Made by a program: the position numbers and the translations under genes. From Eledone cirrhosa (lineage: Eukaryota): a DNA stretch of 64,000 nt. Shown here one piece after another: positions 1-64,000 of the stretch (positions are counted from its first letter, which is position 1; the number at the start of each line of letters is the position of its first letter). The stretch is taken from assembly GCA_964016885.1 (NCBI GenBank), contig CAXHJY010000075.1, forward strand, positions 175,159 to 239,158. Reading direction: 5' to 3'. A model generated the notes under the pieces. That model was not told the DNA's origin, made no database searches, and was given only the letters and a program-made list of their open reading frames with translations.

Positions 1-141
1 TTTATTCAGCTCGTAAGGATGAAAGGCAAGGTTAACCTCGGCGGGATTCGAACTCAGACCGTAAAGGAGTATAACTCTATGCTGCAAAGCATGGTGTCCG
101 ACTCTCTACCGATACTGCCAATCCACCGCCCTAAGAGACCA
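1..141 (-). mobile_element. tRNA-derived SINE, family 1 (ATT-tailed); 3' part runs off the window edge
   Basis: Minus strand reads GGCGGTGGATTGGCAGTATCGGTAGAG (A-box-like) ... GAGTTCGAATCCCGCC (B-box). About ten more copies occur in the window. Confidence 0.8.
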
Positions 142-361
142 ATAATAATAATAATGGTTTCTTATACAGGCACAAGGCCAGCAATTGTTAAATCAACACC
201 AGTGCGTGACTGGTACTATATTTTATCGACCATGTAAGGTTGAAGGGCAAAGTTAACCTAGGCGGGATTTGAACCTAGATAATAAAAGGCCGTAAATCTA
301 TGCTGCAAAGTATGGCGTCCGACTTTCTTCCGATACAGCCAATTCACCGCCCTGAGAGACC
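142..361 (-). mobile_element. tRNA-derived SINE, family 1, full length, in tandem with the previous copy
   Basis: Same head, GTTCAAATCC B-box, and tail GGCCTTGTGCCTGTATAAGAAACC(ATT)n. Confidence 0.8.
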
Positions 362-367
362 AATAAT

Positions 368-424
<57 letters not shown>
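362..424. repeat. (AAT)n microsatellite between the SINE and LINE copy A
   Basis: Read directly. Equivalent tracts lie at 6320-6343, 9888-9923, 15942-15959 and 21712-21726. Confidence 0.95.
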
Positions 425-425
<1 letters not shown>

Positions 426-668
426 TTTTCTTTATTAACCACAAGGGTTTACATAAAGTAGACATTAAGGACAGTACAGGACAATACAGGACGGTACAAA
501 TGGGCATTTCCGCGTGTAAAAAAAAACAGAGGATGAAATAAAATAACAAAGAAAAATTCCCCAATAGGGGGGAGACTTCCGAGGGACATTTGTGGAGAAA
601 GCCCATTAAAAGACCACAGTGGCCCTGACCACCAGGGCAAGTGCCCTCTCCAGTTTTCCACCTTTAAT

Positions 669-3600
669 TTACAGACACATACTCAGAGAAGGCCCATTCA
701 TTCGGGCCATACTTGCTTCTCTCACCCATCTTTCAACAAAATGCTGGGAAGAGAGCACTTCCCTCTCTACCCTGATTTTCCTTTTCAAATGAAATTTGAA
801 AAAGTTAATCAGGGCATCACCGAAGAGGTAAGTGCTCGTCTTCAGCCCTTTCAAACGTGTCCACCATACTATCTCTTTCGCCATGGCCACCAGACAGATA
901 AAAACTGCCTGCCCTTCCAGGCTAAAGGAAGGGGGCGGGGCAATCCTCACGATGGACTCAGCTGATAGCTGGATCCGTCCTACACGTGACAGCAGGTGTT
1001 CGACATAAACCCACAAGTCATCAATGCTCGGACACTGGACGAGTGCGTGCAGGACGGTTTCGTCGCCCTGTGCGCATCTCGGACATGCCCGGCTGACGGC
1101 ACCTCCATGCCTGTAAAGTTTATCCCGAACTGGCAAAGCACTCCGATAGCACTGCCAGGCCAGGGATTTCTGGAAGTTGTCCATAGGCCCCGGCCCGAAA
1201 GTCCTTCCGAAGAGATTGGCTAGTTGATTTTCGTCGACGCCTAGAGTTTCTCCAAGTACGTTGTCGCTCTTCCCCTCCACTAATCCCCTATAGAACGCCA
1301 AGGTGGAGTTTCCACCGATCACATTGCCCGATTGGTCGAGGGCTGTGAGCGCCTGAAGACATTCCAGTCTCCAAGCGCTCCCTCTCGGTCTTCGCTTGAC
1401 CCAGGACTGCAGCTCCGTCAAGGAGACGAGCTGGGGAAAAACGTGTCTAGCAAACGGCGACCACACCTGATCACCGTCGAGGAAGAGGTGGAGATGTCGT
1501 AGCCTGAGCGCGTATCTGCGCATCAACAACCACGGCATGCCCAGCCCTCCACGTAGCGGGTGTTGACAGCAGATGGACGGCCTGACCATCGGAGCGCGTC
1601 CCTTCCACAAGAAGCGAAAGAGCAAACGCTCCAGCGCAGTCAGGCGGGGCTTAGGACAAGGTACGATGGTCAGGCGATAGTAGATGACGGACGCGATGTA
1701 CGCGTTAGCCACCTCCGCTCGACCTTTCAGGGATAGCTTCCTCTCGGCCCATTTCTGGGTGAGAGAAGCCACCCTGCTCGTCACCTCGTCCCAGTTTTTG
1801 TCCGTCTGGAGGTCTGGACCGAACCAGACCCCTAGCAATTTAACCGGTCCGTCCGTCCAGCGCCCGACGACGCTGTTGGACGGCAAGGACCTGCCTCTCC
1901 AGGTGCCTAGCTGCAGGCCCACTGACTTTTCCTGGTTGATCATTACTCCTGTCACCGCTTCGTATTCTCTTAGTGTAGTGCCGATCGCCTCGATGTGTTT
2001 GGCGTTCGACACCACTACGGTGACATCGTCGGCATATACTGACACGGATCTTCCGCATCCTAGTTCGCGCGGCACCCGCCTCAACGTCTCCAGTCTGTGC
2101 AGTAATGGCTCGAGAGTCAATACGTACAATAGGGACGAGAGGGGACATCCTTGGCGGACCGAGCGCATGATGTTGAACGGTTCCGAAAGGTGACCGTTCA
2201 CTCTCACTACAGAGCAGATGTCGCTGTGCATGGCAGCGATCCAGCCTCTGAAGACGGGCCCAAAGCCAGCCGCCCTCAGGACTGCCGCTAGGTAACGATG
2301 GTCGACCCTATCGAAGGCTTTCGACTGATCTAAATTGATCAAAGACCCACCCGTGCCAGGTTCCCTAGCTACCCGCTCTACGATGTATCGCATGAGGTGG
2401 AGGTTGTCGTGAATGGATCTGTCGGGAATGGCGCATGTCTGTGCCTCTCCCACCAGACCACCAACGACAAGCGCCACCCTCTTTGCTAGCACCTTGGCCA
2501 AGATCTTGAAATCTGTGTTTAGCAGTGTTATGGGCCTAAAATTATCTATGTTATCCCCTTGTTCGGATCCTTTCTCAGCAGCGCCACCGCTCCTCGGCTC
2601 ACAGAGCTGGGAATTCTCCCGTTCTGTTGCCAGTTGCAGTAGACGTCCGCCAAGAGGCCTCCGAACAAGTTTGGCATTTGTACGTAAAGTTCATAGGGCA
2701 GACCATCTAAACCAGGCGATTTACCCCTTGTGCAACTAGTCATTGCATCCCGTACTTCAGCGGTTGTTATCGGCTTTTCGCAACACTCCGCCTCAGTGGC
2801 CGAAAGCCGCGGCAGTCCGTCGAGGTAGACACTAAAGTCCATCCCTCGAACCGGCCCGCCACTGCCCCCGAACAGTTGAGCGAAGTGTCGCTGAAAAGCT
2901 TCACACATTTGCCCGGGATCGAGTAGCATGCGCCCGTCGTGGTCCACCAAAGACCGGATCGTGGCTTTGTTGCCACGACGCGCCTCCGCCACTCGGGCCC
3001 ATTGAACGGCTTTCGTCCCCTCGTGTCTGAGAGAACGCACCCTAGCTCTGACAACGCAGCTTTCGTGCTTTGCATTGAAGAATTGGTCAAGGGCCAATTT
3101 CGCCGCAAGTACATCGGTCGCGATACCTTTGCTAAGCGCCTCGTCTAATTTTCTAACTAGTTCTCCCTCTGCTCTATTTTTCTCTATAGCTAAAGCCTTA
3201 CTAAACCTAATGGACTCTATTCTAATTGCTCTTTTCAGAGCAAACCACCACTTGTTGTTGACGATGGCCCCCGTCAACGCCCGCTTAACTAGTTCGCTAA
3301 TCCGGTCTCTGTAGGCCTTGCGCGCTGGTAAGGACGCGTTTAGCTTCCAGTAGCCGGGTCCTCGTCTATGAAGCCTATCTAAGTCAAGCACACACATCAC
3401 GAATTTGTGGTCCGTGTAGCTGACTATCTTGAATTGTGGACAGCCTATGCTAGACCTATCTATTTCCCTACAAAATACTCTATCTAGATATGATCTGGAT
3501 GACCCTATGCGATTTGTCCATATCCACATTGGTACATTCGGGAAATCCATTCGGTACCTGTCAGACAGTTCAAAACGTCTGAGCAGGTTGCTGAGACTCT

Positions 3601-4087
3601 TGCACCCTCCTTCCCTATCCACTAATCCCACACAATCCCAGCGTGCATCTAAGATCCCGTTCCAGTCGCCCACTAACACTAAAGAGCGGGACGTTCCAAG
3701 AAAGGTCTCCAGACGCCGGAAGAAATCAGGCCGCCCTGCTCCTGTCGGGGCATAGACGGCCACTAACCTGAAAGCTTGCACGTCTCCGCTGGTCACGTCC
3801 AGCACCACCAACTTACCTTCTGGGTCCAGGAAGATGGCCCGTATGGCAAGATCCAAACCTCTCCGAAAAAGCACAGCAACTCCTCCCCCCGATCCCGGAC
3901 GGCTGGGAGATGCGTACACATCGTAGCCGCCGAAGATCGGTGCGAAAGCCTGTGCTTCGGAGATTCTGGTCTCGCTGATGGCCACTACATCTATGTTTAG
4001 TGACCTAAGGTCGTTGAGCAGGTGGCCCTGCTTCTAAGACGACTCCAAGTCACGCGCATTTATGCTGCCTATTCTGAGTGAGGTCAT
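669..4087 (-). pseudogene. Copy A ORF2 (APE endonuclease-reverse transcriptase-zinc finger) with one stop and one frameshift
   Basis: ATG at 4087 (MTSLRIGSINAR) and TAG at 4034-4036 where copies C/D have Trp. APE motifs SET, VYAP, GDWN, LDR, TDH. Frameshift in a G-run at ~2555. RT motifs KSPGLDG, DQSKAFDRV, RQGCPLS, YADD, then CPRC..ETVLH..QC. Confidence 0.92.
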
Positions 4088-4121
4088 GTTGAAAAGGAGT
4101 GGAAAAGATGGGAAAGACCAC

Positions 4122-6110
4122 TTACCTTACTTCTCGTAGGGGAAGCACGGTTTTTCCATCCTTTTCACTGCTTGTGGCCTCCTCAGGAAGGATGTCCTTA
4201 TAAATCCTCCTGGAGAGTACTTGTCGGAAGTCTCCGATGTCTTTGGGGAATTTTTTTTTAGTGTCATGTACGTTTTCTGTGTGATGCGAGTGATTTGTAT
4301 GTGTGGAGGTGGTGTGAATTTTGGGGTTGTTGTGTAGTCTTTTTCTGTGATGCTGGTGTTGTGTTGGATGTAGTGTAATAGTTGCTTGTTGTTCAAATTT
4401 AATGCTGTGTAGTGTGTATCGTTTTGGTTGTTTTGTTTTGTTTGCGTTTGTTGTGGGTTTGTTTCTGTTTCGCATTTTGGTGACTTTTGTGGTGTAGGTG
4501 ATGGTGGTGTTGGGGTTAATGATGGTGATGGTGTTGGTGTTTGGGTTGAGGGGGTTGGTGATGTTGGTGTGGATGGTGGCATATCTGTCCTAACTTTTTT
4601 GTTTCTTAATTTATTTGTTTCCCTCTGTATTTTGTTTTTGGAGGGGGAAGGAAGAGAATTTTTTCTTTTTTGGTTTCTTTTTTTTTTCCGGATATCGTTT
4701 CCCACTCCTCGTCGTCACAATCTGTCTCCAGTTGTGATAGGCCGGGGAGTGGAAAATCCTCCACAGGCGTTAGTTTTGGTTGTGGCGTGGTGGATGGTGT
4801 AGGCGCTGGTGCTAGTTCTGAAGTGTTGGGTGGTGGTGGTGTTGGTTTTTCTGGTGGTGGTGGTGGTGTTGGTTTTGCTACTGTTGCTGGGGTTGTTGCT
4901 GTTATAGTTGCTTCTGTTGTTGCTGCTACAGTTGTTGCTGCCATCTCTGCTACTGGTGGTGTTGATGGTTGTGTCACTGGAGTGGGTAGGAGAGGTGGCC
5001 TCAACCTTTTAGCCTGAGGGCAGAAAGCCCTTAGGTTGGTTCCTTCACCACAAACGACACACCTAGGTCTTCTGCCCTCGACAATTACCGTGAGGTGGCT
5101 GCCGTCAGTGAGGTCTATTACCTCTGGGATCTCCTCAATGCTTTTTTGGTCCGCTTGGATCAGGAGCTCCATCCCAGATCCGGACCAGTTTTCCTGCTTA
5201 TCTTTTGCTATTGCTATTATTTTCGTGTTGGCTTCGATGCCGGCGAGGACGGCCGCTATTAGCCAGGGAATTTCGATGGCCGGTGGAACGTGGGTCACCC
5301 TGATCTTTACGAGTCTCTGGCCACAATAGCTTGGGACGAGTGTGAAGTCGTCACTTCTTAATGGGGCCATGGAGTGTTCTCTAGCCTCCTCTGGTGTTTC
5401 AAAGAACACGTCCACGGTTCCATACTTTTGCCCACGTCTGATGTGGGTTTTTCTTGCCCACACATGTCCCAAAGCTTTTTGGATTTGGGACTCGGATGCC
5501 CGTTCCACTCGGCGCGATTTTACATTTATTTTCGATACGACACTGTGCATAGGCGCCGATGCTCCATTTTATTAAGTGGGGGGGGGCTGACCCTGTACCC
5601 ATCTTTCTTTACCATTTGTCTGGCATTTTCTAAATCCTCCTGAGTTACCGTAAATGCTTCGAACTGTTTGGCTACTCTGGCGAAACTGAGGGTGGTTTTT
5701 ATTATGTCATTGTTTTTGTTGTTGCTATCGTTATTTGTGTTAATATTAATTTTAGTTTCAGTTGTGGTGGTGGTGACGTCAGTCGTCTTTGGTGGGGAAG
5801 AGTCCATTTTGCTTGATTTCATTTCGACATCACGAGTTAATTTATTTTTTTCTTCTTTTGTTTCTGTTGTCGCGGTGGTGGTGGGGGTGGTGGTTGTCGC
5901 GGTGGTGGTGGTGGTGGAGGCTTTAACACCTGCAGTCATTGGTAATGGCGGGAAATGAATGTCTGCCTGAGACAAATTTAAAATATTGCTACTGCTTATA
6001 TTTTTTGTCGTATTGGCAAACGTAGTAACATTTACAATGGTGGTGTCGGTGTGAGGTGTTAATTTGTGAGGAAGGCTTTCAGCTGCTTGGTGCAGAGGTG
6101 AATTAGCCAT
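4122..6110 (-). pseudogene. Copy A ORF1 (Thr-rich N-terminus, putative RRM-like region, zinc knuckle, Pro/Thr linker) split by about three single-base frameshifts
   Basis: Track ORFs 5526-6110, 4606-5550, 4127-4705 and 4122-4475 are collinear; the three downstream pieces match the continuous ORF1 of copy D (19549-20790). Knuckle is CVVC-x4-N-x4-C (His in copies B, C, D). Confidence 0.85.
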
Positions 6111-6584
6111 TTTTTTTCAAAGAAATTTTTTGATAATAATAAAGGTTTAAATTTTGGGCACAAGGCCCCAATCTTTTTGGGTGTCCTTTTCGGAAAACAA
6201 TGTATGTGGGCTTATATATGGTTAACAATAAACATTTTCCATAAATGGCAATTTTTAACAAACGGAAATAACAAACCTTTGCGGAGCACACGATGATACG
6301 ATTTACTACGTAGGTCGCCAATAATAATAATAATAATAATAATGTTTTCTTTATTAACCACAAGGGTTTACATAAAGTAGACATTAAGGAGAGTACAGGA
6401 CAATACAGGACGGTACAAATGGGCATTTCTGCGTGTAAAAAACAGAGGATGAAATAAAATAACGAAGAAAAATTCCCCAATAGGGGGGAGACTTCCGAGG
6501 GACATTTGTGGAGAAAGACCATTAAAAAACCACAGTGACCCTGACCACCAGGGCAAGTGCCCTCTCCAGTTTTCCACCTTTAAT

Positions 6585-9170
6585 TTACAGACACATACTC
6601 AGAGTAGGCCCATTCACTCGGGCCATACTTGTCTCTCCCAACAAAATCCATCTTTCAACAAAATGCTGGGAAGAGAGCACTTCCCTCTCTACCCTGATTT
6701 TCCTTTTCAAATGAAATTTGAAAAAGTTAATCAGGGCATCACCGAAGAGGTAAGTGCTCGTCTTCAGCCCTTTCAAACGTGTCCACCATACTATCTCTTT
6801 CGCCATGGCCACCAGACAGATAAAAACTGCCTGCCCTTCAAGGCTAAAGGAAGGGGGCGGGGCAATCCTCACGATGGACTCAGCTGACAGCTGGATCCGT
6901 CCTACACGTGACAGCAGTGGTTCGACATAAACCCACAAGTCAGCAATGCTCGGACACTGGACGAGTGCGTGCAGAACGGTTTCGTCGCCCTGCGCGCATC
7001 TCGGACATGCCCGGCTGACGGCACCTCCATTCCTGTAGAGTTTATCCCGAACTGGCAAAGTTCCCCGGTAGCACTGCCAGGCCAGGGATTTCTGGAAGTT
7101 GTCCATAGGCCCCGGCCCGAAAGTCCTTCCGAAGAGATTGGCTAGTTGATTTTCGTCGACGCCTAGAGTTTCTCCAGGTACGACGTCGCTCTTCCCCTCC
7201 ACTAACCCTCTATAGAACGCCAAGGTGGAGTTTCCACCGATCACATTGCCCGATTGGTCGAGGGCTGTGAGCGCCTGAAGACATTCCAGTCTCCAAGCGC
7301 TCCCTCTCGGTCTTCGCTTGACCCAGGACTGCAGCTCCGTCAAGGAGACGAGCTGGGGTAAGACGCGTCTAGCAAGCGGCGACCACACCTGATCACCGTT
7401 GAGGAAGAGGTGGAGATGTCGTAGCCTGAGCGCGTGTCTGCGCATCATCAGCCACGGCATTCCCAGCCCTCCACGTAGCGGGTGTTGACAGAAGATGGAC
7501 CGCCTGACCATCGGAGCGCGTCCCTTCCACAAAAATCGAAAGAGCAGACGCTCCAGCGCAGTCAGGCCGGGCTTAGAACAAGGTACGAGTGTCAGGCGGT
7601 AGTAGATGACGGACGCGATGTACGCGTTAGCCACCTCCGCTCGACCTTTCAGGGATAGCTGCCTCTCCGCCCATTTCTGGGTGAGAGAAGCCACCCTGTT
7701 CGTCACCTCGTTCCAGTTTTTGTCCGTCTGGGGGTCCGGACCGAACAAAACCCCTAGCAATTTAACCGGTCTGTCCGTCCAGCACCCGACGACGCTGTTG
7801 GACGGTATGGACCTGCCTCTCCAGGTGCCTAGCTGCAGGCCCACTGACTTTTCCTGGTTGATCATTGCTCCTGTCACCGCTTCGTATTCTCTTAGTGTAA
7901 TGCCGATCGCCTCGATATGTTTGGCGTTCGACACCACTACGGTGATATCGTCCGCATATGCTGACACGTATCTTCCGCATCCTAATTCACGCGGGACCCC
8001 CCTCAACGTCTCCAGTTTGTGCAGTAATAGCTCGAGAGTCAATACGTACAAGAGGGACGAGAGGGGACATCCTTGGCGGACTGAGCGCATGATGTTGAGC
8101 GGTTCCGAAAGGTGACCGTTCACTCTCACCACAGAACAGATGTCGCTGTGCATGGCAGCGATCCAGCCTCTGAAGACGGGCCCAAAGCCAGCCGCCCTCA
8201 GGACTGCCGCTAGGTAACGATGGTCGACCCTATCCAAAGCTTTCGACTGATCTAAATTGATCAAGGACCCACCCGTGCCAGGTTCCCTAGCTACCCGCTC
8301 TACGATGTATCGCATGAGGTGGAGGTTGTCGTGGATGGATCTGTCGGGAATGTCGCACGTCTGCGCCTCTCCCACCAGACCACCAACGAAAAGCGCCAAC
8401 CTCTTTGCTAGCACCTTGGCCAAAATCTTGAACTCTGTGTTTAGCAGAGTTATGGGCCTGAAATTATCTATGTTATCCCCCTTGTTCGGATCTTTTCTCA
8501 GCAGCGCAACAGCTCCTCGTCTCACAGAGCTGGGAATTCTCCCGTTCTGTTGCCAGTTGCAGTAGACCACCGCCAAGAGGCCTCCGAACATGTCTGGCAT
8601 TTGTACGTAAAGTTCATAGGGCAGACCATCTAAACCAGGCCATTTTCCCCTTGTGCAACCAGTCATTGCCTCCCGTACTTCAGCGGCTGTTTTCGGCTTT
8701 TCGTAACACTCCGCCTCAGTAGCCGAGTACGTTTTCTGTGTGATGCGAGTGATTTGTATGTGTGGAGGTGGTGTGAATTTTTGGGGTGTTGTGTAGTCTT
8801 TTTCTGTGATGCTGGTGTTGTGTTGGATGTAGTGTAATAATTGGTTGTTGTTCAAATTTAATGCTGTATAGTGTGTAACGTTTTGGTTGTTTTGTTTTGT
8901 TTGCGTTTGTTGTGGGTTTGTTTCTGTTTCGCTTTTTAGTGACTTTTGTGGTGGTGTTGGGGTTAATGGTGGTGATGGTGTTGGTGTTTGTGGTGATGGG
9001 GTTGGTGATGCTGGTGTGGATGGTGGCATATCTGTCCTAACTTTTTTGTTTGATAGTTTATTTGTTTCCCTCTGTATTTTGTCTTTGGAGGGGGAAGGAA
9101 GAGAATTTTTTTCTTTTTTGCTTTCTTTTTTTCTTTTTTCCTGATACCGTTTCCCACTCCTCGTCGTCAC
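6585..9170 (-). CDS. Open ORF fusing the ORF1 C-terminal region to a complete RT-zinc finger, with no endonuclease
   Basis: 861-aa track ORF with junction ...ITRITQKTY|SATEAECYEKP..., then NFRPITLLN, DQSKALDRV, RQGCPLS, YADD, CPRC..H..C. No true ATG start has been established. Confidence 0.8.
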   Translation of the reverse strand: MTTRSGKRYQEKRKKESKKEKNSLPSPSKDKIQRETNKLSNKKVRTDMPPSTPASPTPSPQTPTPSPPLTPTPPQKSLKSETETNPQQTQTKQNNQNVTHYTALNLNNNQLLHYIQHNTSITEKDYTTPQKFTPPPHIQITRITQKTYSATEAECYEKPKTAAEVREAMTGCTRGKWPGLDGLPYELYVQMPDMFGGLLAVVYCNWQQNGRIPSSVRRGAVALLRKDPNKGDNIDNFRPITLLNTEFKILAKVLAKRLALFVGGLVGEAQTCDIPDRSIHDNLHLMRYIVERVAREPGTGGSLINLDQSKALDRVDHRYLAAVLRAAGFGPVFRGWIAAMHSDICSVVRVNGHLSEPLNIMRSVRQGCPLSSLLYVLTLELLLHKLETLRGVPRELGCGRYVSAYADDITVVVSNAKHIEAIGITLREYEAVTGAMINQEKSVGLQLGTWRGRSIPSNSVVGCWTDRPVKLLGVLFGPDPQTDKNWNEVTNRVASLTQKWAERQLSLKGRAEVANAYIASVIYYRLTLVPCSKPGLTALERLLFRFLWKGRAPMVRRSIFCQHPLRGGLGMPWLMMRRHALRLRHLHLFLNGDQVWSPLARRVLPQLVSLTELQSWVKRRPRGSAWRLECLQALTALDQSGNVIGGNSTLAFYRGLVEGKSDVVPGETLGVDENQLANLFGRTFGPGPMDNFQKSLAWQCYRGTLPVRDKLYRNGGAVSRACPRCAQGDETVLHALVQCPSIADLWVYVEPLLSRVGRIQLSAESIVRIAPPPSFSLEGQAVFICLVAMAKEIVWWTRLKGLKTSTYLFGDALINFFKFHLKRKIRVEREVLSSQHFVERWILLGETSMARVNGPTLSMCL

Positions 9171-9669
9171 AATCTGTCTCCAGTTGTGATAGGTCGGGTA
9201 GTGGAAAATCCTCCACAGGCGTTGGTTTTGGTTGTGGCGTGGTGGATGGTGTAGGCGCTGATGCTACTTCTGGCGCGTTGGGTGGTGGTGTTGGTTTTGC
9301 TACTGTTGCTGGGGTTGTTGCTGTTACAGCCGCTTCTGTTGTTGCTGCTACAGTTGTTGCTGCCATCTTTGCTGCTGGTGGTGTTGATGGTTGAGTCACT
9401 GGGGTGGGTAAGAGAGGTGGCCTCAACCTTTTAGCCTGAGGGCAGAAAGCCCTTAGGTGGGTTCCTTCACCACAAACGACACACCTAGGCCTTCTGCCCT
9501 CGACGATTACGGTGAGGTGGCTGCCGTCAGTGAGGTCTATTACCTCTGGGATCTCCTCGGTGCTTTTTTGGTCCGCTTGGATCAGGATCTCCATCCCAGA
9601 TCCGGACAATGGTGGTTTCGGTGTGAGATGATAGTTTGTGAGGAAGGCGTTCAGCTGTGAGTCGGCCAT
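9058..9669 (-). CDS. Copy B shortened ORF1 (start fused to the CCHC knuckle region)
   Basis: ATG at the position homologous to A 6110; CVVCGEGTHLRAFC knuckle. Confidence 0.7.
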   Translation of the reverse strand: MADSQLNAFLTNYHLTPKPPLSGSGMEILIQADQKSTEEIPEVIDLTDGSHLTVIVEGRRPRCVVCGEGTHLRAFCPQAKRLRPPLLPTPVTQPSTPPAAKMAATTVAATTEAAVTATTPATVAKPTPPPNAPEVASAPTPSTTPQPKPTPVEDFPLPDLSQLETDCDDEEWETVSGKKKKRKQKRKKFSSFPLQRQNTEGNK

Positions 9670-9887
9670 GATTTTTCAAAGAAATTTTTTCTTTTGTTTG
9701 ATAATTATAAAAGTTTAAATTTTGGGCTCAAGGCCCCAATCTTTTTGAGTGTCCTTTTCAGAAAACAATGTATGTGCACTTATATACAGTTAACAATAAA
9801 ATGTTTCCATATATGGCAATTTTAAACAACTGAAAATAACAAACCTTTGCGGAGCTCACGATAATACGATTTACTATGTAGGTCGCC

Positions 9888-9923
<36 letters not shown>

Positions 9924-12900
9924 TTCTTTATTGGCCACAAGGGCTGACATCAAGAAAAAACATTACAGACGGCACAGGAAGGTACAGGACGGTACGATGT
10001 GGGTTTTGTACGTGTAAATATTTTTATTATTTATATAAGAAAAGAAAAGAAAAGGACATAGAAACATATATATATATAAACAATAAAAATGAAAATTGAA
10101 ACAATGAAAAATTCCCCAATAGGGGGGAAACCTCCGAGGGTTACTCGTGGCGAAAACCACACAAAAGACCACGGCCACCCTGACCACCAGGGCAAGCGCC
10201 CTCTCTCAATTTATCCATCTCTCAAACTACAGACGTATATTCAGAGTGGTCCCGTTCACTCGGACCATTCTCGCTACATTCACCCACCTTTCAACAAACT
10301 TGCTAGAAAGCAGCACTTGCCTCTCCACCCTGATTTTCCTCTTCAAGTGAAACTTGAAAAGGTTAATTAGGGATTCGCCGAAGAGGAAAGTGTCTGTCTT
10401 TAATCCTTTTAACCTTGTTCACCACACAACCTCTTTCGCCATGGCCACCAGGCAGATGGAAACCGCGCCTGCCCTTCCTCCTCGAAAGAAGACGGTGAGA
10501 CCATCTACACAATGGACTCAGTCGACAACCGGATCAGTCCTACACGCGACAGCAACTGTTCGACATAGCTCCACAAGTCAGCAATGCTCGGGCACTGAAC
10601 GAGTGCATGCACGACGGTTTCGTCGCTCTGCGCGCATCTCGAACAGGCTCCCCGGTAGCACTGCCAAGCCAGGGATTTTTGGAAGTTATCCATAGGTCCC
10701 GGGCTGAAAGTTCTCCGGAAGAGAGCAAACAGGTGATCTTCTTCGCGCCCAGGATCTCTCCAAGAATGTCGTCGCTCTTCCCCTCCACTAGTCCTCTATA
10801 GAACGCCGAGGTGGATGTTCCACCGATACTGGTGCCCAGCTGACAGAGGGCAGTGAGCGCCTGGAGACATTCCAGTTTCCAAGCGCTATCCCTCAGTCTT
10901 TTTCTGACCCAGGACTGCAGCTCCGTCAAGGAGACGAGCTGTGGGCAAACGTGCCTGGCGAACGGCGACCACACCTGTTCACCATCAAGGAAGCACCAGA
11001 GATGTCGCAGCCTCAGCGCATGTTTGCGCATCATCAGCCATGGCATGCCCAGACCTTCACACAACGGGTGTTGACAGCATATGGATCGTTTGACCATGGG
11101 AGCGCGTCCCTTCCACAAAAAGCGGAAGAGGAGGCGCTCCATTTTGGTGAGAGTTGGGCTGGAGCAAGGGACGGCCGTGAGGCGGTAGCAGATGACGGAT
11201 GCGATGTACGCATTCGCTACCTCTACCCGGCCTTTCAGTGACAGCTTCCTCTCGGCCTATTTCTGGGTGAGGGAGGCGACCCTGCTCGTCAACTCGCTCC
11301 GGTTTTTCTCCATCTGGAGGTCCGATCCGAACCAGAAACCGAGAAATTTAACCCGTACGTCCGTCCAACGCCCCACGACGCTGTCGGATGGCATGGACTT
11401 GCCTCACCAGGTGCCGAGCTGCAAGCCCACCGACTTTTCCTGGTTTATCTTTGTTCTTGTCACCGCTTCGTATTCCTTGAGAGCGGTGCCAAGTATCTGG
11501 ACGTGTCTGGTGCTCCACACCACCACGGTGACGTCGTCAGCGTAAGCCGACTCGGATTTCCCGCACCCTAGTTCGCGTGGGACGCCCCTCATCGCCCCCA
11601 GTTTGTGCAGTAACGGCTCGTGAGCCAATACGTATAAGAGGGACGAGAGGGGACAACCCTGGCGGACTGAGCGCATGATGCTGAACGGCTGCGACAGGTG
11701 ACCGTTCACCCTCACAACTGAGCAGATATCGCTGTACATTGCTGCGATCCAACCCCTGAAAACGGGTCGGAAACCGGCTGCCTCGAGGACCGCCGCCAGG
11801 TACCGATGGTCGACCCTATCAAATGCTTTGGATTGATTCAAGTTGATCAGGTCCCCACCCGTGCCAGGTTCCTTAACCACCCTCTCTATGATGTATCGCA
11901 TGAGGTGGAGGTTGTCGTGTATGGATCTGTCCGGAATGGCGCATGTCTGCGCCTCTCCCACCAGACCCTTGACGACAAGCACCAAACTCGTTGCTAACAC
12001 CTCGGCCAAAATCTTGAACTCTGCGTTTAGCAGGGTTATGGGCCTGAAATTATCGATAACATCCCCCTTGTTCGGGTCTTTTCTCAGCAGTGCCACTGCT
12101 CCCCGGCTCACAAAACTGGGAATGCTCCCGTTCTGCTGCCAGTTGCAGTAGACGTCTGCCAAGAGGTCACCGAACAAGTCTGGCATAAATGCATAAAGCT
12201 CGGGCAGACTATCTAAACCTGGCGATTTACCCCTCATGCAGTTAGCCGTATTTCACCGGCTGTATTTGGCTTTTCGCAACACTGTGCTGCGGTCGTCGAG
12301 AACCGAGGCAGTCCGTCGAGGTATGCACTGAAGTCCATACACCGATCCGGCCCGCCGCCGCTCCCGAACAGTTCAGCAAAGTGCTGTTGAAAAGCCTCAC
12401 ACATCTCCTCGGGTTCGAGCAACACGCACCCGTTTTGGTCAGAAAAAGACCGAATTGTGGCTTTGTTGCCACGTCGCGCCTCTGCCACCCGGGGCCATTG
12501 GACGGATTTCGTCCCATCGTGTTTCAGAGCACGCGCTCTAGCTCTGACAACGCACCCTTCGTGTTTTGTGTTGAAGAATTGATCGAGTGCCAATCTCGCC
12601 GCAAGCACGTCGGTTGCGATGCCTGTCCTAAACGCCTCTTCTAGCTTTCTGACCAGCTCTCTCTCTACTCTATTTTCCTCTATCGCTACTCCTTTGCTAA
12701 ACCTAATCGACTCTACTTTAATTGCTATTTTCAGGGCAAACCACCACCTGTTGTTGGCGACTGCTCCCGTCAACGCCCGCTTAACTAATACGCTAATCCG
12801 GTCTCTGTAGGCTTTGCGCGCCGGGAAAGACGCGTGCATCTTCCAGAAACCAGGTCCTTGTCTATGAAGTCTGTCTATGTCGATCTCACAGATCACAAAT

Positions 12901-15272
12901 TTGTGGTCTGTGTAGTCGACTATTTTAAATTGTGGACAACTTATACTAGCCTTATCTAGTTCCCTGCAGAATACCCTATCTAGATACAATCTGGATGACC
13001 CGACGCGGTTTGTCCATGTCCACATTGGCACATTCGGGTGATCCAGTCGATACCTGTCAGACAGTTCAAAACGTCTGAGCAGATTGGTGAGGCTCTTGCA
13101 CCCTCCTCCCCTATCCACTAGCCCCACACAATCCCAGCGTGCATCCAAGATACCGTTCCAGTCGCACACTAACACTAAAGAGCGGGACGTTCCAAGAGAG
13201 GTCTCTAGACGTCTAAAGACATCTGGCCGTCCTATCCCTGTCGGGGCATAGAGAGCTACTAGCCTGAAAGCGTTGCCTTCGGTGCCGTTCACGTCCAGCA
13301 CCACCGACTTACCTTCTTGGTCAAGGAAGATGGTCCGTATGGCGAGACCCAAGCCTTTCCGAAACAACACTGCCACTCCGCCCCCCGCTCCCGGACGGCT
13401 CGGAGATGCGTACACCTCGTAACCGTCGAAGATCGATGCGAAAGCTTGCGTTTCGGAGATTCTCGTCTCGCTGATGGCCACCACATCTATGTTTAGTGAC
13501 CTGAGGTCGTTAAGCAAGTGACCCTGCTTCCAAACCGAGCTCAAGCCACGCACGTTTACACTTCCGATCCTGAATACGGCCACGTTGGGTGAGGTACGGG
13601 GCAAGTGAGAAAGATCACTTACCTTGATCGTCTGGTGAAGGGACCGTTGAACCGTCCCTTCGGCTGGTCGTCGGGACTTCTGTGAGTATATCCGAGTATA
13701 CTCTCCGGTTGAGTGTCCCTCCTAGGTCTCTGAAATCACCAACTGCGTTGGGGAATTTCATTTTAATGTTAGTGTATTGTTTCTGTGATATTCTTACCAG
13801 TCTTATGTTCGTTTGTGTTTTGATTGGTGCTGGTATTATGTAGTCTTGCTTTGAAATGTCTGTGTGTTCAATTATGTAAGTCATTAGTTTCTTGTTGTGT
13901 GTATTTATTGCTGTGCATTTGTTTTTCTGGGGGTTGGGTGGGGTTCTGCTATTTTCTTGTCGTTGTTGCTGGTGTGTGTGTTTTGTTGTTGTGGTTGTGT
14001 TGTTGAAGGTGTTGTTGTGTTGGCGGTGGTGTTGCCGCCGGTGGTGATGGTAGTGCTAGTGTGGGTGGTGATGGTGTTGGTGGTCTTGTTGCTGTAAGCC
14101 TCTTTGCAGTAGCCTTCACCCTTTTTTCATCTCTTCCCTCTCTTTTCGAAGGCGACGATGTGCTGCTTCTGCGTTTGTGCCTTCTTGCGACCTTTTGCCA
14201 GCCCTCTCCCACCTCACACTTCATGTTCGATTCTGTGAGATCGGGGAGGGGTACCAGCTCCACTCTTTCACTTGTTCTTGTTGGTGATCGTTGCAGTGGA
14301 GTCTCTGTTGCAGCTGCAGTTGGTATTACTGTTGTTGTTGTTGATACTTCCACTGCTGCTGCTGTTCTTGATTTCCGTGGCGTGGGTATGGGTGCCACGG
14401 ACCTATCCTTCCTGCTTGCCGCCTGTCCTGTTGCTGGTAGCAGTGGAACCGGTTTCGGAAGGAGGAGGGTTTTCTCCTTTCTCACGGTCTTCTCATTGCA
14501 GAAGGCCCTGAGGTGAGTCTTCGACCCACAGCGAAAGCATTTCGGGCGTTTGCCCACAACACTTATGGGAAGTTCAGTGCCGTTATCGAAGTCTATCACA
14601 TCCGGGATAGCTTCGATAAACTCCTGGTTTCTTTGAATTAACATCTCAATGGAGGCGCCGACCCAATCTTCTCGTACTTTTTTCTGTACTTGCAGTACGG
14701 TTGTTTTGTCCTCGATTCCGACGAGGACAGACGCGGCCAGCCAAGAACGGGCCATCATGGGGAGACTTGGGTCACTTTGACCCTCACAATTTTGTGCCCG
14801 CAGTAGGAGGGCACCGACATCATTTCCTCGCTCCTTAGGGTCACTAAGGATTGAGCCGTTTCCTCCTGGGGTGTGACAAAAAGCACGTCCACGGTGGCAT
14901 ATTTCTTGCCTCGGGTGATATGCGTTTTCCGCTGCCACACAGACCCTAAGGTTTTTTGTATTTGAGCCTCTGTGGCTCTTTCAACCCTACGTGATTTTGT
15001 GCTTACTGTATGGTACGTGACCGTACAGTGCTGTTGGGTTTCGAAAAATTCTTCGGTTGCCTTACAGATTGCTCGGTGTCCGGGTTTCGTCACCATCTTC
15101 CTTGCTTCCTGTAATTCTTCATTTGTTATAAGGATGATTTCCAGATTCTTTGCGATACCTGCAAACGAGATTGGTTTTTCTTTCTTGTTGTTGTTGTCGT
15201 CAGTGCTGCTGTTACTTTTGTGGTTTCTGCTGCTACTACGACCGCCACTGCTTCTGTTGTTGTTGTTGTTGC

Positions 15273-15305
<33 letters not shown>

Positions 15306-15941
15306 TGTTGTTGTTGCTGTTGCTGCTGCTACTGTTGTTGTTTATACTGCTGCTGATGTTGTTGCGGCTGTTACTAGTATTTTTCTCGCCACTGTTGCTG
15401 CTGCTGCTTTTATTACGGCTGCTGCTGCTATTCTTCATGACGTCAGACGAATGAAATGGCCTTCCGTATTTACCGCACACATTTTTCGTCGTCGTCGTCG
15501 TGGAGAAGTGTTCCACGGCACGCGCATTCTCTTGATGAAGAACGCTACGAGAAACTACATTGTTTTTTTCTTTTTCTTTAATGGCGTCGCTTGCGAAAGA
15601 GGCGACACCACATTTAGAGAAGGGAGGGAGAGAGACAATCTTTTCTCTGACGTAATGACGATTGAGGAAGAAGGTGACGGAAAGAGTGGGAGTGACTTGT
15701 GAAAATTCTTTTTTGTAGCCATGTTTTTTTACGGTTTAAAATGAATATTGGGCACAAATCACCAATAACTGGTTATTTAACTCCGAAGGGCCAAATAACA
15801 GGCAGAAAGACCCCTCTCACGAGGAGGATGTCTTTATATACAATTTGGTTCAAATTTTAAACAATTTACAATTGTTATAACGGTTAAAAATTACAATATC
15901 TTACAGAGCAGAGCCTCCGTCAACCAAGGCATTCAGTAACC
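9924..15941 (-). mobile_element. L1/Tx1-clade copy C, diverged subfamily, full length but degraded
   Basis: ORF1 fragments (ATG ~15722; CFRCGSKTHLRAFC; Ser/Asn trinucleotide expansion 15250-15430), APE ORF 12234-13604, RT pieces 11404-12237 and 10540-11142, and a 3' end CCCTTGTGGCCAATAAAGAA(ATT)n. Confidence 0.9.
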
Positions 15942-15959
15942 AATAATAATAATAATGAT

Positions 15960-18900
15960 GCTTTCTTTATTAACCACAAGGGTTTACACAAAGTAAGACA
16001 TTAAGGACAGTACAGGACAATACAGCACGGTACAAATGAGCATTTCTGCGTGTCAAAAAAAATAACAGAGGATGTAACAAAAAAAGAAATAATGAAAAAT
16101 TCCCCAATAGTGGGGCGTTCGTTGAGAAAGCTCATTAAAAAGCCACGGTGACACTGACCACAAGGGCAAGTGCCCTCTCCCAGTTTTCCACGTTTAATTT
16201 ACAGGCACATACTCAGAGTAGGCCCATTCACTCGGGCCAGTCTTGCCTCTCTCACCCATCTTTCAACAAAATTCTGGGAAGGGAGCACTTCCCTCTCTAC
16301 CCTGATTTTCCTTTTCAAATGAAATTTGAAAAAGTTAATCAGAGCATCACCGAAGAGGTAAGTGCTCGTCTTCAGCCCTTTCAGACTCGTGCACCATACT
16401 ATCTCTTTCGCCATGGCCACCAAACAGATAAAAACAGCCTGCCCTTCCCGGCTGATAGCCGGATCCGTCCTACACGCGACAGCAGGTGTTCGACATAAAC
16501 CCAAAGTCATTAATGCTCGGACACTGGACGGTTTCGTCGCTCTGCACGCATCTCGGACATGCCCGGCTTCCGGTACTTCCATGCCTGTAGAGTTTATCCC
16601 GAACTGGCAAAGCTCCTCGGTAGCACTGCCAGGCCAGGGATTTCTGGAAGTTGTCCATAGGCTCCAGCCTGAAAGTTCTTCCGAAGAGATTGGCTAGTTG
16701 ATTTTCGTCGACGCCTAGAGTTTCCCCAAGTACGTCGTCGCTCTTACCCTCCACTGATCCTTTATAGAACGCCAAGGTGGAGTTTTCACCGATCATATTG
16801 CCCGCTTGAAGACTCCCTCTCGGTCTTCGCTTGACCCAGGACTGCAGCTCTGTTAAGGAGACGAGTGGGGAAAGACGCGTCTACAAACGGCGACCACACC
16901 TGATCACCGTCGAGGAAGAGGTGATGTCGTAGCCTGAGCGCGTGTCTGCGCATCATCAGCCACGGCATTCCCAGCCCTCCACGTAGCGGGTGTTGACAGA
17001 AGATGGACCGCCTGACCATCGGAGCGCGTCCCTTCCACAAAAAGCGAAAAAGCAAACGCTCCAGCGCAGTCAGGCGAGGCTTAGGACAAGGCACGATGAA
17101 CAGGCGGTAGTAGATGACGGACGCGATGTAAGCATTCGCCACCTCCACTCAACCTTTCAGGGATAGCTTCCTCTCTGCCCATTTCTGGGTGAGAGAAGCC
17201 TGCTCGTCACTTCGTCCCAGTTTTTGTCCGTCTGGAGGTCCGGACAGAACAAGACCCCTAGCAATTTAACCGGTCCGTCCAGCACCCGACAACGCTGTTG
17301 GACGGCATGGACCTCCCTCTCCAGGTGCCGAGCTGCAGGCCCACTGACTTTTCCTGGTTTATCATTTCTCACCGCTTCGTATTCTCTTAGTGTAGAGCCG
17401 ATTGCCTCGATGTGTTTGGCGTTCGACACCACTACGGTGACATCGTCCGCATATGCTGACACGGACCTTCCGCATCCAAGGTCGCGCGTGACCCCGCTCA
17501 ACGTCTCCAGTTTGTGCAGTAATGGCTCGAGAGTCAATACGTACAAAAGGGATGAGAGGGGACATCCTTGGCATCGAGCGCATGATGTTGAACAGTTCCG
17601 AAAGGTGACCGTTGACTCTCACCACAGAGCAGATGTCGTTGTGCATGGCAGCGATCCAGCCTCTGAAGACGGGCCCAAAGCCAGCCGCCCTCAGGTCTGC
17701 CACCAGATAACGATTGTCGACCCGATCGAAAGCTTTCGACTGATCTAAATTGATCAAGGACCCGCCCGTGCCAGGTTCCCTAGCTACCCTCTCCACGATG
17801 TATCGCATGAGGAGGAGGTTGTCGTGGATGGATCTGTCGGGAATGGTGCACGTCTGCGCCTCTCCCACCAGACCACCAACTACAAGCGCCAACCTCTTTG
17901 CTAGCACCTTGGCCAAAATCTTGAACTCTGTGTTTAGCAGAGTTATAGGCCTGAAATTATCTATGTTATCCCCTTGTTCGGATCCTTTCTCAGCAGCGCA
18001 ACAGCTCCTCGTCTCACAGAGCTGGGAATTCTCCCGTGCTGTTGCCAGTTGCAGTAGATGTCCACAAAGAAGCTTCCTAAAAAGTCTGGCATCAGTACGT
18101 AAAGAGCGATTTACCCCTTGTGCAGCCAGTCATTGCCTCCCGTACTTCAGCGGCTGTTATCGGCTTTTCGCAACACTCCAGCTCAATGGCCGAGAGCCGC
18201 GGCAGTCCGTCGAGGTAGGCACTAAAGTCCATCCCTTGATCCGGCCCGCCGCTGCCCCCGAACATGTGAGAGAAGTGTCGCTGAAAAGCTTCACACATTT
18301 TCCCGAGATCGAGTAGCATGCGCCCGTCGTGGTCCACCAAAGACCGGATCGAGGCTTTGTTGCCACGACGCGCCTCCGCCACTCGGGCCCATTGAACAGC
18401 TTTCGTCCCCTCGTGTCTGATAGCACGCATTCTAGCTCTGACAACGCAGCCTTCGTGCTTTGCATTGAAGAATTGGTCAAGGGCCAATTTCGCCGCAAGC
18501 ATGTCGGTCACGATGCCTTTGCTGAGCGCCTCGTCTAATTTTCTAACTAGTTCTCCCTCTGCTCTATTTTTCTCTATTGCTAAAGCCTTACTAAACCTAA
18601 TGAACTCTATTCTAAACGCTCTTTTCAGAGCAAACCACCACTTGTTGTTGACGATGGCCCCCTTCAACGCCCGCTTAACTAGTTTGCTAATCCGGTCTCT
18701 GTAGGCCTTGCGCGCTGTTAATGACGCGTTTAGCTTCCAGTAGCCGGGTCTCTGTCTATGAAGCTTATCTAAGTCAACCTTACAGATCACGAATTTGTGG
18801 TCCGTGTAGTCGACTATTCTGAAATGTGGACAGCCTAAGCTAGACCTATCTATTTCCCTACAAAATACCCTATCTAGATATGATCTGGATGACCCGATAC

Positions 18901-21711
18901 GGTTTGTCCATGTCCACATTGGCACATTCGGCAAATCCTGACGGTACCTGTCAGACAGTTGAAACCGTTTGAGTAGGTTTGCGTGGCTTTTACACCCTCC
19001 TCCCCTATCCGTAATCCCACACAGTCCCAGCGTGCATCTAAGATCCCGTTCCAGTCGCCCACTAACACTAAAGGGCGGGACGTTCCAAGAAAAGTCTCCA
19101 GACTCCGGAAGAAATCAGGCCGCCCTGCTCCTGTCGGGGCATATGCGGTCACTAGCCTGAAAGCTTGTCAGTCTCCACTGGTCGCGTCCACCAACTTACC
19201 TTCTGGGTCAGGAAGATGGCCCGTATGGCGAGATCCAAGCCTCTCCGAAAAAGCACAGCAACCCCTCGCCCCGATCCTGGACGGCTGGGAGATGCGTATA
19301 CATTGTAGCTGCCGAAGATCGGTGCGAAGGCTCGTGCTTCGGAGATTCTGGTCTCGCTGATGGCAACCACATCTATGTTTAGTGACCTGAGGTCGTTGAG
19401 CAGGTGACCCTGCTCCCATGACGACTCCGGGTCACGCGCATTTAAGCTGCCTATTCTGAGTGAGTTCATGTTGAAAAGGAGTGAAAAAAAGATGGGAAAG
19501 ACCACTTCCCTCTCTTCTTCTGGAGGAAGGATGGTTTTTCCGTCCTTCTCACTGTTTGTGGGCCCTCTCCGGAAGGATGTCTTTATAAATCCTCCCGGAG
19601 AGTGTTTGTCGGAAGTCTCCGATGTCCTTGGGTAATTTTGATTTTAATTTTAGCGTCGTGTACGTTTTCTGTGTGATGCAAGTGATTTGTATGTGTGGAG
19701 TTTGTGTGAATTTTTGGCGTGTTGTGTAGTCTTTTTCTGTGATGCTGGTGTGTTGTTGGATGTAGTGTAATAATTGGTTGTTCAAATTTAATGCTGTGTA
19801 GTGTGTATCGTTTTGGTTGTTTTCTTTTGTTTGGGTTTGTTGTGGCTTTGTTTCTATTTCGCTTGTTGGTGGTTTTTGTGGTGTTGGTGATGGTGTTGGT
19901 GTTTGTGGTGATGGGGTTGGTGATGCTGGTGTGGGTGGTGACATAGCCGTGACTAACTGTTTCGTTAGTTTGTTTGTTTCGCCCTGCATTTTGTTTTTGG
20001 AGAGCGAAGGAAGAGGATTTTTCCTTGTTTGGTTTCTTTTTCTTTTCTTTTTTCCAGATACAGTTTCCCACTCCTCCTCGTCGTTACAATCTGTCTCCAG
20101 TTGCGAGAGGTCAGGGAGTGGAAAATCCTCCTCAGGCGTTGGTTTCGGTTGTGGCGTGGTGGATGGTGGAGGCGCTGGTGCTAGTTCTGGTGCGGTTGGT
20201 GGTGGTGGTGTTGGTTTTGCTACTGTTGCTGCTACAGGTGCTGGTGTTGTTGCTGATACAGCTGCTTCTGTTGTTGCTGCTACAGTTGTTGCTGCCATTT
20301 CTGCTGCTGGTTTTAGAGGTGACCTCAACTTTTTAGTCTGAGGGCAGAAAGCCTTTAGGTGGGTTCCTTCGTCACAAACGACACACCTAGGCCTTCTACC
20401 CTCAACGATTACTGTGAGTTGGCTGCCGTCATTGCGGTCTATCACCTCTGGAATTTCCTGTATGTTTTTTTTGTCCGCTTGGATCAGGAGCTCCATCCCA
20501 GATCCGGGCCAGTTCTCCTGCTTTACTTTTATCACCTCAATTACTTTAGTGTCGGTCTCGATGTCGGCGAGGACGGCAGCAATTAGCCAGGGAATTTCAA
20601 TGGCTGGCGGAACCTGGGTCACCCCGATCCTCACCAGCCTCTGACCACAATAGCTTGGGACGAGTGGGAACTCGTCACTTTTTAATGGGGCCATGTAGTG
20701 CTCTCTAGCTTCCTGTGGGGTTCCAAAGAACACGTCCACGGTTCGATATTTTTGCCCACGTCTGATGTGGGTTTTTTTGAGCCCACACATGTCCCAAAGC
20801 TTTTTGTATCTTGTACTCGGATGTCCGTTCCACTAGGCGCGTTTTAATATTTATCGTCCGATATGACACGGTGCATAGGCGCCGATGGTATTAGATGGGG
20901 GGGGGGCTGACCCAGTAACCATATATTTTTTACCTGCGTTTGGCTTCATTCAATTCTTCCCGGCTTACCTCCACCGTTTCATTTTTGTTTGTCGCTTTAG
21001 CAAACGACACACTTGGGTTTGCGCTGGTGTTGACGTTGTTGTTTTTGTATTTCTTATTGTTGCTGTTGTTGTTATTGTTATTTTTGTTATTATTATTTTT
21101 AGTTTCAGTTGTGGTGGTGGTGGTGGTGGTGTCAGTGGCGTTTGGTGTGGAAGAGTCGATTTCGGAGAATCCATTTCGATATCACAAGAAAATAATTTAT
21201 TTTTTGTTTCAGTTGTTGCTGTTCTTTTTGACATTGTGGTGGTGGGGATGGCGGCTTTAACACCTGTAGACGTTGGTAATGGCAGGAAATCCATATTTGT
21301 ATGTGACAAATCTAAATAATTGCCATTTTTGGTGTTGGCATTTTTTTCTGTTTTCTGTATTTTGGTTGTCGCTGTTATTGTTGGAGTTGGTGTGGTAATT
21401 TTTTTTAAATTAGTGTTCTCAGTGTTTGTTCACGTTGTTTGTGGTGGTGTTTGTTGTACCAATTTTTGTAATCCTCCTTTCAACTTTTACGCCGTTGTCA
21501 CATGACAGCAGACATATTGTTGTGGGGCGTGGCTCAGCCATGTTTTTTTTATTTTTTAAAAGTAAAATGTTCAAATATTGCGGCCAAAAGGCCCAAATAT
21601 TATACTTTCCCCTTCACAGGGAAAAGACCAAGGGCTTATACAAGAAAAATTAAACAACAAATAATTATAACAGGTAAATAAAGCGACTTACAGGGAGCGA
21701 GCAAAAAGACC
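15960..21711 (-). mobile_element. L1/Tx1-clade copy D, A-like ORF2 with a different 5' end, degraded
   Basis: ORF1 ATG ~21541 and ORF 19549-20790; many frameshifted ORF2 fragments over 16199-19470 (GDWN, DQSKAFDRV, YADD). Confidence 0.9.
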
Positions 21712-22216
21712 AATAATAATAATAATATATGGGAGTTCATTAAAATGAAGCACACATGATCAAATCACATTACATTGCCTTATATGGTATTTATTAAATC
21801 AAATTATTTTCCTTGTAACAAAATATACCTAAAATATATCTAAAATGTAGTTCCAACAATAATTTTGTATATAACAAAACATGTATGAGACTTATGCTAT
21901 GCAATCCCAGTGGGAACTATGCTTAATTCCATATAGTTTATATAGAATGGTATTAACAAGTTCTGATTCCTTGTGTTAGAAATGATACGAACGTAAACGT
22001 CAAAAATGACAGATATTGCCAAATAATTTTTTTTAAATCTAGAGACTTGCTGTTACATATTACATTTTGATCTTAAATTAAGCTAAATGTAGAAAGCAAT
22101 TTTGATTAATTAAGAACTAATATTGTTGTAAAATTATAAGAACAAATTAAATTAATCAACTGCATCATGACAACACAGACCTAGTGGGCATTAATTCAAT
22201 AGTAAAGCACTAATGA

Positions 22217-22350
22217 GAAGGCTTAGTGGTTAGAGCATTGCAATCGGACTGGGTGATGTATTGTTTCCTTAAGCAAGACACTTTATTTCACATTGCTCCA
22301 GTTTACTTAGCTGTAGAAATGAGATGATAGGACTGGGGTCCCTATCATTA
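22217..22350 (+). mobile_element. tRNA-derived SINE family 2, partial
   Basis: GGCTTAGTGGTTAGAGC head and CCTTAAGCAAGACACTTTATTTCAC core; matches 54031-54380. Confidence 0.7.
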
Positions 22351-22559
22351 AAATTACCCAAGACACCTCCAACGAGATATACCTTGGAGCAGGCCAGCTA
22401 AACTTGCATAGGTGTGAGCTGTCACACACACAAATGAGAAGAAATTGACATAGTCGTTAGAAGGTCTGACTTACGATTGTAACGTCGTGGGTTCGATTGT
22501 TAATTAACAGTATAGTGTGGTGGCGCAGAGCCTGGTGATAAGTATATTGAACTTACGGT

Positions 22560-22690
22560 CATAACGCCATAGGTTGGATTCTTAATCAACAGTCTGGCAC
22601 TCTATTCTCTAACTTCCAATCCCGCCGAGGTCAACTTTGCCTCTCATCAATTAGAGGTTGATAAGAAAAAGTACCAGTATAGTACCGCTA
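22560..22690 (+). mobile_element. Degenerate SINE family 1 fragment preceded by degenerate tRNA-like heads
   Basis: CCCGCCGAGGTCAACTTTGCCTCTCATC..GATAAGAAAAAGTACCAGT. Confidence 0.55.
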
Positions 22691-22718
22691 CGACTCCCTC
22701 GGGAGCTATGGATCCATG

Positions 22719-25560
22719 TCTTCTTCTTCTTCTTCTTCTTCTTCTTCTTCTTCTTCTTCTTCTTCTTCTTCTTCTTCTTCTTCTTCTTCTTCTTCGCCCA
22801 CTTATTCCTGAGAGGGTCGTGCGGGCAGAGTCTTCAAACACTCCTTTCAGCGGGTCATGTCAGAAGCAACCGTCTCTAACTGATCCGGCTGGATCCCGAA
22901 GCGAGACCAGCTAAGCTCATGGACGTTATCCAATCATCTTCCTTGGGATCTACCTCTGGGTCTCCTTCCAGTTGGTTTTGCCCATACAATCTGTCCAGTG
23001 ATTTTTTTCTGAGACATTTTAACCACATGCTCATAGAAGAAGTAGCGATTTTACCTGGAGCAACACTCTGATCTCCGAGTTACGCACACTCTCGAATAAC
23101 GATACCCCAAAGACCCTTCGAAAGACCCCATCCCGACCGCTTGTATTCGCGATAGTATTCTTTCCGTCAATACCCAAGATCTATGGCACGAATAAGGAAT
23201 AAGGATAGGCACGAATAAGGAATAAGGATAGGCACGAATAAGGATAGGCACGAATACCGAACTGAGAATAGCGAGTTTAGCTTTTACACCATCCTCCCTT
23301 CTTATTTCAAAAGACTATAGCTGTCGACCAAGCTCCTACAATTATTGCACTTAATTCAACCTCCTACCTTCCATCACTCGTGAACAAGGCCCTGAGATAC
23401 ATCAAATTCTCCACTTGCTTCGGTGGAACTTCACTCACATGTAGAGCGCACTGCGCAAGCTACCTTGTGAAGACGAGTGTCTCAGTTTTCGCAGCACTGA
23501 TTTTCATTCTTACCATGCAGCAATCAGCAGCAAACCTATCGATTGCAAGTCGGTGATCACCTTCTGACTAGTTAAGTAGTACCATATCGTCTGCAAATTT
23601 TAGCCGACTGATCTTATCCCCGCCAGTCGTGATATCACTTCCAATCCGGTTGCGCATGTCAATCCAGTTTATGAAGATTATGCTCAGAAGAGGTGATAGT
23701 ACGCACCCTTGACAGAGTCCGAATCCCACGTTGAAAGGTTTCGATTAAGCACCATTTATCCGAATAGAAATACTAAGGCATCGATCCCATGCTCCTGCGG
23801 AACCTCCCACTGCAGGTCCGGTGGAACACGGTTGTATTTAGAAGTCTTCGAAGAAAGCAGTCTCTCATGATTACTCAAAGAGCTTCTGCAGGGGGAATAT
23901 TTGGTCGGTTGTGTTGCACTCGGGGCGAAAACAACTTCTTCAACTAGCATGGGCTCAGCAATCTCCAAACATCTATTTATCAGACACAGCATAGACTTTA
24001 CTGGGAAGGCTTAACAAGGAAATCCCTCTATAGTTGGAGCAATCTCTTTTGTCTTCCTTTTTTAAAAATTGGGATTATCGCCCCCGATTGCCACTGCTTA
24101 GGTGACTTTCCAGATATCCAGTTTACACGGAACACAAGGCTTTTAGCATCTCGGGCCGAATTTCATCCTCTCCAGCGGCCTTGCACATTTGACCTCTTTA
24201 ATTGCTCTTGTGACCTCAGCCTCCAAGAAATTAGACATCGCTTCCTGATGCGCCTCGTGTATATCAGAGGATGCACCTCTCTGACAAAAGGAGAATCGCA
24301 GGAACATTCCTGATAGCAGGTGTGGAGGAAGACTTTTTATTACGAAGTTGGCGGATGGTCTACCAAAACACTTTATTCGCTGATCTTATGTCGGATTCCA
24401 GCTTAACCCCAAAATCCTCCCATGTCTTAACTTCGGACGCCTTTACTGTTTCTACTGCGGCTCTTCGCGCTAGCTTGTACTGCAAGTGTAAAAAGGAAAC
24501 TTATTTACAAACCAAGCTTTTTAGGCCTTCTTCTTTGCTCGGGAGGCATCTTTGACCATTTGATTGAACCAAGGGGTCCTCCTGTTACCAGGTGTCACAC
24601 AAAGCCGTTTTCGCCCGAGACATTAAATAGCTGAAGCAGAATCTGCCGATTTAAACTGTCTCCACTCCATTTCAATGTCCTCAGTTAGCTCAGGGAGTTC
24701 TCGGAATTTCTGTGTAATAGTATCTGCATATCCGGTCCTGACTTCCTTATCCCCCAAACCTTCCCACTTTATCATGTAGGCCGACCTGGGCTTGCAAGTT
24801 GTGTGGACTTCCTTGACTCTAGGTAGGCTCAAGTTGCAGATAACTAAATGATCTGTTAACAGCACAGTTCCTCACTTATACGAACATCCAGCACAGAATT
24901 AAAGAGATCAGACACAATAACAAAATCAATTATTGATCTCTGTCCCCGGTAACCCCTTTATACCAAGTATATTTATGGATGTCTGTACTGGAAGTGGAGG
25001 TTCATAATAGAGAGCCCAATACTAGAACAGAAGGCCTCTCCATTTGAATTTAGATCAGGATCGCCGTCCCTTCCAATCACTCCTTTCCGTGTCAGGTGGC
25101 CCAAGCCAACATGTGCATTGAAGTTTCCCTTTAGGATATATGACTAAGTCTTTACTACATATAACGCTGCAGTGGCATCATCAAGGATGGATCTGTATCA
25201 GACTCTTTGTTTGGTGCATAAACTTGTACCACCCACAGAGACCTTTTCAGCCTAAGCTTGAAGAGGCAAATCCTCCCTGCTGAAGGGATCCAATCCATAA
25301 CACATTCTGACAGCCGGGGGCTTGTGATTATCCCCACTCACGCCTGTGCTGTCATTTTTAGTGCCACACCTGAACAGTGGAGTTTCCGTCATCCATCCAA
25401 ATCGACAGTACGAAAGCCAGGGATCTTTATTGAGGAAACTACGACTATATCTAAGCAGTAGCCTCCTCCATTAGTTCCTGTTCATTACCTGTAAGGATTG
25501 TGATGTTTCAGGTTCCAATTTTACGATTTGAAACCTTTCGAACCCTTATTCGGATCTCGG
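22719..25560 (-). mobile_element. RTE-clade LINE, heavily degraded, with (GAA)n 3' tail
   Basis: APE remnants (KIGT*NI, QVYAPN, TDHLVI), RT remnants (GLCQGC, FADD at ~23587-23598), and (TTC)n at 22719-22795 on the plus strand. Confidence 0.8.
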
Positions 25561-25792
25561 GATATTCAATCTCTGTGTGTGTGTATTCCACGCCTCCCAG
25601 GACAGGTCACAGTCCTATCCCCAGTTTTTGCAGCATGAGATGGTGACTGCATGATATTTTTCAAATGGGCTTCTCTCTACTTAAAGCCTGAATGCGTCCC
25701 TTCTTAACCCGCACAAAGGTTGATGCGCTGTGACTGTCTTTATGTCTCACCATATTGCAGTGAATTTTGGTGGTCTTATTCGCACCAGTTAT

Positions 25793-26140
25793 GAAGGCAC
25801 ATGGCTTAGTGATTAGAGCGTCGAGTTTACAATCGTAAGAATGTGTTGAATCTATTCTTGAGTGTGGGTGATGCGTTGTTCCCTTGAGCAAGACACTTTA
25901 TTTCATGATGCTTCAGTTTACTCAGCTGTAGAAATGAGTTGCGACGTCACTGGGGCCAAGCTGTATCAGCCATTTGCCACTCCATTGGTGGCATGGAGAG
26001 GAGAGACTGGTATACATGAGCGACTGCTGGTCTTCGTTAAACAATCTTTCCCGAACGTGTGCCTCGGAGGGAAACTTTCTAAGGTTCAAATCATATGGTC
26101 ATTCGTGAACGAAGGGGGTCTTTACCCTTTACCCTTTACC
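25793..26140 (+). mobile_element. SINE with family-2 head/core but a different tail ending (TTTACCC)n
   Basis: GGCACATGGCTTAGTGATTAGAGC head, CCCTTGAGCAAGACACTTTATTTC core, then sequence unlike the 54 kb and 57 kb copies. Confidence 0.7.
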
Positions 26141-27034
26141 TATTCATACCAATCACCAATCTAATACGTTTCTCAGACCAGCGAAGACTAGACTTTTTTA
26201 GTGGCGGCCTTTATTCGCCTAATCGTAGCTACATCACGGGACTGTGAGAGTTGTTTTGGGGGAGCTACAAATATCCTCCATTGCTCCATCCCCCTTAATA
26301 GTTTACCAATGTTGATTAGGTGTTACTTATTCTTCCGGCAGGTGCACGCTTATACTGCAAATAACCATCATATCTGGTAGCATGGAACTGTTAGACGGTA
26401 ATGTTATTGTTATTGTTGTTGATGGTGGTGTCGCTGGTGTTGTTGGAGTTGTAATTACTAAACTAGACTTTGAAAACATACCTGCACATATATATATAAA
26501 TACACACAGACATACGTAATTATCTAGTTGATTTTGTCTAAATTCCAATGAAATAGTCTTGTTTCTGCGACCCGTTCGTTGGCAGAACGGCTCTGCCGTA
26601 TGTCAATATGGCACCCATACGACTCTGTCAGGACTCAGGAGTTACGGTCTATACAATACCAATAAGAAATAAAAGGACATACGAGGCTTTATCTAGGATG
26701 GATATTTTCCTCGCACATTACTTGTTTTTTTTTAAGAGTGCCCCTAATACCGTCTGCATTTACATGAATCTTCTCTCATAAAACGATTCACAATCGCAGG
26801 ATATCATCTCCAGGATGTCTCTTGCTAGTTCGCACTTGCTACCTGCTACAGAGGACATTTCAAGTTCATATTTTGATGCGTTGCTGTACGCCATTGCTTC
26901 ATCAAATTCCAAAAAGTTATTGCATATTTCTAACCATGATTTCTAAATTCTGTACATGCAGTTCTTGATTAATTCATACCACTCTTGTTTGATGTTATCT
27001 AAGGCCTTGAGATTATTTACAATTTGATTATATA

Positions 27035-27225
27035 TAACTGTTTTTACTTTTGGCACAAGGCCAGTAATTACTTCAGTGCATTACTGGTGCTTTATTTTAT
27101 CGACCCCGTAAGATGAAAGGCAAAGCTAACCTCGACGGAAATTGAACTAAGAACGTAAAGGGCTATATTTCTATGCTGCAAAACATAGTGTCTGACCATC
27201 TACCGATACTGTTATTCCACCGCCC
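27035..27225 (-). mobile_element. SINE family 1
   Basis: Collinear with 142-361. Confidence 0.75.
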
Positions 27226-27289
27226 TTTGATTATATATAACGTCATTTGATTTTATAACAACAAACAGCCTCTGATACATTGCTTTCAC

Positions 27290-27680
27290 TGGACAGGGCT
27301 GGACAGGGCTGGACTAGACATGGCTGTGCATGACTAAGCTGTACAGAGCTGGGCTAGACATAGCTGGGCTAGCCTGGCTGGGCATGGCAGGGCATGGCTG
27401 GGAATAGCCTGGCTTGGTTTGGCCCGGTAGGATTAACCTTGTTGGACAGGCCTGGACATGGCTTGGCTGAGCGGGGCTGGTCACACTGGACGACTGGACA
27501 GGGTTTGACTGGGTTAGGCTGGACTGAACTGGACATGGCAGAGCTGGGTTTCGCTCGGCTGAGACCGGGTTGGTAGACATGTGCATGATTGGATTGGACA
27601 GGGTTGAAAGTGCTGGACAGGACCGGCCTTGACTGAGCAGGACTGTGCTGGGCTAGGCCAGGGAATGACTTGCCTAGAAT
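27290..27680. repeat. Degenerate pentamer minisatellite (GGGCT/GGACT/GGACA)n
   Basis: 5-bp periodicity is directly visible. Confidence 0.85.
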
Positions 27681-28275
27681 ATTATTAAGTTACTAATTGT
27701 ACCTTGGGTTCAAAGTTACTTTCTCTTTGCAATATTATTTCACTGCTGGATAAAAGTATGGAACAAAGCACTGTGTAAAATTTATTTCTGTCACACAGGC
27801 CTCGCTCAATTTCCAAATCACAAACAAATATATATATATATCTGTATTCCCTACATTCTGATGTTTCTGAATGAAAACGAGCGTTGGCTGCAATACAATA
27901 ACTCTCAATACATTACTGTCAGTGTGTTTTTAATGGTGTTTTTCCACCGCCTTGAACTTAGAAGATGTTTTTTCTCCTCTGGAGATGAAAATGCAGGATA
28001 GCATTTCTTTTTCCTCAGAAAAGACCTTTTTTTTTGTTATGTACATAGAATACAAGTTAGGGAGGATAGTTGCCACGCTCAATGTACTATAAAGATCCAT
28101 CGGAATTTCCTCGGTTGTAGTTGTAAGACTATCAAACATACGGATAGTGTTTAAATCAGGCTGTCATTTGACTCATATACGTAAATAAAACTCTTCTAGC
28201 CTGAGGGTTCTTCTTTTTTGGGGTGGGTGGTGGGTCCAATTATGATAAATTGGTCTAATTTTATATTGTATTGTG

Positions 28276-28575
28276 TCTCTTCTCTTCTCTTCTCTTCTCA
28301 TTCTTCGCCCACTTATTCCTGTGAGGGTCGTGGGAGCCGAGTCCTCAAACACTCCTACCAGCAGGTCATGTCAGAAGCAGCCCTCTCCAACTGATCCAGG
28401 TAGATCGCCAAACGAGACCAGCCAAATCATAGATGTTATCTAACCATCTTGATCGGGATCTACTTCTGGGTTTCTTGCCGGTTGGTTTTGCCAGTAAAAT
28501 CAGTCCAGCGATTTTTTCCTGGGACATTCTAACCACATGCCCATGGTATCGGAGCTGTGATCTCTCAATTCGGAG
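28276..28575 (-). mobile_element. RTE 3'-end fragment, same family as 22719-25560
   Basis: TTCGCCCACTTATTCCTG... matches 22793-23075; TC-rich tail. Confidence 0.8.
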
Positions 28576-29054
28576 AGCATATCTTCCATATGTTTTCGAA
28601 ATCTTTACTCTGTGAATAATAGCAATGAGTTCGTCACGCTATAAACTTTTATTTTGCTTACATTTTTCACGGTAGACCTAATTATTGATGTGGCCAAATT
28701 TAAAGTTTCACCCACATAAGATTGGCCTTTTCTAGCTTCCAATTATCCAGTGTGAGATTCATTTCCATGCCCTTTTAGATGAACTTTTAGCACTTGGAGT
28801 TGCAAACTGTTTTCCCACTCATGATGGTTACACAATTGTGTGAGCAATTTGGGTGCATATGAATGTGAAGCCTAGTTTCTTACATGTTAACATACAAGTA
28901 AAATAATGTAATGGAGAAGAGGAAAAAATAACCTTTAATTCTTGATGGAGTCAAAGGAGCACCATTCTGACAGACAGCAAGTCTGGGGCATTAAAACCTG
29001 GCGGAACCCATTCTTTAAAGGTCTGAACATAACCAATTTCTTCCAGAAAAGGAG

Positions 29055-29121
<67 letters not shown>

Positions 29122-29389
29122 CGATCCCAGACTCGAACAGATGAAAGGCAAAGTTATCTAGTTGTCTTCGGCGAGATTTGATCTTAGAGCACTCTGAGCA
29201 GAAACAATACCACGGCATCAAATATGACGCCCTAAAGAGTGTTATCATTCACTGCCTGAATACAATGTTATTCCACTGAAAATATTGACTCTCAGAAAAA
29301 GGAGAGCTATAACGAATTAACGCTAAGCGGAGTACACCAAGCCCGCTTGGTGTACTCCGCTTAGCGTACTCCGCTTAGCGTTAATATTG

Positions 29390-29480
<91 letters not shown>

Positions 29481-29754
29481 CATGCTTGTGTACGTGGATG
29501 TGTGAATGTGCTTGGGATATCAAGCACATAGAAGTTGATTGAAGGATGTCATACTACTCATCTCCAGATATATATATTTTCCATTATTCATATATTGGTT
29601 TCCTATTCCTCTCCAAGCTTCAGAGGAAATACCGTATAGTATGCTCTGTAAAAGTAAAAAAAAAAGATACTATTAAATCAGTCACACACACATGTACACC
29701 AGGTCCGAACGCAAAGGAACCAAACTCCCACTGTCATCATCTCTCATTATTATG

Positions 29755-29950
29755 AGCGGTGGATTGGCAGTATCGGTAGAGGTTCAGACGCCATGCTTTG
29801 CAGCAAAGAGTTACGGCCTTTTATTGTCTGAGTTCAAATCCCGCCCCGGTTAACTTTGCCTTTCATCCTTACGGGGTCGATAAAATAAAGTACCAATAAT
29901 ACACTGGGATAATTGCTGGCCTTGTGCCAAATGTAGAAACTATTATTATG
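29755..29950 (+). mobile_element. SINE family 1
   Basis: GCGGTGGATTGGCAGTATCGGTAGAG..GAGTTCAAATCCCGCC..GGCCTTGTGCCAAATGTAGAAACTATTATTAT. Confidence 0.82.
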
Positions 29951-29954
29951 GGCA

Positions 29955-30360
29955 AATAGGGGCCCCCGCGGATGTAGAAGAGACATTCCAGCTCACGTGG
30001 CTCACACCCGCGAGTACCAAGCTCTGTGCCACTGGTGGTGAGTAGGGAGGTGGTCATTATGCCAAGGATACCTGTCGGAGAGCAACCGAAGTGCAGCAGA
30101 GCCTGGGTTAGTCGCAGGCTGCATCAGGTTGCCGCTGGAGGATGTGTCGCTGCACGTAGCATCCCAAATGAGGGCTTTACCACCGCCGAACGGGAAGATG
30201 GCCTTGCAGTCTGGCCTTTTGCCGTCCCCTCTGTCCAGCCCCATTGGCTCGAGCTGGGAGGGGAAGCCTGTAGCATCCAAGCCATGCTTTATGACATCGT
30301 TGAGAGCAGCATAGCGTGGAAAGTGGCCGGCACTGTAGCGACAGGACAGCGTGCCAGTTG
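29955..30360 (-). mobile_element. Fragment of a CRE-like non-LTR element (C-terminal zinc-finger remnant + restriction-like endonuclease)
   Basis: TLSCRYSAGHFPRYAALNDVIK..LEPMGLDRGDGKRPD..GGGKALIWDATCSDT matches the RPD..WD pattern of RLE-type elements. Confidence 0.7.
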
Positions 30361-30418
30361 AAATTAATTGTAATCTCTTTTGACTTACAAGCTATCGTAA
30401 CTTTGTTTAGTTTTAATC

Positions 30419-30658
30419 CAGTCTTTACAAATTCTTCTTCCCAACAGCCATCTATAATTCACGAGGCTGGGCTGAAAAACTCATAGACTGACCATGAAAA
30501 AGTTATGCTACGGCTGTGAAATCTTACATGCATTAATTTCAACGTTTCTTATTAATAACTGCATTGTTTCTTTTCAGGGACTATGTTGAAAAATAAACCT
30601 TATTTGGTCATTCCATGAGAGTATCTTGGTCAACCTATGAATTTTACAGCGGGTTCTC

Positions 30659-30716
<58 letters not shown>

Positions 30717-30733
30717 GAGAACCCTCTGTAAAA

Positions 30734-30770
<37 letters not shown>

Positions 30771-31007
30771 GAGAACCCGCTGTAAAATTCATAGGTTGAC
30801 CAAGATACTCTCATGGAATGACCAAATAAGGTTTATTTTTCAACATAGTCCCTGAAAAGAAACAATGCAGTTATTAATAAGAAACGTTGAAATTAATGCA
30901 TGTAAGATTTCACAGCCGTAGCATAACTTTTTCATGGTCAGTCTATGAGTTTTTCAGCCCAGCCTCGTGAATTATAGATGGCTGTTGGGAAGAAGAATTT
31001 GTAAAGA

Positions 31008-31010
<3 letters not shown>
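30419..31010. repeat. Fold-back inverted duplication (~240-bp arms) containing a Mariner-type MITE in each arm, centred on (TA)n
   Basis: 30419-30660 is the reverse complement of ~30769-31010. Each arm holds a ~200-bp unit with imperfect TIRs ACGAG..GCTG(A/T)AAA..TCATAG..TGACCA. Confidence 0.85.
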
Positions 31011-31048
<38 letters not shown>

Positions 31049-31531
31049 CATGGAAGAATGCCAGGATTTACTTGTGCCCTCGGACAAAACTGGTAATGTA
31101 TACATGCTTGACCGTTTTACATACAACGACTGCATCGGGAAAGAGGTTAGGAAAATTACAGGACCACAGGACAGGACAACCTAGATAACATTAACGCCAC
31201 GACCAAAAAAATAATGACCGGGATAGGAATAGATGATAGGGCCGAAATATATGTACCTAGAAAACCTCCGATATCCATTAAGGATCATAAATTAGACTTT
31301 AGAACTAACCTACCTGTTAGGCTAATAGCACCCTCCAAATCAGACATAGGTAGGACCAGCAAGAATATCATAGACAGAATACTACCGGTACTTAGGAACA
31401 AAACTAGGCTTAGCTTATGGACCTCCACTAAGGAGGTAATTGATTGGTTCTCGCTAAAAGATAGCAAATAGCAGGTACATTTTATTCAATTAGACATAGC
31501 GAATTACTACGCGTCAGTATCTCCTGTAATA

Positions 31532-33115
31532 GTGAACAAGGCCCTCATGAGCGCCATGGTCAAGTCCAACCTCACTAGGGAGGAGGATAGCCTCATAGTA
31601 GCAGCTAGAAAGACGCTAATTAGATTAGAAGATAAGTTATGGGAGAGGAGGGACAGACCCGACAGTTTCGATATCACCATTGGGTCGAGCGACTCAGCGC
31701 ATGTGACCGATCTGGTGGGGATCTATCTCCTCCATAGATTAGCGGAGATCCCAGAGATCAGCGGAGGAATATACAGAGACGACGCACTTTTCACCTTCTG
31801 TTCCCTAAACCCCAGCCAGATGGAGCTAATAATGAAGCGCATATCGCATTTTTTTAAGCAACACGGCTTATCCGTGACTAAGACGGTGAATTTCCTGGAC
31901 GTTACCTTGGAAATGAATACGGGCATCCACCGACCTTATCACAAGCCCAATGAGAACCTGCAATATGTGAACAGGCAATCCAACCACCCCAGGTCAGTCA
32001 TAGAAGCAATAGTTAAAGGGGTATCTAAACGCGTATCCACCCTGTCGGCCAACGCAGACGTGTTCAAACAGCACGCCGAATATTATAATGAGGCACTGCG
32101 CAGGGCCGGTTACACAGACAGCATAGTGTATACCACAGACAGGGAAGAGCCTAGCGCCGAGGCATGTGGATACATCAATAGCTGTGGCACTTCCATAGGT
32201 AGAAGAAATGACCCGGTACTAGCCTCCAAGAACACGAGTAGCAATACAGTTCCCCTTAATGACACAGGACCGACAATAGGACGGACGAAGACACACACGG
32301 GCGCTGGACCACCCAGTACACGTAGGCAAAATCCCGGCACGCACACCACATGCGTCGCGGTAACTAGAACTAGGGACAGGGTAACGACAAGTACGGCCAT
32401 GGCACCCGCTAAAGGGAACACCCGGCCTGGTAGCAGTGGTATAGCCCCAACAACAGCACCACATAGCATTAAAGAGATTAACAGTGGGGCCGACAATATA
32501 GAACGGAATACCTTAGTAAGTGAAAGGCATAACCATGACGCCCACGGGAGACATATAGTTAGAGGCAACATAGAGGACGTAATAATAGGCGGGCAAAACC
32601 CGAGACGGACATCAGACCCAAGACACACTCACACTACTACACACACACGAAAGAACAAGACTAGATCTAAGGCCGTTACATGGTTTAACACGCCATACTC
32701 TAAGCATGTATGCAGCAACGTGCCAGGGCTTTTTTTCCAAGCGTTAGACGAATGCTTCCCGCCGTCGAACAAATTCCACAAGATTTTCAACCGCCACACA
32801 GTGAAGTTTTCCTTCTCCACAGCACCTAGCATGGCCGACTGCATAGCCAAAATCAACGCGGTAAAGATGGGAAACATCGACCGTCAACCACGGCGGCAGA
32901 ATGACCGTCCATCGGAACGTGGAGGATCCCTCGGGGACTGGCCTTCCAACAACAACTCGGCCCCCGCGGCGGCCGCCACGCCCGCGGAAGGCGATACAAT
33001 CCAACACCAGGAGGGAACGAGCGGAGGAGGGGAGACCATCGTGCCTGCGGAACAACACCCTGAGAATCGGGAGAGGGCTCTAGTAGATCGAGGGCCAGGC
33101 GTCCGAAGTGAATAA
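31532..33115 (+). CDS. Largest open segment of the Penelope-like RT ORF
   Basis: 527-aa track ORF with GSSDSA..DLVG, YRDD and thumb motifs. Confidence 0.75.
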   Translation: MNKALMSAMVKSNLTREEDSLIVAARKTLIRLEDKLWERRDRPDSFDITIGSSDSAHVTDLVGIYLLHRLAEIPEISGGIYRDDALFTFCSLNPSQMELIMKRISHFFKQHGLSVTKTVNFLDVTLEMNTGIHRPYHKPNENLQYVNRQSNHPRSVIEAIVKGVSKRVSTLSANADVFKQHAEYYNEALRRAGYTDSIVYTTDREEPSAEACGYINSCGTSIGRRNDPVLASKNTSSNTVPLNDTGPTIGRTKTHTGAGPPSTRRQNPGTHTTCVAVTRTRDRVTTSTAMAPAKGNTRPGSSGIAPTTAPHSIKEINSGADNIERNTLVSERHNHDAHGRHIVRGNIEDVIIGGQNPRRTSDPRHTHTTTHTRKNKTRSKAVTWFNTPYSKHVCSNVPGLFFQALDECFPPSNKFHKIFNRHTVKFSFSTAPSMADCIAKINAVKMGNIDRQPRRQNDRPSERGGSLGDWPSNNNSAPAAAATPAEGDTIQHQEGTSGGGETIVPAEQHPENRERALVDRGPGVRSE

Positions 33116-33639
33116 AATGATGACAGAACATGTAACTGCAGAGCGGGCATCCAGTGTCCTCTGCAGGGAAGTTTCCTAACGAAAGGCCTGGTATATAAAT
33201 GTGTGGTTAACACCCACAATATAAAGCGCGCCTACATCGGCGCAACATCCACGACCTTTAAATTGCGGATGTATAACCACACGAACTCCTTCAAGGACCG
33301 CAGTGAGACACTCCACTAGGCTAGTGGACCTGGTGTGGGACTTGAAAGACAAAGGCACCCCGTACACCTTTGACTGGAGCATCGTTCGGCACGCGAATGC
33401 ATACTCGGCTGGAAGTAGAAAGTGTAGCCTATGCCTATACGAGGCCATGGAAATAGTCAGACTGAGGATGATGCGGTCAACCAGAAATCGGAAATTATCA
33501 TGACGTGCAGACACCAGAGAAGGTGCACACTATCCGCATGGAATCCACCGGGAAGCCCAGGCTAAAGGCATGCGGCGGAGCACGCGCCGACCAGAGCGAC
33601 AAAACGGGTTCAAGGGATCAGACACCATACCCTGATGAC

Positions 33640-33812
33640 ATTATCGGTAGAGGGTCGGATGCCATGCTTTCCAGCATAGTTACGTCCCTTTACGATCTGA
33701 GTTCAAATCCCGCCGAAGTTGACTTTGCCTTTCATTCTTACGGGGTCGATAAAATAAAGTACCAGTAATGCACTGAGTAATTGCTGGCCTTGTGCCTAGA
33801 GTAGAAACAATT
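33640..33812 (+). mobile_element. SINE family 1 inserted in the Penelope 3' region
   Basis: GAGTTCAAATCCCGCC and GGCCTTGTGCCTAGAGTAGAAACAATT. Confidence 0.8.
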
Positions 33813-35081
33813 ATATGCCCCGTGAGGTAAACCAAAATAACCCAAGATGCATACCTGACTCTGCACGTCACCCTAGGCAAGAACATCACCTGATTACACG
33901 GTCTTTCAGTCAAATAGGACTATAGGACAATATACCTCAACCACAGTGACATACTCCAATATGGCCGGGCTACACACCCCCATGCATGTGTACCTTTTCA
34001 ATCGAGAATACATACTCTCCACGTGTTCCATTTTGGAACACATATTATTTGTTCCGTATACAGGCCCAAGTTTACTCCCCATATGTACTATATCCCCATA
34101 CTCCCCATATGTACTATATCATACGCACACACGTCCCTTGTTTCTTCTCTCTTCTTTTTATATATCTCTATGTGACGTTATACGTATATTTTAACATATT
34201 GTATATTTATTTTATTTTTTGTATATGTGTGTATATATGTATGCGTATGTGTATATTTATATGTGTGTATGTAGATATATATATGTATATGTTATGTGAA
34301 TGTGTAGGGATGTATGTATAGGATTACACTGTTTATATCTGTGCATGTTTAGCACAAGATACATCTTTTAATGTATGACGTTATATGTATATTTTAGTAT
34401 ATTGTAGGGTTTTTTTTTATAGATGTGTATGCATGTGTGTGTATGTACATATATATGTGTGTCTGTATGTGTGTGTGTATATATGTATGTGTATATATGT
34501 ATACATTTATTTATTTTTTTATTTACTTATTTATTTATTTATATGTGTGTATGTATACATGCATGTATGTGTATGGATGTATGTATTTGGTTACATTGTT
34601 TATATTTGTGCATGTGTATAACAAGATGCATCCTTTCATAGATGACCCTGTATGACCCATTGTGTAGATTTATATGACTCTGTGAGTATATCATATTTGA
34701 GTACGGACAGATATATATATGTGTGTATGTATCTTTGTAGATGTGCGTGGGCATGTAGGTCATAGGCGCGTATTTGTTTAAGTGTATATGAGCCAGTGTG
34801 TGTATGTGTTCATGCACCTACTGTAGGGTAAGGGCTTGTTTGTGTGTATATTTATGTGTGTACATATACATATATATGTGTGTTTGGGAGCGAGTCTGTC
34901 TTTGTGCCTGTATATACAGACACGTGTGTGTATGTGCATGTGCGTGTCTATGTATATGTCTGTACGTGTTTGTGTATACGAGTAGATATACGCGTATGCA
35001 TGTGTGTGCGTATGTATGCGTGTGCGTGTGTGTGTGTGCGTGTGTGTGTATGTGAGTGCGTGTATATATATATATATATGT

Positions 35082-35118
<37 letters not shown>

Positions 35119-35125
35119 CGCGCGC

Positions 35126-35156
<31 letters not shown>

Positions 35157-35378
35157 TGTGTGTATGAGTGCGCGAGTGGACTTGTGAAATACCAAACGCA
35201 GCATGGATTCATTGAAGTGTGTCAGGCGTAGGGAGAGCTACTGACCAGAGTGACAGCAACTATTGGCCAGAATTTATGATGACGTAGAAAAACAACAGCC
35301 AACAGCAGGGCAAGCGCGAGGAAGATGGTGTTTGACGATAACACCCCAGTGAGAAAATTTGATCCGAAATTATTGCAA

Positions 35379-35466
35379 GTGTCCGACGAACCTGCAGTTC
35401 TAGAATCAGACAGATCCATACAAAGATCGTGTCTCGAGCTGTTTGCCGGCGAAACACTTGTAACAC
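35379..35466 (+). ncRNA. Hammerhead-ribozyme-like motif (type I, variant core, long stem II)
   Basis: GTGT-CCGACGA-[~60-nt stem-loop]-GAAA-CACTTG-TA-ACAC, followed by AATAAA. Confidence 0.55.
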
Positions 35467-36080
35467 ACAATAAATTGAGTTCAGATGCATCACTAATTTT
35501 TCGTTTTATATTATATCACACTCTGCTCTGTAAGAACATAGAGTGCTCAACCGACATACCGCCTATGGAAGCATCATAGCTACCATCAGACACACTCATA
35601 AAAAAAAATATATATATATATCAACTAGAAATTGATTGACATATATATATATATCTAAAATAAACATATGAAACAATCACAGGGGATAATCTGTAAAAGT
35701 GTCTAAGCACACACAGCTATGTGGGTAACTAATTAAAGTTTAACTAGAACTTCAAAAATAGATACCTTATAAATTGATTAATCTTCCTTGTATATATTTC
35801 ATTAAAGAAATATATTTCACCAATTAATCGATTGGTAAACGACAGTAGCCAAATCCTGGATTTTCAACAAGGAAGAAGACTTAACTATCTGTGTTTACAC
35901 CTCAAATTCAAATCTGTGACTAACTATTAGCACGTGTTTCATTTAATACAAATACACACATCGCGCCAGCTTCGTCCCAGTGGCGTGAATAGGGTTATCG
36001 ACAACTAGAAATAGCAGTCAAGACCTTTTAACTGAGTTATCTCTACAATAAAGGGGCCGTATATATATCCAATATTTAAA

Positions 36081-38560
36081 TTAAATTAAGGATGTCATGT
36101 CAGAGAGATTTATGTCCTCGATAATTGAGTGGTTAGCCTTTTTATAGGTGGAGTTTAGGCTGCTCCTGATCACTCTGAGGTATCTGTCCGGGTTGACGAA
36201 ATAGAGGTTTCCAGTTTTGTCCGAGTGCACCAGGATGTCGTTGGTGCTTTCATACTCCGTTATTTTGCTACGGAGTTGTAGGGATCGGTTGTGTCTGGGT
36301 TTGAATTTAATACCCTTGACCAGTTGGAAAAGGTCGTTCTCGAAGGGTGAGAGCATAGGGTTCGGTGGGGGAGATTTGTAGGTAATGAATCCGAATCTCT
36401 CCTTGGTGTCGAAGTCCTGGTTGTCACGGTATCTGTCATAGAAAAAGTTCTCTATCTTAGTCTTTTCGCAAAAAGGTCGATTTTTTGCGTGAGCATCCGA
36501 AGGATTATTCCTACTATTTAAACTCACCGAAATGTTTCCCACATTCGGCGGTGGATTGTACCGAGACGATGGGCTCCTTACCCTCAAAGGGTACAACCCC
36601 AATAGTATAGACTGGGTCCGTAAACAACTTATCAACTTCTTCCGGGACGGGGGATTTAAAATCACCCTACAAACGTCCCTAACCCGAGTAAACTTCCTGG
36701 ACGTTACCCCCAACCTCGAAAATGATCTGTACTACCCATATAGGAAACCAAACGACAACCTGCACTACATCCACCGCCGCTCTAACCATCCTAGAAACAT
36801 CACCAATAACCTGGTTAAAAACATTTCCCTCCGCATATCTCGTTTGTCCGCTAATGATCAGATATTCGACGAACATGCGCCTCATTACAACCAGGCCCTC
36901 AAGTGGAGTGACTTCCGGGAGGAAATATCCTTTTATCCAGCTTCCCTTAGCGGAACCAGCAGGCGACGCCGCCGCTCACGTAACGTGGTTCAATCCTCCC
37001 CACAATGCCGAGATAGATGGCAACACCTATCGGGAAAATCTTCTTTAGGCTCCCCGTAAAACACTTTCCACCACAACACCGCTACCACAATATAATCAAC
37101 AAAAACACCATCAAGCTATCCTACAGCACCACACCTAACTTCGCACAAAACATCGTCTCCTCAAACAACAAAAAACTCAACCCCTATGGAAGAAACAACC
37201 TAGAAATTAGTGGAGAGCCGACCAGGAGGTGTAACTGCCCTGATAGATCTACGTGCCCCCTCAACAACAGATGCCGAGAACGTAACGTGATCTACCAGTG
37301 CAACGTGAGGACGGACACCTCCAACAAAGCTTATATAGGATTAACCGCTTGTGACTTTAAGACCCGGCTCTACCAACACCGACATACGTTCCGAAACCCG
37401 GTCTGGCGACATGCCACCACACTTTCGGGCCATATCTGGGACCTCCAAGATAAAAATATAACTTACCATCTTACTTGGAGGTTACTCTTACACGGGAGGA
37501 CGCCGTCCGTGTAAATTATGCTCGGAGGAAACATTACAAATGCTGTTTACGAAGGATCAACTCCTAAACAAAAAAGACGAACTGGTAACTGCATGCAAAC
37601 ACAGATTGCGGAAGACTTACCTCGCCCTCAAACCCCCTAATGATCCGGGTGGGTAGACAAGGGCTGAAACACCCCACTTGCCGAATAAGATAGGGAAAAC
37701 CCCAACTTATATAGGTAGATGTACCTCTTTTCTTTTCCTCTGTTTTCTTCTTCCCTTTGTCTCCTCCTATCACTTCTTTCCACTACCGATTTTCTTCCTC
37801 GTTCGTTTCTTTGTTTTTTTTCCCTTTCGCCTACCCCTAGACAGTCCATCGAGCCTCCTTAGCCCCAGTACCCCCACCCCAGTAACTTACAGATAGCATT
37901 CGCCGATTACGCTATACTAACTATTCATAGCAGCTGTGTTAGACCCCAGAGATGTGGTATTAATTTTTAATACCCAATTCTAAATGTTCTATAATTCTCA
38001 TCTAGCAACCCATTCTATAGCATTGGCCGAAAAAGCATAACCAACTAAGTATAGCAGCTGTTGAGACTCCTTAGTTTTTGTTTTATTTCACTTCTCACTT
38101 TCCAATCTTACATTCTGATATATCTTTCTCTCATTTTTTATTATATTCTTTTTTATTATATTTTTCCATTGTCTCCTAATCTAATTTGATTTACTATTTC
38201 TATAACGTCCCTTCTCCATTGTCTAAAGAAAGCTTTTTTCGCCAACCTCCTCTGGCCTACTTTCATACACATTCCTTAGAATTTGCCATGTAGATTTCAC
38301 CTTCAACGTTTGACCGGCTCTACCCACTCCCTTATCATTCTACGGGCAAGTTCAGCCACCCCCACCCCGCACCCACTGTCATGATAGACTTTTCTGTGTC
38401 TGCTACAAATTTTGACCAATCCTCTTGACAACTACAATCTTCCTATATAAGGAAGTACCCCTTGAAAAGTTCTGCTATTTATTTACAAGACTAAAAAAAC
38501 TCTTACTTTAGTCCAGAAATAGCCGTCGAAACGGCTTGAGCTCTGCTGTCGGGGTCATAC
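36081..38560 (+). mobile_element. Penelope-like element 2 with an inverted 5' segment (36081-~36478 minus; remainder plus)
   Basis: Minus part encodes FENDL..SDKTGNLY. Plus part encodes GGLYRDDGL, FLDVT, YRKPND..SNHP, WFNPP, CNC..CPL, IYQC..YIG and CKH. The 3' UTR boundary is approximate. Confidence 0.82.
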
Positions 38561-38599
38561 TTTCTCTTATATATATATATATATTTATATATATATAGG

Positions 38600-39372
38600 G
38601 TGGGTAAAATTCCCGAGATCCATGGACGAGTTCTCTCCAGCGGTCTCTGTCCCTCATTATCGCTGCCATGTCCTGCGTCTCTAACAGACCAGTGTCTGTC
38701 CTTACGGCATCAACATATTTTAACCTCGGTCTTCCTCTTCCAGTGTGTCCATGCAGGGGCTCCCACAGGAGCACTTAGTGCAGTGTCAACTCTGGATGTC
38801 GGTGAGCATATCCGGCTAACCTCAGCCTCCTCTTTGTCACTTTTGAGCTGACATTTGGGAGGCTCCCGTACAGCTCTGAGTTTTTCATCCTCAGTGTATA
38901 CTGATTAATGTTCAGAGCCATCCTCAGCATTCTCGTGTAGCACCCATCCACCATCTGAGTGAGTTTCTTGGTCAGTGTCCAAGTCTCAGACCCGTACAGC
39001 AGCACAGACTCCACTACATCAACGAAGAGGCGGATCTTCAGGTCTTTACGAAGGTCCGACTTCCACACCGATCCCAAGCTGTGGCACGCGGCTTCCCGCC
39101 TACATTAGTGATCCCCTCTGGCTTCTCAACATTCTCTACCAGATATTTTGTCTTAATCTCATTCATTCTCATCCCCACACTCACCGACACAGTCTCAACC
39201 TCCTGCATCAAATCCTCTGCCTCCTTCACTGTGTTTGTCACCAAAACTATGTCGTCGGCAAATTCAGCATCCGATATCTTTTACGTCTTAATTCTCCTGC
39301 TTTGAGCCGGTGTTACAGTAAAGCCAGAGTCCTGGTGTTTCTTCGTCTTCTGTATTTTCGGATCCACAAGTA
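38600..39372 (-). mobile_element. RTE/RTE-X LINE 3' fragment
   Basis: FADD at ~39251-39262, VESVLLYGSETWTLT, RRLRLAGY and GRGRPRLKY. Confidence 0.8.
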
Positions 39373-39397
39373 AGATATATATATATATATATATATG

Positions 39398-39596
39398 GAA
39401 GAAGAAGAAGAAGAAGAAGAAGAAGAAGAAGAAGAAGAAGAAGAAGAAGAAGAAGAAGAAGAAGAAGAAGAAGAAGAAGAAGAAGAAGAAGAAGAAGAAG
39501 AAGAAGAAGAAGAAGAAGAAGAAGAAGAAGAAGAAGAAGAAGAAGAAGAAGAAGAAGAAGAAGAAGAAGAAGAAGAAGAAGGAGGAGGAGGAGGAC
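39398..39596. repeat. (GAA)n microsatellite, about 60 units
   Basis: Read directly. Confidence 0.95.
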
Positions 39597-40297
39597 GGCG
39601 ACATATTTCTTCCAGTTTCGGATCCAAAGTAAGATAATTCATTATTCCCAATTCCGCAAATTCGTCTTGATCAACTTGGAGGTTTTGATTATAGTTCAAC
39701 AAAAATCTTGAGGAAGATAATATTCTGTTTATCAAAATTTATGATCTAAGAGTATCAAACATATTTTCCACCATTAAGAGAATTCTTTTCTAAAGCATAA
39801 AAATAAAAGCTCTATTGAAAGAAACTGCAATCATCATCAGCAAACGTCAACTAAAGGAATTCCAAAAGCACGCCACAAGGGAAAAATTTATATCAGGAGA
39901 TAATTGTAGGACGTGTAATTCAGATGGTTACATGCAATAGCCTGTAACCATCTGAAATAAAATTTATTTTTTTACTACCAAAATAGAGACCCTGTTTTTG
40001 TCATCCAATGGATCAAGATATTATATTATATTATATTAAACTGTCATCCAATGGATCAAGATATTATAACTTGCAAGATTATACCAACGAAGATATTTGT
40101 GTGATATTCTCGTGGCGATAAAAGAGGGCAAACCTACCCACAGAAACTGATATCTTACTTAAAGCCTTAAAAGAACTCATTGTCCACAAGCAGAACCAAC
40201 AATCTAAACTATAACAAAGGAAGGCCTGCGGGACTACGTACGGTTTATTTTTTGTTTTTACCCCGTTAGTAAAATAAGTTGGATTACTTTGAATAAA

Positions 40298-40482
40298 TAA
40301 TTGTTTCTACTTTAGGCACAAGGCCAGCAATTACCCAGTACATTACTGATACTTTATTTTATCGACCCCGTAAGGATGAAAGGCAAAGTAACCCTCGGCG
40401 GGATTTGAATTCAGACCGTAAAGGGACGTAACTATGCTGGAAAGCATGGCGTCCGACTCTCTACCGATACTGCCAATCCACA
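40298..40482 (-). mobile_element. SINE family 1
   Basis: Collinear with 29755-29950. Confidence 0.8.
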
Positions 40483-41482
40483 TAATGAATGAATATTACA
40501 TAATTTATCTACTAAATTTCGTAAACAAAAATAATTTCGTAAAAATAAATAATTTAAAATTGACTTCTTTTCAAAGTTGCACTTCCGCTATATCGTCGCC
40601 ACCACCATCACTTCAACTACCATTTATATCGAAAGAGATAGTGAGTGATGTCAACGCTTCCGGTGGCGATCACTTAAATAAACATACTAATTTTCTGTCA
40701 CTAATTTTCTCCTAATGCAGTTTATATATAATATCGTCTTTTTTTAATGTATCATGGATTACGTTACTGATTACATAAGACAGTGTAACATAGTATTCGT
40801 TCAATTTCTGTTTATATTGTCAATTACGATTTTATTTGATGTATCATATCTACATGTATATATACTTGCATATAATATCAATATACACACTACACATGCC
40901 AGCAGAAAACCACCCGAAGGGTGGTTTTTCTGCTAGTGTAACTAAATAATCGAATCTCAACTTCAAGTTAATTCGTCCCGGCTCAGCTGCAACTGCAGTT
41001 GTTAAACCTGCTGATGATATTGATGACTCACTTACTGTCAGCTCATTTTTCCTCAGTCTCCTCAGTTTTTTCTACGAGTGTAAGGCAAGAACTAGCGGAG
41101 CATCACAGCTCTACTAATTCATCAAACTCAACTGTGATGTACTATAGGTAAATAAAATTATTAAACATCGGCAATAATTATTTTTTCTATTTAATATTAC
41201 ATACAGTATGTAGTGTTAAATGATTTTATTATATATTGTACATTATACTTAGTTACATGATGTCTACAATATTTTCTGTAATTTTGTTATCTTAACGTGG
41301 TCAGCGTATGGTGTATAGATTTCCAATATTGCTTACGTACACAATATTAAAACTATCATTGGTTAAACTCGGACTAAAACAGTGCTTTTTCTCCTGTTAA
41401 GGCAGTTTAAAGAAGGATCACAGACACACATATGCACACAGATACACACGCGCTTTCTGTGCGAGTGTGCGTGTATGTGTGT

Positions 41483-41520
<38 letters not shown>

Positions 41521-41530
<10 letters not shown>

Positions 41531-41712
41531 ACAGGCTTCCACAGGACTAGAACTGTTTCATTCGGGAGAAATCATGAGGAAGCCTGATGATTTCTCCCGA
41601 ATTAAACAGTTCTAGTCCTGTAGAACCCTTTCCTATATTAAATATTTATACTCTCTGCTTTGTATTCAGTACCTTACTTACTGTGGTTACCCCCTATTGA
41701 ACCCGGGATAAA
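41521..41712 (+). repeat. Dispersed hairpin repeat (probable Penelope pLTR derivative); other copies at 44749-44940, 45699-45885, 55051-55152, 59450-59585
   Basis: Inverted arms of ~55 bp containing CTGATGA..GAAAC, followed by a shared tail ATACTCTGCTATGTATTGAGTACCTTACTTACTGTGGTTACC. Always flanked by TA-rich sequence. Confidence 0.8.
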
Positions 41713-41967
41713 CTTATATACATATATATATAGGAACGAGTAGGACCCGACGGCTGAGCTCAAGCCGTTTCTGGACTAAATTGGCAAGACTGGATTTGAA
41801 CCTCTGAAATATGTATAATAAAATACATTTGATCACATGAATGTCTATATTTATTAATATTTTGAATTAATATTAATAACTCCAGAAACCCTCACTGTTG
41901 AGTGCTTCTAATCTATTGTAAAACTTTATTCATTGATTAATTCAATGAACCTTGTTTAACTTTTAAT

Positions 41968-42003
<36 letters not shown>

Positions 42004-42007
<4 letters not shown>

Positions 42008-42766
42008 AGTATGCATGTATGTATACGTACATACATATATGTATACAGACGTACAGTAGTATGTATATATATACATACATGCACACACATATATATATAT
42101 GCACGTATCGGTTTACCGAACATTTATTATAATGTTCGGTTTGTTTGTAAACAAACAAACAGCCCGAATTACGCCGTACAGTGTTTAGGCAACCACGTCA
42201 CCATTTTGTTCAACACTGACACAGGAACGATGTACTAGTTTCAAGCTTATTAGCTATCGTCAGCATCGTATACCTTCCTGCCAGATGGTTGAACGTCTGA
42301 AAGTATATATTTTCTTTATGCATATTAACGGCTGAGCAGCCTAATTTGCATATCGAGTGAGTTTAGTCGGCTGGGCGCACCGAAAACGATAAATGGAATA
42401 GAATGAAACGAAATTTCATTTCTCACTCTTAGTACGGCACTTACTTAAATGTAAGTATGTATGTACACGTACATACATATATGTATACAGACGTACAGTA
42501 GTATGTATATATATACATACATGCACACATATATATATGCACGTATCGGTTTACCGAACATTTATTATAATGCTCGGTTTGTTTGCAAACAAACAAACAG
42601 CCCGAATTACGCCGTGCATATATATATGTGTGCATGTATGTATATATGTACATACTACTGTACGTCTGTATACATATATGTATGTACGTATACATACATG
42701 CATACTTATATTTAAGTAAGTGCCGTACTAAGAGTGAGAAATGAAATTTCGTTTCATTCTATTCCA
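42004..42766. repeat. Direct repeat (42004-42177 / 42450-42614) plus inverted repeat (42394-42543 / 42613-42766)
   Basis: Sequence identity read directly on both strands. Confidence 0.85.
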
Positions 42767-42789
42767 TATATATATATATATATATAGTG

Positions 42790-43539
42790 AAAAATGGAAC
42801 GGGAACAAATCAGAGAGGCATTGCGAACAGAGGTTTATTAGTCTCACGCTCTTGAGAGTGGGGTGGCGTTGGGGAACGACGTTTCGGGCATAAGCCCTTC
42901 TTCAGGCGAAAAGTGTGTGGGAAGAGAGTTCCAAGGGTGTGTAGGGGAGTGGGGGAGAAACATTTAGAAAAAAGGGGGTGAGAGGAAACGGTGGAAAAGG
43001 TACATATGAAAATAAATATAAAAAAATAATAAAAATAAAAATAAACATGAAGATAAACAAGTGGTGGAAGGTTGTGTGGCGTGTAGGGTGGAATGAGGAG
43101 AGGGAGGCGGGGTGTCCTAGCGGGGAGGGGTGAAGGTGGTGTGTGTGTAGGTGTACGTGTGTGTGTGTGTGTGTATGTGAATATGAGAGTTGAGGAAAGA
43201 ACGAGGTTCCCTGTTCAGGAAAAGGTGTGTGTGGGGTGTGATGTAGGTCGGTGTGTGTGTGCGTGTGTGGATGGAGAGGGGTCAGAGGGGTAGGGGAGGA
43301 TTCCGGAGGCTGAGTGTGTAAATATGTGGGGGTACGCACGTGTGTGTGGTGTTTATACGTATTGTGGATGTAGGTGGCGGGTGGGAAAAACATTTTTGTG
43401 AGTGTATGTCCGTGGGTAAGTTCCTAAGGTAGTTCCGTAGAGGGTGTGGTGGGGTGCCGGATATTTTCCTTGTGATGGAGTTGATTGGTGGGAGTGATGT
43501 CAATGTGTGTAATCCGTGGTTGGGTTGGTCGGAAGAGGG

Positions 43540-43540
<1 letters not shown>
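42790..43540 (-). mobile_element. 3' end/pLTR of a Penelope-like element
   Basis: Hammerhead core followed by AATAAA, with C/A-rich 3' UTR-like sequence. No confidently recognisable protein motif. Confidence 0.55.
42877..42907 (-). ncRNA. Minimal hammerhead ribozyme motif
   Basis: CCTGAAGA-AGGGC-TTAT-GCCC-GAAAC-GTC-G, the pattern typical of Penelope pLTR hammerheads. Confidence 0.7.
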
Positions 43541-43602
<62 letters not shown>

Positions 43603-43789
43603 TATATAAATAAGTACAATATCGGAGAAAGCTTTTTAGCGATACTCCGGCCAAATTCCAACTCACTCAACAAACATTAGGAAATAAGTGATTATATTCC
43701 CAATTATGCGTTCGGGGTGCTAACTAAAAGTATTGCGTGGAAAATTGGTTGTATTATTTCATATATATTTCATATATATATATATATAT

Positions 43790-43885
43790 AGGGTGTCCCG
43801 CAAAAATAATACACACTTTAACAACATTCTAAGAAATACTGCCTGTTTATGTAACTAAATGAAGTTACATTTTTGGGGACACCCT
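43790..43885. mobile_element. Small Tc1/mariner-type MITE
   Basis: TIRs AGGGTGTCCCGCAAAAA / TTTTTGGGGACACCCT within TA flanks. Confidence 0.7.
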
Positions 43886-43925
43886 CTATATATTATATAT
43901 ATGTATTTGTAAGTGTATATATATA

Positions 43926-43992
<67 letters not shown>

Positions 43993-44033
43993 CGAAACAT
44001 AAGTCAATTGCATGAACTCATAATCCTTTATTT

Positions 44034-44089
44034 ACTGCTATATATATTTCGATGATAGCCATTGAATGGCTATGACCTCATCAGGCAGT
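44034..44089 (-). ncRNA. Type I hammerhead ribozyme motif
   Basis: ACTGC-CTGATGA-GGTCATAGCCATTCAATGGCTATCATC-GAAA-TATATA-TA-GCAGT, followed by AATAAA. Confidence 0.78.
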
Positions 44090-44223
44090 TAGTCAGTTCT
44101 TAGATATGCCAGCTCTGTGTTTATGGTGTTGATGGTATCAGAGCCTTGGGATATATATATATATTTCGTTTCTGAATTTGTTTAGCAAGATTCTTTATCT
44201 GAAAACGTGTGTTGAAATCGATA

Positions 44224-44730
44224 TTGTTATGCTTTGGGAGGGTCATGTTGCCAATAAGAAACACACGCACCAGTTGCTTTCACTCCAATTTATTATAAAT
44301 TTAAGAATTTATAAATTTCCGGTTGGTAGTTTGGTTCCATAACCGGACGGTTGTTCATATATTGTCAAAATTCTTTCGTCACACATTATGTGACCTCTTC
44401 AGTGACTGGGGATTCTTTTCTTTGTTTTTTGTGCCTCTCCTTTGTTCTGTCCTACGCCATCTTGTTTTTTCTTTTTTTTTTTGAAAAAACAAGATGGCGT
44501 AGGACAGAACAAAGGAGAGGCACAAAAAACAAAGAAAAGAATCCCCAGTCACTGAAGAGGTCACATAATGTGTGACGAAAGAATTTTGACAATATATGAA
44601 CAACCGTCCGGTTATGGAACCAAACTACCAACCGGAAATTTATAAATTCTTAAAATTATAATAAATTGGAGTGAAAGCAACTAGTGCGTGTGTTTCTTAT
44701 TGGCAACATGACCCTCCCAAAGCATAATAA
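44224..44730. repeat. ~500-bp near-perfect palindrome with a hammerhead-like motif in each arm
   Basis: Arms ~44224-44470 and ~44484-44730. Motif GTCA-CTGAAGA-GGTCACATAATGTGTGAC-GAAA-GAATTT-TGAC at 44548-44590 (+) and 44364-44406 (-). Confidence 0.88.
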
Positions 44731-44971
44731 TATATATAAATAATATTTAATATAGAAATGGCTTCTACAGGACTAGAACTGTTTCATTTGAGGGAAATCA
44801 TCAAAAAAACTCTGACGATTTCCTTCGAATGAAACAGTTCTGGTCCTGTAGAAGCCATTACTATATTACATACTGTATATACTCTGCTATGTATTGAGTA
44901 CCTTACTTACTGTGGTTACCACCGATTAAACCCGGGATACATACATTCACTCACACACACATATATATTTC

Positions 44972-45028
<57 letters not shown>

Positions 45029-45128
45029 TATGAAACATGGCATGCTGCGTGGTTGCAAATGGGTTACATATGAATAAATTTAGTCCTTCATCAGTGATCT
45101 TCCAGCCTTCATCGCTGAGTGTGTGTGT

Positions 45129-45176
<48 letters not shown>

Positions 45177-45437
45177 ACACACATATATATATTTATATAT
45201 ATATATAATTTTCCAAACTGGGATGTCGAGTTGTATCATTTTATGTCTATATCTGTAACTACATAACATAGCGATTCGGTAAAATGGAATCAATACAATG
45301 CGTACCAGACTGGAATATATATCCGTGTAAATACTAACCGACTATAACCCCTGGAGGTGGTGCCACAGCATGGCCGCAACCGAAAGACAGAAACCAATAA
45401 GAGGAAAGTATTTAAAAAAATAAAAATATACACACAC

Positions 45438-45503
<66 letters not shown>

Positions 45504-45585
45504 CACTGATCGACAGTGAAACATATGTAATTAAATATGTATATGATGCAATACTGATTCTTTGTTCCCTTATGTCTATTAATAC

Positions 45586-45618
<33 letters not shown>

Positions 45619-45941
45619 GTGCCCCAGCATGGCCCCAGCCGGATGGCTGGAACAGATAAAAGAGTAATATATATATATATATATACATGTATAATACCTA
45701 ATATAGAAATGGCTTCTACAGAACTAGAACTGTTTCATTCGAAGGAAATCATCAGGAAAGCCCCGATGACTTCCTTCGAATGAAACGGTTCTAGTCATGT
45801 AGAAGACATTTCTATATTAAATATCTATACTCTGCTATGTATTGAGTACCTTACTTACTGTGGCTACCTCCGATTAAACCCGACATACACACACACACGC
45901 ACACACATGTGTGTGTGTGTACCTACGTATATATATATATT

Positions 45942-46054
<113 letters not shown>

Positions 46055-46346
46055 TTGTGTGTGTGTAAAAAGTAAACAGAAATAACAAAGGAAACAACAC
46101 AGTACGTTGAAGAAATATATTAGTGTAACGCTTCGGACACTTCTCTGAATATATATAGAAACACACACACACCCACACACAAATACACACGCACACATGA
46201 TCATACATGCATGCATACACACTATATACATACACATAATACATACATACGTATATAAATTCTTACTTATGTATATACAAACACATAGACACATATACAC
46301 ACACATAGATACAATGAATCGTACACGCTAATCATACATTCATACC

Positions 46347-47115
46347 ATAATAATAACAATAATAATATTTTCTTTATTGGCCACAAGGGCCTACATATAG
46401 GGAATAATAATACTTTCTTTATTAACCACAAGGGTTGACATAAAATATAACATTAAGGACAGCGCAGGATGATACAGTATGGTACAAATAGACATTTCTG
46501 CGTGTAAGAAAAAACAAAATTATATATATAATATAATATATACAAAAAGAAAAAAAAGTGTATAGGAGGGAGGGGGCTTCCGAGGGTCATTCGTGGAAAA
46601 AGCCACGGTCACCTTGACCGTCAGGGCAAGCGCCCGCCCCCAGGTTTCTTCCTATGATACTGCAGGCACACGCTTAGGTCAGGCCCATTCACACCGGCCA
46701 TTCTTGCCTCTCTCCCCCACCTTTCAACAAACTGGCTGGAAGGTAGCAATTCCCTCTCCCCTCTCACTTTCCTTTTCAGGTGAAAATAATAATAATGATA
46801 ATGATTTTTAAAATTTTCCACGAAGTGTTAACATTAAGAAAACCTTACAATGGCACAGGATGACAGCATAGAGTGTGTGTGTGTGTGTGGCTTTTGCGTG
46901 TAAACAGGTTTAACGATAGGGGAAAAAAAAAAAAAAAAAAAATGTAGCTATAAAAAATTAAACAATGTCAATTCTTCAATAGGGAGGAGAAGCCCTAATT
47001 TCTAGGGAAAGTACCCTGTCCCAGGTGTCCTCAATAATAATAATGATAATGATAATGATGATGATGATTTCTTTATTAGCAACGCAGGGCTCACATTAAG
47101 AAAGTACGACATAAT
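46347..47115 (-). mobile_element. Cluster of 5'-truncated 3' ends of the same L1/Tx1 family, separated by (AAT)n
   Basis: TTTCTTTATT(GG/AA)CCACAAGGG ends at ~46368 and ~46414, a related end at ~47068, and ORF2 C-terminus FHLKRKVRGERE..FVERW..DLSVCL at 46660-46785. Confidence 0.8.
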
Positions 47116-47270
47116 AATAATTGTTTCTACGTTTGGGCTCAAGGCCAGCAATTATCCCAGCATATTACTGGTGCTTTATTTTATCGACCCCGAAAGGATG
47201 AAAGGCCAAGTTAACCTCGGCGGGATTTGAACTCAGATCGTAAGGAGCCGTAACTCTGTGCTGCAAAGTA
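47116..47270 (-). mobile_element. SINE family 1 abutting the LINE-end cluster through (AAT)n
   Basis: B-box and tail as in other copies. Confidence 0.78.
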
Positions 47271-47758
47271 AATAATAATACATTCGACAAAATGCATTGC
47301 AGTATATAGTTACTGCTTTTTAATATCTGAGTTCAAATCCCGCGGCCAGCTCGTGATAAAATAATGTACCAGTCAAGTACTGATCTCGATTCAATAGTGA
47401 TAAATTAGAAACCGTTATTAGTATTATTTGTAGTGCACGGAAAATATTTTTTTCAAGGGGTCTTAAAATGATAGCGATGACTTATAATACATACATTCAT
47501 TCATTCATGTATGCATACAAACATATATACATACATTCATGCATATATACATTTATGCAGGCATACATTCATGCATGCATAAATACATATAAACATCCAT
47601 TCATTCATGTATATACACATACAAGAATACATACTTTCATTCATACATATAAACATACATGCATTCGTGCATGCATACATAAATACATAAATACATACAT
47701 ATTTTAAAACGGACAGTGTTATAATTACTTATAAAATTTCGTCTTTATGCTGGCACTG

Positions 47759-47843
<85 letters not shown>

Positions 47844-47978
47844 GGGGAGGGTCATATTGTTGTAATAATATTGCCAGAAATAATAACAAAACACACTCAC
47901 TAAAGATATATATATATATATATATAGTAATAATAATAAATTTGAAGACTAAAATTTTGCTTAAACTTTAATCTGTTA

Positions 47979-48051
<73 letters not shown>

Positions 48052-48369
48052 CTGCGGCCATGCTGGATCACTAGCTTAAGGGTAGTTAGTTGTTTAGTCG
48101 ACCATTTGCATCCCGGTACTTATTCTTTCAAACTTTGGTGCTTATTTTAGGATTTTAAGGATCACATTCTTTTGTTTGTTTGTGTTGTTTTTGTCGAACA
48201 GCTGGGTTATGAGACATAAACGCAGAAACAGACACAAACGTATGCAAGTACATATTCCACAACCCGTAGCTATAGTCGAAGTTTGCTGGAACCACGTGGT
48301 TGCAAAGTGGGCCCCTTAACCCCACAGCCATGCTTACACCGAATATAACTAATAGTTCTAAGTGAAATT

Positions 48370-49410
<1,041 letters not shown>

Positions 49411-49559
49411 GTTTCGCGTATTAATGCATTTGTACTTACAAAAATAACGCACAATCCGAAAGAACTCAATAGTTGGCTACAATAAAATCATCGTGTATTA
49501 GTTATTAGCTCATGACAATCCATATGTGTGCGTGAGTGTGTGAGTGAGAGAGAAAGCGA

Positions 49560-49633
<74 letters not shown>

Positions 49634-50613
49634 GCGCGCTCGCGCGTGTGGCCCGCAGGCAAAGGTTGACTGACAGACAAATTGACTGTCCGATACTCAG
49701 AATCGAGTTTGCAAACACTCACATACGCACACACACACACATTTTAACAATCATAAACTTACTCATAGTAGGAAGCACTTGTACACAAACACACACACAC
49801 ACACTTTACACAATAGAATACAATAGAAATACAACAGTACAATACAATGCAATACACGTGCGCAATGACAGACGTAGTTGCTTGCACAGACAGACGCATA
49901 TATACACGCACGCATAGATAAACAAAGTAGAAAGAGTGAGACGGGGAAGGAGAAAGAGGCGGAGGGGGAGAGGGAAAAAAAGAGAGAAAGGGAGAGGGGA
50001 AGAAAGAGCGAGAGAGAGAGAAGGAGAGAGTGACACAGCTTGCGTGTATATGTGCGTATATTACCAGCTACAAGTATTTTTACCAGTCCTATTTTTGGAC
50101 TCGTCCAACAGAATGAAAAGCTGTAGCAGGGTTGAGACCATTTCATTGTAACCTTTAGAAATTTTGCGCATTATCCCTATAAAATAATAATTATTATTGT
50201 TTTCATAATCATTTAAAAATTTACTTGAATCTTTTTTTTTTTTTTACAAGAAGTCGTACACATACACACAAAATAAAAAACAGCAAGATTTTGTGTTTAA
50301 AAAAATCACAAACAAAGAATTAAATACGAGAAGAAATTAATATTTTTGCTCCTGTTTCTATTTTTCTTCCAAAATTATAATTATTTAAATATATAAAAAG
50401 AAACTACTACAGAACGAGAAAGGAAAACAAGATCGCAAAGAACCGAATCACATTTTAACCAAGTTGATATGTAAATATATTTCATTTTGCATATTATTAT
50501 TAAAACAAACACCTATAATATATCACAGACATACATAATAGTATTATTAGTAGTAATATTATTCTAATAAATCGCACTTTCTGCAAAAGAAGTAAAAATA
50601 CCAAAATCGAACC

Positions 50614-50637
50614 ATGGAAGACGAAGAATCTATCGAG
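50614..50637 (+). CDS. Candidate first coding exon of an unidentified host gene (MEDEESIE)
   Basis: ACCATGG Kozak context followed by GAG|GTGAGT, a consensus splice donor in phase 0, within a TE-free stretch. Confidence 0.5.
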
Positions 50638-51430
50638 GTGAGTTACTAAGTTACCCAAGTACATTTAAAAAAAAAAAAAAATGTTCTTTTATTTCATTTT
50701 TCTTTATGCTGGTTGTTACTTTGACTAAATGTTTTTTCTCTCTTTTTTCTTTCTGCGCTTTTTCTTTCCTTCTCCCTCTCCCGTTTTCATGTGTAATATA
50801 TATTATATCTACATATATAGCTTTCTCACTCACACGAGGATTTATTATACGCGAAACAAACCTGGGAAATTTCCATTGATATTTTAACTGTGTTGTGGGC
50901 GGGGGTTGTTTGATCAATGGTTGCGCCACTGCTGAAACTATCTCGCACACTCACATACACAAATTCTACGTTACCTTTTTCTCTTTCTTTTTATCTATTT
51001 ATCTAAATATTATTTCTTTCCTTCGTTCTTCCTCATTCTTTTATTTTTTTAATCATTTTTTTTAAAACTTGGTATTTTCCAGAGTAAATTTTTCAAAAAA
51101 AAAAGTTAAGATTTCGGAAAATTTTGATTTAATATTATTCTATCTTTTGCAAGCATAAACTATTTCTGTATATTTAATGATAAATTGATATTTTAATGAA
51201 CATGATATATATAAAAAGAAAACTAATAAAATAAATCGAACAACTTAAAGCATGTTTTATATTAAAACGTGTTCCTATAACTAATTAATATTGTAAAAGT
51301 TTTGTTTTCCTACACATTAGATATAATATATTAAAATTTAACATATTCAATGTATGTATAACATAAAAAACAATTTTTGGTCGTGCCTTTTCATTGTTTA
51401 TTCATTTTAATATAATTTTTCGGGCGGGGG

Positions 51431-51487
<57 letters not shown>

Positions 51488-52289
51488 TTTATATATATAT
51501 ATATATATATAATGTGTGTGTATATATAGCTATGTATATATATATATATATACGTATATATAATTTATATGTATGTGCATATATATATATATATATATAT
51601 ATGTAAGTGTTGAAGTTTCCATTGAAAAAGTCAGAGGAAGTGCTCTATATATATATGTATATATTTATATATATAAATGTATATATACGTATATATAATT
51701 ATATGTATGTATATTTATAATTATATATATATATATATATGTATATATATACACACACACACATCATACATACATACGTGTGTGTGTATGTGTGTGTGTA
51801 TATCGAGCGAAGGAAGGATTAGTTAGATGATGGAAAGTTTGTTTAAAATATTCCCAGATGTTATACGGTTTGCTTTACATATGGAGATGTAGATGTAAAA
51901 CAGAGAGACTGTATAACGATGTACGTTTGAGTGGATGTTTTTACTGTACGTTATTGTGCATGTATACCGATCAGTAATACTTTATATATATATATATATA
52001 TTTTTTTTACACACACACACGCACAATGCAATACGCAGACAGTTATAAATATTGCAGTCTATATGGAATGTATTATAACTTCCATATACATATGTATGTT
52101 GTATGTATGTAATGTATGCAGGTGCTTGTATGTATGTAATGTATGCAGCTGTATGTATATGCATGCCTGGAAAGTGCGTGTATATATGCAAACGTTTTTG
52201 CGAGTGTGATACGTTGTTTTAATATTTTTGTCTTTTTCTAAATGCTAAGTTTTAAGTGTGTGTGTGTGTATGTATGTCAATATATATAG

Positions 52290-52331
<42 letters not shown>

Positions 52332-53660
52332 ATTTTATATATAGATGCAGTACAATACGTGCATGCATTAGCGGTGTTTTATGTTATTCAGTGTAAACTG
52401 GTAATTGAGAAGGCCGGTATATGAATGTCTTTTTTTTTAAATGATATTTTTGCTTGTCTTATTTCATTTTAGTATGTTTTCCCGTATACTATTTGCCAGT
52501 GTCTCATATAAATACCATTTTAGCCAGCGTGTTATGTGTATATACTGTATACTATTTTAGTAATAAAAGCGAAGGCGCCACTCGCTCGTTCCTCGTCGTA
52601 TGGTTGCTGGTAATTCAATAGTGTTGTTCACTTTATGACAATAAAACATAATTTACAAGGAGCGTTTATATATATTATAATGAGTCTCATATGAAATGCG
52701 GTGAGCTTACATTACCACAATTAACTGAGATTATCTTTGATTTGGAGACAAGAATGCTTTTTTTGTGTGTATGTATATCTGTGTGTATGTATGTTTAAAT
52801 GTGTGTGTTTGTAAATTCAGTGTGTAAACCGATGATAACTGGTGATAAACAAAACATGATTAAATAATGTGTTTATAGCTATTTAGCTACAATTATAACT
52901 CTTAAACTATATAGCTATTACTGTGGTATAAATTCACATAGTTGTCAGCTAGATGACCTGCCGGCTTGTAAACGGTGTTGATGATGATGATGATGATGAT
53001 GGTGTAGATGATAGTGATAAACTTTACTAGTACTGTATTTCATTCACATGGTTATCAGCTAACTAGTACTGCATTTCATTCACATGGTTATCAGCTAACT
53101 AGATGACTAGCCGTTAATCTTCAAAATTGGTACCTGATATCACTGATGTTAATGATGATGCTGATACGGATGATAGTGATGGTAGATATAACTTCAGTGA
53201 TCTGAAATGTTGATACCCTGAATACGAGATTCGCAATATTATTAACATTGTCGCGATACCGAGATCTTGGTCTTTGGGTTGGCTGATGCAGTAATCTAAT
53301 TAAGACTGACTATATTAATCGATTGATTTGTTGCATCCCATTTAAGCTGTTAGAAGCTTAACAAAAGTCTTTATTCCGGTTCTCAGTTCATATTCCTGTT
53401 GAAAGGGGAAGACTGGGCCGAGTGAAAAGAACCAACATGTGCATCGGTGTATCTCTTTCTTCTTTCCCTTTCTTATACATACACAAACATAATTCCTGCT
53501 ATACCTGTTACTTTCTTTCATTGTCCATTCATATGCATGTAAATATGTATGTATATATTAGAAGTCCCTCTCCCCTCTGTATTAAACAGTTCAATATGCA
53601 TCTCCAAATGTTTTCGTAGACTGCCTAGATGATATAATGCAAAAATTAGTACTAAACAGC

Positions 53661-53704
<44 letters not shown>

Positions 53705-54030
53705 ACAATTAATGTTAATATATATATATGTGTATGAAGAACGACCCTTCGTTTAAATATAATTAGTTCTGTAATGAATTAATTAAATGATATAGAAAAA
53801 AAACCCAGCATATAAATTATAAAGCTTGAATAGATATATTTATCTATACATGTATTTTGTTACTTTACATGTATCTTGCACTGCAGAACATTCTCTTTAT
53901 CAGCTGTCGACTGAATATGACAACGGTTTTGACACCTTTCGACAGCCCCGATCCCAAGGAATGTCTTCATTTTTATTCATCCACACCCTAGCAAGCTTTC
54001 CCTGCCTCTTATCTATGCAGATTATATATA

Positions 54031-54380
54031 TATCATTTCATTTTCATCATTTCATTTTACGTTCGCTTTTTACCTGCTTGCAAGGGTGGGACGGGAACAG
54101 ATTCTGGCTTGATTTCTACAGCTGGATGCCCTTCCTAACACCAACCTCATTTACAGTGAGTGCTGGGTGCTTTTTTGCCGTGGCACCTCCACGGCCACTT
54201 TGCAGTGGAATGATAGGGACCCCAGTCTCTATCATCTCATTTCTACAGCTGAGTAAACTGGAGCAATGTGAAATAAAGTGTCTTGCTCAAGGAAACAACA
54301 CGTCACCCGGTCTGAGAATTGAACTCACAACCTTTCGATTGCAAGGCCAATGCTCTAACCACTAAGCCATGTGCCTCCAT
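54031..54380 (-). mobile_element. tRNA-derived SINE family 2 with RTE-like 3' tail
   Basis: TGGCTTAGTGGTTAGAGC and GAGTTCAATTC boxes. The tail motif AGGAAGGGCATCCAGCTGTAGAAA is shared with the RTE 3' UTR at 58200-58350. Confidence 0.82.
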
Positions 54381-54517
54381 ATATATATATATTATTCAAA
54401 ATATTAATAAATGGAGATATTTACATAATCAAAATATATGTTTTATTATATATATATTACTGCCAAGACTGAAATTGAATCAACACAGTTGAGGTATGTC
54501 ATACATCAATTCATATA

Positions 54518-54579
54518 TTTTATCTGATGAGGACGTACTGAAAGAACAGCACAGTACCTCCGAAATATATATAATAAAA
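54518..54579 (+). ncRNA. Type I hammerhead ribozyme motif in a pLTR-like repeat
   Basis: TTTTAT-CTGATGA-GGACGTACTG[loop]CAGTACCTCC-GAAA-TATATA-TA-ATAAAA. The downstream ~150 bp are homologous to 41805-41965. Confidence 0.75.
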
Positions 54580-54858
54580 CATTTTGATTATGTAAATGTA
54601 TCCATTTATTAATATTTTGAATAATATTAACTCCAGAAAACTTCTTTGTTGAGTGCTTTTAATCTATTGTAAAACTATATTCATTGAGTAATCAATGAAC
54701 CTTATTAACATTTGGTTATATATATATATATATTAATAAGGAGTTGACGGACCCAGCATATTTATCAATGCCAGGACCGGTTGTATCTCAGCGTACTTCA
54801 TGGGCAATGTAAGATGCACTCTCAGAGTATACAGTTATTGACTTCAATACAACACACG

Positions 54859-54914
<56 letters not shown>

Positions 54915-55149
54915 TTATACACATTTTACATGCATAGATGTATGTTAAAAATGTAATACATAGGAGTGGATTCTCGATGGGTACCGGGAGGTGAACACAA
55001 ATAAAAAGGGTATTCAATATGTTAGTAGAGTATAAACACCTTTATTTTATGTAGAAATGATGACTTCTACACGACTAGAACTGTTTCATTTGTATGGAAT
55101 CATAAGATTTCATACGAATGACATAGTTATGATCCTGCCTGTAGAAGTC

Positions 55150-55194
<45 letters not shown>

Positions 55195-55609
55195 GAGAGA
55201 GAGCGAGAGAGGGGGGGGGGGTACAAACTCGGGGAAAGTCAGCCGTAGAAGTTTAAACAACATAAAAAATAAAGAAAAGCATCTGAAACTTTTCCATGTT
55301 TTCTGGGTAATTTCTCATCTCTACATAAATCAACATTTATTAACAAAGTTTCTATCCTGTTAGAATTTTACCGTTTTCTTTTGCCTTCATTTTTTATTTA
55401 TATATTTCGAATAATCATTTCATGTTTAGTGTGATTTGACTTTACTGTGTCTAGTACCCCATTTTTTTATATCTGGGACTACTGGACTTGTGAGTTGCTC
55501 TTAAAACAATCGATCAGCTATTGTGCGTGTGCACACTTGCATGCATGTGAGTGTGTATGTATGTATATATGTATGTATGTATGTGTATGTATGTATGTAT
55601 GTATATATG

Positions 55610-55643
<34 letters not shown>

Positions 55644-56380
55644 ATATATATATATGATGTGTGTGTGGGGGGGGGGGGTTACTAGTTACGACTAGTAATA
55701 CCATTTAACTTAGTTACTCTCTATTTAAGAAAAGTAGACTAGATAATATAAGGGTGCTGTTTCCTATTAAGTTTTTACAGTTTTGATAGCAAATGAGGAA
55801 CCGTAAAAATTTAACTGAAGGGCAGAAAATCTTTAAAATATATACAAGTCGAATTGAAACAAGACATAAGCACGGGGACGAACGAATAAGGGACTGATAC
55901 GAACATGGTAACATGAACAAGATAATTCCTTGGTCATTGCCTGTTGAAATGGATCTAACAGTTTCACTCCTTATCGATAGCACTGCTTGTTGCATTCGGG
56001 GTCAAGTGTCTGACATAATAGGGTGAGGATAGAAATTAAAAATACAGTACAGTACAGAAAGCAAGCATTAATAGTAACAGGCATTAATGATAAAGTAAAC
56101 AAAACAAAATAAAGAAACTAAACCACCGCCATCATTACGGCAATTATTGGACAATTGTGGGAGAACCCTCTCCGACGTGTACAACCCTGGGCGCATTCTG
56201 CCTCATGGTCCCAGCAGACTGTTATATTTCGAACATGCATACATAATCTTTATTTTATAATCATCAGCTTAGTTTTCCTACGTTGCATTTCTTTTTATTT
56301 GTTTAGAATACTGTATATGTAATGGTAGGTATTTGCATTCCCCTAGATAGTATTTTTATTTTAAGAAATAATTAAAAGAA

Positions 56381-56755
56381 AGGGCGGTGGATTGGCAGTA
56401 TCGGTAGAGTGTTAGGCTATGCTTTTCAGCATACAGTTACGTCCCTTTACGTTCTAAGCTCAAATCCCACCGAAGTTAGCATTTCCTTTCATCCTTACAG
56501 GGTCGATTTAATTGACGTTCCCCATCCCACAATTGTTGACCTTGTGCCTAAAGTAGAAACAATTATTATTATTATATTGTACTCAATATGCGGTTGATTG
56601 GCAGTATCGGTAGAGCGTCAAACACTATGCTCTCCGAGTTCTAATCCCGCTAAGGTTAACTTCGCCTCTTTATCCTTACGGGGCCGATAAAATAAAGTAC
56701 CAGTAATGTACCGTGGTAATTGCTGGCCTTGTGCCAAAAGTAGAAATAATTATAT
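56381..56755 (+). mobile_element. Two tandem SINE family 1 copies
   Basis: Heads at ~56381 and ~56589; tails CCTTGTGCC(T/A)AAAGTAGAAA..ATT. Confidence 0.78.
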
Positions 56756-57324
56756 TGTACACAATATTATATAGCAATATTCAATGATTTTCACAGTACG
56801 TGAAAATCCAACAGGATCTTTTTGATATATACTTATTACCAATATCAAGTATCACGGAACTCACCGAGTCCGACACAACTAATGAATACCTCAAGCATGT
56901 TTTTCCTGTAATTCGCTATTTTTCTGTTTATTTAAAAATATGCCCCTGGTAAATACTAACCTCACACAGCTGACTCCCTTTCTCGGCGGATTTGATGATT
57001 CATGCTTTCTCACCTCTTTCTCCCTACTACAGATCATTCCACGCTACTACTATCCTCTTCGATTACATTAACTTTTACCTTTTCTAGTACTAGCAAGCAT
57101 TTCTTTCTCTCTAAGAATGAAAAGAACATACTATAGTTTAACTCTCATCTTTCTTCCTTCTAGTTTCTAATATCCTTTATTGTGTCACAGATGTCTTTTT
57201 ATAATGTTTGTCGTCGTGTATTCTATTACAATATTTCATAAAATCGATGCATGGACTAATACTACCGGACCGGAAAGGAGAAACTGTGCAGTGGCTCTCG
57301 CAGACACAGCTTTGAATAAATAAT

Positions 57325-57361
<37 letters not shown>

Positions 57362-57617
57362 GTGTGTGTATTTGTATGATATAGATAGATACACACTCAT
57401 ATCTATAGACACATGTATACACACACCATATGGATCAACATATCCTTCGTAATATCAGGCAAAATACTCACATCGTACATAAGAAATAAACATGTATTTA
57501 GAGTTTAATATATGCATTTTATATATATATATATATATATTATGGAATACTGTTGGCTTCTTGCTACAATACTTTCTATACCTTTCATTTATATATATAC
57601 ATATATATATATATATA

Positions 57618-57962
57618 ATCATCATCATCATCATCCTTTTTCTGTCCGCCTTTCCCTGCTTGCAAGAGTAGGACGGGAACTGATTCTGGCTTGATTTCTA
57701 CAGCTGTATGCCCTTCCTAACACCAATCTCATTTACAGTGAGTGCTGGGTGCTTTTTTGCCGTGGCACCTCCACGACCACTTTGCAGTGGAATAATAGGG
57801 ACCCCAGTCCCTATCATCTCATTTCTACAGCTCAGTAAACTGGAGCAATGTGAAATAAAGTGTCATGATCAAGGAAACCACACATCACCCGGTCTGAGAA
57901 TTGAACTCACAACCTTTCGATTGCAAGGCCAATGCTCTAACCACTAAGCCATGTACCTCCAT
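57618..57962 (-). mobile_element. SINE family 2, close paralogue of 54031-54380
   Basis: Collinear, with a (GAT)n tail. Confidence 0.82.
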
Positions 57963-58004
57963 ATATATAATGAAATAATTATCTTATGTTGTTTATTACA
58001 TAAC

Positions 58005-58066
<62 letters not shown>

Positions 58067-58088
58067 CATACATATATATATATATATA

Positions 58089-58890
58089 CATCATCATCAT
58101 CATCATCAGGTTTAGCGTCCGTGTTCCACGCTTGCATGGGTTTGGACGGGGGTTTTCCCACTTGAGGCAAGAGTGGTTGTCTTGCTCGCATAGGACTGTC
58201 TGGCGGGTTTTCTACAGTTGGATGCCCTTCCTAACACCAACCACATTTACAGTGTGGGGCTGGGAGGTTTTTACCGTGTTGCCTACACGGCCACATTACA
58301 GCGTGGACTGTCTGGCGGGTTTTCTACAGCTGGATGCCCTTCCTAACACCAACCACATTTACAGTGTGGGGCTGGGAGGTTTTTACCGTGTTGCCTACAC
58401 GGCCACATTTACAGCGTGGACTGTGTGTTTTTTGTCGTGACACCTACACGATCTCATTTGTTTCGGCCTGGATGTTGTGGGACCAACATAACTTTACATT
58501 GAAAGGGGCGGTGTGGGTGGGGTGGAGGTGGTGGGACGGGGGTGTGTTTTGATAGAGGTGCCTACTGACTGTAGTAGGTTTTTACTTTGTATTTAGGTAA
58601 GGCGGGTCTTCTCTATTACTGAGTACCGCCAAAGGTCTCGGTCCAGTGACATTGTCTTGGAGAGGTGTAAGCGTGTGAGGTCGGAATTTATCAGCTCGTC
58701 CCATGTTTTTCTGGGTCTGCCTACTCCGTGGCTACCGTCTATCTTTATTGCCCTGCACTTTGTTATACAGCTGTCGTCTTTCATGCGCATCACGTGACCG
58801 TACCAACGTAGCCTTCTCTCGAGTAAACAACATCTGATCCCTCTTATTTCTAATTTTTTCCTTAGTTCGTTTATGCTTTGCCGTTCACGT
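58089..58890 (-). mobile_element. RTE LINE 3' fragment with an internal ~113-bp tandem duplication in the 3' UTR and a (GAT)n tail
   Basis: [25 protein letters not shown]; repeat units at ~58193-58305 and ~58306-58424. Confidence 0.82.
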
Positions 58891-58918
58891 ATATTCACGT
58901 ATATATATATATATATAT

Positions 58919-58995
<77 letters not shown>

Positions 58996-59024
58996 CTTAT
59001 ATATATATATATATATATACACAT

Positions 59025-59322
<298 letters not shown>

Positions 59323-59337
59323 CATATATATATATAC

Positions 59338-59370
<33 letters not shown>

Positions 59371-59377
59371 CATATAT

Positions 59378-59436
<59 letters not shown>

Positions 59437-59665
59437 CTATTTTTTGATACCCAGATTCCTGATGATTTCTAATGAATGAAACAGTTCTAGTCCTGTAGAA
59501 TCTCATCTATATTAAAACTGTTATACTCTGCTATGTATTGAGTACCTTACTTACTGTGGTTACCTCCGATTCAACCCGGAATAACGTATATATATACATA
59601 TATATATATACATATATATATACATATATATATATATATACATATATATACATATATATATATAC

Positions 59666-59756
<91 letters not shown>

Positions 59757-59783
59757 CATATATATATACATATATATATATAC

Positions 59784-59828
<45 letters not shown>

Positions 59829-59887
59829 TATATACATATATATATACATATATATATACATATATATATATACATATATATATATAC

Positions 59888-59954
<67 letters not shown>

Positions 59955-60019
59955 CATATATACATATACATATATATATATATACATATATATACATATA
60001 TATATATACATATATATAT

Positions 60020-60064
<45 letters not shown>

Positions 60065-60075
60065 CATATATATAC

Positions 60076-60106
<31 letters not shown>

Positions 60107-60107
60107 C

Positions 60108-63086
60108 CAGGGGCCTGGTGAAACTCAGCACAGGGGCCTGGTGAAACTCAGCAACATGAGTAAAATTTCCTACCTGGGAGACTTAGCCATAAGCAATCAA
60201 GCACTATGCATGGCACTAACCGAAACGCACCTGACAAGCAGTATAGCAGATGCAGAAATACATATACCGAAATATACTGTATTTCGTTCGGACAGGAAGG
60301 AGAGAACTCATGGTGGGGTTGCTCTGTATATCCGTGAAGATGTCACACCAATTGTTCTGTTGACACATTCAAACTCAGTCTGTGACACACTGATAATACA
60401 TATGAAGCAACTACAGACGGTAATATGTGTCACATATCGGCCGCCCGATGCCCCCAGTCATGAGGGTAAATTTGAGGATAGCCTAAGTAGGATAGAAGAG
60501 GTCCTTGACAAACTGGACCAGGGTCTCAACATCCTACTGCTGGGAGACTTCAACCTACCAAAGGTCAAATGGCCTGAGGGCCACCTCCTCCCTGGAATGA
60601 CGTCAATAGAACAGAGACAGACGGAATCCCTGCTGGCCCTCACACACAGGCTGTTCATGGAGCAAGCAATACTCCTCCCAACAAGAGGCGAAAATGTCCT
60701 GGACCTCTGTTTTACAAACAACGAAGTGCTCATCCACAATGTAAAGGTGACACCAACAATTCTCTCGGATCATAACTTGGTAGAGCTAATGATATGTGGT
60801 CCAAGAGAACCAACAGAGACAAAACCACCAAGAAGCTCCGGGACGCTATCCAGCCTTAACTTCTACGGGGCTGACTGGAAGAAGATTAAGAGTGAAATCC
60901 GGAAGCAAACATGGAGTGCAAACATCGCCACACAAGACACTAACACACAATTTCAACACTTCATGACAACGATACACACCATATGCAAAAAGTGTGTCCC
61001 GGAGAAAGAGGCAAACAGACACAAAAATCTTATTCCCAGAGATAGGAAAATCCTTATGAGACGTAGAACTAAACTCTCAAACCAGTTGAATAGTCAACAA
61101 AACCAAAACAAGAAGGAATCCTATTTGAAACGTGCACTACTTGACACCGAGATTGCACTCAAGCTTTCACATGAGAATGAGAGGGCAAGGAAAGAGAACA
61201 GGGCCATAGAAAACATTAAAACAAACCCTAAGGCCTTCTTTAAATTTGCAAAAGAAACTGCCTCAGTACACTGCAAGATTGGACCACTCTTCCACACGGA
61301 CGGTTCATTAACCGAAAATCCCCAAGAGATATGTGAAATACTGAATGAACAGTACAAAAGTGTCTTCACATGTCCACTGAGGCACATGCAAATAACGAAG
61401 CCAGAGGAGTTCTTTGATGCCACAACACTACATCAAGAAATGGCAACCATCAACCACATAGACATAACGGAGGAGGATGTGGTGTACGCCATTGATGAAA
61501 TTAGAACAGACTCGGCTGCTGGACCTGATGGATTCCCAGCAGTTCTCCTAAAAATATGTAAGCGGGCCTTAGCAACTCCACTGAAGATGCTCTTCAGAAG
61601 CTCCTTGGCTAGCGGTGTACTACCCAGGGAGCTGAAAGAAGGCACAATATGCCCTATCCATAAAGGAGGTAGTAGAGCGGAGGCCAAGAACTATAGGCCA
61701 GTCTCCCTGACGTCGCATATCAGTAAGGTCATGGAGCGAGTCGTCAGAAAGAAACTAATCACTTTCCTCGAAGAAAATGACCGCCTGACTAGCACGCAAC
61801 ATGGCTTCCGCCCAGGAAGAAGCTGCCTTACACAGCTGCTACATCACTACGACTGGGTACTGAGACAGCTACTAGACAGCTCACATGTAGACGTGATATA
61901 TCTTGACTTTGCGAAGGCCTTTGACAAGGTCGACCACGGAATGATATGTCACAAACTACACGGACTCGGCATAACTGGAAAAGTAGGTGAGTGGCTGCAT
62001 GGCTTCCTGAGGGACAGAAGCCAGGCAGTCGCAGCAAATGGGGCTCTCTCGAGGGAAACACCGATAACAAGTGGGGTGCCTCAGGGGACAGTCCTGGGAC
62101 CACTACTGTTTTTGGTGGCTCTCTCGGACATGCCCTCTGTGGTGCATGCAACAACATCCCTCACTAGCTATGCTGATGACACTAAGGTAGCACAGGCAAT
62201 CAAAAACCCGGCTGACACTGCCCTCTTACAGCAGGATCTGGATGCCATATACAGATGGGCGGAAGAAAACAACATGCAGTTTAATGCTGGCAAATTCCAA
62301 GCCCTACAATACAAACCTGCAAACACAAACACAAATATAGCGGAACACAGCTACACAGGACCAGGAGGGACCGATATCCCCGTGTCAAAATCGATACGAG
62401 ACCTGGGCATAGACATGAGCGATGATGCATCTTTTTCTTCACACATCATGAAGGTGGCGACAGCATGTAGACGATTCGCTGGCTGGATCTTGAGGACTTT
62501 CCTTACAAGAGATCGAGACACCATGTTGACACTGTGGAGGACTTTTGTCCTAAGCCGCCTGGACTACTGCTCCCAGCTGTGGTCACCCCATAGTGTCAAA
62601 CTAACCACAGAGCTTGAGGCAATCCAGCGAAGCTACACCAAGAGGATTGCCAAGATGAGGGAGACAAGCTACTGGGAGAGGCTGAAGGAACTGAACCTCT
62701 ACTCCTTGGAGCGAAGACGGGAGAGATACGCAGTGATCTACATGTGGAAAATCCTGGAGGGACTAGCACCAAACTTTGGCATTGGGAGCTGGACCAACCG
62801 TCGAACAGGACGTCACTGTGTGGTGCCAAAGGTCCCGTCTTCCACATCTAGAATAAGGAGCAGGTATTGCAATAGCCTGGGATTCAAGGGCCCTCAACTC
62901 TTCAACAGGCTGCCGAGGCATCTGCGAGACTTGCATGACGTGGAGGTGGATGTCTTTAAGAAACATCTCGACACCTTGTTATCCAGGATCCCGGATGAGC
63001 CCACAGCAAGACATGAGGGAAACCTAAGGGCAGCAGCAACAAACTCCCTCCTACACCAGTGGCCAACCTATACAGGCTGGAGATAA
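60108..63086 (+). CDS. Uninterrupted APE endonuclease-reverse transcriptase ORF (~990 codons; first in-frame ATG at 60156)
   Basis: [73 protein letters not shown], with no stops. Confidence 0.9.
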
Positions 63087-63160
63087 AGTGTGTAGCAGCA
63101 AGGGCGGTGCCCCAGCATGGCCTCAGCCGGATGGCTGAAACAGGTAAAAGAGTAAAAGAG
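60108..63160 (+). mobile_element. CR1-clade LINE, 5'-truncated at the start of ORF2, inserted in (TA)n
   Basis: APE + RT ORF followed by a short tail GGTGCCCCAGCATGGCC..GAAACAGG(TAAAAGAG)2. Confidence 0.9.
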
Positions 63161-64000
63161 TATATACATATATATATATACATATATATATATATACATA
63201 TATACATATATATATATATACATATATACATATATACATATATATATACATACATACATATATATAGAGAGAGAGATTTATGGTTTGAGAGTATATATAA
63301 GCGAAGATACGTCTAATTAAACGCGCATACACTTGTTCTCGTAATGTTGTTTAGCCTGAAACCACCCTTGATTGGACAAAGCTATGATCAAGGCATTTCT
63401 GCTGGGATCGCTCGGGCTTTTGTTGCAACTAGGGTGGCTTATATTGTCCCGTTTGTCCTTCATTATTTTTTCTTGTATCATTGATGTACTGGGTAATTGC
63501 TGGCCTTATGCCAAAAGTAGAAACGGTTATTTTTTTTTATTTTTATGGTTGGATTGTTATTTGCTGCTATTTCTAATAGCTCAAGCGACTGTTTATTTAA
63601 ATCAGTGGATCTTAGCCTTTTTCCATCGCGGCACCTCTTGGGATTTTGAAATTCCATCCCGCACCCATAGACCTAGCGCATACGACAAAATAACTTGAAT
63701 TTTCAGGTCAAATTATCAGCTACCTAGCTGCTACCAATTAATTAATACTGTGATTAATAAATAAACATTTTGGAAAATAACAGAAAATATTCAACCAAAA
63801 TAGTTTAATCTTTAATGTGACTACTATTTTGCTTCTTCTCTGTACCCCTAAAGAACTGAATCCACCCACCCCAACCCCCTTGGAGGTGACAACATCCCAA
63901 GTTAAGAACCATAGGTTTAGAGACTCGCTAATTCAAAATTGTGTTCATCCACAATTTTGAACTGTTAGTCAATCATCAACCGAGCATATAAATGTGATCT

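Follow-up and report, generated by a model that had tools for sequence, protein, structure and literature searches.

A probable partnership between an abundant SINE and Tx1-like LINEs in Eledone cirrhosa, from a common 3′ hairpin motif and a shared ATTAT target site

SINEs can share 3′ tails with the LINEs that mobilize them, and among such pairs UnaSINE/UnaL2, ZfL2-1 and ZfL2-2 belong to the L2 clade and have been proven by assay (PMC4176376, PMC1636434). A short 3′ stem-loop is common to SINE and LINE, its loop conserved and its stem variable, and for L2 elements loop-specific binding by the ORF2 protein has been shown (PMC4176376). The pair described here has a stem-loop of the same kind, but its LINEs are L1/Tx1-like and target-specific, the duplications are long, and it is known from sequence alone.

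The L1 clade is a noted exception to tail sharing. A 2013 review gave only three SINEs with such a tail, from plants and an alga (PMC3747384), and it is on these cases that the argument over ancestral versus derived recognition of poly(A) is based. The pairs described there, ZmSINE2/3 with LINE1-1_ZM in maize and sorghum and SINEX-3_CR with L1-1_CR in Chlamydomonas, resemble the present one in having an L1-clade tail on the SINE and a hairpin with compensatory changes. In our case the host is an animal, the shared segment is about 25 nt without poly(A), and there is a defined target.

Two sets of Tx1 elements are also comparable. Crocodilian SINEU is tied to Tx1-Mar by its target and forms tandem insertions around one duplication, as here, but it has an snRNA head and a poly(A) tail, and the accessible part of the report records a failure to find any LINE that shares the 3′ end of SINEU-1 (PMC4494074); the present SINE has a head probably of tRNA type and a hairpin shared with LINEs. 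Kibi, Koshi and their crocodilian relatives are Tx1 families that, like ours, insert into simple repeats, although theirs are (TC)n, (TTC)n, (TTCC)n or (TTTC)n whereas here one branch uses (ATT)n and another (TATC)n; no SINE partner for them is given in the accessible part of the same report (PMC4494074). Judged by its repeats, the present genome looks octopus-like. Among molluscs, the octopus SINEs OK, OR1 and OR2 and the Meta and CORE SINEs are similar in host and apparently in their tRNA-type head. In the accessible text the partners reported for bivalve SINEs are CR1, CR1-Zenon, L2 and Nimb, and Tx1 does not appear as a tail donor (PMC4824008, PMC4758252, PMC11481361). Octopus repeat surveys give both L1-Tx1 elements and abundant SINEs, in the portions available, without pairing them (PMC13282606, PMC8967140). 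We found no animal SINE/Tx1 tail pair in the literature searched; Repbase Reports, Dfam notes, subscription papers or supplements could hold one.

If tail recognition is stringent in the way proposed below, the pair would extend L1-type SINE tails to an animal and put to the test the view that elements recognizing poly(A) have relaxed from an earlier condition. The partnership would moreover identify what probably drives a SINE of very high copy number in this genome, and account for the arrays in which several elements are joined. Since the Tx1 partner has a hairpin that is small and defined, ORF2 frames that look intact and a sister branch with a different target, the question of poly(A) recognition becomes open to testing by simple swaps.

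The window, the whole 64,000-nt stretch of DNA that was analysed, contains a head-to-tail array on the minus strand across positions 1-21,726, in which four LINE copies are followed by two SINEs, with ATT runs between them (Table 1). The array, of about 22 kb, is bracketed as a whole by one duplicated target site consisting of ATT repeats then GG(T/C)CT, which recurs at 357 and 136, with the last copy lying beyond the window start. A preliminary description of this DNA had quoted four 3′ ends, and all are present on the minus strand, three at the positions tabulated and the second SINE wording near 56,750. It also placed SINEs against LINE ends through (AAT)n at two sites. This is seen where the 3′ end of LINE A meets a SINE head, but at 47116 the geometry differs, and the SINE tail adjoins the 5′ side of a truncated LINE 3′ piece of about 50 nt rather than a LINE 3′ end. 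Elsewhere in the window, at 30419-31010, a TA run is flanked by a perfect 243-bp inverted repeat, possibly an assembly or hairpin artefact.

Table 1. Positions of the SINE, LINE and target-site features in the window
Feature	Position	Strand	Remarks
SINE copy 2	1..132	-	continues past window start; same tail and last duplicated-target copy
Duplicated-target copy (ATT repeats then GGTCT)	136..155	-	between both SINEs
SINE copy 1, full length	156..353	-	
SINE tail, quoted wording	156-182	-	
SINE tail hairpin GGC-CTTGT-GCC, predicted	169..179	-	followed by AGAAA
Pol III box B-like motif	265..275	-	from sequence; another SINE copy gave no Rfam tRNA match
Pol III box A-like motif	330..341	-	from sequence
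(ATT)n run ending GGTCT, target copy	357..424	-	from LINE A 3′ end to SINE head
LINE A, Tx1-like	425..6319	-	frameshifted endonuclease, RT and zf-RVT pieces
LINE A 3′ end	425-449	-	then (ATT)n
AATAAA in LINE A end	431..436	-	SINE tail lacks AATAAA
LINE A hairpin AACC-CTTGT-GGTT, predicted	437..449	-	
Second LINE copy	6344..9887	-	shortened internally; end as in LINE A
LINE C	9924..15941	-	hairpin GCC-CTTGT-GGC at about 9934-9944
LINE C 3′ end	9924-9945	-	then (ATT)n
Fourth LINE copy	15960..21706	-	A-like end
Duplicated target, first copy	21707..21726	-	opens array
Tandem of four 5′-truncated Tx1-like 3′ pieces	46367..47100	-	ATT runs as joints
5′-truncated SINE	47122..47270	-	tail adjoins cluster of LINE 3′ pieces

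The SINE is about 190 nt long and carries box A-like and box B-like motifs in its head, which is probably of tRNA type; an Rfam search with one SINE copy gave no tRNA match. The central part may resemble the Meta domain. A profile of the SINE matches 194 times in 100 evenly spaced 10-kb stretches, with 135 of these matches extending to the tail, and an exact tail pattern occurs 193,361 times in the genome (control, 0). The copies fall into two subfamilies, a short one, whose 66 full copies differ from consensus by a median of 5.6%, and a long one, with 21 full copies and a median of 15%. Short length, high copy number, 5′ truncations and target duplications are all as expected of a SINE. The longer, older subfamily has an additional predicted hairpin and a C-rich run ahead of the tail, as seen in four copies; the C-rich run resembles the 3′ UTR of LINEs D and E and lifts the score of this subfamily slightly in the end comparison below. 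At three loci the last 26-30 nt of the SINE have inserted alone, with target duplications on the flanks, and one copy (L170), in which the hairpin after the SINE body continues as a LINE-D-type end that includes AATAAA, may be a template-switch chimera.

A pattern for the LINE end has 21,684 matches in the genome, against 98 for a control pattern. The LINE frames in the window contain endonuclease, RT and zf-RVT domains (Pfam), and all three are present in frames of 1152 and 1167 aa in two copies outside it. The L1 superfamily is characterized by an ORF2 that combines an APE endonuclease and RT with a zinc domain at the C-terminus, and the closest solved protein is human L1 ORF2p (E 6e-37, vs 6e-20 for R2). 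Preference for a target sequence, a Tx1 trait, is also present, one branch using ATT and one TATC. The Tx1 clade is further marked by a Gag-like ORF1 with a CCHC knuckle; the ORF1 of one copy (L239) has a single CCHC motif and no Pfam match, and comparison of LINE ORF1 with a fish ORF1-ORF2 protein gave no significant match. The database proteins nearest to ORF2 are unnamed or carry generic names, so the Tx1 label is a provisional one based on architecture and target preference, and we call the elements Tx1-like.

The sister branch accounts for 20 of 65 anchored ends; its members keep the CUUGU hairpin, insert at (TATC)n or (TA)n, and make target duplications of their own. Of 49 ATT-branch ends, 8 lie inside an (AAT)n tail that belongs to an oppositely oriented Dong/R4-like element.

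The SINE and the Tx1-like LINEs end alike. Each has a predicted stem of 3-4 bp closed by a CUUGU loop and followed by AGAAA, and the letters of the stem differ between elements yet still pair, the flanks being AACC/GGTT in LINE A, GCC/GGC in LINE C, GGCC/GGCC in LINE E and TGGC/GCCA in the SINE. In an ungapped alignment C-CTTGT-G is common to SINE and LINE ends, with AGAAA in near-equal register, about 16 nt ahead of the target. The likeness extends over about 25 nt and is at the level of a motif. Across seven LINE subfamily representatives, two of which were chosen by motif, conservation peaks in the window of the last 25 columns (0.82 vs 0.02-0.62). AATAAA belongs to the same conserved block of the LINEs; the SINE keeps the loop, the pairing and AGAAA, while AATAAA is gone. 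We count 30 occurrences of the combination CCTTGTG-N6-12-AGAAA over 400 kb of genome sampled at even spacing, and by our own reading these are 27 SINE tails, 2 LINE ends and 1 lone tail fragment.

The preliminary description had proposed folding the tails, and the same helix is predicted for SINE and LINE rows. In a hairpin alignment of 14 ungapped rows, 91% of cells pair and both sides have changed in three of the four pairs. The covariation score was 0.54, compared with 0.20 ± 0.06 in shuffles (0/500) and at most 0.12 in six slid controls, for rows that were chosen by hand and represent two or three independent events. Two measures based on pair counts were not significant on the same 14 rows (164/500 and 259/500 shuffles). 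RNAalifold recovered the same helix, and the hairpin appears in all 14 single folds (the list omits L099) but is weak, at -2.3 to -10.8 kcal/mol. The second stem pair is G-C in 4/4 SINE rows and C-G in 10/10 LINE rows, and no LINE with the SINE's own stem was found by either of two patterns, the first giving 15 matches, all SINE-derived, and the second none. A poly(A) tail of the relaxed mammalian L1/Alu type is absent; an A run follows 0/30 young LINE ends and 1/116 SINE ends. Two features expected of a stringent pair are present, namely a shared 3′ terminal sequence, short and motif-level, and a stem-loop with compensatory changes, from few independent events. Conservation and covariation together suggest that tail recognition may be stringent.

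The (ATT)n that follows both kinds of element had been read as a common tail. It is mostly duplicated target DNA. These counts cover the 116 of 135 SINE tails in which a GAAA anchor is present and the 65 of 69 LINE ends that have an anchor, so that 19 and 4 drop out. SINE duplications score at least 10 in 58 of the 116 copies, compared with a mean of 3.85 in 20 permutations. They span 8-22 bp (median 15 bp); 44 of the 58 begin with ATTAT, and C or T precedes in 47. ATTAT directly follows 84/116 SINE ends and 35/45 ATT-branch LINE ends, against 0/20 TATC-branch ends and a background of 0.0026 per site. Duplications are found at 24 of 57 ATT-branch breakpoints, many trivial inside repeats but three of them clear outside pure repeats; many of the 33 breakpoints without one are internal rearrangements. 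SINEs and LINEs differ in that at least four ATT units follow 28/45 LINE ends but 6/116 SINE ends (p 4e-14), which speaks against the pairing.

The LINEs likely copy the SINE, because the two have the same small predicted hairpin and the same DNA target. We put the probability at roughly 0.8 that the ORF2 protein of the ATT-branch Tx1-like LINE mobilizes the SINE, on the evidence of the common 3′ hairpin motif and the ATTAT target duplication. The partnership proposed in the preliminary description is thus supported by tail structure, target-site signature, adjacency and overlapping ages, but the match is short and motif-level and (ATT)n lies outside the tail. We regard the observation as real and the partnership as well supported.

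In the mechanism that we envisage, ORF2p would bind the CUUGU stem-loop, and the endonuclease would nick the strand opposite Y/ATTAT. The ...AAT-3′ end released in this way could then serve as primer for reverse transcription, some 16 nt below the loop, and its partner would probably be AUU transcribed by read-through of the donor flank. The SINE tail would likely derive from an older LINE end and have since lost AATAAA. The duplicated target would remain a target, each insertion inviting the next, and LINEs and SINEs would so pile up; that insertion has been repeated at one site, with head-to-tail arrays as the result, is seen directly.

More than the hairpin is needed to explain the pairing, because the sister branch, which has the same hairpin, has left no imprint where SINEs insert. 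Judged by the first base, at most 1/116 SINE ends could follow the TATC-branch target, and a same-strand SINE comes after 10/49 ATT-branch ends but 0/20 TATC-branch ends (Fisher p 0.053, two-sided). The missing mark of the TATC branch would be accounted for if base pairing of the RNA 3′ end with the nicked target served as a second key. That an animal L1-superfamily (Tx1) element combines stringent recognition of the CUUGU stem-loop with such a second key is a tentative proposal, which we would put at a little under an even chance; it would account for two sister branches with one hairpin and a SINE amplified, to about 200,000 or more copies, by the ATT branch only.

The need for the hairpin in mobilization is less sure than the partnership itself. 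The Tx1-like LINE might mobilize the SINE loosely, with AUU priming and target choice decisive and the hairpin a relic or an element of 3′ processing. The TATC-branch target without SINE copies would fit such a scheme, as would the weakness of the stem and the position of AATAAA within the conserved block, and crocodilian SINEU was assigned to Tx1 by its target, no LINE with the SINEU-1 3′ end being found in the accessible text (PMC4494074). Yet the SINE has retained loop, pairing and AGAAA while losing AATAAA, the stem changes are two-sided, and in none of four other sequencing runs does any variant of the SINE hairpin reach 20%. We consider loose mobilization doubtful. These four runs are filed under other organism codes, two of them at low depth; SINE and LINE are both present in the contigs of all four, with ATT-type loose ends after the LINE end in two.

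To place the likeness among other LINEs, 24 LINE ends (9 Tx1-like and 15 others, from about 2 Mb of stretches) were aligned, anchored at the end, with the tails of both SINE subfamilies. The top seven are all Tx1-like, with scores of 14-25 for the tail of the short subfamily and 20-28 for that of the long subfamily, and the other two Tx1-like ends do not match. The 15 others, from CR1, Dong/R4, TACA-tailed, RTE, RTE-X and RNase H-bearing families, score 11.5 at most. The 99th background percentile is 13.5 (short tail) and 15.5 (long tail), in a background set whose three best scores look like missed SINE tails. The resemblance of the SINE tail to Tx1-like ends is therefore beyond chance, with 7/9 Tx1-like ends above that percentile and 0/15 others, and a better match to CR1, L2 or another LINE, named at the outset as the finding that would count against the pair, was looked for and found at none of the 15 non-Tx1 ends. 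A tight SINE-tail profile gave 290 matches in 1.77 Mb, 283 beside SINE bodies and 7 lone tail pieces, and no LINE, Tx1-like ends included (LINE ends below 12 bits). The likeness is specific but short, since 7/9 Tx1-like ends match while the tight profile reaches no LINE end.

The present branches might only resemble the true partner, which would then be a LINE that has escaped sampling or died out, either from a different Tx1/L1 lineage carrying the G-C pair or of L2, Nimb or Jockey type; in our estimate this is improbable. In favour of such a partner, the exact stem of the SINE is in no LINE found, the ATT runs after LINEs and SINEs differ in length, and the comparison covers 24 ends from about 2 Mb, with L2 probes (PF09004 and a protein motif, 0 matches each) that are uninformative on the presence of L2. 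Against it, all of the tight-profile matches are SINE bodies or lone tail pieces, and SINE copies at 2.5-5% from consensus overlap LINEs A and C in age. Copies of LINE C lie 1.5-6% from consensus, those of LINE A mostly 1-7% and those of LINE D 5-19%, figures inflated by mixed subfamilies. A comparison of ages had been suggested from the start, and the LINE ages overlap both SINE subfamilies. The order of events could not be read from SINEs nested within a LINE body, the single match being judged an artefact of the reference flank.

Mobilization by a young (ATT)n-tailed CR1, Dong/R4 or RTE element, with the Tx1 likeness due to chance, is largely refuted and very improbable: CR1 is abundant (11,891 end matches), with many long open frames and a true (ATT)n end on the sense strand, but its end scores 1.5-2 against the SINE tails and duplications flank 0/22 of its non-tandem truncated copies, while Dong ends in (AAT)n on the opposite strand and RTE in (GAT)n, with scores of at most 8.5. 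Three of 25 truncated CR1 copies do score as duplications, all of them tandem copies of the element's own end; 5 of 30 copies, longer than the locus, were left out. Without target duplications, the young CR1 was rejected as partner; Dong/R4, RTE, RTE-X, TACA-tailed and RNase H-bearing LINEs were rejected because their 3′ ends do not match.

The window has a CR1-like LINE of its own (59499-63160), with an open endonuclease-RT frame and its 5′ side within a long TA-rich repeat. It was set aside as a partner, since the SINE-tail match at 63475-63535, which looked like its end, belongs to a different fragment lying 300 nt further downstream, and the LINE itself ends in a GTAAAAGA repeat. The young CR1 family has a hairpin-like motif of its own before (ATT)n. 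It may supply fresh target sites, and at one locus a SINE lies after its tail. RTE-like frames at two loci ending in (GAT)n have a PHD finger beside the RT domain, and the RNase H-bearing LINEs, which we take to be Ingi/Vingi-like, end in (CAA)n.
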